Positions 1 through 46,128 of a stretch of 46,128 bases of DNA are shown here, one piece after another. The stretch is from assembly GCA_031278175.1 (NCBI GenBank), contig JAITLB010000229.1, positions 1 to 46,128 of the forward strand, in the 5' to 3' direction. A program made the translations under genes and the position numbers. Position 1 is the stretch's first letter. Each line of letters opens with the position of its first letter. This DNA comes from Christensenellaceae bacterium (GTDB lineage: Bacteria; Bacillota; Clostridia; Christensenellales; DTU072). Below the pieces are notes generated by a model that did not search any database, was not told the origin of the DNA, and saw nothing but the letters and a program-made list of their open reading frames with translations.

Positions 1-321
1 TGGAGGGTACTTGGACGCTACTTGATCTGAAATACGCAACAAACACCATCTCTATTGCAGCAGCTTGGAAGTTACTTGGATGGTACTTGGACGCTACTTG
101 ATCTGAAATACGCAACAAATAACATCCCTATTGCACCAGCTTGAATGTTACTTGGACGGTACTTGGACGCTACTTGATCTGAAATACGCAACAAACAACA
201 TCTCTATTGCAGCAGCTTGGACGGTACTTGGATGGTACTTGGACGCTACTTGATCTGAAATACGCAACAAACAACATCTCATTGCACCAGCTTGGACGGT
301 ACTTGGGTGTTGCTTGGGTGT
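1..321. repeat. Tandem repeat, 76-bp unit (~4 copies, may extend left of the window), with internal 11-bp CTTGG-N6 subrepeats
   Basis: GGTACTTGGACGCTACTTGATCTGAAATACGCAACAAA recurs at 6, 82, 158 and 234 (76-bp period). The last unit has a 1-bp deletion and decays into CTTGGGTGTTG CTTGGGTGTTT. Confidence 0.9.
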
Positions 322-737
322 TTGAATCTGTGGGATCGACAACTAAGACAAAACCATATTCGCTGATGTAATAAATAGATTTTCATAATCCGCAGCAAAA
401 GTTAGCATTCTAACGCAACGAATTGAGCGACACATGGAAGTTGCTTGGGCGGGACGTGGAGAGTGATTGTACAGTTGGATCAAAGACGTTCACATTGCGA
501 TTTCTGCCTAAAATCGTTCTCTTATTATTAAAATCAATAAGGTCCATGCCGAATAAGGTTATATCATTGGATTGTTAGTCGGTTGTCACTGCTACTCATG
601 TGGAGTGCATGTAGATTCAATTCGCACACGATGTCGTTCGTTATGTATTTAAGTTAGCACCTCACGGAATAAATGCTTCACAAATTCACCATTTATCAAG
701 TTTCAACCAGTGATTTTAAATTTGGGGATTTCATATA

Positions 738-2124
738 TCATTGATTGCTACTATCGGGTTTGTTTGGAAGTGAATCGTTAGGGAACCTGACATAAAAGTG
801 GTTTAAGATGTTAACTCTAAAATACCCTCGATTCGTTATGCCTAGATGTCGTTGCATGTTTTCTCTTGTCAGAGGTGTTTTGCAAAACTCCAGAATCCGC
901 TTAAGCCTTGCGTCTAGATAATTATTAATATTATCTGCCGTTGCTGTCCAATGTGTCATCCAAGTTGCCATAGCTCACGTTTTTCAAAATTACGAAGAAA
1001 TCTGTTGAGGAGGAATAAAATGCTGGTTCGGCTTTGTCAGTGTATCCATACAATAAAGATGTTTCTTCTAAAATTCTTTTCAATCCGCTACCTTGCAGTT
1101 CAGCATAACCAATCCGCTCTAATATATCCGCTATAATTGGATTTCGGCATTCTGATGCGAGATGGTTGATATCACATTGTTGAATCAGTCTTCCATTAAT
1201 CATTCCACCAGGAGAATATATTTCCATACGGTCATCGAAGATGTCAAGATGAACCTCGCTACCGATAACAGACCAGTTGCGATGCATGAGTGCGTTTACA
1301 AGTGCTTCGGAAACAGCTCTCTCGGCATAATTAACCACTTTTATATGATGATTTGACATTATTCTAATTCTTGCTTTCGAATTCAATCTGGCAAATTTTG
1401 TGCTATCTTTAAGCAAGGACAAAATGTCGCCTTTAAATTCTTCTGAGTCATATGCAGTACCAATCGAGCTTTTAGTAAGTCCATTCCAGCGAGTACAAAA
1501 GATTCGCGACTGAATAAGTGGACAGTCATCCGCAAATAATAATCCCGCATAGGTAAGCGTGCTGTCGGGGAGACATAATCCGAAAGACACAAAGTCTTCC
1601 AGAGTAAGTTCTTTTTTTTCCACTCGTTTGAATGCGGCTGTTAATACAGTGAAAGAAAGATCAGTCATTTTGAAATTGGTAGGCACACTATCAAAAGAGA
1701 TATTTTTCCCTCGTCGCGCTAGTTCGTACAGGCGCTGTAGTGGCGCAGGTATACTTTCGTTATCTCTACGAACAAAAGCCGTAGACACCCCATCGGCAAC
1801 ATAGAGATATGGTCTGAGGGTGCCACTCGGAACCTTGAGCACTAATATAATTTTGCCATCATCTATGCGGTGTGGGTTAAGGCAGAACTCTGGTTGAGGG
1901 CTGATCCGATCTTTTATGAAATTGCAAATGTGTTTAGAAGTTAACTCCACATTATTTATTCCGATTATTTCGCTGGAATCGCTTACCCCGAAAAAAATTT
2001 GCCCGCCCGCGCTGTTTAAAAACGCAGAAACAGTTTTGAACCAGCTTTCGGGGCATTTTTCGTCAAGTTGCGACTTAAATTCGTATTCTGTGGTTTCTGC
2101 CACTAATCAGTTTAATATATCCAC
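738..2124 (-). pseudogene. Disrupted AlbA_2 (Schlafen-like) + HATPase_c_4/RecG-C + C-terminal wHTH protein
   Basis: ORF 931..2103 has EYEFK..VSAFLNSAGGQIFFGVSD (AlbA_2) and EALVNALMHR..IFDDRMEIYSPGG..RNPIIA..GSG. The wHTH (ILEFCKTPLTRENMQRHLGI..PNKPDSSNQ) lies in another frame (738..971). The RBS-backed GTG at 2124 is followed by an in-frame TGA at 2109-2107. Confidence 0.75.
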
Positions 2125-2559
2125 TTTATGTAGACCTCCTATAAATTCATGCCGTTAGACTATTATTAGTAGTTGCTTTAATAAAGAGCATTGAATTTTC
2201 ATGTTAAATACACCTTGAGAAGTCACGTGAGCGAGACAAGTTTTGAATTAAAGCAATTAGTTGTTTATTTGACAAATAAAACAAGCCAACATTCCTCGTA
2301 AAATTACGAAAGAGCATTTTTTGCAAACTTTAAGCAATTGCATAAAGTTTTATTATTTGCGTTACTAATGTATTATAAAGGGTATTGATAAAAATATCAA
2401 TACCCATTTGGGGAAATATCGTATTTTTTTTAGCATTGCAAAAACTCACATTGAATCGCCTCCTGTCAAGCAGACACAAATAAAATATTAAGCATCCGAA
2501 TGGATAGATGCAAAAGTAAATTAGCAACACAAAAAGTGCAATGATCGTATGTTTATTAC

Positions 2560-2588
2560 TTGTGAAAGGATTACGACTATGCTACAAT
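2560..2588 (+). promoter_or_regulatory. Sigma-70-type promoter of the methyltransferase
   Basis: TTGTGA-17bp-TACAAT with TGn extension; GGAGG RBS at 2617-2621. Confidence 0.5.
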
Positions 2589-2626
2589 GTATGAAATGCG
2601 AAAAGTAGTTGACTTTGGAGGTTTTC

Positions 2627-4768
2627 ATGGCTGATGTTTCGACGGCGCGGATGCTGAGTGAGCTAAAAATAAGCCGTTCGACTTTGTCGTCCCTAATAAA
2701 AGCGCACGGAATACAAGTGTCTTTAAGCGACACAGGGCATTATCAATGGGACGACAAGTCTTTCTCTGCGATCAAAAGCGTTATGGTAGAAAAGCAGAAA
2801 ACGCAGAGGGTCCCGATTTCGAAAATGAAGTATAAAACGATGCATATAAACAACCGCCGCTATCTCGGAAACAAATATAAGCTACTTGATTTTATAAAGT
2901 CGATAATCGCGAGTGAGTGCGCTGGTATAAACACGGTTGCGGATATTTTCGCGGGAACGGGCGCGGTCGCGTCCGCATTTTTGGATAAGAAGATTATAAC
3001 TAATGATACCTTGTATTTTAATTATGTTTGTCACATCGCGTGGTTTAGTCCTCAAAAATATGATTGCGACAAGGTTTTTGCGCTCATTGAGCAGTACAAC
3101 AACACAGCGGTAACGGAGGATAACTACGTTTCCCGAAATTTTAGCAATACCTACTTCAGCCTTGACGATTGCCGTAAAATAGGATTTATCCGCGAGGACA
3201 TAGAGGCGCGGTATAAGAGCGGCAATATAAACTTCCGTGAGCGGGCAATTCTTTTAATGTCGCTAATGTGCGCGATGGACAAGATAGCCAACACCTGTGG
3301 GCACTACGATGCATATAGGCAAGGCGCGGAGTTCGAGCGTTGTCTAGAGCTTGCTGTGCCGCAAACCGCGCAAAACAACAACGAAAACAATCAATGTTTT
3401 AACGAGGACGCAAACGAGCTTGTTAAGCGCATTGAGGCGGACTTGGTGTATATAGACCCGCCGTATAATTCGCGGCAGTATTGCGACACTTATCATTTGC
3501 TTGAGAATATAGCGCGGTGGGAACAGCCCGAGGTGTTTGGCACGGCGCGAAAAATGGACAGGACAACGCTCAAAAGCGAATATTGCACAACTGCCGCGCC
3601 TGTGGCATTTGAAAGACTGATACGCTTGATTAAGGCAAAATATATTCTTGTTTCGTATAACAACATGGCTGAAAAGGGCAACACCCGATCCAACGCTAAA
3701 ATAAGCGATGATGACATAATACGTATACTTTCGGCAAAGGGCAGGGTGAAGGTTTTTTCGGAAACCTACAAAGCGTTTACAACGGGTAGGTCGGATAGAA
3801 AGGAAAATGAGGAAAGACTGTTTCTTTGTGAGTGCTACGACTACGGAACGAAAGAACTCATGCAATCGCCGCTTAATTACATTGGCGGAAAGTATAAGTT
3901 ATTGCCGCAGATTTTGCCGCACTTCCCGAAAGATATAAATCTCTTTGTGGACTTGTTTTGCGGCGGCGGCAACGTTGGTATAAACGCGGATTGCAGGCGC
4001 GTTATTTTTAACGACAATAACAACCTACTTCGACACCTATTCGGCGCGTTTAAGAACGTAGATAAGGATGTAACCTTTGAAACAATAGACCGAATTGTAG
4101 AGGAATACGGACTTAGCAATTCAAGTAAAAACGGCTACGGGTTTTATAGTTGCAACAGCATCGATGGATTGGGTTCGTATAACTCGGAAAGATATTTAAG
4201 ATTGCGCGAGGATTTTAATAAGAAAAAATCGCAGGACTACGACTACTATATAATGCTGTACGTTTTAATACTTTACGCGTTTAACAATCAAATTCGCTTT
4301 AACAGCAAAGGCGAGTTTAATTTGCCCGTTGGCAAGCGCGACTTTAACGACAAGATGAGAGAGAAACTGTCGGCATTTATCGACAGGCTGAAAAGCGTCG
4401 ATTATAAGTTTGAAAGCGTGGATTTTCGCAAACTCGACAATGCCGAGTGGGACGACAAGACATTTGTGTATTGTGACCCGCCGTACCTGATTACCTGCGC
4501 GACATATAACGAGCAGGGCGGCTGGAACGAGGATTTAGAGCGGGGATTACTCGCATACCTTGATGGCTTGAACGAGCGCGGAATAAGCTTTGCTTTGTCA
4601 AACATTTTGCGCAGCAAGGGCAAGGAAAACAAGATTTTATACGATTGGCTCAAAGCAAACACCGCAAAATACCGCGTTATTTATCTCGATTACAGTTACG
4701 CGAATTCCAACTATCAAACTAAGGATAGGACCGCAAGCGCGGAGGAAATCCTTGTGGTGAATTATTAA
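2627..4768 (+). CDS. Fused two-domain D12-class N6-adenine DNA methyltransferase (M.FokI-like, Type IIS) with N-terminal HTH-like extension
   Basis: Two complete motif sets: RYLGNK/DIFAGTG/YIDPPY and SPLNYIGGK/DLFCGGG/YCDPPY. ATG at 2627 follows GGAGG. Confidence 0.92.
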   Translation: MADVSTARMLSELKISRSTLSSLIKAHGIQVSLSDTGHYQWDDKSFSAIKSVMVEKQKTQRVPISKMKYKTMHINNRRYLGNKYKLLDFIKSIIASECAGINTVADIFAGTGAVASAFLDKKIITNDTLYFNYVCHIAWFSPQKYDCDKVFALIEQYNNTAVTEDNYVSRNFSNTYFSLDDCRKIGFIREDIEARYKSGNINFRERAILLMSLMCAMDKIANTCGHYDAYRQGAEFERCLELAVPQTAQNNNENNQCFNEDANELVKRIEADLVYIDPPYNSRQYCDTYHLLENIARWEQPEVFGTARKMDRTTLKSEYCTTAAPVAFERLIRLIKAKYILVSYNNMAEKGNTRSNAKISDDDIIRILSAKGRVKVFSETYKAFTTGRSDRKENEERLFLCECYDYGTKELMQSPLNYIGGKYKLLPQILPHFPKDINLFVDLFCGGGNVGINADCRRVIFNDNNNLLRHLFGAFKNVDKDVTFETIDRIVEEYGLSNSSKNGYGFYSCNSIDGLGSYNSERYLRLREDFNKKKSQDYDYYIMLYVLILYAFNNQIRFNSKGEFNLPVGKRDFNDKMREKLSAFIDRLKSVDYKFESVDFRKLDNAEWDDKTFVYCDPPYLITCATYNEQGGWNEDLERGLLAYLDGLNERGISFALSNILRSKGKENKILYDWLKANTAKYRVIYLDYSYANSNYQTKDRTASAEEILVVNY

Positions 4769-4778
4769 GAAGGGTACT

Positions 4779-5122
4779 ATGCCGCATCTATAAGTTTTTG
4801 TTGGGCGCTTGGAACTACGAGTTTAAGGACAAAGGAGTTCAACCAGCAAATAGAAAGGCAGTTGGAATTGTCCTCGGACTTTTGGGCTTTGCCGATAAAC
4901 GCTGGTCAGCGGTGGTCGAAAAACAAACCCGTTCAAACACGCTATTACAACTCTATAAAGTCGCGGTAGTTTGTAATGGGCGATGCGCCAAATAAGTCGA
5001 AGGATGCACAGGAAAAAACTTCGGGATTTGTTGATATAGGGCTGATTGACGATGAGCGCAAACTCACGAGCGAGGCATCCGACTCCATAAGTGACATGTT
5101 GATTGAAAGTACGGCATTATAG
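4779..5122 (+). pseudogene. Truncated, frameshifted AlwI-family Type IIS restriction endonuclease
   Basis: The frame starting at 4793 reads SFCWALGTTSLRTKEFNQQIERQLEL..VQTRYYNSIKSR*FVMGDAPNKSKDAQEKTSGFVDIGLIDDERKLT. It is out of frame with ATG 4779, has TAG at 4967, and homology ends near 5070. Confidence 0.8.
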
Positions 5123-5672
5123 AGTGTGAGCAGACGATGGGTTTTTAAGCGTGTTGCTTTCTAATATCATCGGACAACTGCCGGGAAAGGTGGCAGATGT
5201 GATATGGGTAGCGGTTTGAGACTGTAATCAACGGCGGGCATACAGTGAAAAAGATGCTTGCATTGGACACTGTAATATTGTCAATATGACCAATATGTAT
5301 TCTGCTAATATATTTTCTATAACGTGCAATTTTATCTTAATAAAACATTGTTTAGTATACGTAAACCATACCTGTTTTGAATCCTTTTGCTTTATGCGAT
5401 GAGTCTTTACCCCAACAAACACCTATGTTTTTGCTATGCTTACGTGTAAATTGCATGCGCTTAAATGCATAAATTTAAATAAATTTTCAAATATTTAGAA
5501 AAAAGAGGAGTTTTTAAAAAATAGAGCATGTATAACCTTTTTCATAAGATTCATGTTTTAGAAAACATAATCGAATGCTATGTCATAATTCGTTCCTGGA
5601 ATTTAGGGTTCACAAAATCAATTATTATGTTGAGATGATATCGAGTGGATTAAGAAACGTTGAGATGTGATT

Positions 5673-6641
5673 TTAGATAGCATTGAAATTACAGATGGAT
5701 GCTTTCTCTTTTGCATAAAACAAGACTTCTTTGAACTGGTCTGCCGTTGATGCACTAAATATAGCTTGATGAAAATTCTTGCCACCACGGATTAGTTTGA
5801 GGTATAAAACAGCTTGTTTTTTCATCTCTCGCACTACTGTGTGCTCTGGGAAAACTTTAAGGTTTTCATCAAAATGCTCTATAACAAGGTTAAAAGCCTC
5901 TTCTTTTGTTGGTGTTGCGACACCACGAACTTCAGAAAAAATAAATGGTCTACCCAATGCCGCGCGCGCAATAGCAACACCGTCAACATTACATTCTTTA
6001 AGCATATGCTGATAGCTTTTCTGATCTACGACATCGCCATTACCAATGACAGGAATAGATACTGATTGTTTTACGGACGCTACGATATCCAGACTGCATT
6101 TTCCTGAGTATCCTGTATCGGCTGTACGACCATGTATGGTAATGGCTTGAGCGCCAGCATCTTCTGCGACTTTTGCAGCGTCTGGTGCATTAACAGAGTT
6201 CTGGGATAAACCTGATCGTAATTTTACCGTAACAGGTCTAGTATTTGCTGCTTTGACGGCTGAAGAAACTATAGCATATAATAATTTCAAATCGCGCATA
6301 ACGGCACAACCATCGCCATTTTGAACTATTTTTCGAGCTGGACATCCAAAATTGAGATCTATAATGTCAAAGCGAGAGAGTATGTCGAGGGATATTGCAC
6401 GAGCAATTATGTTTGGATCAGATCCAAATAATTGCACCGCTACAAGATCTTCGGTCGGATGCACAGCAAGAAGTGCCTTGGTTTTTTCGTTTTCATAGAT
6501 TAAGCCTTTTGCACTTATCATTTCTGTACACGTCAAATCTGCCCCGAATCTCTTACATAACATCCGTAGTCCAATGTCAGAGAAACCAGCAATAGCAGGC
6601 AAAGATAGTCCGTGCTTTAATTTGTGTTTTCCAATATTCAT
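5673..6641 (-). CDS. dusB: tRNA-dihydrouridine synthase (DusB type)
   Basis: TEMISAKGL, VQLFGSDP, DLNFGCPARKI, HGRT and GNGDV motifs. Confidence 0.92.
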   Translation of the reverse strand: MNIGKHKLKHGLSLPAIAGFSDIGLRMLCKRFGADLTCTEMISAKGLIYENEKTKALLAVHPTEDLVAVQLFGSDPNIIARAISLDILSRFDIIDLNFGCPARKIVQNGDGCAVMRDLKLLYAIVSSAVKAANTRPVTVKLRSGLSQNSVNAPDAAKVAEDAGAQAITIHGRTADTGYSGKCSLDIVASVKQSVSIPVIGNGDVVDQKSYQHMLKECNVDGVAIARAALGRPFIFSEVRGVATPTKEEAFNLVIEHFDENLKVFPEHTVVREMKKQAVLYLKLIRGGKNFHQAIFSASTADQFKEVLFYAKEKASICNFNAI

Positions 6642-7618
6642 TCCGTTTTATCTGACTCAGCATTCTCCCATTCATAAATTTTATCGCAATAGTTATCTAT
6701 AAGCGCGTTTAACGAATGTTCCATATCTATATTGTGTTGTACGGCTAATGTCAACAAATCAAACAGTTTTCTAGCGTACATGGAAGATGTATCACTTGAA
6801 TCCGTATCCACAATATCGGGTTTCGGGCGCTCTGAAGATGTAATTTGTGATAATATATTGATCTTGTTGCAGATGTGGATTAGTTTTTCAGCACGCATAA
6901 GTGCGGGGAGTGTTGCTGGGATGGATCGCGCTTTCTGTGAGGTTAGAGTTGTGCCTTTTTCCGCTGTTTTTGCCTTTTCCCAAAAAATCAAGGCTTCTTC
7001 AGCATTAGCGGCTTTGTTTTTGCCGAAAATATGAGTGTGTCTAGTTATTAATTTATGAACAAGTGCAGAAAGCATATCGTCAACAGTAAACTCATTAGAG
7101 GCTTCGGAAATGAGTGCATGAAAAACAGGTTGTAATAAGACATCGCCACTTTCTTCTAACATTTTATTTCCGTCATGCAAGTCTATAGCTTCTGCTAGCT
7201 CGTAAGCTTCTTCTAATAAGTTTTGCCGTATCGACTCATGTGTTTGCGCTTTATCCCATGGACAACCATCAGGGTCGCGCAATTGTCGCATAACCTCTAA
7301 CATATCGCCGAAACTGTGTCTTGAGCGATTAATAAATGATGATCCCGAAATTAGAACCTCATCAAAGCTGTTTATCTTCTCGAGTGATATATTGAGTACT
7401 GTGTTACCGTTATCAATTATTGATACTGTTTTATTTTCTCCATACAATGATATTAATTTAGTCTTAACACTGGCGCAAAGAGCATGGGAAATATTGTAAA
7501 TTAATAGTGGTATTGTTCTGTCTATTTCAAGTGTGCGCTTGGTAACAAAAGCACTAGCAGTGTAAACAGCATATGCGTTATTCTTTTGTATTAGGTCTAA
7601 CAGGATGGTATTTTCCAT
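6638..7618 (-). CDS. mazG: MazG/YabN-family nucleoside triphosphate pyrophosphohydrolase (shortened)
   Basis: LRDPDGCPWDKAQTHESI, EEAYE, EESGDVLLQ, KLITRHTHIFG; ATGA overlap with dusB. Confidence 0.85.
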   Translation of the reverse strand: MENTILLDLIQKNNAYAVYTASAFVTKRTLEIDRTIPLLIYNISHALCASVKTKLISLYGENKTVSIIDNGNTVLNISLEKINSFDEVLISGSSFINRSRHSFGDMLEVMRQLRDPDGCPWDKAQTHESIRQNLLEEAYELAEAIDLHDGNKMLEESGDVLLQPVFHALISEASNEFTVDDMLSALVHKLITRHTHIFGKNKAANAEEALIFWEKAKTAEKGTTLTSQKARSIPATLPALMRAEKLIHICNKINILSQITSSERPKPDIVDTDSSDTSSMYARKLFDLLTLAVQHNIDMEHSLNALIDNYCDKIYEWENAESDKTE

Positions 7619-7720
7619 AAGTCCGCCTTTCTTAGTAAATTAGAAACATCGTTTTACTTAGTATAACAAATTTAACTTCATTTGTTAATTAAACTGCAAA
7701 TGCAATTTAGTTATATTCTC

Positions 7721-9298
7721 TTATTTAATAAGATGTGATAGTTTAAGCAGGATTTTTGAGCCAGGAAGTCCTGTTAATTCGCGATCAGTAAAAACACCTA
7801 ATAATATCAGGGTTAAGCAATAAACAATAGAAATTGCTAATGCCGACAACAAGCATACTCCATTTGCGTCTGTAAATTTATCTATTGTAACAAGTGTTAC
7901 ACCAGCGATAATGCTGGTTATAGTTATTATAATACAACACTGCAAAATGCTACGCAGATTTCCTGTTAGGCGTATAATTGAAACATAATTTGCAAAACCC
8001 GCCACAAAAAAACAAACGCAAGAAGCGATGGCTATGCCTAAGATTCCTATACGCGAAGAAAGGAAAACTCCCAAGACAATTTTAGCGCATACGGCAAAAA
8101 GCATGCTCCTGACTGGTTTATAATAAAACCCCAGACCTTGCAGTGTGGATGCATATATTTGAGTAGCGGATAAAGCAATAACCGACACCGCGCTTACTCT
8201 TAATAAAAGTGACGCTGTAAGTAAATCGATTGTTGAAATTGATGGATAAAGGAGACTAAGAATTGACTCTGGTATGGCTATATATAATGCAGTAAATGGC
8301 GCACTAGCAAAAAAAGCCATTTTTGAGGCGGATTTGATTTTGTCCTTTATTGCTATGATATTATGTTGGGCTTTATCTTTGCTTAATAGAGGCGCTACAG
8401 CGATTCCAAGCGATAGAGCAACCATTATAGGGAAGTTTATTAAAGTCCCTACATAACCAGTATACAAGCCGTAATTGACAGTTGCAAGTGCCTGGTTGCT
8501 ATTTGCTACTCTGACATTTAGCGCTATCAAACTATCTGCTATTTGACTGAGCGGTAGTATTAATCCACCTAGTGTCATCGGTATAGTAAGCTTCAGTATT
8601 TCTTTGTATTGTGATCTTGCTTTTTTAATATTCAAGTCGAGCTTTAATGGCGGGTTGTTTTTTCTATAAACTAGATACAGCAGTAAGAAAGTTAGTGCTT
8701 CTGAAATTGTGACACCAGCTAGTGCTCCACCAACAGCATATGCAATGCCATATGGTAGTAGCAGCCATGCTAAAGCTAATCCTACAACAAGTTTAGCAAC
8801 AGACTCGGTAATTTGCGAGATCGCCGATGGTAGCATGTTTGAATTGCCTTGAAACCAACCACGCATAACCGCGATGCCCGATGTAAAAAACACAGCGGGC
8901 GCTATGCATATGAATCCGAGTTTTGTGTCCGAATTGCCCTGAAGCTTTCCGATAGGTCCTGATAGTATGGCTAAAACAAACGACAGAACAAGACTGGTCA
9001 ATAATAAAGCGGACATTGCAGTTTTTAAAATCTCACGTGCTTTGTTTGTTTCTGCATTTGCAAGTCTAGAACTAACGAGCATTGAAATTGCTATAGGCAA
9101 TGATCCCGAAGATGCCGATAAAAGGAACGCGTAAACAGGAAAAACCAATTGATATAGTCCCATTCCAGCTGGTTCTAATATGTGAGCTAAAGGCAGTCGA
9201 TGCACTGCTCCAATAATTCGTGCTATAAAAATTGCGAGAATTAAGGAGCTAGCACTTTTAATAAATCCATTTGAATGTTTATGCTTTCTTTTGCACAT
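7721..9298 (-). CDS. MOP-superfamily polysaccharide/lipid II flippase (YabM/SpoVB/MurJ-like)
   Basis: About 14 hydrophobic segments; GMGLYQLVFPVY, RGWFQG..MLPSAISQITE; lies next to the yabN-like gene. Confidence 0.85.
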   Translation of the reverse strand: MCKRKHKHSNGFIKSASSLILAIFIARIIGAVHRLPLAHILEPAGMGLYQLVFPVYAFLLSASSGSLPIAISMLVSSRLANAETNKAREILKTAMSALLLTSLVLSFVLAILSGPIGKLQGNSDTKLGFICIAPAVFFTSGIAVMRGWFQGNSNMLPSAISQITESVAKLVVGLALAWLLLPYGIAYAVGGALAGVTISEALTFLLLYLVYRKNNPPLKLDLNIKKARSQYKEILKLTIPMTLGGLILPLSQIADSLIALNVRVANSNQALATVNYGLYTGYVGTLINFPIMVALSLGIAVAPLLSKDKAQHNIIAIKDKIKSASKMAFFASAPFTALYIAIPESILSLLYPSISTIDLLTASLLLRVSAVSVIALSATQIYASTLQGLGFYYKPVRSMLFAVCAKIVLGVFLSSRIGILGIAIASCVCFFVAGFANYVSIIRLTGNLRSILQCCIIITITSIIAGVTLVTIDKFTDANGVCLLSALAISIVYCLTLILLGVFTDRELTGLPGSKILLKLSHLIK

Positions 9299-9308
9299 AA
9301 ATTCCCAT

Positions 9309-9827
9309 CTATGACTTAAATGGTAGAGAAAGTCTACCGCTGTTTGTTAGAAAGAACGAAATCGAGCATATCAATTGCTGACTAGTTGTTAGACATATTT
9401 TTGCATGGATATAGAATAGCAAGCTAATATATGCAATTAGTGCTAATGTGTGACGACTTAAATTTATTATTGTATTTGATTTTTGATTTGGTGTCTTCTG
9501 CAAAAAACCTGCAGGCATGGTGTAGAAGAGTGCGGCGGGCTCAATATTTTGTAGAGGCATGATTTTTGCTCTATAAGTTTCAGAGCATGTGAATGGCGGG
9601 AAGAGGATGAGAGGCAATGAGTTTGAATTGTTTTGAATCGCAGAAAAGCAATTTAAAAGGTTTATATCAGTACAGATTTTATTGTTGTACACTAGCGATA
9701 GCTTAGATGGTTTTAAAAAATGATTTAACGTGTTTTTCGCAAATAACAAGGACAAACTTATTTTACATAAACTTGCAAAATTCGAGCTTTTGTTGTTTGC
9801 AACCTCTATACTCAATGTCTTTTTCAT
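9309..9827 (-). CDS. Hypothetical protein (uncertain)
   Basis: 172-aa ORF filling the gap in a co-oriented gene run; GGAG about 9 nt upstream of the ATG; no recognisable motif. Confidence 0.3.
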   Translation of the reverse strand: MKKTLSIEVANNKSSNFASLCKISLSLLFAKNTLNHFLKPSKLSLVYNNKICTDINLLNCFSAIQNNSNSLPLILFPPFTCSETYRAKIMPLQNIEPAALFYTMPAGFLQKTPNQKSNTIINLSRHTLALIAYISLLFYIHAKICLTTSQQLICSISFFLTNSGRLSLPFKS

Positions 9828-9891
9828 ACTTGCATGCTCCTATAAATAGAGTGTGCAAAAATGGATGTATTATGATGAGAAGATGCAATTA

Positions 9892-11124
9892 TTAGTTCAA
9901 GTTATGTATGTGTCTATAGCTTTCCTCTACTATAAGAGTATATTTTACGCTGTATTTACCCTCGCGGAAATAAAATCTGTGGACAACCCCATCAATTGTC
10001 AAATCTACGGCTTCTGTTGTTTTCTGCACAATTGTTGATAAAGTCTTTAACGGATATTTTATTTCAACTGGGTTGCCACTTAAATCACTGCCGACAAAAC
10101 ATATGTTAGTCCGATCGATATACAATTCGCCACTGCCACTTTCAGTATATGTGTTATTCTCGTTTACTTCCCATACAACAGGATGAGATTCCAGGAAATC
10201 TTCTTTTAATATCGCTTCGCGAATTGTGGCGCGTTGATAGTCATACCATTGATCGATGCGCTCAAATGGTGTCCTCCAAGGCGGAGCCGCTAACAATTCA
10301 CCATATTCATTATATTCGATAGTGTTCTTACATGCATCACATATGAGTTCAGTATTAGTAGAGCACATTTGATATTCAGCACCGCAATTTGGGCATTTAT
10401 ATAATATGTAATGGAGACCTAAAGCTGGAGTTTTAGATTTAAATTTTATTTTGTTTTCTTTTTGATAAATATGATCATTATATTTGAATGCATCTACTAG
10501 ACGTGAATAAATATCGCTTACTGCCATGGATTCTATTTCTTGTTTTGTAAAGATAAGTTTAACCGTTTGGTCAATCTTGCCACGCTTGAATCCCTTAAAC
10601 CATTTCGGTCTTGATGAATATCCACCGTTGTTGTGACACATGACTACTGGCACATTCAAAAACTTGATGAATTTGGCCAAACTCGGCGATATGTAATGAA
10701 GTTGCCTGCCGTCTAGTGATATTTTACCTTCTGGGAACATTGCAATATTGCAACCGATAGCGATTGCTTTTTTCATAAGACGCACACTAGCAATATCCAT
10801 TGAGAATTGGCTCATTGGGATCAGTCCAGCTAACTTTGCAATTGGTTTAATTGGTTTCCATGTAAAGACATCACGTGCACAAACGACATTCAATTTATGT
10901 GGCATTAAAGCTGACATCATGAAAGCTACATCCATTGGTGATGAATGTGTACCTAATGCAAGGAATGGTCCCTGTAGTTTTTTGACAGCAGATTCCTTGT
11001 GTACCTGGACTTTAAAGATAATCCAGCCTAAAAATTTAGCGAACGGCACTAGCAACCAATATAATAATGTATTAGGGTGTCGTGGTGCGTATGTTGATTC
11101 GTCTTTATTTTTCTTCATTGACAT
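9892..11124 (-). CDS. PlsC-family lysophospholipid acyltransferase with C-terminal zinc-ribbon extension
   Basis: HSSPMD (HxxxxD), FPEG; CPNC..CDAC. Confidence 0.8.
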   Translation of the reverse strand: MSMKKNKDESTYAPRHPNTLLYWLLVPFAKFLGWIIFKVQVHKESAVKKLQGPFLALGTHSSPMDVAFMMSALMPHKLNVVCARDVFTWKPIKPIAKLAGLIPMSQFSMDIASVRLMKKAIAIGCNIAMFPEGKISLDGRQLHYISPSLAKFIKFLNVPVVMCHNNGGYSSRPKWFKGFKRGKIDQTVKLIFTKQEIESMAVSDIYSRLVDAFKYNDHIYQKENKIKFKSKTPALGLHYILYKCPNCGAEYQMCSTNTELICDACKNTIEYNEYGELLAAPPWRTPFERIDQWYDYQRATIREAILKEDFLESHPVVWEVNENNTYTESGSGELYIDRTNICFVGSDLSGNPVEIKYPLKTLSTIVQKTTEAVDLTIDGVVHRFYFREGKYSVKYTLIVEESYRHIHNLN

Positions 11125-11125
11125 A

Positions 11126-12256
11126 TTACTTCAAACATTCTGGATTAAGATTTTGTAGTTCAGGGATGACAAAACGACCGTCTTTGCGTATAAGATTATC
11201 ATCAAAATATATTTCACCGCCACCGTATTTTGGTGTTTGTATCAGCACTAGATCCCAGTGAATAGCACTTGCGTTGCCATTATAACAATCATCATAACAT
11301 GCACCAGGTGTGAAATGAATAGATCCTGCAATTTTCTCATCAAAAAGAATATCGCCCATAGGTTCAGTTATATAAGGGTTTACACCTATTGCAAATTCGC
11401 CCACATAACGCGCACCTTCATCGGTATCGAATATGTGTGTAGCGGCTTCAGTCATACCATTGCTAGCGGAAATATTTATAATTTTACCATTCTTGAAAGT
11501 TAGTTCAACACCATCAAACGAAATTCCATCGTAAATAGATGGTGTATTATATTTAATGACACCATTGACGCTATCCTTTACTGGAGCAGAATAGATTTCA
11601 CCGTCGGGTATATTGCATCTGCCAGCACATTTTTTACTGCCGATGCCTTTAATACTAAAAGAAATATCCGTGTCTTTTGCGATGATTTTAACTTTATCAG
11701 TTGTGTCCATGAGTGCTTTCAATGCGTCCATAGCACGATCCATTTTTCCATAATCCAAAGTGCAAACGTTAAAGTAATAATCCTCAAAGGCTTCTGTAGA
11801 CATTTTAGCAAGTTGAGCCATTCCATCGGTCGGCCAACGGAGAACGACCCACTTTGTTTTTTTAACGCGAATTTCATGGTGTATTGGATGCGAATAATGA
11901 GTATCATATATGTGAAACGAGTCAGAGGAAACATCGTTATATTGGAAACTGTTATTTCCACCTCTAATCCCGATATATGCATCCATCTCGGACATTCGTT
12001 GTGTTGCGTACTTAGACATAAGATCCGCAAGATCTACTGACATGCCGCGTAGAACCGCTCTTGTGATACGCGAGTCACTAATCTGAACGAACGGAAGAGC
12101 ACCGATCTTATATATTTCTTTTACTAATTCAGCGACCATAACAGGGTCAACATTATTAGCTTCGATAAGAACCTTTTCACCTTTTTTAAGTTCACACGAA
12201 TGATTGATTAAGACATTTGCTAGCTGAGAAAATCTCAAATCCATATTATACTCCAT
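11126..12256 (-). CDS. Aminopeptidase, M29 family (AmpS/AmpT-like)
   Basis: NIPDGEIYSAP, GEFAIG, LFDEKIAGSIHFTPG, SAIHWD. Confidence 0.92.
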   Translation of the reverse strand: MEYNMDLRFSQLANVLINHSCELKKGEKVLIEANNVDPVMVAELVKEIYKIGALPFVQISDSRITRAVLRGMSVDLADLMSKYATQRMSEMDAYIGIRGGNNSFQYNDVSSDSFHIYDTHYSHPIHHEIRVKKTKWVVLRWPTDGMAQLAKMSTEAFEDYYFNVCTLDYGKMDRAMDALKALMDTTDKVKIIAKDTDISFSIKGIGSKKCAGRCNIPDGEIYSAPVKDSVNGVIKYNTPSIYDGISFDGVELTFKNGKIINISASNGMTEAATHIFDTDEGARYVGEFAIGVNPYITEPMGDILFDEKIAGSIHFTPGACYDDCYNGNASAIHWDLVLIQTPKYGGGEIYFDDNLIRKDGRFVIPELQNLNPECLK

Positions 12257-12271
12257 ATAGAATATTTAAGT

Positions 12272-12769
12272 TTAGTCGAGTTTTTTGGTTCGTGCTACTG
12301 GATAGTTTAAATTGATCTTTTTAAGGTCAATAAGCACGTTATAATATGCTGCCGCATCGAGTTTTGCTAGTTCAAGATTTAAATCATCACAATACCCGCA
12401 CTCTATTTTTGAGTCTCCAGGAATCTTTCCTTCAAATTCTGCAGCGTAATCGAACGCACGCTCTAATAGCGGTTGAATCTGTTCTTGATCAAGATCACCG
12501 TATATAATGAGATAAAAGCCTGTGCGACAACCCATAGGGCCAAAGTATATTATACGGTTACCCCAGAGAGTGTCATTTCTCAAAAATGTAGCAATAATAT
12601 GCTCGATTGCATGTACAGAACCAGTTTCCATCACAGGTTCATGATAGGGCCTCTTCATTCTTAAATCAAAAGTTGTTATAGGTTGCCCATTAAAAGTATA
12701 CTTTTTTGATATGTATAGACCACTTCGCAATCTTAAATGATTAATTTGGAAACTAGGGATTTTTTCCAT
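12272..12769 (-). CDS. luxS: S-ribosylhomocysteine lyase
   Basis: KIPSFQINH, TFDLR, HAIEH, GPMGCRTGFY, ECG. Confidence 0.95.
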   Translation of the reverse strand: MEKIPSFQINHLRLRSGLYISKKYTFNGQPITTFDLRMKRPYHEPVMETGSVHAIEHIIATFLRNDTLWGNRIIYFGPMGCRTGFYLIIYGDLDQEQIQPLLERAFDYAAEFEGKIPGDSKIECGYCDDLNLELAKLDAAAYYNVLIDLKKINLNYPVARTKKLD

Positions 12770-12813
12770 AGATACTCCATTTCTAATTTTTACTTATTCC
12801 AGCAATTGAATAA

Positions 12814-12842
12814 ATTATATAATTTTATCATTAAAATATCAA
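12814..12842 (-). promoter_or_regulatory. Sigma-70-type promoter of the luxS-aminopeptidase-plsC run
   Basis: TTGATA-17bp-TATAAT on the minus strand, about 45 bp upstream of luxS. Confidence 0.6.
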
Positions 12843-13030
12843 GCAAAATGCCGCTCACAACTAATATTAGTGCGTCTTATTAGAACTCAAAATCCAAAAT
12901 CAATTGTAATATAGAACAATAAAGGCGGAGTGTTAATTTAGTAGCCCCTAAATTTTACTATGTTAAAGATTAATCTAAACATCAATTTTTGCATAATGCT
13001 AGCATAAATTATAATGAGGATGTAATAAAT

Positions 13031-13246
13031 ATGGATATAATAGAAGAGCGCAAAGAAAATAGACAGTATGCTAATTTAAGTCAAGAAAGGTTAATGAACG
13101 AATTATTTAGCGTCGCAAATGATGCACGCTCTTGTGGTTTGCTAGAAAATTCAAAGTTGGACGATTTTTACATCAGAGTAAGACCTATTTTGACAGAGGA
13201 ACAAGCAGAGCGCATGAGAGAACTAATTTTGCAATTAAAGAGGTAG
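13031..13246 (+). CDS. Small helical hypothetical protein
   Basis: GAGGA RBS before ATG 13031; amphipathic helical pattern (SQERLMNELFSVA..LTEEQAERMRELI). Confidence 0.6.
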   Translation: MDIIEERKENRQYANLSQERLMNELFSVANDARSCGLLENSKLDDFYIRVRPILTEEQAERMRELILQLKR

Positions 13247-13384
13247 TTATAATGTTTATGCATTTGGCTTTATAAAGCGCTAGCTACGACAAAGTTAACA
13301 GATTTGATTAGGATTATTTCCAAATTTATTCTGCAAAACGTTCAAGAAATTATTAACGCGATAGATGTCGATAAAAGGAGTTAT

Positions 13385-13708
13385 ATGAATAGTGATATCA
13401 AAAACATGTTGCTAGTGTTAATGATCAGTCAAGTTGGCAGAGGCGATGTCAAAGTAGAGACGATAATTAATATGCTCGAGCAAGTACAGAGCGCATCCGC
13501 GAACAGCGATAGCAGTCAGATCTATCAAACAATAAGCAAATTAAAGCAACTTGCAAACATTATGCCACAAAACGAAAACATAGTAGCAAAAGAAAACCCA
13601 GTACAAGCGGGTGTTACACCCAGCAAACAAAAACACGCATTTGATGCCGTGCAAAGGTTGCTACCAGAAGAAGCTAAGAGGATATTGTCACTAATAAAGA
13701 CTAATTAA
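13385..13708 (+). CDS. Hypothetical protein
   Basis: AAAGGAG RBS before ATG 13385, in frame with the listed ORF. Confidence 0.55.
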   Translation: MNSDIKNMLLVLMISQVGRGDVKVETIINMLEQVQSASANSDSSQIYQTISKLKQLANIMPQNENIVAKENPVQAGVTPSKQKHAFDAVQRLLPEEAKRILSLIKTN

Positions 13709-13764
13709 ATTGCTTGCAATAGAGACAATTCAGATTTGAATTTGAGACCAGTTAAATTACACTA

Positions 13765-13789
13765 TCTTGCTTTATAGTGAAAAGCAAGA
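13765..13789. terminator. Stem-loop between convergent genes
   Basis: TCTTGCTTT-7nt-AAAGCAAGA between the 13708 stop and the end of hflX. Confidence 0.45.
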
Positions 13790-13863
13790 CAAGCATAGTA
13801 TAACTAGACGGCTGACACATTTTTATCGAGCGCTGAGGGTCAATATATAATAAGATCTAGATG

Positions 13864-14958
13864 TCAATTGCCAAACAATAGACTTGAAATTTTAGATTTT
13901 AACAGATCTATCCCTTCACCTGTTTTTGCGCTTATAACAACAGTATGTTCCGCGTTAGGTATAGTTGTCACTAATCCTTTATCGCATTTGTTTAGTGCTA
14001 GAATTCGAGGTGTTTCGGCAGGTGTTCCGATGTTGTCTAGTGTGTCACAAACAGAGTCATATTCGAATATAACAGATTCCGATGATCCATCAGAGACCAC
14101 AACTAGTAGATCGGCAAATTTAGCTTCTTCAAGAGTGCTTTTAAAGGCTTCTACTAATTCGTGAGGTAGTCTTGATATAAAACCAACTGTATCCACTAAC
14201 AAAAACTCTTTTCCCAAGTCAAGCCAAAGTTTTCGGCTTATTGGGTCTAGAGTAGCGAACAATTTATCATCGGATAGCACATCCGCTTTAGTTAGGGTGT
14301 TCATCAGTGTGGATTTTCCAGCATTAGTGTATCCTACAATCGCTACTGTTTTAATTTGGTTTTTCTGTCTTTTTTGACGTCTCAAGTCGCGCTCTTTGGA
14401 GAGTTTAGCTATTTTCTCTGTAAGCACATCAATTTCTTCGCGCAATGTTCTACGATCTAATTCTAGCTTTTGTTCGCCACCACCACGTCTGGCCCCGCCA
14501 CCACCAGCACCGCCGCCTCCTTGTCTTGAAAGTGAGATGCCTTTGCCGATAATGCGCGGCAAAAGGTTTTTGTTCCTTGCTAGTTCTATTTGCAATTTTC
14601 CTTCGCCACTAATTGCTCTGTTTGCAAAAATCTCTAAAATGAGAGTTTTTCTATCGATAACATCAACATTTAAAAACTGCTCGAGATTGTTAAATTTAGA
14701 CCCTGAAATGTCGTCATCGAAGATTACAATATCAGCCGATTGCGACTCTACAATAGCAAGCAACTCAGATAATTTTCCTTTGCCAATGTGATATGTTTTA
14801 TCGGGTTTATCGCGTCTTTGGAAGAGTGTTGCTACAGTTTGATATCCAGCCGTTTCGGCTAGCCGTGTTAATTCTGCGAAAACTTTTTCACCATCTCTTG
14901 TTTCTGCTACAGCTACAAGAATTGCCTTTCTAGGCGAATTGTCAATAATTTGTTTCAT
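13864..14958 (-). CDS. hflX: GTPase HflX (short form)
   Basis: IGKGK, LILEIFA, EGKLQIELA, GYTNAGKSTL, LFATLDP, DTVGFI, NKCD, ISAKTGEG. Confidence 0.95.
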   Translation of the reverse strand: MKQIIDNSPRKAILVAVAETRDGEKVFAELTRLAETAGYQTVATLFQRRDKPDKTYHIGKGKLSELLAIVESQSADIVIFDDDISGSKFNNLEQFLNVDVIDRKTLILEIFANRAISGEGKLQIELARNKNLLPRIIGKGISLSRQGGGGAGGGGARRGGGEQKLELDRRTLREEIDVLTEKIAKLSKERDLRRQKRQKNQIKTVAIVGYTNAGKSTLMNTLTKADVLSDDKLFATLDPISRKLWLDLGKEFLLVDTVGFISRLPHELVEAFKSTLEEAKFADLLVVVSDGSSESVIFEYDSVCDTLDNIGTPAETPRILALNKCDKGLVTTIPNAEHTVVISAKTGEGIDLLKSKISSLLFGN

Positions 14959-15323
14959 ATAATATTTGATCCATTTAAAGTGATATAAACATATAACGTA
15001 ATTTGTAAGTTAGACACTAATTGAATTTTTCATGCGGCAAGAGAGCAAGACAACATTTTAGAATTAGAGTGTGCCTCTAATTGATGTTGTGGGATCGCTC
15101 CATGCTATATTAATTAAAGTATAATTAGTTAATCTATGTGATGCAAATATTAAATTCTCATGTTAAAAATCCTTTTATGATTCATTTAGATGCTATATTA
15201 GTACTCTCGACAAATTGAGTTCAACTTGTGCGAGAGTACTAAAATGGGGGGGGGGATATTTTAATTTCTATATATTTTAAGCTCGTTAATGCAGTTTAGT
15301 TAGAAACAGTTGGTAAGCGCTAA

Positions 15324-16535
15324 TTATTCAACCAAAAGCTTCAAGACTTCTTTCATTTGTGCTTTGTTCATAAGTTTGGGAACAGGGTACATAGGATTGC
15401 CTTCTTTGATAGCGCGAGTAGCGATAAGGTCGAAATCCTCAGCTCGAAGTCCTTTGATTTTGGTAGGTATAGACATATACTCATTCAAACTGCGAATAGC
15501 TGCTATAAACTTTTTCGCTTTTATTTCTGTGGAGTCATTCTTTTCACATATACCACCTGTGGCATCGGCTAGCTTAGCAAGAGGTTTATATGCACTCTTA
15601 CCATACCAGTCTAAAATATATGGCAAAATTACAGCATTAGCTAATCCGTGTGGCGTGCCGTAGAGTCCGCCCATAGTATGTGCTATTGCGTGTACATAAC
15701 CGATGAATGCGCGTGTGAATGAGACACCTGCATAATATGCGGCTAGTTGCATGTTTTCTCTAGCTTGTACGTCATCGCCAGTATCATATGTCGTTTTCAA
15801 GTTCTCAAATATAAGTTTTGTCGCCTTGATAGACATATCGCGAGTAAGAGACGTATTACTTCTGCCGATGTATGCTTCTACGGCATGTGTGAGTGCGTCA
15901 ACGCCTGTCGTTGAAGTGATGTGTTTTGGCAGTTTAAGTGTAAGAAGTGGATCGAGGACAGCGTAATGAGGAACCAAACAAAAGTCATTGATAGGATATT
16001 TTTCATGAGTTTTGCTGTTTGAAATTACGGCTGCGACTGTTGCTTCGCTGCCAGTGCCTGACGTTGTAGGAATAGCAAAGAGAGGAGGCAACTTTTTAAG
16101 TATTTTAAAATAGCCTTTCATTTTGCCAACGGCTTTTCTAGGTTTTACAGCGCGAGCACCAATAATTTTAGCACAATCCATGGACGAGCCACCACCAAAA
16201 GCTATAATGCAGTCACACTTGGACTCAGTATACACTTTAAGACCAGCTTCGATGTTATCAATTGTTGGATTAGGAACAGTCTCATCATAGACAGCGTATT
16301 CGAGACCTGTAGCGGTTAGGTTTTCTAATAATGGATTAGGTAAACCTAAATTCATTAAACCCTTATCGGTTACAAGCAATGGCTTTTTCAAGTTTAGAGA
16401 TTTAATAAACTTGGGCAATTCTGCGAGTTTGCCAGGACCACTAATAATTTCAGGTTTTCTAATAGGCAAGATTTTAAGTCCTATTGCAAAAACAAATTGA
16501 ATAGATCTACACCATATTTTTGAACATAAATTCAT
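15324..16535 (-). CDS. Iron-containing alcohol dehydrogenase
   Basis: GGGSSMD, IPTTSGTGSE, DALTHAVEAY, HAIAH..PHG. Confidence 0.92.
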   Translation of the reverse strand: MNLCSKIWCRSIQFVFAIGLKILPIRKPEIISGPGKLAELPKFIKSLNLKKPLLVTDKGLMNLGLPNPLLENLTATGLEYAVYDETVPNPTIDNIEAGLKVYTESKCDCIIAFGGGSSMDCAKIIGARAVKPRKAVGKMKGYFKILKKLPPLFAIPTTSGTGSEATVAAVISNSKTHEKYPINDFCLVPHYAVLDPLLTLKLPKHITSTTGVDALTHAVEAYIGRSNTSLTRDMSIKATKLIFENLKTTYDTGDDVQARENMQLAAYYAGVSFTRAFIGYVHAIAHTMGGLYGTPHGLANAVILPYILDWYGKSAYKPLAKLADATGGICEKNDSTEIKAKKFIAAIRSLNEYMSIPTKIKGLRAEDFDLIATRAIKEGNPMYPVPKLMNKAQMKEVLKLLVE

Positions 16536-16820
16536 TTAAACATTCTCCTTCTCTAAGTTATTTAAACTATAGTAAAACACGTGAACTTGTTCTAAACATC
16601 GATAGCATACCTTAACGATCAGATAAATTATGCCTGATTTGCTAACGCTATTAGAAAAGCATCATACAAATTTGATATAAAATAAATACAACTGTTATTC
16701 GCAATCATGTTATAATAAAAATGACGTGTTTATCTCATAGAAATGCATTCACTAAACTAGCAACTGTACAAATACAGCGCAACCACATCCATAAAAATGG
16801 AAGATAGCAAATACATAATA

Positions 16821-16849
16821 ATTATATAATAATTTTGCCTATATTGCAA
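16821..16849 (-). promoter_or_regulatory. Candidate sigma-70 promoter of the Fe-ADH gene
   Basis: TTGCAA-17bp-TATAAT, about 285 bp upstream of the start. Confidence 0.45.
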
Positions 16850-17175
16850 GCATGAGCAAACAATTGACTAACTTTGATTTTCATGCAAGGCATATAAGGT
16901 ATAATAAAAAGATCTGAGAGCGTGTATTGGTTCGAATTAGAAAATCCCAGTGACGCTTTTAGTTGCGCTCATAGTTTGACAGAACTATACAACATTCTAA
17001 GCTGGATGCATGATTGTAGGGAATTCAACCGCTAAAAGTCGTTTAGAATAGGTCTTTATATACATCAATAATGCTAGGGAAATTAATTCCAACACTAGGA
17101 TCAAAGCCACAAAAGCTCAATCATGCAACATCTTCGGTGTAAAAGCGGGTTTCTTATCCTAAAAACAGAATAAAA

Positions 17176-17228
17176 AGTTGACATAGCCATAAAATATAGT
17201 TGACATAGCAATTTTTAAAATGTAAAAT
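17176..17228 (+). promoter_or_regulatory. Promoter of bioY-bioB overlapped by a candidate BirA operator
   Basis: TTGACA(17200-05)-17bp-TAAAAT(17223-28). AGTTGAC-N16-GTTGACA (17176-17205) resembles the BirA site TGTtAAC-N16-GTTaACA. Confidence 0.6.
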
Positions 17229-17258
17229 ATATTAAAACACGTTAAGGATAAAATAATA

Positions 17259-18833
17259 ATGGAGACAAGCATCTCGCAAAATAGAAAAAAATTCTCACCA
17301 AAGAGACCTAATAGGCAAAAGACGACAGAGTTAGCATTATATGGATTGTTTACAGCTTTGATAATAGCTGGGACATTTATTAAAATTCCAATTCCGCTAG
17401 TTCCGATCACTATGCAATTTGTATTTGTCAATATGTCATCTTTGCTACTAGGAAGGAAAGGCGCATTCCCCGTTGCATTATACGTATTTTTAGGATTATG
17501 TGGTGTTCCAGTATTCACATCGGGTGGTGGATTTGGCTATGTGTTGCTACCCTCATTCGGTTATTTGATAGGCTTTATAATAGGAGCATTTGCCGCTGGA
17601 TGCGTTATAGACAAAGCTAAAATCAATATCAAAACGATGCTACTAGCAAGTCTCATAAACATTCTAATAATTTATATAGCGGGACTTAGTTATGTCTATT
17701 TTATAACTAATTATTATACGCCAGGAGCTAGCATAACTGTTAAGAATCTGATACTCACTATCATGCTCCGCACAATTCCAGGTGACATGCTATGGATAAT
17801 TGTGAGTAGCGTCGTTTGTGTCAAACTAAGCAAGATATTGCGAAATAAAATACTGAAAAAAGATAAGCCAAGCATAATAAACACAATGAAGGAAAAAATT
17901 CTAGCAGGAGATCGCATATCAAAGCAAGACGCGATGAGACTTGTGGATGTACCTCTTGAAGAATTGTGCAGAGCAGCAGATGAAATAAGAGAAAAGGTCT
18001 GCGGAAACACCTTTGATATGTGCTCTATAATAAATGGAAAAAGCGGAGGCTGTACAGAAAACTGTAAGTTCTGTGCGCAATCTAAACATCATAAAACGCA
18101 TATTGAAGAATTAAATCCACCCGACTGTGATGTGGTCGTCTCCGAAGCAGTGCATAACTATAATAAAGGGGTATTGAGATTTTCTATAGTTACAGCTGGA
18201 AGAGCTTTATCCGATAGTGAAGTAGATGATATGTGCGAGAAGTATCAACAAATAGGGCAAGCTTGTGACATATTTAGATGCGCATCACACGGGTTATTGA
18301 CGTATGAACAATTGAAAAAGTTGAAAGATGCTGGGGTAAGGCGATATCACAACAACCTCGAAGTGTCGAGACGATATTTCCCTAACATGTGCACGACCCA
18401 CACATATGACGATAAAATCAATACGATAAAAGCGGCCCTTGCTGCAGGGCTTGAAGTTTGTAGTGGTGGAATAATGGGAATAGGTGAAACTATGGAGGAC
18501 AGGATAGACATGGCACTAGATTTGCGTGAAATCGGTGTTCGGTCAATTCCTGTTAATATAATTAACCCAATACCTGGAACTCCATACATGAACACTGTCC
18601 CATTGTCGGAATCCGAAGTTAGACGCATTGTTGCAATCTTCAGGTTTGTAATACCAGACGCAATGATACGGATGGCAGGAGGGCGAGGTTTGCTTAATGA
18701 CAAGGGGGCGAGCGTATTCAAATCAGGTGCTAATGCCGCCGCAACAGGCGACATGTTAACGACAGCAGGCATAAGTATCGAAAACGATATGGAGATAGTC
18801 AAGAATTTAGGTTTTGAGGTGCGTTTAAAATAG
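17259..18833 (+). CDS. bioY-bioB: In-frame fusion of biotin ECF S-component BioY and biotin synthase BioB
   Basis: N-terminal ~195 aa: VPITMQ, YVFLGLCGVPVFTSGGG, PSFGYLIGF, IPGD. C-terminal part: CTENCKFCAQS (CxxxCxxC), CASHG, RYHNNLE, VCSGGIMG, IRMAGGR, GDMLTT. No stop or RBS at the junction. Confidence 0.92.
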   Translation: METSISQNRKKFSPKRPNRQKTTELALYGLFTALIIAGTFIKIPIPLVPITMQFVFVNMSSLLLGRKGAFPVALYVFLGLCGVPVFTSGGGFGYVLLPSFGYLIGFIIGAFAAGCVIDKAKINIKTMLLASLINILIIYIAGLSYVYFITNYYTPGASITVKNLILTIMLRTIPGDMLWIIVSSVVCVKLSKILRNKILKKDKPSIINTMKEKILAGDRISKQDAMRLVDVPLEELCRAADEIREKVCGNTFDMCSIINGKSGGCTENCKFCAQSKHHKTHIEELNPPDCDVVVSEAVHNYNKGVLRFSIVTAGRALSDSEVDDMCEKYQQIGQACDIFRCASHGLLTYEQLKKLKDAGVRRYHNNLEVSRRYFPNMCTTHTYDDKINTIKAALAAGLEVCSGGIMGIGETMEDRIDMALDLREIGVRSIPVNIINPIPGTPYMNTVPLSESEVRRIVAIFRFVIPDAMIRMAGGRGLLNDKGASVFKSGANAAATGDMLTTAGISIENDMEIVKNLGFEVRLK

Positions 18834-18919
18834 TAGTCTTATAATGATTGGGTGCAATGGTTTTAGAAATTGTTGTCACAAACAATTTGAATGTTAATTA
18901 GAAGTTAGAATTTAAAAGC

Positions 18920-19999
18920 TTACGATATCACACCACCACCAAGGCATATATCTTGACTGTAAGCCACAGCAAATTGTCCTGGGGTGACGGCGCGGACGGG
19001 TGTATCAAAGACAAAGCGCAGAGTGTTGCGCGTGGCTGTAGTATAAGCGGTAGCGGGTACTAAAGGTTGGCGGTGTCTTGTTCTTACTAAAATGCGCGAA
19101 CCGTCTGATATCGTAGAATTGATGTAATTGAAATCTTTTGCAATAAGTTGGGAGGAGAAGAGTTCAGGACATTCGCCTTGATTAACGTAGAGGATATTGT
19201 TTTCAACGTCTTTTTTGACAACAAAGTATGCTTCTCCCTCACCGCCACCAATTGATAATCCTTTTCGCTGTCCGATTGTATAATAGAAAACACCATTATG
19301 ATGTCCTAAAAGTTTGCCAGATAAGTCGCGTGTTTCGCCACGTTGCATCGGAATATAATTGGATAAAAATTTGCGGAAATTTCGTTCGCCGATGAAACAT
19401 ATACCAGTGCTGTCTTTTTTTTCAGCGGTAGCTAAACCGTGGATACGCGCAATTTCGCGCACCTGAGATTTGGTAAGTTGAGCTAGTGGGAATAATACAT
19501 TTTCTAGTTGAGCGACACTCAATTGATTTAAAAAATAGGTTTGGTCTTTGTTTTCATCTTTCGCTCTGACTAAATGTAAGCCATCCATGTCAGTTTTCAA
19601 GCCTGCGTAATGACCTGTTGCAATATAATCGGCATCTAATCTTGTAGCATATTCCTTGAAAGGTCCGAACTTTATTTCTCTATTACATAAAACATCTGGA
19701 TTGGGTGTGCGACCCGCCTTGTATTCTTCAACGAACAAATTAAAAACTCTAGTTTGATATTCGCTGCTGAGATCGATGGTATAGTAGGGTATATTCAGCA
19801 CTGAAGCGATACGGCGCACATCCGCAAAATCTTCTTCTGCCGTGCATGCGCCGTCTTCGGATGTTTCGTGCCAGTTGTGCATAAAAAGTCCAATAACATC
19901 GTTTCCTGCTTCTTTAAGAAGAAGAGCGACCACGGAACTATCTACACCTCCGCTCATGCCGACAACTATTCTTTTGCCATTTGGTAATGATAACATCAC
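18920..19999 (-). CDS. mnmA: tRNA 2-thiouridine(34) synthase
   Basis: GMSGGVDSS, GRTPNPDVLCNREIKF, ATGHY, KDQTYFL, DSTGICFIGE, TIGQRKG, VTPGQ. Confidence 0.97.
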   Translation of the reverse strand: MMLSLPNGKRIVVGMSGGVDSSVVALLLKEAGNDVIGLFMHNWHETSEDGACTAEEDFADVRRIASVLNIPYYTIDLSSEYQTRVFNLFVEEYKAGRTPNPDVLCNREIKFGPFKEYATRLDADYIATGHYAGLKTDMDGLHLVRAKDENKDQTYFLNQLSVAQLENVLFPLAQLTKSQVREIARIHGLATAEKKDSTGICFIGERNFRKFLSNYIPMQRGETRDLSGKLLGHHNGVFYYTIGQRKGLSIGGGEGEAYFVVKKDVENNILYVNQGECPELFSSQLIAKDFNYINSTISDGSRILVRTRHRQPLVPATAYTTATRNTLRFVFDTPVRAVTPGQFAVAYSQDICLGGGVIS

Positions 20000-20174
20000 T
20001 AATTCCCTTTCTAAAAATATATGGATGGATTTGCGCTTATTATACTACTAGTGTTTGCAAATCCTTCTATTGCTAAAAGCTGTACTTTTAGCAATGGGGC
20101 GGGTGCTACAAATTGACTTAGACTGCATTGCAAGACAAGTGCGCAATGCCTGTTTAAGCAGAGTGTTAATTTTA

Positions 20175-20251
20175 TGGTGTACCCGACAGGGATCGAACCT
20201 GCAACCTACAGCGTCGGAGGCTGTTACTCTATCCAATTGCGCTACGGGTAC
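20175..20251 (-). tRNA. tRNA-Arg (anticodon CCG)
   Basis: 77-nt cloverleaf GTACCCG..CGGGTAC-A-CCA; anticodon arm ACAGC-CTCCGAC-GCTGT; T-loop TTCGATC. Confidence 0.95.
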
Positions 20252-20715
20252 ATAGTTTTGATATTAAACGCTAGTAAATAATTTAAGTACATTTTCGTAT
20301 GCAAACTAAAGATTTTTCCAAACAAAGAAAGTTTACTAAAGCAAAATTACAAACCAGGTGCGCACTTTACTATTAAGGCTAAAGCTTGCTTTGTGCACAA
20401 ACCACTTAGTGCCGATCCAGCGTGTGCTTAAGAGCGGTAGCTAAATTTAAACAATTTGCTACAAGTAAAATGCGTTATTCTAGTAGTTAGTAAGCACCAG
20501 ATTTAGACATCTCGATAGTTTTAGCAAACTTTTACTATTTAACTATCGCGTGATAGAGCACTATCTGGATTTTCTCACACCACGTTAATAGTCAAGTCTT
20601 AGATAAATATATCTAAGCACACTTGCTTGAGGTAGTAATATATTTAAGCAATATTTTCATGCCCACAATCGCAGTCTATTTGACAATATAGCGCAATAAA
20701 CAGTTTATGCGCATT

Positions 20716-21129
20716 TTATGAGAACGGTCGTCCTTGCTTGATGCTGTCTAATATCTTGCGTCTCAACCTAAAAATAGTAAGTGCAGAAACACCGATCCTA
20801 GCTGCGCTTTTTTTAAGAGAAACACCGTTTAAAGTGTCCTCTATCGCCATGCGCCATGTTGCATCAGTTAAATGAGAACCATGTCTAGTTGTAAGTCTCG
20901 TTGCACTAAATGACTTATGACATTCCTTGCAAAGAAAACGTTGTTTATTAGTCATCACACCGTTTTTCACTAAGTTCTCTGAATTGCAATATGGGCATTT
21001 GTGTATTTCACCAACGGTGATGTCATCCTTAACATCTGGCATTGTCTTTAAAAGTGTCAGTGCTGTTATTATTTGATCGCGACTATACTTAGACAGCAAT
21101 AAAAGTAGTTCTTTCATCATCTCAATCAT
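20716..21129 (-). mobile_element. IS1595/IS1-like transposase N-terminal part only (Zn ribbon + HTH, no DDE domain)
   Basis: CPYCNS..KNG..QRFLCKECHKSF followed by SLKKSAARIGVS..TIFRLRRKIL; stops at 137 aa. Confidence 0.65.
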
Positions 21130-21338
21130 GGTAGTTTCTCCATTCGGTAGATCATATTAATTATATCATATATCTCAATATATGAGCTTAATAGGACAAT
21201 GTTTTTAGTATGACGCACTCACTTAATTTTTACGATATTAGCTTAGCAAGCAATTGGGATACTTGCTTTTTATAAGTAGTCTAATATTAAATATTATCCC
21301 GCCACGCAAAAAAGCGCATCTTTGAAGTGAGTGACTAA

Positions 21339-22991
21339 CTAGAACAGTCCTGTTATATTCGCAGAACTGTCTATTTGCATATTAGTGGCAGCAGGAATTG
21401 CGGGTAACCCAGGCATTAGCATTATATCACCTGCAACCGCTACAAGGAAGCCTGCGCCCGCTCGTAATTGCACATCTCTTACATTGAAGTCGAATCCTAG
21501 CGGTCTGCCCAGCAGTTTAGGGTTTTGTGAGAACGAATATTGAGTTTTTGCAATACAAACTGGATAGTGTTCATATTTAGTGCCTACTAACAAATCGAGA
21601 GATTCATTTGCTTTTTGCTCAAACAATACATTTTTTGCTCCATATATCTTTGTTGCAACAGCGGTGATTTTTTCTCTAGGAGATGTGTTAAGCTCATACG
21701 CAAATTTCAATGGTGCGCTTGCCGCATCTGCTCTCTTTATAATTTCTTCGGCTAATTCAAGACATCCTAACCCACCGTGCGCCCAGCATTCAGTAGTAAT
21801 AGCGACAGCCCCAGCATTTTTAGCATATTCTTTTATAACATCAATTTCTTCAAGAGTGTCGATATTAAATTTGTTAATAGCGACAACGGGGTTAACTCCA
21901 AATACGTTAATGAGGTTTTTGATATGCCCACCAAGGTTTTCTAGACCAGCTAACAATTCACTCATACCTGTGCCTTTTGAATCCTTAGTGAACCCCCCAT
22001 TATATTTTAGGGCGCGAACAGTAGCAACTAATACTACACTAGCAGGTTGTATACCTGCAAGCCTGCATTTAATATCAAAGAATTTCTCCGCCCCGAGGTC
22101 AGCACCAAATCCAGCTTCTGTTATTGTATACTCAGAACAGAGCATCGACAGTCTAGTTGCTCTAATGCTGTTACAACCATGTGCTATATTAGCAAATGGT
22201 CCACCATGAATAATAGCAGGAGTGCCTTCCAGTGTTTGAACGAGATTTGGGTAAATTGCATCTTTTAATAGAATTGTCGCTGCACTTTCGCCGTTTAAGT
22301 CTGCCACTGTTATTGGATTATTATCATGATCGTATGCAACTACTATATTTGCTATACGTTGCTTTAGATCCATCAAATTCTCAGACAAGCAAAGTGTTGC
22401 CATCATTTCTGAAGCGGCTGTTATGTTGAAACCGTCCTGCCTTGGTGTTCCGTTTATTTTTCCACCTAATGCACAAGTTATTTCTCTGAGTGCGCGATCG
22501 TTGAGATCTACGCATCGTCTCCACACTATGCGACCGATATCTATATTTGCAGTTCCATGTTTTATTGCATTATCTATCAAAGAAGATATCAAATTGTTTG
22601 CAGAAGTGATAGCATGGAAATCACCATTAAAATGCAAATTAATATCTTCCATAGGCGCAACTTGTGCGTAGCCACCACCTGTAGCACCGCCCTTGATTCC
22701 AAACACTGGTCCTAGTGATGGTTCTCGAAGAGCAAGAGAGACTTTTTTACCTAGTCTTGATATGCCATCGGCTAAGCCTATTGAAACAGTGGTTTTGCCT
22801 TCACCAAATGGTGTAGGGTTTACAGCTGTGACGAGTATAACTTTGCCACTCACCTCACCAGTTGGTTCCCTTGTGATCTTAGCTTTATACTTTCCATATG
22901 GCTCAATGTGTTCATCGCCTATGCCTAGGCGATTGGCAATTAAAGTTATGTTAGACAATTTAGTGTTTCTTGCAATTTCTATATCGCTCAT
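21339..22991 (-). CDS. fhs: Formate--tetrahydrofolate ligase
   Basis: TPFGEGKTT, LREPSLGPVFGIKGGATGGG, HGGPFANIAHG, TEAGFGADLG, KTQYSFS. Confidence 0.97.
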   Translation of the reverse strand: MSDIEIARNTKLSNITLIANRLGIGDEHIEPYGKYKAKITREPTGEVSGKVILVTAVNPTPFGEGKTTVSIGLADGISRLGKKVSLALREPSLGPVFGIKGGATGGGYAQVAPMEDINLHFNGDFHAITSANNLISSLIDNAIKHGTANIDIGRIVWRRCVDLNDRALREITCALGGKINGTPRQDGFNITAASEMMATLCLSENLMDLKQRIANIVVAYDHDNNPITVADLNGESAATILLKDAIYPNLVQTLEGTPAIIHGGPFANIAHGCNSIRATRLSMLCSEYTITEAGFGADLGAEKFFDIKCRLAGIQPASVVLVATVRALKYNGGFTKDSKGTGMSELLAGLENLGGHIKNLINVFGVNPVVAINKFNIDTLEEIDVIKEYAKNAGAVAITTECWAHGGLGCLELAEEIIKRADAASAPLKFAYELNTSPREKITAVATKIYGAKNVLFEQKANESLDLLVGTKYEHYPVCIAKTQYSFSQNPKLLGRPLGFDFNVRDVQLRAGAGFLVAVAGDIMLMPGLPAIPAATNMQIDSSANITGLF

Positions 22992-23034
22992 TATACTAAC
23001 TCCAAAAATAGTGTAGCAACACTTAGTTTAATAC

Positions 23035-24675
23035 TTAATCTTTTCGAATATCTTTTCTTTTAATTTTTCCGCTCACTGTTTTAGGCAGACTGGTTACAAA
23101 GTCGATAATGCGTGGGTACTTGTATGGTGCAGTGGCTTTTTTGACGTGCTCTTGCAATTCCTTTTTAAGAGCGTCACTGGGTTCATAACCATTAGCTAAT
23201 ACAATAGTAGCTTTAACAATTTGACCACGTAATGGGTCAGGTGTACCTGTAATCGCACATTCTAAAACAGCGGGGTGTTCTTGCAATGCGCTTTCAACTT
23301 CAAATGGTCCGATCCTGTAACCGCTAGACTTTATGATATCGTCTTTTCGCCCTACAAACCAGAAATACCCGTCCCTGTCACGATAAGCAAGATCGCCAGT
23401 AGCGTATTCACCATAATAGAGTGCTTCGGCTGTCTTTTTATCGTCTTTATGATAACCGATTAACAACCCAAATTGATTTTCCTTAAGTTTGATTACTATT
23501 TCGCCTTCCTTTGTTTGATCGGTGACATCGGTGTCCCCATCATATAAATGAATGTCATAGATAGGTGCAGGCAACCCGATGCTCCCTGGTTTAGGTTCGC
23601 AGTATCTAAAAGTTGCAAGGATAACGGCACTCTCCGATTGCCCGAAACCTTCGCGGATAGATATACCAGTAGTTTTTTTAAAGAGCCTGAAAACTTCGGG
23701 GTTAAGTGGTTCACCTGCCGTAGTACAACTGACAAGTGATGAGAAGTCATATTTGCTTAAATCTTCGCGGATGAGAAAACGGTAAATTGTTGGAGGTGCG
23801 CAAAAGGTTGTTATTTTATATTTTGAAATCAAAGGCAGTACATCTGTTGGTGTAAATCGGCCATAGTAGTCATAGCAAAAAACAGCTGAGCCAGCAATCC
23901 ATTGCCCGTATATTTTACCCCAACTAAACTTTGCCCAACCTGTTTCTGCCATTGTGAAATGAAGCCCGTCATCTAGAACAGCTTGCCAAAAATACGCAGT
24001 CATGATATGCCCTAGTGGGTATTTGTAACTGTGTGCTACCATTTTAGGATAACCCGTAGTGCCAGATGTAAAATAAACTAACATTTTATCATCCAACTGT
24101 GGTTTGTCGGTGACCAGTAGTTTGCTAGAACAGTTTGAAATTTCATCATGGAAATTGAGGAATCCACTAGCATCACCTATACTAAACAAGTATTGTAAGG
24201 ATGGGAGATTTGCCTTGGCTTCCAGTATAGCTTCATTTACAGGTTTTTCATTTGTTGCGATAATTGCCTTAACGTCAGCGCTAATACATCGATACTCAAT
24301 ATCCTTATGTGTTAAAAGACATGTGGCTGGTATTATAATAACACCTATCTTGCATAATGCCATAGCAACTATGTAGTATTCATAACGTCTGTTTAGCATA
24401 GTCATTACGAAGTCGCCTTTTTTGAAACCTTTTGCTAAAAACATGTTAGCAGTCATATTAGAGATACGTGATAATTCTCCAAATGAAAGTATTTTTTCGT
24501 TTGAAGAATCATCGCACCACACTAACGCTCTTTTATCAGGCGCTAGTTCTGCGTATTTATCGACAATATCATAGGCGAAATTGAATTCTTGTACGTCGTT
24601 CAACCTAGCGTTTTTAGAAAAATCGTCATAATCTATAAACTCAGTTCGATTGACGTATTTAGAGAGTAAATTCAT
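23035..24675 (-). CDS. AMP-forming short/medium-chain acyl-CoA synthetase
   Basis: YFTSGTTGYPK, AGEPLNPE, EGFGQSE, TGD, GRKDDIIKSSGYRIGPFEVE, LPKTVSGKI. Confidence 0.9.
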   Translation of the reverse strand: MNLLSKYVNRTEFIDYDDFSKNARLNDVQEFNFAYDIVDKYAELAPDKRALVWCDDSSNEKILSFGELSRISNMTANMFLAKGFKKGDFVMTMLNRRYEYYIVAMALCKIGVIIIPATCLLTHKDIEYRCISADVKAIIATNEKPVNEAILEAKANLPSLQYLFSIGDASGFLNFHDEISNCSSKLLVTDKPQLDDKMLVYFTSGTTGYPKMVAHSYKYPLGHIMTAYFWQAVLDDGLHFTMAETGWAKFSWGKIYGQWIAGSAVFCYDYYGRFTPTDVLPLISKYKITTFCAPPTIYRFLIREDLSKYDFSSLVSCTTAGEPLNPEVFRLFKKTTGISIREGFGQSESAVILATFRYCEPKPGSIGLPAPIYDIHLYDGDTDVTDQTKEGEIVIKLKENQFGLLIGYHKDDKKTAEALYYGEYATGDLAYRDRDGYFWFVGRKDDIIKSSGYRIGPFEVESALQEHPAVLECAITGTPDPLRGQIVKATIVLANGYEPSDALKKELQEHVKKATAPYKYPRIIDFVTSLPKTVSGKIKRKDIRKD

Positions 24676-25357
24676 TCATTTTAATTCCTTAAACAAGTGT
24701 GCTAAATTGCTTACAATAGGGCGCATTGTTAATTTGTTGTCAATTAGCATAGTCCGTATTGAGCAAAACAATCAAGTTGTGATTGACTAGTAACGCGCGC
24801 AATGTCACGCGCTAAAACTAGCGGTAATGCTGTAGCATATGACGAATGCAATTCCACAAAACCAATAATCTCTATATTATTTTATATTATTTTATCATAG
24901 TTTTGCAATTGTTTTACGCAAGTTTAGCTAATTTGTGCTTGCCACGATAGCAATAGCGCGGGTGAATCCAATATAAACTAATTAATACTTGAGAATAAGC
25001 GCGTTTTATAATAAGCAAAAACAGAAAAGATAATCTTCTGCTTTGAGGTTGCAAAAGTTAAATACAAGCTGAAAAAATAACAAGTTTGCTTTTGAATATG
25101 AATTTTATATATTCAACTAAATAAAGAGATAGTTAAATAGTGATGACACATGCAAGAAAGCATTTCGGGAGTGTCGCGCCGTGTCAGCACAAAATGCCAG
25201 CAAATTAGGTTTGTCTTGCGACTATATAGAGCGTTAATAAATGGAATACAGGAAATGAATATTACAAAATATTTTTTGGATGCGCGTTGCTTACAAATAC
25301 TAAAGTGGTTGAAAGAGAAAAGAAAATGTGTAACAAGAGATTAGCAATTTTAAAAAG

Positions 25358-25432
25358 TGGAGCGGAAAACGGGATTCGAACCCGCAACAACTGCCTTGGG
25401 AAGGCAGGACTCTACCATTGAGCTATTTCCGC
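25358..25432 (-). tRNA. tRNA-Gly (anticodon CCC)
   Basis: 75-nt cloverleaf GCGGAAA..TTTCCGC-T-CCA; anticodon arm CTGCC-TTCCCAA-GGCAG; upstream TTGATA-17-TATTAT promoter. Confidence 0.95.
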
Positions 25433-26570
25433 GTATCGTATAATATAATACAGCATTTAGCTAAAAATATCAAGAGTTTTTAAGCATGTAACCCGCAGTT
25501 TGCTAGATTTGAAGATTTACCATACCTCGCTGTGCGCAGGAGGAGATATTTTTATACGACTACTAGCGCCACACGCCTCCACTGCGCTGCGGCACTATCA
25601 ATGTGATCACTTTGCAAATTCAAATACTAGACTCAAGGGGGACATGCCTTTAGAAGTTAATAGAAAGTTAGCACCACTATTGACTAGATAAGATACCATT
25701 TCTTTGTGTGTGGTTTGTAATTGCAGGTTATTAAAGTAGTTAGAGCAGTTGTGCATCAGCGTAAAATTTAGCGCGGGGGATGGAAAACTGATTTTTGCTT
25801 GATAGATTAGAATGTTAATTAAGCACTAGGCAATGCATGCGCAATACACCAGTGGCAAATTAAATTGCTAGGACACACAGCGTCTAGATGTAAATTCAAT
25901 TAGCTATTTAAGACGCATATAAAGCCCGACACGCGATGACTTGTCGCAGGGCGATAATCTAAGCGATGGAATTGTTCTTGGTGCGCTACGGGCGCTATTT
26001 GCAAAACTCAAGGTTGATGGTGCTAAACGTGTGCCTCGCCTTGTTGTAGTGATTTTAAAGAAAGAGAGGCGGGAAAATTTAGCATACGTCCATCTAGAGC
26101 TGACCTCTAATATTCTGGTGTTTGTGGACTGAATGTGCTGTGCGGGCAGCATATTAACTTTAAACGTAGATAGAAAGTATAAGCTTTTTGCGCATCTTGT
26201 GGTTATGATTTTCTCAAGACAGCTTAACGGGTTGAGAGCAAAACGGGTAAATCAGGGTGTTGCTAGATTTGGCAATTTAAAAGCGCACTTTGATGTAAAC
26301 AGAAATAAAGCTGAATTTAAAAGAGGTGTGATTTAGTGTAATTGCTTATTGAGATGATATAGCGCTGAGGCACTCAATTATAATGTTAACCAGGCATGCT
26401 AGTTTACTCTAAGGTAAGCGAATGTTTTTTGATTTAAATGGTTAGTAATGCTTAATAGAGATTTCAAATTTTATATTAATGGCAATAGATGGTGCGGTAT
26501 TAAATGAAATAGAAGATGAGAGATTTATTTTATTAACGAAAAAAGGGGTTTAGAAAGACAGTTGCGGATG

Positions 26571-27140
26571 TTATTTAATATGAGACACAACGATGCCAGG
26601 TTTTCCATCTGCTACGCAATTAGATGGAATGCTTTTAGTTATTAAACTCCCAGCACAAATAACACTGTTTTTACCAATAGTAACACCTGGCAAAATAGTT
26701 GCATTTGCACCGATTAAAACATTATCCTCTATGACGATTGGAAAGCCAAAAGCGACACTGTCAAGTCTTGTGGTTGGATCAAGGGGGTGACCCACTGCAC
26801 AAAGGGTAACATTGGGACCTAATATGACGTTGCATCCAATATGTATTTCACAATCGTCAACTAGTGTTAGACTATAACTTGCATAACAGTTATCACCCCA
26901 ATATGTATTTATCCCCCAGTTGGCATATAAAGGAGCGAGTATATTGAGGTTTTGACCGACCGCGCCGAAAAGAGTTTTTAATATTTTTTGCTTTGCGTGG
27001 TGTCTTGCTGGATGAGTTTTATTGTATTTGTGAACTAAAGCGATGTATTCTTGCTGTGTCTCAATAAAGGTTTCATCAAAGCGATAGAGTCTGCCGCTAG
27101 TAGCATAGTCCCTAAATTTTTCGCGGAGTTCTTTTTGCAT
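26571..27140 (-). CDS. Sugar O-acetyltransferase (Maa/LacA family), diverged paralog
   Basis: Hexapeptide repeats; GPNVTLCAVGHP; ILPGVTIGKNSVI. Confidence 0.85.
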   Translation of the reverse strand: MQKELREKFRDYATSGRLYRFDETFIETQQEYIALVHKYNKTHPARHHAKQKILKTLFGAVGQNLNILAPLYANWGINTYWGDNCYASYSLTLVDDCEIHIGCNVILGPNVTLCAVGHPLDPTTRLDSVAFGFPIVIEDNVLIGANATILPGVTIGKNSVICAGSLITKSIPSNCVADGKPGIVVSHIK

Positions 27141-27191
27141 ATAAAGAGTTTATCTATTTTATAAAGAAATAGCAAAGGTGCTATTATCGGG

Positions 27192-27839
27192 TTAATGCTT
27201 TCCAGATGTTTTAAATGATCCGATGTCTTTTATTTCTCGGCCTTTGGAATAGTATTGCCTGTCATACTCTCCAATTTCTCTTACAAATTTGCAAGGACTA
27301 CCTAGTGCTAAGCAGTTTGGAGGGAGATCTTTAGTAACTAAACTGCCAGCACCAACGACTGTGTTGTCTCCGATCTTAACGCCAGGCATAACAGTGACAT
27401 TTGCGCCGAGCCAAACCCCGTTACCAATTTCTATAGGAAATCCAAATTGTGCTACTTTGGGAAATCTAAGAGAGGGGTCAATGGGATGTCCGACAGTGCA
27501 GAGTGTAACGTTAGGACCGAACATGACGTTGTTTCCAATATGTATTTCGCAGTCGTCAACTAGTGTAAGAGAAAAATTTGCATAGCAGTTATCACCCCAA
27601 TAAGTATTAATTCCCCAATTTGCATAAAACGGTGCTTCAATATATAGTTTCTTACCAACTGATCCAAATATGCGTTGTAGCAAAAATCGTTTTGTCAAAA
27701 AGCGGTAGGGATGTACTCTATTGTAGTGATGAACCATTGCCATATATTTCTGTTGCGCACGAATAAAAGTTGTATCACAAAAATACAGATTACCACTGGT
27801 GGCAGATTCTTTTAGTCTTTCTCTAAGTTTCTTATTCAT
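27192..27839 (-). CDS. Sugar O-acetyltransferase (Maa/LacA family)
   Basis: YANFSLTLVDD, GPNVTLCTVGHP, IGNGVWLG, VGAGSLVTKD, GSPC. Start placed at ATG 27839 by alignment with the paralog. Confidence 0.9.
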   Translation of the reverse strand: MNKKLRERLKESATSGNLYFCDTTFIRAQQKYMAMVHHYNRVHPYRFLTKRFLLQRIFGSVGKKLYIEAPFYANWGINTYWGDNCYANFSLTLVDDCEIHIGNNVMFGPNVTLCTVGHPIDPSLRFPKVAQFGFPIEIGNGVWLGANVTVMPGVKIGDNTVVGAGSLVTKDLPPNCLALGSPCKFVREIGEYDRQYYSKGREIKDIGSFKTSGKH

Positions 27840-27866
27840 AGTAAATGGAGGTTCCCAAAATAATAT

Positions 27867-27913
27867 AAAAATTGCTGCGACCGACAATTGCTTGCTTTGT
27901 GCCGATCGCAGCA
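27867..27913 (-). terminator. Intrinsic terminator after the membrane-protein pair
   Basis: 14-bp stem TGCTGCGATCGGCA/TGTCGGTCGCAGCA (2 G-U pairs) followed by ATTTTT on the minus strand. Confidence 0.7.
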
Positions 27914-27942
27914 GGGAAGTAAAATGAATCTAAATTGGGAAT

Positions 27943-29286
27943 TTATTGCGAATTGCGACTGTTATAGTCGTCAATCGAGGCATAATAACTTCGCATATAC
28001 GGACTATCGTCTACAACTTGTGGTCTATACGAGGTTGTTCCATATCCACTAGCAGTTGATTGAGCGGGTATTGGAATTCCTTTAGATCCTGAGAATGCAC
28101 CTTTTAGTGAGCGACCTTTGCCAACATATTGAGACTTTCGTATTATACCTATAGCTAAGCTAGAGATAGCGACAAAAACACCAAAAATGTAGAAAGCGTT
28201 TCTCAAAGGGAATATCGAAATAATAGCTACGATCAAATAATTGCTATCAAACCAAGCCATGCGTTTATAATCAAACACACCTCTAGTTTCGCTGTTAGGA
28301 ACAAGTTTAATTTGAATCACTCCAGTTTCAGCATTAATAAGTTTCATATCAATATAGATGGGCGCACCTAGCACGTTTTCATCTGCTAATGCAGTAGCCA
28401 AGGAAGCCATTATATCATCGATTGGAATGGTGCCCGTATAGTCTTCTGTGAAATAGCCTTCCGAAACAAACATAACAATACCCGTTAGATCGCCAAGTAA
28501 ATCATTTAGATTTAGGTCTAGACTCATTACATCTTGTTGCATGTCGAGAATTGCCCATTTTATAGGAGCATCTTTATTTTCCTCGCCTCTGCCCTCACCG
28601 ACATAATTGGTGAATGGTTTGCTGGGGGCAGCTCTCTCATCAAACAACAAGTGTATGAGAACGGGGATAGTAAGTCTACTACCGTCAGCTAAATTAATGA
28701 GTGGGCCAGGCCAATTTCTATAAGCATCATTGTCAATACTCTGAAATGACTCTTTTATTAACTTCTGAACATCTTCGTTTTGATACCCCTCGCTTCTGTA
28801 TGTCTCAGCCTTAGCGGGGTCTAAACGAGCATTAGCAATGTTCATCTCGATAAAATCGTGTAGCATTTCCGAGTGGAGATATGCTCGATCAGCATAGTCC
28901 TCTTCAAGATCGGAATAATGTATTGTGTTGCTCGTAGCACTTGATAGTATTGGTGGCAAGTATTTATCAAGAGCGAACCAAACACCTGTTGTTAGAATGA
29001 CACTTGCAATGACCAGCACCGTAGTACCAATATAGGCAGAGCGTGCCGTTTTCCTTCTTTTTGTGATCATTCCAGTTATTAGTGCAACAAGCAAGTATAA
29101 CAACCAAATTACAACCATAACAAGCAAACCTGCAAATACATATGGCATATAAGTAGTATTATCTGTGCCCACATTAGAATCATATATTACGAACATGCTT
29201 TGGTAGACGGTATATGCCATCAAAACAGGGAATCCTAATACATAAGCAAATACTTTAAGCCAAAACAGACCTTTTGATTTTTTCAT
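27943..29286 (-). CDS. Hypothetical membrane protein (3 N-terminal TM, large acidic domain, C-terminal TM)
   Basis: 447-aa ORF; hydropathy judged by eye; TAATG overlap with the upstream gene. Confidence 0.8.
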   Translation of the reverse strand: MKKSKGLFWLKVFAYVLGFPVLMAYTVYQSMFVIYDSNVGTDNTTYMPYVFAGLLVMVVIWLLYLLVALITGMITKRRKTARSAYIGTTVLVIASVILTTGVWFALDKYLPPILSSATSNTIHYSDLEEDYADRAYLHSEMLHDFIEMNIANARLDPAKAETYRSEGYQNEDVQKLIKESFQSIDNDAYRNWPGPLINLADGSRLTIPVLIHLLFDERAAPSKPFTNYVGEGRGEENKDAPIKWAILDMQQDVMSLDLNLNDLLGDLTGIVMFVSEGYFTEDYTGTIPIDDIMASLATALADENVLGAPIYIDMKLINAETGVIQIKLVPNSETRGVFDYKRMAWFDSNYLIVAIISIFPLRNAFYIFGVFVAISSLAIGIIRKSQYVGKGRSLKGAFSGSKGIPIPAQSTASGYGTTSYRPQVVDDSPYMRSYYASIDDYNSRNSQ

Positions 29287-30893
29287 TATCTGTATCCTCC
29301 TTTCCCTGCGACAGTCAGTTTAGAAAATTGTTTGCGTTCAAAGAATGCAAATAGATAAGCAAGGATGAGACCGAGCGGTACAAAACCAGTATATTTTATT
29401 AATGTTCTTCTAATAGCTAACCAAGGATAATACTTTGGCATATATTCATTTTCGATATCTAATCGATTGAAGAGTGCCGTGATTTCATCATATGACATCG
29501 GAGGATTCCCAGAACTGTCCATTGTAACTTTACCAACACTATCTCCGATCAAAACCGTTCCTAAAACAGCCCCGTGCTTAGTACCGAAATATTTTGCGTA
29601 AGCATAGGTTCTAAGTTCTTTGTTTTGAATAAAAAACATTTTGGGATAAGTTGTTGGTGATTGATAATAAGATAAAGTGCCAATCACTTCCATAATATCG
29701 TTGATACCAATAGTAACAACAATTGGGTTACCATCCTCATCTAACATGGGCTTACCATTTTCATCTTTAGGGTTCAATAATCCGCTTGAATTTACGATAT
29801 CCAAAATGTTTTCAAGACTCAAATTTTTGTTTTCAAGTGCATCAGATATAGCACCGATTGTGCCAGCATCAAGCCCAAGCTGATCACCCGCAGCCAAAAG
29901 TGCTTTCAATAAATCATTTACGCGCTTATTTTCAAGTAGGTTAGCTAGCAATGTGTCGACAACGGCAGTAAGCTCATCTGCTGTGAGATAATAATGTGGT
30001 GCATACATCCAGTACGGATCATAGTAATTATCGCCTACCTTAATTTTTTGAGATTCATCAGTTGCTGGCGCATCAAGCACAGGAGCATCTCCATATGCAC
30101 GCTTATATTCAGCAGTATTCTGATATTGCTTCCAAAGCGATCCAGCTTCATCTAGTTTTTCCAGTTCTTTCTCTAGTTCTGCATCGGCATCTAAGTTATC
30201 GGCAGCAAACTTCGCCCGCGTCTCGTGATATACTTCCAAGATATAACGTGCTTGCTTGACACCAACAACGAAAGCGTCAGCGTATAAACCATTCATGCTA
30301 TAGACACCACCAGCTTCTTCTGCACCAAAAACATAGTGTTGCATTGTTGCAAACCCGTCAAGATATATATTCGAGACGAGATCGGAAGTGGTTGGGGTAT
30401 TATCAAAATTGTTACCTTTCTTTGACCCAGTGTCACCATTTAAATTGTACGTGTTTGAAAAAGTACCACTTGCGGAATTGTGCGAACTTAAGCGTGATGA
30501 AAAATCCATTACCTGTGTTTCGTATCTTGCGAAACTATATCCGCGTTCAGCATACTCTTCTTCTAGTTTTTCGAATTCGCTTTTAACTGTGAATTCCATG
30601 TACAATGTTGGTGCCAAAACAACAGCGGAGGCCACAATGACTACAATCAATGCTCTGACGTAGAATTCACGACGACGCAAGAAAATTCCTACGATAATCT
30701 GTAAGGCGATTACTCCTAAAAAACCATAATAAATGACATTATAACCATTTTTTGAGACACCAACATTGGTGATGTCTTTCTTTAAAAGGTATAAGAGCAA
30801 AGGAAAGCCAATTGCGTATGCGGCTATTTTTAAAACGCGCCAAAGCACTAGTTTAGCCTTAATCGCGTTAAGGTTATTGCCCATTCTGAACAC
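29286..30893 (-). CDS. Hypothetical membrane protein (3 N-terminal TM, large acidic domain, C-terminal TM)
   Basis: 535-aa ORF with AAGGAG RBS; the start may be GTG 30893 or ATG 30884. Confidence 0.8.
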   Translation of the reverse strand: MFRMGNNLNAIKAKLVLWRVLKIAAYAIGFPLLLYLLKKDITNVGVSKNGYNVIYYGFLGVIALQIIVGIFLRRREFYVRALIVVIVASAVVLAPTLYMEFTVKSEFEKLEEEYAERGYSFARYETQVMDFSSRLSSHNSASGTFSNTYNLNGDTGSKKGNNFDNTPTTSDLVSNIYLDGFATMQHYVFGAEEAGGVYSMNGLYADAFVVGVKQARYILEVYHETRAKFAADNLDADAELEKELEKLDEAGSLWKQYQNTAEYKRAYGDAPVLDAPATDESQKIKVGDNYYDPYWMYAPHYYLTADELTAVVDTLLANLLENKRVNDLLKALLAAGDQLGLDAGTIGAISDALENKNLSLENILDIVNSSGLLNPKDENGKPMLDEDGNPIVVTIGINDIMEVIGTLSYYQSPTTYPKMFFIQNKELRTYAYAKYFGTKHGAVLGTVLIGDSVGKVTMDSSGNPPMSYDEITALFNRLDIENEYMPKYYPWLAIRRTLIKYTGFVPLGLILAYLFAFFERKQFSKLTVAGKGGYR

Positions 30894-30936
30894 TTCTCCT
30901 TAAATATATTTGCGTCGACTATTCGACATCCACAAT

Positions 30937-30965
30937 ATTTTAATATAAGAATCGCAACATGTCAA
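30937..30965 (-). promoter_or_regulatory. Sigma-70 promoter of the membrane-protein pair
   Basis: TTGACA-17bp-TAAAAT, about 45 bp upstream of the start. Confidence 0.65.
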
Positions 30966-31096
30966 TATTGGATTTAAATATAGAATAAAAAAATTTCAAA
31001 ATTTACTAAAATTTCCTATTTTTGAGTGAATTTAAGCTGACAGCTCACGTTGAGCGCCTTCCCATTGTAGTATGTGCAAGAAATTTAACTTTATAG

Positions 31097-31876
31097 TTAT
31101 TTGTCATTATCTGTTAGAGCACTCTCGTACTCCACATGTACTAAGCACAGCCCTTTCGCTGGTAATGTTTTGAAATTGATGTCTCTTTTCCCGCTTGCTA
31201 GCATTTTTGAAATATCATCAATTTTCATTTGTTGTTTGCCTACAGCAATAAGCGCACCGACAAGCATCCGCACCATTTTGTACAGAAAGCCATTCCCAGT
31301 AATTGAGAAACTAATCTCGTCAGATGCCTGTTGTATTGAAACATCATAGATTTCGCGCGTTGTAGTTTTGACACTGCGCGAATAGGCAGAAAATGCTGCA
31401 AAATCGTGGGTTCCAAGGAGGATAGTGATCGCTTGCTTGATTAGTTCTATGTTTAAAGGTGGAAATACGCGCTCCGCAAAGCGCGTTTTGAGAGGTTGGA
31501 TCGTATTTGACAAATAAATCGTATATTTGTATGTTTTACGTTTTGTAGAATATTGAGCGTGAAAGTCGCTTGAAACAAATTTGCACTCCCTAATTTTTAT
31601 GTCGTCAGGGAGTAAGGAGTTTAAAGCATACATGATTTTTTCAGCTGTGTTGTTTGTTACACAGTCAAAATGGGCTGTCTGTCCTAGCGCATGGACACCC
31701 GAATCAGTGCGGCCACTTCCAGTTAAGCAGATTTTTGTTTGGAATAAAACACTGAGTGCCACTTCAATAACCGCTTGTATTGAGAGTGCATTTGATTGTC
31801 TTTGCCAACCCGCATAAGAAGTTCCATCGTATTCTACACGGATGAGAACTCTCTTGGGTGTTAATTCTAGTAGCAT
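31097..31876 (-). CDS. truA: tRNA pseudouridine(38-40) synthase
   Basis: YDGTSYAGWQRQ, GSGRTDSGVHALGQ, GTHDF, GNGFLYKMVR; GAGGAGG RBS before ATG 31876. Confidence 0.95.
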   Translation of the reverse strand: MLLELTPKRVLIRVEYDGTSYAGWQRQSNALSIQAVIEVALSVLFQTKICLTGSGRTDSGVHALGQTAHFDCVTNNTAEKIMYALNSLLPDDIKIRECKFVSSDFHAQYSTKRKTYKYTIYLSNTIQPLKTRFAERVFPPLNIELIKQAITILLGTHDFAAFSAYSRSVKTTTREIYDVSIQQASDEISFSITGNGFLYKMVRMLVGALIAVGKQQMKIDDISKMLASGKRDINFKTLPAKGLCLVHVEYESALTDNDK

Positions 31877-32050
31877 ATTGCGCCTCCTCAAGCGTGACGT
31901 ATAACAAAGATAAGGTTAAAAAATCGATTTCGAGCAGAGTAAACCTCGTTTATGTGCTAGTCTTTAAAAAAGCGTGAATATCAACAAAAATGAACAAGTG
32001 TTTGCATTTGCCAATATTTCTTCAAATAAAACATGCAGCTAAAAATTGGG

Positions 32051-32869
32051 TCATATGCCGAATATGATCCAGATCATACTGTCGATGCGTACAACGAAAG
32101 TAATCAGAAGTGCAGCTAGAAAGAGTGCTATAAAATCGCGGATATGCAATTTTAATTCTTTCAGTTTTGTCCTATGTGGTGTAGCGTTATAACATCTAGC
32201 ATCCATAGCGGCGGCTAGGTCATCAGCGCGTCTAAACGCGGACACGAATAGAGGAATCAGTACGGGCAGTAGTGCTTTAATTCGTTTAATTAAATTGCCA
32301 GTATCAAAGTTCGCGCCACGTGCCTTTTGGGCCATAATAATTTTATCTATTTCCTCGATTAGTATAGGAATAAAACGCAGTGCTATGCTCATAGTAATGG
32401 CGATATCGTGAACAGGCACCTTTATAAGCTTAAGTGGGGACAATAGATTTTCCATGCCATCCGTTATGCTCATAGGGGTAGTTGTAAAAGTTAATAGGGA
32501 TGTGCCCGAGACCAACAAGAGCAATTTTAACGCTAGCTTAGATGCGAGTAGCAACCCCTCGTCAGTGATTACAAGAAATCTCCAAGACCATAAGGTATTG
32601 CCACTCTTGTTAAAAAACACATTCATAATGCCTGTAAAGATAATGATAAAGAAAATACCTTTGATGCTTTTTAGAACTTTACTGAACGGAATTTTGGATG
32701 TCGCAATAGCAATAGCTAAAAACACTACAACTGGCAGATATGATAAAAGGCTTTTTGTTAGAAAAACACCTACTACAAACAAGATTACGAATATGAGTTT
32801 AACTCGCGGATCCAATTTATGCAAAACGGAGTTAGCTGGATAATATTGACCAAACGCGACATCTCTCAT
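32051..32869 (-). CDS. ecfT: ECF transporter transmembrane T component
   Basis: LHKLDPRVK, IALRFIP, AQKARG, AMDARCY. Confidence 0.93.
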   Translation of the reverse strand: MRDVAFGQYYPANSVLHKLDPRVKLIFVILFVVGVFLTKSLLSYLPVVVFLAIAIATSKIPFSKVLKSIKGIFFIIIFTGIMNVFFNKSGNTLWSWRFLVITDEGLLLASKLALKLLLLVSGTSLLTFTTTPMSITDGMENLLSPLKLIKVPVHDIAITMSIALRFIPILIEEIDKIIMAQKARGANFDTGNLIKRIKALLPVLIPLFVSAFRRADDLAAAMDARCYNATPHRTKLKELKLHIRDFIALFLAALLITFVVRIDSMIWIIFGI

Positions 32870-33720
32870 TTTAGTCCCTCCTTTGCATTAATGATAGCAT
32901 TGGCGAGTTCAGTTGTAGTAAGTGGTGTGCCTGTTTCTATACCACGCTCACGCAGCATATTTGATATTTTTACACAATGTGGAGGTTCTAGTCCTGTATC
33001 TGTAAAAGCGCTAGAATCTGCGAATAATTCAACAGGGGTACAATCTCGAATAAGTCTGCCATTATTCATAACTAAAACCCTTTGCGTATACTCAGCAATT
33101 TCGTCCATGTTGTGACTTATCATGATTACTGTTTTAATGTAATTGCCTTTAATTTGAGCTATCAGATTGAGCATTTCTCGTTTTCCAGCTGGGTCCAATC
33201 CTGCTGTAGGTTCGTCAAGCACTAAGATTTTAGGACGGCACGCTAACACTCCTGCTATAGCGGCGCGACGACGTTGCCCACCCGATAATTCAAAAGGTGA
33301 TCTGTTTTTCACTTCATCAAAATCGAGTCCTACTAGACGTATCGACTCCTCAGCTGCTATTTTAGCATCGCTAAGAGTTGCTCCAAAATTTAATGGGCCA
33401 AAGCATACGTCTTGTAATACTGTGTCAGCAAACAACTGATACTCAGGATATTGAAAGAGCATCCCCACACTGCGACGTAACCGTTTAAGGTCAGGTCTTT
33501 TTGCCGTGAGATCTATATCATAAACTTTGACTGATCCGCTAGTTATGCGTATTAATCCGTTCAAATGCTGTATGAGTGTAGATTTGCCCGACCCTGTAGA
33601 ACCAATAATGCCTACTGTTTCGCCCTCGGTTATCTCAAAAGATACGTTTTGAATTGCAACTTTTGCAAATGAAGTTTTAGGGGCATACGTAAATGATAAG
33701 TCGCTTACTACAATTGACAT
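32866..33720 (-). CDS. ecfA2: ECF transporter ATPase A'
   Basis: GSTGSGKST, FQYPEYQLF, SPFELSGGQ, LDEP. Confidence 0.93.
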   Translation of the reverse strand: MSIVVSDLSFTYAPKTSFAKVAIQNVSFEITEGETVGIIGSTGSGKSTLIQHLNGLIRITSGSVKVYDIDLTAKRPDLKRLRRSVGMLFQYPEYQLFADTVLQDVCFGPLNFGATLSDAKIAAEESIRLVGLDFDEVKNRSPFELSGGQRRRAAIAGVLACRPKILVLDEPTAGLDPAGKREMLNLIAQIKGNYIKTVIMISHNMDEIAEYTQRVLVMNNGRLIRDCTPVELFADSSAFTDTGLEPPHCVKISNMLRERGIETGTPLTTTELANAIINAKEGLK

Positions 33721-34538
33721 ACTGCCTCCGCTAATTCTATATCAGTTAAGACAATAGGCACATTAAGACCCGCCTCGTTCAATTTAAGTGCAACTTCTGT
33801 AGCATGCGGGAATTCCAAACCAGCACTTTTTATAATTGCTGTCTCCTTAAATACGTTCAATGGTGTATCGTTTGCGACAATTGATCCGTTATTTAGTACA
33901 ACTATTCGATCGACATCGACTGTTTCATCCATGTAATGTGTTATTAGAATTACAGTCATTTTCTTTTCTTTGTTAAGTTTGCGTGCTGTATCCATGACCT
34001 CGGCTCTACCGCGAGGATCGAGCATTGCTGTCGCTTCATCTAAAATCAACACTTCAGGCGACATCGCAAGCACGGCAGCGATTGCAACACGTTGCTTTTG
34101 CCCACCTGAGAGCTTTTGAGTAGTTCGCAACCGATGTTCGGTCATGCCGACAACGCTTAATACCCAATCAACGCGTTTGCGAATTTCGTCTCTTTCAATG
34201 CCAAGGTTTTCAGGTCCGAATGCGAGGTCATCCTCAATTATTGTCGCCACCATTTGATTGTCAGGATTTTGAAACACTAAACCTACTTTGCTACGTATGT
34301 TGAATGAATGATCCTCATTTGAAGTTAGCATGCCATCTACTATGACTTCGCCTGTATCTGGTACAAGCGAAGCATTCAAAAGTTTTGCGAGTGTTGATTT
34401 TCCACTGCCGTTACGTCCTAGTATAGCAACGAACTCACCTCGGTGAATATCTAAGTTTATTGCTGACACGCCACGCACAATTTGATCATCGCTTTGATAA
34501 TTGACGCTAGCGTCTTTAATTTGTATAATTGTATCCAA
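33708..34538 (-). CDS. ecfA1: ECF transporter ATPase A
   Basis: GRNGSGKST, FQNPDNQ, LSGGQKQR, LDEATAMLDP. Confidence 0.93.
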   Translation of the reverse strand: MDTIIQIKDASVNYQSDDQIVRGVSAINLDIHRGEFVAILGRNGSGKSTLAKLLNASLVPDTGEVIVDGMLTSNEDHSFNIRSKVGLVFQNPDNQMVATIIEDDLAFGPENLGIERDEIRKRVDWVLSVVGMTEHRLRTTQKLSGGQKQRVAIAAVLAMSPEVLILDEATAMLDPRGRAEVMDTARKLNKEKKMTVILITHYMDETVDVDRIVVLNNGSIVANDTPLNVFKETAIIKSAGLEFPHATEVALKLNEAGLNVPIVLTDIELAEAVCQL

Positions 34539-34580
34539 ATTACCCCTTTTATAAAATAGATTAAAAACAAGTAGACACTT

Positions 34581-35783
34581 CTATGGAACCAGACCGCCCT
34601 CATATTTACGTGACTTATGTTCTAAGCAAGCGTGTAAGATTGTTTTGACATCATCTTTTGAGAATTTTTTTGCGTAGCTAGTTGGATATACAATCACGGT
34701 ATTAGCAAGCATTTCTATCGCACTTTCGGAAATGTTGACATCTTGTAATTTTGTTGGAGCACCTATGGCTCTGAAAAAATCTTTTAATGCGTATATTCCA
34801 TCTAATGCAACTTCTGCATCAGTTTTTCCTTTGTACTTGACACCCATCACAACTCGAGCAAAACGCGCAAATTTGGGTATTGCTGACTTATAAACGAACT
34901 CAAGGTAGTTAGGATGTACAATCGCTAATCCTGCACCATGTGGAATATCGTAGAAAGCCGATAATGCGTGCTCTATTTGATGACTCATCCAATCACCTTC
35001 TTTTCCTAAGCTCAACAAACCGTTTAAGGCAAGTGAAGTGCACCACATTAAATTTGCTTTTGCAGTGTAGTCATGAGAACTCGATAATAGTTGAAAATAA
35101 CTAGAAATTATGTTTTTCAAAATCGCTTCGGCTAAATCATCGCTCAGATTTGAATCATCGGGTTTGGAAAAATAAACTTCTAGTATATGTGAGATTGCAT
35201 CTATTGTTCCATATGTTGTCTGGTCATGCGACAGTGTATAGGTATATGTTGGATCGAGTATTGAGAATTTAGGATAAAGAAGTGGATTACTATAAGCTAA
35301 TTTCAATTTGTTTTCAAAATCGGAGATAACCCCACCACAATTCATTTCGCTGCCTGTTCCAGCAAGTGTTAGAATAGATGCTAAGGGGAGTGCATCGTAG
35401 CACTCTTCTTGATTTACTAGAAAAGCATGCCAAAAATCACGATCGGTTTTTGTGCCAGCAGCAATGAATTTAGAGCAGTCAATGACACTACCACCACCGA
35501 CAGCTAAAATTATGTCAATTTTGTGTTTGCGACAAAGGTGTATGCCCTCGTAAACTTTTTCTTTGCGTGGGTTCGGCATTATCCCAGATAATTCATACAC
35601 ACATTTACCCGATTTTTTTAGTATATCCATTGTGGCATCATAAATGCCGCTTTTTTTTATACTTCCCATTCCGTAGGTAAGTAAAATGTTTTTGCCATAA
35701 GGTTTGAGTGCATCACCCAAATATCGAATAGCATTTTCGCCAAAATATATTTTCGTTGGATTCTGAAAGATAAAAGAATTCAT
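34581..35783 (-). CDS. Iron-containing alcohol dehydrogenase (butanol dehydrogenase/YqhD-like)
   Basis: FQNPTKIYFG, GIMPNP, GGGSVID, GTGSEMN, DWMSHQIEHALSA..PHGAGL. Confidence 0.9.
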   Translation of the reverse strand: MNSFIFQNPTKIYFGENAIRYLGDALKPYGKNILLTYGMGSIKKSGIYDATMDILKKSGKCVYELSGIMPNPRKEKVYEGIHLCRKHKIDIILAVGGGSVIDCSKFIAAGTKTDRDFWHAFLVNQEECYDALPLASILTLAGTGSEMNCGGVISDFENKLKLAYSNPLLYPKFSILDPTYTYTLSHDQTTYGTIDAISHILEVYFSKPDDSNLSDDLAEAILKNIISSYFQLLSSSHDYTAKANLMWCTSLALNGLLSLGKEGDWMSHQIEHALSAFYDIPHGAGLAIVHPNYLEFVYKSAIPKFARFARVVMGVKYKGKTDAEVALDGIYALKDFFRAIGAPTKLQDVNISESAIEMLANTVIVYPTSYAKKFSKDDVKTILHACLEHKSRKYEGGLVP

Positions 35784-35963
35784 TTTGTACTCTCCTGTGT
35801 TATTTGGTGATATATGATTTCATAGTGCTGTGTGAAAGCATACGGGCCTTACAACGTGTGTAAGACTATGTTTGAATTTGACTTGGTTGCAAACTCACGG
35901 TTTAATATTATATGTGTCATTGACAGCAGATGTCCAAAAGTTGTTTTGTGATAGCAATGGACT

Positions 35964-36290
35964 TTAAGATTGTAAATAGGCTTTTACTTCTTCAATAGTA
36001 CCGTTGAGCGCAAGTCTATACTCATCAAGTGTTTTTTGATCTAGATTGCCAGCGCGCAATTGATTCATTAAGCTTGTGCTTAACGGGAATAGTGGTTCCA
36101 TAGCAAGATTTCCTACAATTCCCTTAATCGCGTGCGCTACATCTCCAGCGAGTTTATAATCCTTTGCTTCTAAAGCAGTTTCAAAGTCTGCAAATTGAGG
36201 ACTATCTAAAAACATTTTTAGTAGTCTCTTATATAGTCCTACATTGTTACGCATGCGTAACATCGCCGTATTCATATCGATATATATCAT
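35964..36290 (-). CDS. Stand-alone histidine phosphotransfer (Hpt) protein
   Basis: LYKRLLKMF..AHAIKGIVGNL (H-x-[IL]-KG motif); own promoter TTGATT-17-TATTAT at 36378-36406. Confidence 0.85.
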   Translation of the reverse strand: MIYIDMNTAMLRMRNNVGLYKRLLKMFLDSPQFADFETALEAKDYKLAGDVAHAIKGIVGNLAMEPLFPLSTSLMNQLRAGNLDQKTLDEYRLALNGTIEEVKAYLQS

Positions 36291-37247
36291 AGAACGACCC
36301 TCGCATAGATTTTAATCTTATATTTAATGCACATGCAAAAATAGTTAGCAAGTCTTAGATTAAAATTTGCCAATGTAATAATATCAAACTAATCGCAAAT
36401 AATCAAGCATCAAGTAAGTAAATAACCTATTACACACAATAACAAAAAAGATAGAATTCCCGCAGCAACCACGCAATCGCCTTGAGAAGTGGATTGAAAT
36501 GTCGGAAAGCGCGAAAAGAGTTGTTGTAATTTAAAAACTCCGAAGCGCGAGATCAAGACTTGCGCACAACATAGTTTGCAATAATAAAAATGTCATAACT
36601 TACTGCAGACACATTGATATGCTACTTGCTAGTGCGCAATAACAAATAAGCAAATAGTAGGTTTTTCTCAATACAAACAACTTGATAAAACCGTCTGAGC
36701 ATTACGAAAAGAGTTAGTCTCGCAATTTGCATTGGATTTTTGAGGGAATGGTTAGCCCAAATAGAGATGCAGTAAAATCAGGGCGGTTGTGAGCGCAAAA
36801 CAGGTTACCTGCTAAAACGCATTAACTAAATAAGATAAGAGGTGTGGAAGAATGTAAAATCGATATTTCCAAAATGCCAAAGTTAAATGAGCATGATATT
36901 AGAAAGTGACTCTATATCAACAAACAAATAATGCAACAATATATTTGATAAGCAAATAAAATGGGAAAATGGTAAGAACGACTTTTATATTCTTGCTTAA
37001 GTACAGGCGGGGGTGAAAAGCTTTATGATTACAACTAAAAAGCAAGTAATACTCTACCTCTCTTAAGAATACAGTCTAGAAAAGAGGCAAGCATTTGAGA
37101 AGATGGCATTTAAGAGTTGTATGGTGGTATAAATTAGCGACACAATAATGCACACTTGTCTAATTTGCGAACTAATCAGTGTGGCAAATGCTTGCCGAGA
37201 TCAACAATAGTAAGTGTTTAGGGAATTTAACAATAAGAAAGAGTATC

Positions 37248-40202
37248 CTATTTAAAGAAATTAATTCCACGCATAAAAATATTAGTGTCTTGAGATTGTT
37301 CACAAGATTTAATATTGCGCTCGTATTGACCGATTCTTCCTAAAATATGTCCATCGGGCGAAGAAATTCCTTCAACACCATAAGAACTACCACAGGGGTT
37401 GTATGGATCTTGAGAAGTAGGTACTAACTCCTCATCAACAAAATAGGTAGTTATTTGACCGCTGTTTTCGAGTTGCTCTTTCATTTCGCTACTTAAAAAT
37501 ATGTTTCCAGGATTTAATGCAGTCGGTATTATGATTTCTTGACCTATTCTGCTACCATACATCCAAGGACTCAACTCCGAAACTACTATACCACTTACTA
37601 CCGAACCTCCAAATCTTTTTGGATCGATGAAATCCGCCGAAGTGTTATCTCTTGTTCTAAATTCACCAAACGGAATTAGTCCTAACTCGAAGAGCGTTCT
37701 CATACCCTCACCAAAGCCCAAAATAAGCCCACCACGATCCAACATGCCTTTCACAGCATTAATTACAATGGGATTCGAAAAAAACTTATAGTAACGCGAA
37801 TATGAGTTGATAATTTTTTGACAGGCATTATTTGCACTTAGTGCTAGTATTTGCGAGTTTGCGATACTTTTAGCGTAGAGTTTTAATAATTCATAATCTG
37901 ACGATGTATTTAGAATAGAAGCTACAGAAACTTTGCCACCTGCTAGAGCAAATGAGCGTGCGAGCTGTACACTTGAAATTGAATCAACACGTGGAATGAA
38001 TACTGCGGGCTTTGCGGTCATCGGTGTTTTAGGTATACGTGTTAGTGGAGTAAAAGTTTTGTAGTCTTTAAATCGAGACTTGGTGTCAGGACGGAATGGC
38101 GGGATGATTTCTGATAGTGAACCGATCAACGCTGAACTTTCCGCGCCTTTAATGATTTCGGTATCATCCACAACACCGATATATTCGTACTCAAGGGTTG
38201 CGAAGTCTGACATATCTTCAGTGGCAACAATAAAGTCACCCCAACAACCACTTAATGCATTGTCAGCAAATTCAACAAACGTAACACCAGTTTTGACATC
38301 TTCTAAGGCATTGACTATGTCTACTAAGGGATTATCATTTGTTGTTATTAGAGATTCAACTCTGCCACGTTCCGCACTGATAGTTACGAGATTATATAGC
38401 TTTCGCAAGCGTTTAAAATCGGGGATAGAATATTCATCTTTAATTATCGGCAGTCGATATAGACGCTGTTTTTTTCTAAAGCATCTAGACGGGAATACTT
38501 GCGAAATTCCTATGCCTGTAGCGACAACTGACACCGACACATGTTGACTTTTTGAGAGAGGTTCAAAATTGGCAGATAACATTTTAACGTTTAAGTGTGT
38601 AATTGCATAGAAGCATCCTAGTGCTACAGCGGAAAGATCGTTAAGAGTGTTTTGAGTCATTCCAGGTGGATGAATACAATTGATAGCAACTCCGATTCTA
38701 GACAGTGGCACACCTTGAGAGATAAGTTTTGATACAGCGTAAACTACAGAATTTACTGTCCCTGCAAACGGTGATCCTAAAAAGTGTGATGAAATATTTG
38801 AAAAGCTTGTTATTAATGTACGCGAGTTTTCAAATCGAGATATGTCGTATGCGGTTATATTTGATTGGAGTAGTTTTCGTATTCCTATAAATTGTGGTAG
38901 CGATGATCCGCCGCTAATAGTGCGATCAAACGGGGGATTGCAATGGGCCGGGCACGTTCTAAACGAATCAAAAACTAGCTTTTTAATTTCATCTAAAGCA
39001 ACGGGTGGCATTATGAGTGGTTTGTCGATGATGTTGACAGAAGTGAAACCGATGTTCTTGTGGATTAACAATTTTGTCGGCAAACAAACATATCTTTTAT
39101 TATGTACTGATAATGTTAGTGTATCATCGCGCGTAATGCGTCCTAACATAATAGCCTTGAGACTTTTAGGAAGAGATCTTACAAAGGCACCAGCGCGCCC
39201 TTTTTTAATTATCAATATTATGTCATCGGTATAATTGCATTCAATAAATTGCTCTAATTGATTCAAATTGCCGAAAGTTGCATTTACTCCTGCATTGAGA
39301 GACAGCAGTTGTTGAACAAGAGACGCGCCAACAGCGGAACTACGTATAGCAAAGGCCGCGTTTCGATTTTCAAACAGTTCTTTAAGTCCGCGACTGCGTT
39401 CTAAAAGCGTTTGATCCGATGTTATTAATACTATATAATCTCCTGGGGAAGGTTGAAAATCTTCAGCATTAGAATTTGAAGCTACACCTATAGCAAATAT
39501 CGTCTCGCAATTTGTTTCGGCTTCTAAACTCGAATTATCGTCTATTAGTGCTGTTGCGATGCCTGATTCATATGCATAGTTAGCCGTTTCTAGCGTGGAT
39601 TCACTAGGTGTGAGGTTCTTATCGATGTTGCAGGATCGTGTCATACAAATTGGTTGACCGAAATCGCCGAGCATTTTCATATTAGTTATGTATAGCGCTC
39701 TTGGTGCGTGAGTAGTTAGACTTGACTTTGAAGTGGCGATCACTCCGTACGCGTCCGATGCTCTGCGTTTCTCGGATGTAAGAGGGACGCTTGAAAATTC
39801 ACGTTTGTTATTTAATTCACAATTTGCTGCTAGCGCCGCACCAGAAAAAATTATAGAATTGAGCGAGGTAAATTGCGTCTTCAAATTTCCTTCAGCGATG
39901 CGATATTTGCGAAGTGCTTCAAAATGATGTGGGTTTTCTGCGCATATTTCTATTTGGTCAATTGATTTATCAGCACAATTAGAAATTTGCCAATATTTAC
40001 TTAAAAGTTGAAACTCAATAACATTGAAGGCACGTTTGCGAGCATGCGCAAAGCGTGCGACTTCTCTAAGATCATCTGCCGATAAATTTAAGTCTTGTAT
40101 GTTTGCAATGTCAGATAATTCCGAGTAGTCTACAGCATGAAGTTTGTTAAGCTTATAGAGAGCACGATTTTTGTTGTGGCGATGTCGCATTTGCTGATGC
40201 AC
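37248..40202 (-). CDS. Catalytically degenerate homolog of clostridial-type FGAM synthase (PurL with fused glutaminase domain)
   Basis: Collinear PurL landmarks: PGDYIVLI, FDRTI, SPFAG, AKPAVFIP, GGLILG..LGLIPFGE, SPWM, YNPCGS..EGISSPDG. Catalytic motifs replaced. AGGAG RBS before GTG. Confidence 0.8.
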   Translation of the reverse strand: MHQQMRHRHNKNRALYKLNKLHAVDYSELSDIANIQDLNLSADDLREVARFAHARKRAFNVIEFQLLSKYWQISNCADKSIDQIEICAENPHHFEALRKYRIAEGNLKTQFTSLNSIIFSGAALAANCELNNKREFSSVPLTSEKRRASDAYGVIATSKSSLTTHAPRALYITNMKMLGDFGQPICMTRSCNIDKNLTPSESTLETANYAYESGIATALIDDNSSLEAETNCETIFAIGVASNSNAEDFQPSPGDYIVLITSDQTLLERSRGLKELFENRNAAFAIRSSAVGASLVQQLLSLNAGVNATFGNLNQLEQFIECNYTDDIILIIKKGRAGAFVRSLPKSLKAIMLGRITRDDTLTLSVHNKRYVCLPTKLLIHKNIGFTSVNIIDKPLIMPPVALDEIKKLVFDSFRTCPAHCNPPFDRTISGGSSLPQFIGIRKLLQSNITAYDISRFENSRTLITSFSNISSHFLGSPFAGTVNSVVYAVSKLISQGVPLSRIGVAINCIHPPGMTQNTLNDLSAVALGCFYAITHLNVKMLSANFEPLSKSQHVSVSVVATGIGISQVFPSRCFRKKQRLYRLPIIKDEYSIPDFKRLRKLYNLVTISAERGRVESLITTNDNPLVDIVNALEDVKTGVTFVEFADNALSGCWGDFIVATEDMSDFATLEYEYIGVVDDTEIIKGAESSALIGSLSEIIPPFRPDTKSRFKDYKTFTPLTRIPKTPMTAKPAVFIPRVDSISSVQLARSFALAGGKVSVASILNTSSDYELLKLYAKSIANSQILALSANNACQKIINSYSRYYKFFSNPIVINAVKGMLDRGGLILGFGEGMRTLFELGLIPFGEFRTRDNTSADFIDPKRFGGSVVSGIVVSELSPWMYGSRIGQEIIIPTALNPGNIFLSSEMKEQLENSGQITTYFVDEELVPTSQDPYNPCGSSYGVEGISSPDGHILGRIGQYERNIKSCEQSQDTNIFMRGINFFK

Positions 40203-40214
40203 AAGATCTCCTAT

Positions 40215-43200
40215 TTAGGGTGTGGCTTCGTTGAATACCTTAATATTTTCTGTGCTAAACATAGATGTAATTGTTGGATTGCTTTGATAAGAACTAACGA
40301 TACTTGAACTGTAAACCTCCAAAGTCCTTTCGCTGTTGATAGAAGCACCAAAGGCATTTGCTTGAATCTCTACAGTACCGTTAATAAGTATCATAACACG
40401 TTGAATAGCTGTGTTAGCAAATGCATTAGTTGCTATATATGACAGATTCGACTGTACATTAAAGCGGATTGCTCTAATTGTTGGAATAGAGTCACCGGGA
40501 GATGGTGAAAAAGCATTGGACGCGATTGCTGTAATAGAGTTATCCACAACAAAAGTTTCGGATGTGCCAGTGTATTTGAGTAATATAGTACCTAAAATTA
40601 CTGTTGTTCCTTGAGATGCTTGCCATGGTGTATGCGCAAAAGAATCTCGTCCGACTTGTTTTAGAGAAGATTGATCTGATATAGTTACTGATGAGAGTTT
40701 ATCACAACGAGCAAATGCTTCATCACCTATTTCACTAATAGCATCAGTTAGCTGAACTATCGCAAGCAACTCAGCCGAAAAGAATGCCCTAGAAGCGATT
40801 TTAATTTTTTGAGATGGAGAAGTAGGGAAAATAATTTTTTCTACACATCTAGAATATGCAAAGGCATATGAAGAGACTTGCACAATAGCATTACTGCTCA
40901 CAGTAGTAGGAATAGTATACTCTTTATTCGATGGATCCTTGTTTGCAGGATAGGCAAACAAAGAGGCAGAACCTGTTTGTAGAACCTCAAAGAGTATTCC
41001 GTCATCTACAAAGTACTTGTAATCCTGATCGTTAAAATTCATTATTATAAAAGATTTAAGTTCAGCAAGATTTGAGAACGCTCCACTTTCAATTTCTTTA
41101 ATACTGCTACCGAACATGATGTTTTCGATTTGATAAGGAAAGTACATATCAGCAAACGCTGAGGCCGCTATTTTTATAACATTTTTATTGTTATATGTTT
41201 GAGGTATAACAACAGTTTCAAAAATAGTGATGCCGCTAGGCGCAAAACCTGTTAAAGCGAGATCATTACCATAGGCTTCAAATACTAACCCAGGTGTACC
41301 CTTTAATAGATCCATCCATTCTGGATAGAAGTTTGTATCAGTTTCAATCTTATAACCGTCTTCAAAATCTATAACCAGCGTAGCAAAGTTTTTACTATCA
41401 TGCCATCCAATAAAACTAAAATCTGCTTGCGCAGTTGGTTCATAAGATGGCTTAGTAGTTGTGGCGGGTGGTGAAAGCTGACCTTGTGTAGTAATAGAAC
41501 TACCATATTTAATATTAGTAAGATTTTTCGCTACTTCATACTCCATTGCGCCCGATGAAGAGTTAATCGTTTTTAAACTATAAAAGATTACAGTGTACTC
41601 GATTATTTCAACAACTGCGGTAAAATGATTATTACTTTCTTTTTCATAGAAATCTTCAATTGGCATTTGTGCGATATTATCTGGTGTTAATGCGTTAGTA
41701 TTTGCTCCTAAAAGCCAACCTATAATCTTATATTGTGGATTGTTTCCAAACGATGGCACATTAGAGACTGTTTGACCATGTGCAACCTCTCTTTTGACTG
41801 GTTGTGTGTAATCGGATATCCCAAGAGAAGAATAGTCAATTGCAATATTATCTTTCGTTTTTTCAGGATAATAGAACTCTACCGTGTAAGGATTTTTTTC
41901 ATGTGTCGCTTCAAAAGTGATGTCTGATGTGACAAGTACGGTGCTACCATCATATATAATACCACCGCGTTTCCATGTAGTAGTGTAAGACTTAGGGGGA
42001 TAAGCATTATTAATATTGGGGAAATCACTAGATGTTAACACTGTATTATACGGCTGGTTTGTGAGAAATTCAGAGGTTTTGTTTGATGAATCTGTTCCAT
42101 ACACAAAAGTTATCGTAAATTTGCGAACAGTATAGCGTGCATAAAAGTCATAATCGTTGGTTATCCCTGAAGCTAAAACTGCTTTTGCCTCCGCTACAGT
42201 TGAAAACGAACCTGCAGTTCGATATGTCCAATCTCCATCGTACCCGTCTCTTCCGTCAGCTAAATCGAATCCTGAAACAATAGGAGTGTTAGGAACGTGT
42301 TCATTGTAATTTACTGTAAGAGTACTTAATGTCCTCACTTCGTATTGAGTATAGTCTAATTGCTCAAAATTAAAGTTTGGTGGTAAAGATGACATTGGCA
42401 TGAAAAAACGCAAAGTGTGCGTAAGTGTCGTATAGACCGCATCAATGTTCATGTTGGATTTAATATTAGTTAAAACTGGTATTAGTGAAGTAGCCCTATC
42501 GCGCCAAACGTAAGTTTTGCCGACAATGGAGGCATCTGGCATTTGTGCTTGAGTTAAGTTCGTTCCATAGTCTACATCAATAGTAGTAACACCTGTTAAA
42601 TTTGCATCAGTTTTGAAAGCATCGGCAAAGAAGTTTACTTGAAATTTAATTTGTACGAATGAGGCAAAAAATGTCATATTTGCATTAGCGACAACAGACA
42701 TTCCTGCTGTGTAATTTGGATCTGAATCAGTACTTAATCTCCAGCCCGAGAAACGTTTACCTTCTTGATCTTGAGGTGTAATGCAAAAAAAGGATTCGCC
42801 GTCCGGCACAAGAGTTGTTTGATCGAAGTTAGCATCGTAATCCACAAACCGTATTTCTCGTTTTGTGGAGTTTACCCATTTAGCATAAAGCGTGTGTGAT
42901 TGTGTGACGACATATGGAGTTTCTATTTTAGCACCAGCGAGGTCTTGGGTTTTGTACCAACCTGCAAAATCGTATCCTTCCCTGATCGGAGACGGAATAT
43001 AATTGGTAGCAGTGCCTAAGGCGGCATTGACTTGCATGTATGTAACTAGTTCGCCCAGCTCAGTTTGAAAAGCACCAGGAGAGGCATCAAGCATAAGCGC
43101 ACCATCAAATTCTGACTGTAGTGCAAGTATATTAATGGTGACGACTAGTGTAAGCGTATCAACGTGTATAGTGACACCGTGTGCGCCGACACTTTTTAAT

Positions 43201-43451
43201 TTTGCCCTGTCATCGGATGACAACATATCTTCGGTTAGAGTATAGCGCTCTAACACTTCACCAGTTCCGTTAACTTTAGAAAAGCGTATTGTGCCTAAGT
43301 TAACACTGTTAACAGTAAACTCTATGGTTCCTTGATTTTCTAGAACCAGTTTTTCTTCTACAGCGTTGTCTGTAGTGCAAGCAACCAATATAAATATGAA
43401 TATTGCGATACTGATCAAGACCAGCATAAAAATAAGTTTTTTTGACATCAC
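40215..43451 (-). CDS. Large surface lipoprotein with InlB-B/Flg_new-type repeats and BspA-type (LRR_5) leucine-rich repeats
   Basis: Signal peptide with lipobox LVAC; PIREGYDFAGWY..TLYAKW-type repeats; IKEIESGAF, ISEIGDEAFARCDKLSSVTI, ITAIASNAF. Confidence 0.85.
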   Translation of the reverse strand: MMSKKLIFMLVLISIAIFIFILVACTTDNAVEEKLVLENQGTIEFTVNSVNLGTIRFSKVNGTGEVLERYTLTEDMLSSDDRAKLKSVGAHGVTIHVDTLTLVVTINILALQSEFDGALMLDASPGAFQTELGELVTYMQVNAALGTATNYIPSPIREGYDFAGWYKTQDLAGAKIETPYVVTQSHTLYAKWVNSTKREIRFVDYDANFDQTTLVPDGESFFCITPQDQEGKRFSGWRLSTDSDPNYTAGMSVVANANMTFFASFVQIKFQVNFFADAFKTDANLTGVTTIDVDYGTNLTQAQMPDASIVGKTYVWRDRATSLIPVLTNIKSNMNIDAVYTTLTHTLRFFMPMSSLPPNFNFEQLDYTQYEVRTLSTLTVNYNEHVPNTPIVSGFDLADGRDGYDGDWTYRTAGSFSTVAEAKAVLASGITNDYDFYARYTVRKFTITFVYGTDSSNKTSEFLTNQPYNTVLTSSDFPNINNAYPPKSYTTTWKRGGIIYDGSTVLVTSDITFEATHEKNPYTVEFYYPEKTKDNIAIDYSSLGISDYTQPVKREVAHGQTVSNVPSFGNNPQYKIIGWLLGANTNALTPDNIAQMPIEDFYEKESNNHFTAVVEIIEYTVIFYSLKTINSSSGAMEYEVAKNLTNIKYGSSITTQGQLSPPATTTKPSYEPTAQADFSFIGWHDSKNFATLVIDFEDGYKIETDTNFYPEWMDLLKGTPGLVFEAYGNDLALTGFAPSGITIFETVVIPQTYNNKNVIKIAASAFADMYFPYQIENIMFGSSIKEIESGAFSNLAELKSFIIMNFNDQDYKYFVDDGILFEVLQTGSASLFAYPANKDPSNKEYTIPTTVSSNAIVQVSSYAFAYSRCVEKIIFPTSPSQKIKIASRAFFSAELLAIVQLTDAISEIGDEAFARCDKLSSVTISDQSSLKQVGRDSFAHTPWQASQGTTVILGTILLKYTGTSETFVVDNSITAIASNAFSPSPGDSIPTIRAIRFNVQSNLSYIATNAFANTAIQRVMILINGTVEIQANAFGASINSERTLEVYSSSIVSSYQSNPTITSMFSTENIKVFNEATP

Positions 43452-43578
43452 ACACCTGCGCCTATCGAGTCACTAGAGAAAGTTAGCAATGCATATCTGC
43501 ACGCGAACAATAAAATTGACGCTACTCTGCAAATGGATTTAGTAATAAAGAGATTACAAATCAAAATGCACCGCTTAA

Positions 43579-43607
43579 ACTATATCATAATTTGCGCTAA
43601 TTGTCAA
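43579..43607 (-). promoter_or_regulatory. Sigma-70 promoter of the lipoprotein/PurL-like operon
   Basis: TTGACA-17bp-TATAGT with TGn extension. Confidence 0.6.
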
Positions 43608-43909
43608 TCTTAAGCATTTGTGTAGGGGTATATAGCATAAAAACTATATTTAAATTGTGGTAATTAAAGGAGCATTCAGCAAAAAGTGGCAGCCAGGTTG
43701 CTAGTGAAATTGCTTTATAATATGAGGCGGTAGCGTTTGAAAATGCAAACTGGTTTTATTTTCGCGTGCGATTTTCAAAAAGCTCACAAAACATAACGTT
43801 TCTAGCAAGTAAAAGTGATACATCTTGCAATTAGGTAGTTACTTGCGTGAATTTGCAAATCTAGTTTTTGCCGTTTTACAGTGCATAGAAAACAGTTGCG
43901 AGTGAGCAT

Positions 43910-44896
43910 TTAAGTGTTTAGTAAAAGTGGTCTAATTTCACCAGCATGTAGTGGAATTAAATCGCCGTTTGCTAGTTCAACTATTAAAGCCCCTGTTTGG
44001 TCTATGTTTCGAATTTTGGCATAATATTCATTTGCGGATGATATAACTTTTACGACTTCTCCGACAAATTCGAGTCTATTTTTGTAGTCAGTTATCATTT
44101 TGGTGAAATCAGATGCAAAGCTATCATCCATAATTAAATTAATAAGCTCAGCAGTTAAAGTTTTTCGAGCAAGTCCTATTTCCATTTCTGGGAAGATTGA
44201 AGTTGCGATATCTTCTATTTCAGTTGGGAAAGAATCAGTAGCGACATTTATACCTATGCCGAGCACAACCCACTCTGTTTCGCCGGTAACGAAGTCTTGC
44301 AGAGCTTCGGTGCCTATGCCACAGATTTTTTTTCTATCTATCAAGATATCATTAACCCATTTGATAGATGTTTTTTTGTCAGATATTTTAGCTATTGCAT
44401 TACACACCGCGACTGCTGCGCTCATAGTGATCGAAGCTGGTGTGATTGTTCTAAACCGACCACCACGCAATAGAAAACTGATATATATACCTGTCCACTT
44501 GGGCGAGTAAAATAGATGATCGCGACGCCCCCGTCCAAAGGTTTGTGAATCAGCAAATGCGATCAGACCGTGTCCTGCGCCCATGTTAGCTTGTTCTCTT
44601 AAGTATTCATTAGTTGAGCCTATAGATGTAAAGAATTTTGCGTTGTCAATATCATCAGGTCGGCAAAGAAGAGGTTTAATATTTTCTGCATTGATTATAT
44701 TATCGCGATAAACAAGTTCATAACCACGTGGCCTTATAGCAGTTATAGGATAACCTTGATTTTGCAAACTAATAATTGTCTTTGAGACAGCACTACGAGT
44801 GATGCCAAGCATCTTTCCAATTTTTGCACCAGACAACAACCCTTTTCCGTAATTTGCTTCTAATAAATTTAAAATTTCTTGTTTTGTTTTTCCCAT
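43910..44896 (-). CDS. birA: Bifunctional biotin repressor / biotin-protein ligase (class II)
   Basis: N-terminal wHTH (SGAKIGKMLGITRSAVSK); STN, QTFGRGR, IKWVND, KICGI, GIGIN. Confidence 0.93.
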   Translation of the reverse strand: MGKTKQEILNLLEANYGKGLLSGAKIGKMLGITRSAVSKTIISLQNQGYPITAIRPRGYELVYRDNIINAENIKPLLCRPDDIDNAKFFTSIGSTNEYLREQANMGAGHGLIAFADSQTFGRGRRDHLFYSPKWTGIYISFLLRGGRFRTITPASITMSAAVAVCNAIAKISDKKTSIKWVNDILIDRKKICGIGTEALQDFVTGETEWVVLGIGINVATDSFPTEIEDIATSIFPEMEIGLARKTLTAELINLIMDDSFASDFTKMITDYKNRLEFVGEVVKVISSANEYYAKIRNIDQTGALIVELANGDLIPLHAGEIRPLLLNT

Positions 44897-45137
44897 ATGA
44901 CAACCCAAGTAGAGTATTTGTTGCACTAATTATAGCACTTAAAAAGACAATTTGCAAAACCATATCAAACATTGTTTTTGAGTAGTGATAAATTTATGCT
45001 GGGTAGGCCGGCTTGAGATGGTGGACACAAATCCAAATCCCTTTGTATAAAAAATAAGCAAACGTACAAAACTTGCACGAGTATTTTCTAAGTGTGTCTT
45101 TAAAAAACAAATGTTTTTCCTTGCATAAAACTTATAA

Positions 45138-45181
45138 TTTTGTAATGACATATTTACAAAACTACACTATTTTGGTATAAT
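45138..45181 (+). promoter_or_regulatory. Sigma-70 promoter overlapped by a palindromic operator-like site
   Basis: TTTACA(45153-58)-17bp-TATAAT(45176-81); TTTTGTAA-N8-TTACAAAA at 45138-45161. Confidence 0.5.
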
Positions 45182-45208
45182 ATATAGTGTCTTAACAATA
45201 AGTTAGAG

Positions 45209-45669
45209 TACCCCATTCAAATACTTATAAGACCGAGTTCCGATTACATAAACAATGAAAACACGGACTATGATTATGCCGTGCTATAATTAAATTCTAC
45301 AATAGGCAATCGGCAGGTTTGTTTGGGACACACAACCAGAGTAGCTCACTAACTGGAGATTCGATTACATCTACAGGTTATCTGGAGAAATGAACTGAAA
45401 TGATGTCTGCCAAAACGTGGGGTATGAGTGGAACTGTTTCATCTACATTCACTTATACTTTTCGCTATGCAGTCGATACTAGTATCGGACAGAGCGGATC
45501 ACCAGTTTATAAATATTCATCAACCCATGGATATCAGGTCGTTGGAATACACACTTATGGGGCTAAATTTTTAGGTTCTATAGTATTTCAAAACAATTTT
45601 GCTACTAGAATAACGAGCAATTTGTTTGATTTTTTCGCCTCATTTAGAAACCAGGAGGTATCAGTATGA
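45209..45669 (+). pseudogene. Remnant of a trypsin-like (glutamyl endopeptidase/V8-like) serine protease
   Basis: DYDYAVL* (45266-45289), then a frameshift to AGLFG..TGY, then DTSIGQSGSPVY..VVGIHTYG..ATRI. The N-terminal catalytic His region is absent. Confidence 0.75.
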
Positions 45670-46031
45670 AAGTTTTAGGATTGTTGTTATTAGTGATTCT
45701 ATTGCCGATTGTCTTATTGAATTCAATTATAATAGGCAAAGAATTCTATAATGTTCCTGTACTATGTGTAGATGAAAATGGTAATAAACTTCCCGAAGGC
45801 ACAGAGTTGCAGTTGGATTATCTCGGTAAAGATACGAGAGAGTTAGCTGTAATTTATACTGTTAAACCTAATGGGACGATAGTAATTACAACACTATACC
45901 CGCCCAAAGAAATTGCCACCTCATGTATTATTGACAATGTAAGGTATAGAGCCAACTATACGATTACTCGCAAAACATTAGTATCTGGAAAAAAAATTGT
46001 ATTAACATTTCAGAAACAAAAAAGCGTATAG
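45666..46031 (+). CDS. Hypothetical exported or membrane-anchored protein
   Basis: AGGAGG RBS, ATGA overlap with the protease remnant, N-terminal hydrophobic segment. Confidence 0.65.
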   Translation: MKVLGLLLLVILLPIVLLNSIIIGKEFYNVPVLCVDENGNKLPEGTELQLDYLGKDTRELAVIYTVKPNGTIVITTLYPPKEIATSCIIDNVRYRANYTITRKTLVSGKKIVLTFQKQKSV

Positions 46032-46128
46032 TTTCTGATTATAAGAAAACAGTTAAATTCGAATTTGCATCTTTTAACAGTCGTTGTAAGGGTGTGAGTA
46101 ATGCGTGACACTGATGTTTATGTTACAC

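What the first reader, a model, noticed from the sequence alone, without database searches (positions are those of the whole stretch)
17259..18833. BioY-BioB fusion: a vitamin transporter covalently joined to a radical-SAM biotin synthase
Seen: one 524-aa ORF with a complete BioY, a short basic linker (KILRNKILKKDKPS) and a complete BioB with CxxxCxxC, two further Cys and the Arg ligand. There is no internal stop or SD, and no bioA/D/F in the window. Known: bioY and bioB are commonly adjacent separate genes, BioB converts dethiobiotin to biotin and is dimeric, and S-components topple in the membrane during transport. Inference: a membrane-tethered salvage enzyme that could channel imported dethiobiotin. 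It raises the question of how toppling works with a dimeric enzyme attached. I cannot check whether the fusion is already described.
Basis: partly seen in the sequence, partly recalled or inferred. Interest (0 to 1): 0.8.

Follow-up and report, generated by a model that had tools for sequence, protein, structure and literature searches.

The report
Biotin transporter fused to biotin synthase
A termite-gut bacterium encodes its vitamin-B7 importer (BioY) and the last enzyme of B7 synthesis (an oxygen-sensitive Type II biotin synthase) as one membrane protein, which suggests that BioY also imports the precursor dethiobiotin.

Summary
Window 17259..18833 (+) is one uninterrupted 524-aa ORF. It contains a complete BioY S-component (Pfam 107 bits), a 17-residue basic, mostly helical linker, and a complete BioB (TIGR00433 384 bits against a 225 cut-off).

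It is not an artefact. 28 other proteins of 493-541 aa share the architecture at 44-64% identity. Two same-genus genomes and three more distant ones carry it in one frame. Sister species keep bioY and bioB split, with overlapping or in-frame stop and start codons.

The BioB half is Type II: Ser replaces E. coli Cys97, Cys255 is present, and the best PDB match is 8VCW.

The 87%-complete genome shows no bioA, bioD or bioF, no second BioY and no second BioB. It does have ecfAA'T and a group II birA in the window.

Dethiobiotin import and channelling are inferred, not shown. NCBI annotates only the BioB part. Four literature searches found no description. I rate it a new variant of a known kind, of moderate interest.

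The parts
17176..17205 (+). BirA-operator-like element, AGTTGACA-N14-AGTTGACA. It is a direct repeat where relatives have an inverted repeat, and it overlaps the -35 box.
   Evidence: It matches TGTNAAC-N16-GTTNACA with 2 mismatches. That is not significant alone: 78 of 100 shuffles gave 2 or more matches. The exact palindrome lies directly upstream of bioY in 6 of the 25 loci held at that point (L011, L017, L020, L021, L022, L025). A 1-mismatch version lies upstream of the G001 gene. The consensus itself is recalled, not taken from a call.
17200..17228 (+). Promoter-like site, TTGACA-17 nt-TAAAAT, about 30 nt upstream of the ATG.
   Evidence: Best-scoring site in 16500-19100, with 11 of 12 positions. 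The number of sites in the region is not above chance (12 found against 10.6 expected), so only position and score support it.
17259..18833 (+). Single 524-aa ORF encoding BioY-linker-BioB (P0001).
   Evidence: It is the only BioY hit and the only BioB hit in the genome.
17307..17831 (+). BioY S-component domain, residues 17-191 (Pfam core 46-191 = nt 17394-17831). It is preceded by a basic N-terminal tail, residues 1-16.
   Evidence: Pfam PF02632 at 107 bits. 4dve_A E 2.6e-10, query 17-191 to chain 12-188. The AF2 model has membrane helices at 19-40, 53-80, 100-119, 124-153 and 161-202. Hydrophobic segments were found.
17832..17882 (+). Linker, residues 192-208 (KILRNKILKKDKPSIIN). It is basic; residues 192-202 continue the last BioY helix, followed by a 3-residue break.
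   Evidence: Sequence. The AF2 helix 161-202 runs on into the linker, with a break at 203-205 and a helix at 206-215; pLDDT is 65-76 for blocks 191-210. The region has no invariant column and carries indels among 29 fused proteins.
17886..17888 (+). Internal in-frame ATG (Met210), which NCBI's annotation used as the start of a 315-aa 'BioB'.
   Evidence: P0003 (315 aa; sources NCBI and nr) and P0001 (524 aa; JGI/IMG and Logan) are both called on the same 46128-nt contig. Met210 is not conserved and is Leu in most fused homologues.
17883..18821 (+). Type II biotin synthase domain, residues 209-521 (TIGR00433 core nt 17913-18818).
   Evidence: TIGR00433 at 384 bits against a cut-off of 225. 8vcw_A E 1.3e-94, 8vdw_A 4.5e-80, E. 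coli 1r30_A only 3.6e-41. Type II markers C255, S309, C341, S343, H364, C401 and R476 are present and are invariant or nearly so in the fused family.
18051..18074 (+). Radical-SAM cluster motif CxxxCxxC (C265, C269, C272).
   Evidence: It is invariant in alignment A1.
32051..34538 (-). Shared ECF energising module: ecfA (33708-34538), ecfA' (32866-33720) and ecfT (32051-32869), followed by truA (31097-31891).
   Evidence: Pfam ABC_tran twice and CbiQ (E 3.9e-49). The fold of the fusion with EcfT gave only weak support.
43910..44926 (-). Group II biotin protein ligase / repressor BirA (338 aa; HTH_11 plus BPL domains).
   Evidence: TIGR00121 at 139 bits against a cut-off of 83. Pfam HTH_11 at 16-69 and BPL_LplA_LipB at 100-227.

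Best explanation
This is a genuine gene fusion. It most likely arose by loss of the stop codon between tightly packed bioY and bioB genes. It encodes one bifunctional membrane protein.

The six-helix BioY half is the substrate-capture (S) component of a group II ECF transporter. It sits in the membrane with both ends in the cytoplasm. A short basic helix extends its last transmembrane helix and holds a complete Type II radical-SAM biotin synthase at the inner face of the membrane.

In this anaerobe, which shows no bioA, bioD or bioF, the protein is the whole biotin-acquisition system. BioY takes up biotin vitamers, including dethiobiotin, probably using the shared EcfAA'T module encoded 13 kb away. 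The tethered BioB then inserts sulfur into dethiobiotin to give biotin for BirA. Expression is probably repressed by the group II BirA.

Shown here: the architecture, the catalytic residues, conservation of the fusion, the gene content and the split precursors. Inferred: dethiobiotin transport by BioY, use of the ECF module, and any kinetic benefit of the tether. Proximity or 1:1 co-expression is more likely than a sealed channel.
For: 1. There is one ORF with both halves complete.
2. The fusion is conserved. 29 of the 120 listed hits carry BioY, Radical_SAM and BATS. 28 of these are 493-541 aa with 94-100% coverage and 44-64% identity.
3. In alignment A1, C255, C265, C269, C272, C341, S343, H364, C401 and R476 are invariant, as are many BioY positions. 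Met210 is not conserved.
4. In DNA, the match lies in a single frame without stops in G001, G002, G014, G335 and G341.
5. Precursor states exist in the same order. In G028 the bioY TGA overlaps the bioB ATG. In G171 a TGA is followed in the same frame by the ATG four codons later. In G242 the gap is 5 nt.
6. The BioB tree and the BioY tree recover the same shallow clades, so the two halves evolve as a unit.
7. Gene content of G000 (86.7% complete): one BioY and one BioB, both in this ORF. bioD gave no match. bioF scored 21.8 bits against a cut-off of 426. The best 'bioA' hit is ArgD, at 475 bits against 410. G001 (91% complete) and G002 (89% complete), of the same genus, also show no bioD or bioA over cut-off. 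Each has a single BioY match.
8. ecfA, ecfA' and ecfT lie in the window, as does a group II BirA. An operator-like palindrome lies upstream of bioY in 6 of 25 loci.
9. Topology fits. Both the N-terminal tail and the linker are K/R-rich. S-components are described as having N and C termini in the cytoplasm, and a C-terminal Strep tag on FolT was used in the full complex (passages of PMC4820897).
10. In the AF2 model (pLDDT 86.3, pTM 0.65) TM6 continues as a helix to residue 202.
11. Bacteria that keep only bioB grow on desthiobiotin, and its importer is stated to be unknown (passages of PMC9561691).
12. Fold of the fusion with EcfT gave weak support. The median score was 0.49 and the best of 3 controls 0.00; partner pLDDT was at least 67 and runs agreed in at least 73% of contacts. 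The mark was reached by 58 of 80 solved complexes and 2 of 110 mismatched pairs. At 0.60 or under it was reached by only 7 of those 80 and by both mismatches. S-component/EcfT complexes are solved, so the pass may come from the model's memory.
Against: 1. Chlamydia BioY: 3H-biotin uptake was significantly inhibited only by biotin, not by desthiobiotin. Dethiobiotin transport by a BioY is therefore not established and may not be general.
2. The fusion is not tied to salvage. In G335 bioD and bioA follow the fused gene directly, so dethiobiotin can be made inside that cell.
3. Sister species work with split genes (G242, in the same genus as fused G335; also G180, G028 and G171). G280 keeps BioY with a decayed BioB remnant that lacks CxxxCxxC. 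The tether is therefore dispensable.
4. G000 is a 275-contig genome at 86.7% completeness, so absence of bioA, bioD and bioF is not proven.
5. There are no raw reads, RNA or protein data. The only contig support probably comes from the source sample.
6. The window's own operator-like site is degenerate and not significant alone.
7. Support for docking to EcfT is only weak.
Confidence: 0.6

Rival explanations
1. The fusion is real but functionally neutral, a product of easy stop-codon loss. Because bioY and bioB overlap or abut, losing one stop fuses them at no cost. The BioY half imports biotin only. Dethiobiotin reaches BioB some other way, by diffusion, by another carrier, or from bioD/bioA where those are present. 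The tether gives at most co-expression in a 1:1 ratio.
For: Split and fused forms alternate among close relatives. At least 3 changes of state are needed among 10 DNA-verified loci, and G242 (split) is sister to the clade that holds fused G335 in both domain trees (99*, 94). In G171 the stop and the next start are in the same frame, four codons apart. The linker has no conserved residue and looks like the native tail plus the former intergenic stretch. Chlamydia BioY is not inhibited by desthiobiotin. In G335 the fusion sits in an operon with bioD and bioA.
Against: The fused state persists across 44-64% sequence divergence with both halves under purifying selection. In G000, G001 and G002 the fused BioY is the only BioY found and BioB has no detectable internal substrate source. 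Keeping an intact BioB then makes sense only if dethiobiotin comes in from outside. Junction-spanning forms are rare, at 7 of the top 150 representatives. That rarity is hard to square with fusions that arise easily and cost nothing.
Confidence: 0.27
2. Two proteins are made in vivo. Translation starts again at Met210 (nt 17886), as NCBI annotates, or the linker is cleaved, so that free soluble BioB is the working enzyme.
For: NCBI calls a 315-aa BioB from this ATG (P0003). NCBI also makes BioB-only calls of 318 and 321 aa for the G001 and G002 genes (P0016 is identical to the G001 BioB part; P0161). The linker has lower model confidence, with pLDDT 65-76.
Against: No stop separates the halves, so any ribosome translating BioY must run on into BioB. 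No Shine-Dalgarno-like sequence precedes 17886. Met210 is Leu in most of the 29 fused proteins. JGI/IMG and Logan gene calls give 524 aa. The short calls most likely follow BioB family models; this is my inference.
Confidence: 0.08
3. Assembly or sequencing artefact: a lost stop codon or a frameshift error in this metagenome-assembled contig.
For: Depth is only about 7.5. The only run that holds the sequence may be the source sample, and only contigs, not raw reads, were available. P0006 and G398 show that broken or frame-shifted versions exist in public data.
Against: A second assembler's contig is identical over 17100-18950. The same in-frame junction occurs in five other genomes and in 28 other proteins from several sources.
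Confidence: 0.02
4. The BioB half is no longer an enzyme and instead serves as a cytoplasmic sensor or regulatory domain of the transporter.
For: Decayed BioB remnants attached to BioY exist: G280 at 372 aa, and P0166 and P0167 at 346 and 326 aa with no Radical_SAM or BATS hit.
Against: Here every cluster ligand and the Type II active-site His and Ser are intact and invariant in the family. The TIGR00433 score is well over the equivalog cut-off.
Confidence: 0.03

Closest known systems
Separate, adjacent bioY-bioB genes (here G028, G171, G242 and G180; a 'bioYB' operon is named in the listing and abstract of PMC4554459 for Paracoccus denitrificans)
   Same: Same two families in the same order, bioY then bioB. 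An operator-like palindrome lies upstream of bioY. The genome content is often bioB plus bioY only; for C. autoethanogenum and C. ljungdahlii (passages of PMC6505512).
   Different: Here no stop codon separates them, so one polypeptide is made and BioB is tethered to the membrane.
Type II biotin synthase, B. obeum BioB (PDB 8VCW) and V. parvula BioB (8VDW); JACS 2024, PMC10813225 (passages read)
   Same: E 1.3e-94 over the full length. The Ser-for-Cys97 swap, the Cys at the E. coli Ser43 position, and the Cys, Ser, His, Cys and Arg positions all align. It comes from an anaerobe, as do the Type II enzymes.
   Different: The solved enzymes are free soluble proteins of 327 and 364 aa. This one has a 208-residue membrane domain and linker at its N terminus.
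L. lactis BioY (PDB 4DVE), a group II ECF S-component
   Same: Full-length alignment, query 17-191 to chain 12-188. A shared ecfAA'T module lies in the genome.
   Different: Solved and studied BioY proteins end after helix 6. This one continues into an enzyme. Its substrate range is untested.
bioB-only desthiobiotin salvagers (ISME J 2022, PMC9561691; passages read)
   Same: The genome retains only the last step of the pathway, so growth on external desthiobiotin is expected.
   Different: In that work the importer is stated to be unknown. Here the candidate importer is covalently attached to the enzyme.
BtuM, an S-component-like vitamin B12 transporter that also chemically modifies its substrate (PMC6072759; only the search listing and the start of the abstract were seen)
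   Same: Transport by an S-component-type protein is coupled to chemistry on the transported vitamin.
   Different: BtuM does the chemistry within the membrane protein itself. Here a separate, complete radical-SAM enzyme domain is appended.
Biotin protein ligase-BioY fusion (P0305, 443 aa), found here
   Same: A cytoplasmic biotin-handling enzyme is fused to BioY.
   Different: The enzyme is the ligase, and it sits at the N terminus of BioY. I did not search the literature for it.

Membership tests
BioY (PF02632), biotin-specific S-component of ECF transporters | Sequence match over the family's curated cut-off, covering the full domain | tested here: met
   107 bits against 25, profile positions 2-139 of 140. 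110.3 bits in the genome search. 4dve_A alignment 17-191 to 12-188.
BioY (PF02632), biotin-specific S-component of ECF transporters | Bundle of about six membrane helices with both termini in the cytoplasm | tested here: inconclusive
   The AF2 model has long helices at 19-40, 53-80, 100-119, 124-153 and 161-202, plus a short one at 92-96. Both ends are K/R-rich. Orientation is inferred from the positive-inside rule and was not measured.
BioY (PF02632), biotin-specific S-component of ECF transporters | An ECF module (EcfA, EcfA', EcfT) is available and binds the S-component | tested here: inconclusive
   The genes are present in the window. The fold with EcfT gave weak support, 0.49 against a best control of 0.00, and may come from the model's memory.
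BioY (PF02632), biotin-specific S-component of ECF transporters | High-affinity binding and transport of biotin (and, as proposed here, dethiobiotin) | not testable with these tools
   No assay is possible. The paper on the 4DVE binding site was not held, so the pocket residues were not compared.
Biotin synthase BioB (TIGR00433 equivalog) | Score over the equivalog cut-off, with Radical_SAM and BATS domains | tested here: met
   384.2 bits against 225. PF04055 70.9 bits and PF06968 79 bits.
Biotin synthase BioB (TIGR00433 equivalog) | CxxxCxxC motif for the radical-SAM [4Fe-4S] cluster | tested here: met
   C265, C269 and C272, invariant in A1.
Biotin synthase BioB (TIGR00433 equivalog) | Conversion of dethiobiotin to biotin | not testable with these tools
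   This needs an anaerobic enzyme assay or complementation.
Type II BioB (auxiliary [4Fe-5S]; PMC10813225) | Ser at the E. coli Cys97 position and Cys at the E. coli Ser43 position, with the other two Cys and the Arg kept and the active-site His and Ser conserved | tested here: met
   S309 and C255, then C341, C401 and R476, then H364 and S343. Each aligns with the same residue in 8vcw_A. 8VCW scores E 1.3e-94 against 3.6e-41 for E. coli 1R30.
Type I BioB (auxiliary [2Fe-2S], E. coli type) | Cys at the E. coli Cys97 position as the first auxiliary-cluster ligand | tested here: not met
   The position is Ser309, in the sequence RFSIVTAG. It is Ser in nearly all of the fused proteins in A1.
BioY-BioB fused architecture (family defined here) | One reading frame through both domains, without a stop, in DNA | tested here: met
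   Window. G001, G002, G014, G335 and G341 each give a single tblastn HSP in one frame.

The most novel reading that the evidence does not exclude
BioY-BioB is an 'import-and-finish' machine. The S-component captures dethiobiotin outside the cell and releases it next to the active site of its own covalently attached radical-SAM enzyme. If so, the fusion is a natural Rosetta stone that identifies BioY as the long-sought dethiobiotin importer. It would also be the first ECF S-component known to work with a 36-kDa enzyme attached to helix 6. That forces one of two conclusions: either toppling on EcfT tolerates a large cytoplasmic cargo, or this BioY works without toppling.
Probability: 0.3. Interest if true: 0.75.

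Novelty: new variant of a known kind. Interest (0 to 1): 0.55.

Why it matters
1. The route by which desthiobiotin enters bioB-only bacteria is stated as unknown. A covalent link between BioY and BioB, in genomes with no other source of the substrate, gives a direct and testable candidate.
2. It is a natural construct for ECF mechanism studies. It can show whether an S-component with a bulky domain on its C-terminal helix still docks on EcfT and topples.
3. It places an extremely oxygen-sensitive Type II radical-SAM enzyme at the membrane. The sulfur donor of Type II BioB is still unknown.
4. It shows pathway erosion ending in one gene: bioY-bioB-bioD-bioA, then bioY-bioB, then a fused gene, and in some lineages BioY with a decayed BioB stub.
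5. NCBI records annotate only the BioB part and leave the BioY half uncalled. Vitamin-auxotrophy predictions for these gut bacteria would therefore miss their only biotin transporter.

Tried and rejected
- Expression: no RNA holder was listed for the gene, so nothing can be said about transcription.
- Runs X2 and X3, from the same study as X1, laid nothing. This says nothing about presence or absence.
- Raw reads were not available.
- BirA operator: the window's site has 2 mismatches and is not significant alone. I keep it only as an orthologous position.
- Independent origins: the 83-row BioB tree needs 7 fused/unfused changes, of which starred branches force 5. I rejected that count. 'BioB-only' rows can be truncated calls of fused genes: P0016 is identical to the G001 fused gene, and P0003 and P0161 are further examples. 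I used DNA-verified rows only, which give 3 changes among 6 fused and 4 split loci, or 4 with G398.
- Rows left out of the BioB tree: P0007, and every second one of the 90 short BioBs, so 45 of 90 were used.
- The BioY tree (88 rows) has unresolved deep nodes, 41 of 85 branches open and many long branches. It therefore cannot say whether clades A, B and C fused separately. Rows left out there: P0006, P0025, P0031 and L011, and every second one of 98 representatives, so 49 were used.
- P0006 looks frame-shifted in its BioY C-terminal part and is near-identical in BioB to a short BioB, P0062. I treat it as a probable artefact.
- A comparison of biotin-pocket residues between fused and solitary BioYs was dropped, because the 4DVE paper was not held.
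- Hebbeln 2007 and Rodionov 2009 were also not held. They could mention such fusions.
- InterPro and UniProt domain-architecture tables cannot be queried here. Supplements are closed, so the SSN and tables of PMC10813225 could list fused sequences that I could not see.
- Literature searches for the fusion (and 24 for desthiobiotin salvage) found no description. The 'fusion' and 'fused' hits that I opened did not concern a BioY-BioB protein. The other listed papers I judged from their titles and abstracts only.
- The class-level search used E <= 1e-120. Weaker fused forms would have been missed.
- Fold search, the protein-atlas search, the plasmid and phage searches and Rfam were not used. Sequence evidence sufficed and nothing pointed to a mobile element or an RNA.
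Full report
OBSERVATION. Window 17259..18833 (+) is one ATG-started 524-aa ORF with no internal stop. Pfam finds BioY at residues 46-191 (107 bits, cut-off 25), Radical_SAM at 262-420 and BATS at 431-520. NCBIfam's bioB equivalog TIGR00433 scores 384 bits against a cut-off of 225 over residues 219-520. Against solved structures, residues 17-191 align with L. lactis BioY (4dve_A positions 12-188 of 198). Residues 209-521 align with a biotin synthase (8vcw_A positions 5-319 of 327). Both halves are therefore complete. Only residues 192-208 (KILRNKILKKDKPSIIN) lie between them.

IS IT REAL?
- A protein search returned 29 hits with all three Pfam domains among the 120 listed. 28 of them are 493-541 aa with 94-100% coverage and 44-64% identity. 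One, P0007, is 825 aa.
- In the 29-row alignment A1 the radical-SAM cysteines, the auxiliary-cluster residues and many BioY positions are invariant. The linker has indels and no invariant column. The internal Met210 is Leu in most rows.
- At DNA level a single-frame match without stops spans both domains in two genomes of the same genus (G001 at 67% and G002 at 65% identity), in one of the same family (G014) and in two of other families of the order (G335, G341).
- A second assembler's 4546-nt contig from run X1, labelled termite gut metagenome, covers 17100-18950 with no difference. X1 may be the source sample, so this excludes only an assembler-specific error.
- Conservation across independent genomes is the real argument against an artefact.

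HOW THE FUSION AROSE. Relatives keep bioY and bioB as separate genes, packed tightly.
- G028: the bioY TGA overlaps the bioB ATG.
- G171, same genus as G028: the bioY TGA is followed by the bioB ATG four codons later in the same frame.
- G242, same genus as the fused G335: the gap is 5 nt.
- G180: a 220-nt spacer.
Losing one stop codon is enough to fuse such pairs. The linker then looks like BioY's native basic tail, plus the former intergenic codons, plus BioB's native N terminus.
On a BioB-domain tree the fused genes fall into three groups.
- One is an all-fused clade of 14 rows (100*).
- One is a group of 14 fused rows with 2 split rows inside it.
- One is the query clade, whose sister is the split G180 (100*).
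Counting only loci whose DNA I inspected (6 fused, 4 split), at least 3 changes of state are needed. The full-tree count of 7 is unreliable, because short 'BioB' entries can be truncated calls of fused genes (see below). The BioY-domain tree recovers the same shallow clades, including split G242 next to the clade holding fused G335, but its deep nodes are unresolved. Fusion, or fission, has therefore happened more than once. I cannot say how often or in which direction.

HOW COMMON IS IT?
- 3 of 40 relatives carry the fusion.
- 2 of 400 sampled genomes of the order carry it.
- 0 of 398 sampled genomes of the class carry it at E <= 1e-120.
- Within the window's own family, 3 of 24 other genomes have the fusion, 18 of 24 have only a solitary BioY, and 3 of 24 have no match.
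- In a library of 1.84 billion 50%-identity representatives, a query spanning the junction (residues 1-280) found 6767 BioY-like proteins at E <= 0.001. Only 7 of the top 150 cross the junction, and 4 of those are confirmed three-domain proteins: P0014, P0018, P0164 and P0165.
The architecture is rare and concentrated in this order.

WHAT KIND OF BioB? The best structural relatives are 8VCW (E 1.3e-94) and 8VDW (4.5e-80). E. coli 1R30 scores only 3.6e-41. Passages of PMC10813225 identify 8VCW and 8VDW as Type II BioBs from Blautia obeum and Veillonella parvula. The paper defines Type II by these features:
- Ser at the E. coli Cys97 position;
- Cys at the E. coli Ser43 position;
- an auxiliary [4Fe-5S] cluster held by three Cys with an Arg stacked on it;
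- a conserved His and Ser in the active site;
- extreme oxygen sensitivity;
- occurrence in obligate anaerobes.
The window's protein has all of the residue markers: C255, S309, C341, S343, H364, C401 and R476. They are invariant or nearly so in the fused family.

GENOMIC SETTING. The genome (G000) has 275 contigs, 86.7% completeness and 2.3% contamination.
- It has one BioY match and one BioB match, both in this ORF.
- bioD gave no match. bioF gave 21.8 bits against a cut-off of 426.
- The best bioA-like hit, at 246 bits against 405, is an ArgD transaminase, at 475 bits against 410.
- G001 (91% complete) and G002 (89% complete), of the same genus, and also G014 and G341, likewise show no bioD and no bioA over cut-off.
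- The window carries ecfA, ecfA', ecfT and truA at 31097-34538. This is the usual shared module of group II ECF transporters.
- It also carries a 338-aa BirA with an HTH domain at 43910-44926.
- Upstream of the ORF lie the best promoter-like site of the region, TTGACA-17-TAAAAT at 17200-17228, and overlapping it AGTTGACA-N14-AGTTGACA at 17176-17205.
- The exact palindrome TGTNAAC-N16-GTTNACA, a consensus I recalled, lies just upstream of bioY in 6 of the 25 loci held then. The window's version has 2 mismatches and is not significant alone.
The fusion is not restricted to salvage-only genomes. In G335 bioD and bioA follow the fused gene directly. The split G242 and G180 also have bioD downstream of bioB. 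In G398 bioY and bioD are both in pieces. The likely history is erosion of a bioY-bioB-bioD-bioA cluster.

MECHANISM (best reading, confidence 0.6).
- Shown: a complete S-component and a complete Type II BioB lie in one frame, conserved as a unit.
- Shown: the ends are K/R-rich, which fits cytoplasmic termini. S-components are described with both termini in the cytoplasm, and a C-terminally tagged FolT was used in the full complex.
- Shown: in the AF2 model (pLDDT 86.3, pTM 0.65) the last BioY helix runs on to residue 202, breaks for three residues and is followed by BioB's N-terminal helices. The enzyme is thus held close to the inner membrane face.
- Inferred: BioY takes up dethiobiotin as well as biotin, powered by EcfAA'T. 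BioB converts dethiobiotin beside the exit site. BirA uses the biotin and represses the gene.
- Support for the salvage role: passages of PMC9561691 state that bioB-only bacteria grow on desthiobiotin and that its route of entry is unknown. Passages of PMC6505512 describe clostridia with only bioB and bioY.
- Docking: a fold of the fusion with the window's EcfT gave weak support only. The median score was 0.49 and the best of 3 controls 0.00; partner pLDDT was at least 67 and runs agreed in at least 73% of contacts. The mark was reached by 58 of 80 solved complexes and 2 of 110 mismatched pairs. At 0.60 or under it was reached by only 7 of those 80 and by both mismatches. Similar complexes are solved, so this may be memory.

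AGAINST THIS READING.
- For Chlamydia BioY expressed in E. coli, biotin uptake was significantly inhibited only by biotin, not by desthiobiotin.
- Split genes serve close relatives.
- A BioY with a decayed BioB stub exists in G280, and similar proteins are P0166 and P0167.
- The G335 operon can supply dethiobiotin internally.
- The genome is incomplete.
- There are no RNA, protein or raw-read data.
The main rival (0.27) is therefore a real but functionally neutral fusion that gives co-expression only.

ANNOTATION POINT. The same contig yields two gene calls: 315 aa from NCBI and nr (P0003) and 524 aa from JGI/IMG and Logan (P0001). NCBI likewise lists a 321-aa 'BioB [Christensenellaceae bacterium]' (P0161) where JGI aa on the G002 contig. 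NCBI's 318-aa P0016 is identical to the BioB part of the fused G001 gene. In NCBI-derived databases the fusion is therefore hidden and the BioY half is left uncalled. None of the fused hits lists UniRef among its sources.

NOVELTY. Four full-text searches for the fusion and one on desthiobiotin salvage found no description of a BioY-BioB protein. 'bioYB' appears only as an operon name in the listing of PMC4554459. The foundational ECF comparative-genomics papers and the BioY structure paper were not held. InterPro could not be queried and supplements are closed. 'Undescribed' is therefore provisional. Both domains are textbook families and the combination is a new variant of a known kind. I set interest at 0.55.

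Noticed in passing
window 17886-18833 (and L010, L011): NCBI gene calls give only a BioB of 315-321 aa that starts at an internal codon of the fused frame, leaving the BioY half unannotated. JGI/IMG and Logan call the full length (P0003 against P0001; P0161 against P0162; P0016 is identical to the G001 BioB part).
   Followed up: yes
L024 (G280:C1:994400-997200), about 970-2090 (+): A 372-aa frame holds a complete BioY, the first BioB helices and then a degenerate tail without CxxxCxxC. This is a decayed BioB stub in the same genus as the fully fused G341. P0166 (346 aa) and P0167 (326 aa) look similar, with BioY as the only Pfam hit.
   Followed up: partly
P0305 (443 aa, representative library): A biotin protein ligase domain (BPL_LplA_LipB, residues 12-134) is fused to the N terminus of a BioY (290-437). 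This is a second kind of enzyme-BioY fusion. P0189 (413 aa) has an unassigned 250-residue N-terminal part before its BioY.
   Followed up: partly
P0007 (825 aa, JGI): A BioY...BioB protein with roughly 300 extra residues between the BioY hits (from residue 59) and Radical_SAM (565-720). It could be an insertion or a mis-assembly; I did not examine it.
   Followed up: no
L022 (G398:C23:5100-8600): An intact BioB is preceded by a bioY interrupted by several stops and followed by bioD in three fragments. This looks like an eroding bioY-bioB-bioD cluster or a poor assembly.
   Followed up: partly
L019 (G335:C30:4800-8400) and downstream to 9226: The fused bioY-bioB gene is followed directly by bioD (7381-7905) and bioA (8051-9226). 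bioF was not searched for in that genome.
   Followed up: partly
window 20716-21129 (-): A 137-aa ORF with two CxxC pairs (CPYC...CKEC) and no Pfam hit at E <= 1e-5. It lies next to tRNA-Arg(CCG) at 20175-20251 and might be a small IS- or transposase-related zinc-ribbon protein.
   Followed up: no
window 27943-30893 (-): Two adjacent ORFs of 447 and 535 aa with no Pfam family at E <= 1e-5, upstream of two hexapeptide acetyltransferases (26571-27887).
   Followed up: no
window 40215-43451 (-): A 1078-aa protein with BspA-type leucine-rich repeats and a Listeria-Bacteroides repeat, probably a surface protein. It lies between birA and a 984-aa GATase_5-containing protein (37248-40202).
   Followed up: no
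window 15324-16535 (-) and 34581-35783 (-): Two iron-containing alcohol dehydrogenase paralogues. One lies immediately upstream of the fusion gene on the opposite strand.
   Followed up: no

What the first reader, a model, noticed from the sequence alone, without database searches (positions are those of the whole stretch)
37248..40202. Full-length PurL pseudoenzyme: fold landmarks kept, every catalytic motif replaced
Seen, compared with clostridial PurL motifs recalled from memory: YWSDHCRH -> YWQISNCA; ETHNHP and GRDGxGGAT absent; NDFGAGG -> SAVGA; GGKDSMS -> SANFEPL; PGGFS -> SANNA; nucleophile GICNGFQ -> GFGEGMR; SHGEG -> ALNPG; MGHSER -> IGQYER. The N-terminal domain is also missing. Yet 984 codons are uninterrupted and have an RBS, in a window where true pseudogenes carry stops and frameshifts. 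Inference: selection maintains a non-catalytic PurL, perhaps as a nucleotide/glutamine sensor or scaffold. This is my strongest candidate for an undescribed function in the window.
Basis: partly seen in the sequence, partly recalled or inferred. Interest (0 to 1): 0.85.

Follow-up and report, generated by a model that had tools for sequence, protein, structure and literature searches.

The report
Dead PurL paralog beside surface lipoprotein
This gene encodes a well-folded but apparently catalytically dead copy of the purine-synthesis enzyme PurL, which a family of gut Clostridia keeps under selection next to a cell-surface lipoprotein gene, suggesting the old enzyme fold now has a non-enzymatic job.

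Summary
A 984-codon ORF lies on the minus strand at 37248-40202, with an AGGAG ribosome-binding site. It has the large-PurL fold (AF2 pTM 0.88; best structural matches are Salmonella PurL and human PFAS). It lacks the first ~170 residues and every ATP/FGAR and glutaminase motif.

- **It is a family, not an orphan.** I classed 36 of 81 genomes of its Christensenellaceae-labelled family as carrying this short form.
- **It is selected.** The short forms make one clade and evolve about 4-5x faster than canonical PurL, under purifying selection (dN/dS <= 0.23).
- **It is redundant for purine synthesis.** The window's genome has a complete pur pathway with an intact purL elsewhere.
- **New: operon partner.** In 33 of those 36 genomes the gene lies directly downstream of one orthologous surface lipoprotein gene (12-nt gap in the window).
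- **New: membrane partner.** In 22 of 36 a small three-helix membrane protein with a PH-like domain is also present. That protein follows intact pur-operon purL in genera without the short form.
- **New: remodelled site.** The nucleophile site became a conserved GxGEGx(R/K) motif, already seen in a full-length intermediate.

"Nucleotide/glutamine sensor" is not. Function is inferred, and expression is untested.

The parts
37248..40202 (-). c0: 984-aa PurL-like pseudoenzyme ORF (GTG start; alternative ATG at 40190)
40208..40212 (-). AGGAG ribosome-binding site, 5 nt before the GTG
   Evidence: read from the sequence
38043..40073 (-). Degenerate FGAM-synthetase-like region (residues ~44-720; A1/B1/A2/B2 subdomains). 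All ATP/FGAR motifs are lost. The first half is the most diverged part.
38148..38183 (-). Paralog-specific conserved block YxGVVDDxGxIK (residues 674-685)
37293..38009 (-). Class I glutaminase-like domain (Pfam GATase_5, residues 732-970), without Cys or His
37698..37718 (-). Remodelled nucleophile elbow GFGEGMR (family signature GxGEGx[R/K]; canonical GICNGFQ)
40215..43451 (-). c1: 1078-aa lipoprotein (signal peptide plus lipobox Cys25, Listeria-Bacteroides repeats, BspA-type LRR). It is the upstream operon partner; its stop codon is 12 nt before the c0 start.
43579..43607 (-). Best promoter-like site of the region (TTGACA-17-TATAGT with TG), about 130 nt upstream of c1. No promoter-like or terminator-like site lies in the 12-nt junction between c1 and c0. 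Consensus match only.
36291..37247 (.). 957-bp stretch downstream of c0 with no ORF of 60 aa or more, at the position where c3 sits in other genera. No c3 remnant was found. It is not conserved in G001/G002 and not repeated in the genome.

Best explanation
**Shown**
- The ORF is a real, selected gene. It encodes an N-terminally shortened paralog of the clostridial-type large PurL.
- It keeps the synthetase-plus-glutaminase fold but has lost all residues known to bind ATP/FGAR or to hydrolyse glutamine.
- It belongs to one clade of ~1000-aa proteins found in about ten genera of one Christensenellaceae-labelled family and in at least one genome of a second family.
- In the window's family it is almost always the second gene of a tight two-gene unit, behind a single-copy surface lipoprotein with Listeria-Bacteroides repeats and BspA-type LRRs.
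- In many genera a small three-helix membrane protein (c3) follows it.

**Inferred: origin.** The clade descends from the pur-operon purL lineage that carries c3 at its 3' end. Another functional purL was present, so this copy became free to change. Its glutaminase site was remodelled first (GIGEGFK in a still full-length G019 copy). It then lost the synthetase site and the PurS-like N-domain and left the pur operon.

**Inferred: mechanism (least certain).** It no longer makes FGAM. It works as a cytoplasmic protein-binding scaffold or adaptor that serves a cell-envelope module, meaning the production, anchoring or signalling of the lipoprotein, ancestrally through the PH-like cytoplasmic domain of c3.

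**My odds.** Real, selected, non-FGAM-synthase paralog: about 0.9. Functional coupling to the lipoprotein gene: about 0.75. Non-catalytic scaffold acting at the envelope: about 0.35. The confidence figure given for this explanation (0.5) is for the statement as a whole.
For: **Coding and fold:**

**Distant homology only:** TIGR01857 scores 147.7 bits against a cut-off of 1057. Only GATase_5 passes in Pfam.

**Motif loss shared by all short paralogs, with no replacement consensus except GxGEGx[R/K]:**

**Own signature:** of 72 columns at least 80% conserved in 22 paralogs, 45 are shared with canonical PurL and 27 are paralog-specific.

**Monophyly and rate:** the c0 clade has support 1.0, with branches of 0.9-2.0 against 0.2-0.4 substitutions per site.

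**Selection (NG86, G007 vs G021):**

| Gene | dN | dS |
|---|---|---|
| c0 | 0.233 | 1.00 |
| Full-length PurL | 0.097 | 0.70 |
| c1 | 0.250 | 1.37 |
| PNPase | 0.074 | 0.86 |

**Identity, G000 vs G001:** canonical PurL 73%, c1 45%, c0 36%.

**Redundancy:** purE-M-N-H-D-L on C171, purF and purC on C60, purB on C136.

**Operon:** the intergenic gap between c1 and c0 is -20 to +17 nt in 12 of 13 loci, while the flanking genes differ: birA, pnp or others in this family, valS in the second family.

**Co-occurrence across 81 family genomes:**
- c0 in 36; c1 directly upstream in 33 of them, 2 cut by contig ends, 1 without it.
- No c1 ortholog in c0-free genera g14 (0 of 28), g10 (0 of 6), g7 and g11.
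- c1 is single-copy in the window's genome.

**c3:**
- Found in 30 of 81 genomes.
- In all 24 cases where it shares a contig with a PurL-family gene, it lies downstream on the same strand: 17 within 221 nt and 7 at 1.9-6.3 kb.
- It sits next to intact pur-operon PurL in g10 and next to c0 elsewhere.
- c0-c3 is also adjacent in a second family.
- c3 models as three TM helices plus a small beta-sandwich, pLDDT 87.9.
Against: - No expression data and no biochemical data exist for this protein.
- c0 has no signal peptide or TM segment while c1 is extracellular, so a direct c0-c1 complex is not expected. The nature of their coupling is unknown.
- The window's own genus has lost c3 (0 of 3 genomes), so any c3-dependent mechanism cannot apply here as such.
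- Gene adjacency could partly be inherited synteny: c3 already follows purL in g10.
- The sister relation of the c0 clade to the c3-linked PurLs has weak support (0.82), and long-branch effects are possible.
- The family evolves fast. One member (G003) is truncated with an in-frame TAG, so constraint is not strong everywhere.
- The PH-like assignment of c3 rests on Z 6-7.5, which is within the noise range the tool itself describes.
- The conserved Glu and Arg at the remodelled site could mark a new active site instead of a structural plug.
Confidence: 0.5

Rival explanations
1. c0 is still an enzyme, but with a new chemistry. The remodelled pocket (conserved Glu832 and Arg835 at the former nucleophile elbow, retained triad Glu961) or another site catalyses a reaction unrelated to FGAM synthesis, possibly acting on the lipoprotein precursor or on an envelope component.
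For: GxGEGx[R/K] and 26 other paralog-specific conserved columns exist. E961 is kept in 91% of the 22 core paralogs. The same remodelled motif appears in a full-length copy that still has its synthetase motifs (G019_C21). Purifying selection is present.
Against: No nucleophile replaces the Cys (it is Gly). The oxyanion-hole PGGFS and the His are not conserved among paralogs. All ATP-binding motifs of the PurM superfamily are gone from both pseudo-symmetric halves. The second-family members lack even GEGxR (ASGVSTL in G078). Most of the conserved polar residues are shared with canonical PurL and look structural.
Confidence: 0.15
2. c0 is a ligand sensor or regulator. It binds a nucleotide, glutamine or a purine intermediate in a degenerate site and passes on the signal, for example to the Hpt-domain protein encoded downstream in the window's genus.
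For: The fold of both ligand-binding domains is kept. An Hpt-domain gene follows c0 in G000, G001 and G002.
Against: Residues lining the ATP, FGAR and glutamine sites are replaced and vary among paralogs. The Hpt neighbour is limited to one genus among the 13 loci compared. c0 is not next to pur genes in any of the 13 loci.
Confidence: 0.1
3. c0 modulates the canonical PurL by heteromerisation, as herpesviral vGAT pseudoenzymes redirect cellular PFAS. It would change PurL's activity or give it a protein-deamidase-like target.
For: There is precedent in gammaherpesviruses (PMC7605207, passages read). Every c0-bearing genome examined also shows a full-length PurL where the assembly allows.
Against: There is no evidence of interaction. 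In G007, G021 and G017 the only full-length PurL itself lacks the glutaminase Cys, so there is no glutaminase to redirect. The operon context points to the envelope and not to purine metabolism.
Confidence: 0.1
4. c0 is a redundant duplicate that is decaying slowly, has no function of its own, and is carried along in the c1 transcript.
For: It is the fastest-evolving gene in its neighbourhood (36% identity, against 45-73% for its neighbours and canonical PurL). All catalytic motifs are lost. G003 is truncated with a TAG.
Against: Of the 36 short forms, only G003 has an in-frame stop; the others are unbroken ~900-1058-aa frames or contig-cut pieces, and they span about ten genera at roughly 20-36% mutual identity. 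dN/dS is at most 0.23. A confident compact fold is predicted. Family-specific conserved columns exist. Codon usage is normal.
Confidence: 0.05

Closest known systems
Large PurL / FGAM synthase (clostridial-type TIGR01857; solved relatives Salmonella lgPurL 1T3T and human PFAS 9N9W)
   Same: Homologous over residues ~172-1240 of a 1241-aa PurL. The same FGAM-synthetase (A1/B1/A2/B2) plus class I glutaminase fold. Many shared structural Gly and Pro residues and the NPxGS / SPDG / ER blocks.
   Different: No PurS-like N-domain. None of the catalytic motifs. 148 bits against a cut-off of 1057 bits. Not in a pur operon. Branches 4-5x longer. Own signature motifs. Co-transcribed with a lipoprotein gene.
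Gammaherpesvirus vGAT / vFGARAT tegument proteins (ORF75, BNRF1; TIGR01739)
   Same: PFAS/PurL homologs that lack purine-synthesis activity and were kept for a non-metabolic, protein-binding role (PMC7605207, passages read). This is the only PurL pseudoenzyme precedent my literature searches found.
   Different: No specific relationship: TIGR01739 gives E=0.048 and 11.5 bits. The viral proteins are full-length captures of the host gene and act on host immunity. c0 is a bacterial chromosomal paralog, N-terminally shortened, in an envelope-gene operon.
   Same: Grouped in the tree with the g10 PurLs as sister to the c0 clade. They carry c3 at their 3' end. They already have the remodelled nucleophile motif.
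   Different: They keep the N-domain, all five synthetase motifs and the position at the end of the pur operon.
PurLQS complex of Gram-positive bacteria and archaea (small PurL + PurQ + PurS)
   Same: The same domains, which shows that the PurL parts can be separated and can act as assembly partners (structures 3D54 and 2HS0 are in the Foldseek list).
   Different: c0 fuses the PurL-like and PurQ-like parts, lacks the PurS-like part, and has no catalytic residues.

Membership tests
FGAM synthase, large PurL (NCBIfam TIGR01857 equivalog) | Whole-protein score above the curated cut-off (1057 bits) | tested here: not met
   147.7 bits, covering only model positions 652-1239. The genome's other copy scores 1512.8 bits.
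FGAM synthase, large PurL (NCBIfam TIGR01857 equivalog) | Synthetase-site motifs (YWSDHCRH, ETHNHP, GRDGxGGA, DFGAGG, GGKDS), which are present in all 21 full-length relatives examined | tested here: not met
   All are absent or deleted in c0 and in every short paralog.
FGAM synthase, large PurL (NCBIfam TIGR01857 equivalog) | Glutaminase Cys-His-Glu triad and the PGGFS oxyanion motif | tested here: not met
   Cys is Gly831, His is Gln959, Glu961 is kept, and PGGFS is SANNA.
FGAM synthase, large PurL (NCBIfam TIGR01857 equivalog) | N-terminal PurS-like domain | tested here: not met
   The alignment starts at residue 172 of a 1241-aa PurL. Also.
FGAM synthase, large PurL (NCBIfam TIGR01857 equivalog) | FGAM synthetase activity | not testable with these tools
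   Needs an enzyme assay or purL complementation.
PurM/AIRS-superfamily plus class I GATase fold (homology to PurL) | Significant sequence and structure similarity over both domains | tested here: met
   GATase_5 E 7.5e-25. Foldseek E 8e-43 to lgPurL, TMq 0.66-0.70. tblastn E 7e-60 to G011 PurL.
Pseudoenzyme (homolog of an enzyme that lacks the catalytic residues yet is maintained) | Loss of key catalytic residues | tested here: met
Pseudoenzyme (homolog of an enzyme that lacks the catalytic residues yet is maintained) | Maintained by purifying selection across lineages | tested here: met
   I classed 36 of 81 genomes as carrying the short form, only one of them with an in-frame stop. dN/dS is at most 0.23. 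The clade is monophyletic.
Pseudoenzyme (homolog of an enzyme that lacks the catalytic residues yet is maintained) | Demonstrated lack of the ancestral activity, and expression of the protein | not testable with these tools
   No RNA run is listed for this sequence.
Herpesvirus vFGARAT / vGAT (TIGR01739) | Score above the family cut-off (716 bits) | tested here: not met
   11.5 bits, E 0.048. This is an analogy only.

The most novel reading that the evidence does not exclude
PurL in these Clostridia has an old second job at the membrane. The intact pur-operon PurL of some genera is linked to c3, a small membrane protein with a PH-like domain. After a second purL became available, this moonlighting function was handed to a dedicated copy. 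That copy shed all catalysis and its N-domain, acquired the GxGEGx(R/K) and YxGVVDD signatures, and was wired into an operon with a surface LRR lipoprotein. On this reading, c0 is the cytoplasmic subunit of a previously undescribed three-part envelope module (lipoprotein, membrane adaptor, PurL-fold scaffold), and it would be the first bacterial PurL pseudoenzyme.
Probability: 0.2. Interest if true: 0.8.

Novelty: new variant of a known kind. Interest (0 to 1): 0.6.

Why it matters
**Few precedents.** Pseudoenzymes derived from core metabolic enzymes are well documented in eukaryotes and viruses but rarely in bacteria. The only PurL-derived case my five literature searches found is the herpesviral vGAT.

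**What this case offers.**
- A whole bacterial clade of PurL pseudoenzymes.
- A readable path of decay: intact and c3-linked, then glutaminase-dead but still full-length, then short and fully dead.
- A tight, phyletically matched operon partner, which gives an experimental handle on what a ~110-kDa enzyme fold is reused for.

**Annotation.** By Pfam these proteins carry only a GATase_5 (sometimes also an AIRS_C) match, and ESM Atlas clusters of similar length are auto-named 'phosphoribosylformylglycinamidine synthase'. They risk being counted as purL in metabolic reconstructions of gut and termite-gut MAGs.

**Side result.** Several genomes in this family appear to have only Cys-less PurLs and no PurQ, which bears on how these organisms supply ammonia for purine synthesis.

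Tried and rejected
**Expression.** The look-up of sequencing runs listed no RNA holder. The one holder is a DNA run from a termite gut metagenome, probably the source sample. Read laying was therefore not used, and expression remains untested.

**Binding of c0 to c3.** I used the G018 pair: c0 residues 85-997 with c3 residues 92-170. Complex prediction returned 'no answer' (score 0.00, partner fold uncertain). This is no evidence either way.

**c3 remnant in the window.**
- tblastn of the c3 proteins against the window and the whole genome found nothing.
- The 957-bp gap has only ORFs of 54 aa or less and no Rfam match; the whole window gives only two tRNAs.
- The gap has no similarity to the G001 or G002 gaps and no repeat elsewhere in the genome.

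- PDB sequence search gave only a weak local hit to human PFAS (E 0.0013), so the fold had to come from AF2 plus Foldseek.
- The first word-indexed search found no close ortholog. Orthologs appeared only with the genome searches and the exhaustive HMMER search.
- The search for related loci with the 22-row alignment failed because it had no conserved stretch. With a 3-row alignment it returned only the two same-genus MAGs.

**Tests that could not decide.**
- dN/dS for G001 vs G002 is uninformative because dS is saturated.
- Co-variation of c0 Arg777 with the presence of c3: Arg in 7 of 7 c3-bearing genomes, Ala in 4 of the 5 c3-lacking genomes that have data. I rejected it as evidence because the cases amount to about two independent c3-loss events.

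**Candidates rejected as short paralogs.** G060 (232 + 1001 aa) is a split but catalytically intact PurL. G106 is a canonical PurL cut by a contig end inside a pur operon.

**c3 fold.** Foldseek found no PDB match at E <= 0.001. VIA gave PH-like folds at Z 6-7.5 and a SemiSWEET-like three-helix bundle at Z 8.6. All are within the tool's stated noise range, so this is a lead only.

Full report
**What is there.** The finding's coordinates hold a 984-codon ORF on the minus strand, 37248-40202, starting at a GTG. AGGAG ends 5 nt before that GTG, and the stop codon of the upstream gene lies only 12 nt away. The frame is not open by chance:
- Composition gives about 1e-28 for 984 open codons.
- The other five frames carry 34-86 stops.
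- Codon usage matches 11 other window genes at r=0.87, against 0.31 and 0.13 for the two shifted frames.

**Relation to PurL.** Pfam recognises only the C-terminal GATase_5 domain (residues 732-970, E 7.5e-25). The clostridial-type FGAM-synthase model TIGR01857 gives 147.7 bits against a cut-off of 1057 and covers only model positions 652-1239. A tblastn of a relative's 1241-aa PurL aligns its residues 172-1240 to the ORF at 25% identity, so about 170 N-terminal residues, the PurS-like domain, are missing.

An AlphaFold2 model built on 48 sequences is confident (pLDDT 82.7, pTM 0.88). Its 19 best PDB matches are Salmonella large PurL and human PFAS (E down to 8e-43, TMq 0.66-0.70, 13-14% identity). 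So the fold of both the synthetase and the glutaminase parts is kept.

**Catalytic residues.** I aligned the ORF with 42 full-length PurLs and again with 21 full-length PurLs from related genomes.

| Canonical motif | In the window ORF |
|---|---|
| YWSDHCRH | His-bearing end deleted |
| GRDGxGGA | deleted |
| ETHNHP, DFGAGG, GGKDSMSG | replaced |
| PGGFS | SANNA |
| GICNGFQ | GFGEGMR |
| SHGEG | ALNPG |
| GHxER | GQYER |

Only the triad Glu survives. The ORF retains 34 of 58 columns that are at least 93% invariant in canonical PurLs, mostly Gly, Pro and hydrophobic positions. At the lost sites the short paralogs differ from one another, so no alternative ligand-binding consensus has replaced them. 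There is one exception. The nucleophile elbow reads GxGEGx(R/K) in most members of the window's family. In total, 27 of 72 columns conserved in the paralogs are specific to them, including a YxGVVDDxGxIK block.

**It is a family.** The exhaustive HMMER search found 645 relatives at E <= 1e-3, among them a set of ~970-1030-aa proteins that align end to end.
- Among 41 genomes of relatives (G000 included), 12 carry an unbroken ~930-1058-aa frame (715 aa in G003) beside a ~1245-aa PurL.
- Same-genus genomes are titled 'MAG: Christensenellaceae bacterium'.
- Across 81 genomes of the family I classed 36 as carrying the short form. My criteria were more than 500 bits to the paralog profile and an open frame under 1100 aa. 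The count includes four contig-cut pieces, two ~900-aa forms in genus g15, and G003, which has an in-frame TAG. These genomes fall in ten genera. None was found in g14 (0 of 28), g7, g3, g10, g13, g8 or g11.
- In a sample of 151 genomes of the order, of which only 5 belong to the window's family, the short form appeared outside that family only in family f19.
- Two other 'short' frames there, G060 and G106, proved to be canonical PurLs, one split and one truncated.
- ESM Atlas lists many further clusters of ~800-1050-aa 'PurL family' proteins in Bacillota and Bacteroidota. I did not test whether they are related to this clade.

**Selection and rate.** In a 35-sequence tree the short forms are monophyletic (support 1.0), with branches of 0.9-2.0 substitutions per site against 0.2-0.4 for full-length PurLs.

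| Protein, G000 vs G001 | Identity |
|---|---|
| Canonical PurL | 73% |
| ECF ATPases | 70-72% |
| TruA | 53% |
| Lipoprotein c1 | 45% |
| Short paralog c0 | 36% |

For the closest pair with DNA available (G007 and G021), c0 has dN 0.233 and dS 1.00 by NG86. dS is near saturation, so 0.23 is an upper bound on omega. The same pair gives 0.097/0.70 for the full-length PurL, 0.250/1.37 for c1, 0.166/0.63 for c3 and 0.074/0.86 for PNPase. The gene is constrained like an ordinary, fast-evolving protein and is not neutral.

**Redundancy for purine synthesis.** The window's genome (87% complete, 275 contigs) has purE-M-N-H-D-L on contig C171. Its purL scores 1512.8 bits and carries all motifs that can be seen before the contig ends. 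purF and purC are on C60 and purB is on C136.

**Context: the new part.** The gene upstream (40215-43451, minus strand) encodes a 1078-aa lipoprotein, which I call c1. It has a signal peptide and a lipobox with invariant Cys25, followed by Listeria-Bacteroides repeats and BspA-type LRRs. It is single-copy in this genome.
- In 12 of 13 loci compared, c1 lies directly upstream of the short PurL (c0) on the same strand, with gaps of -20 to +17 nt. The outer flanks differ: birA here, pnp in three genomes, and others elsewhere.
- Over the 81 family genomes, 33 of the 36 c0 genes have the c1 ortholog directly upstream. Two are separated by contig ends, and one (G013) lacks it.
- The c0-free genera g14, g10, g7 and g11 have no c1 ortholog. 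G009 has a contig-cut c1 with no c0 found, and G016 has a partial match.
- The best promoter-like site of the region lies about 130 nt upstream of c1, and none lies in the c1-c0 junction. These are consensus matches only.

**A third gene, c3.** c3 encodes a ~170-aa protein. It has three hydrophobic helices and a basic loop after the first helix, which places its C-terminal ~70 residues in the cytoplasm.
- It follows c0 in many genera: 22 of the 36 c0-bearing genomes have it.
- It also follows c0 in the f19 genome G078, where valS, not c1, lies upstream.
- In genera g10 and g3, which lack c0, c3 follows the full-length purL at the end of a complete pur operon.
- In all 24 cases where c3 shares a contig with a PurL-family gene, it lies downstream on the same strand: 17 within 221 nt and 7 at 1.9-6.3 kb.
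- The c3 model is confident (pLDDT 87.9). Its C-terminal part resembles PH-like domains only weakly, at Z 6-7.5.
- The window's genus has no c3 (0 of 3 genomes). In its place the window has a 957-bp stretch with no ORF over 54 aa and no recognisable content.

**Origin.**
- The c0 clade is sister, with weak support (0.82), to the c3-linked pur-operon PurLs of g10 and g3.
- The g10 copies are fully intact.
- The g3 copies (G019_C21 and G004_C46) keep all five synthetase motifs but read GIGEGFK and GIGDGFH at the nucleophile site, the same remodelling as in c0. G019 also has a second, intact PurL.

This suggests an order of events. The glutaminase site was remodelled first. Loss of the synthetase site and the N-domain followed. 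The gene then moved out of the pur operon to sit behind c1. The order is an inference from a weakly supported topology.

**Mechanism.**
- **Shown:** a selected protein with the PurL fold and no recognisable catalytic or ligand-binding residues, co-inherited and almost certainly co-transcribed with a surface lipoprotein, and ancestrally tied to a small membrane protein.
- **Inferred:** it acts through protein contacts on the cytoplasmic side, in the service of an envelope function.

I cannot say what that function is. c0 has no export signal, so direct contact with mature c1 is not expected.

Rivals:
- **A new enzymatic activity at the remodelled site.** The f19 members lack that motif, and no nucleophile is present.
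- **A ligand sensor.** No conserved pocket residues remain.
- **A vGAT-like modulator of canonical PurL.** There is precedent in PMC7605207 (passages read), but several genomes have no active glutaminase to modulate.
- **A decaying relic.** The constraint data argue against it.

**Known and new.**

| Search terms | Result |
|---|---|
| PurL + pseudoenzyme | only the review of viral pseudoenzymes |
| PurL-like, PurL paralog and similar | 0 papers |
| formylglycinamidine synthase + paralog + catalytically inactive | 0 papers |
| pseudoenzyme + amidotransferase + purine biosynthesis + bacteria | the same review |
| Christensenellaceae + purL | nothing relevant in the listing |

The library misses most subscription journals, and supplements were closed. 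No source names the family's members.

I therefore rate this as a new variant of a known kind: a pseudoenzyme, and a PurL-derived one as in herpesviruses, but in bacteria, with a distinct architecture and operon. Interest is moderate to high.

Noticed in passing
L047 (G007:C26), L046 (G021:C70), L045 (G017:C3): The only full-length PurLs found in these three genomes keep all synthetase motifs but lack the glutaminase Cys (LGLGGGME, LGVGGAIE, IGIANGFQ). They also lack SHGEG, and in two of them PGGFS. No stand-alone PurQ was found. FGAM synthesis there may depend on free ammonia.
   Followed up: partly
L037 (G019:C21) and L039 (G004:C46); second copy in L038 (G019:C10): The pur-operon, c3-linked full-length PurLs have intact synthetase motifs but GIGEGFK and GIGDGFH at the nucleophile site. 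G019 also carries a fully intact second PurL. This looks like an intermediate stage on the way to c0.
   Followed up: partly
window 36291-37247: A 957-bp stretch with no ORF over 54 aa, no Rfam match, 34.5% GC, not conserved in same-genus genomes and not repeated in the genome. It occupies the position where c3 lies in other genera.
   Followed up: yes
window 35964-36290 (-): A 108-aa Hpt-domain protein follows c0 in all three genomes of the window's genus, but in none of the other ten loci compared.
   Followed up: no
L034 (G060:C8) 5958-9702: A catalytically intact PurL is encoded as two adjacent ORFs (232 aa N-domain plus 1001 aa). This is either a natural split or a frameshift at the YWSDHCRH region.
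   Followed up: no
L020 (G003:C253): The c0 ortholog is only ~707-715 aa long, with an in-frame TAG reported inside the match. It is possibly a decaying copy in this genus.
   Followed up: no
G221:C2, G223:C6 and G217:C1 (not fetched as loci): In a sub-lineage of genus g4, about 2.3 kb lies between c0 and c3. In G206, G222 and G220 the c3 open frame is 280-296 aa, so c3 may be fused to or preceded by an extra domain.
   Followed up: no
window 27943-30893 (-): Two adjacent ORFs of 447 and 535 aa have no Pfam match. The 535-aa ORF is conserved in G001 and G002, and the 447-aa ORF in G002 (48-59% identity).
   Followed up: no
window 20178-20251 and 25361-25432 (-): Two tRNA genes. These are the only Rfam matches in the window.
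   Followed up: no
tree (L040-L053): Full-length PurLs of this bacterial family fall into at least three separate lineages that do not follow genus or family labels. For example, G020 groups with G078, which belongs to another family. This suggests old paralogy or transfer of purL.
   Followed up: no
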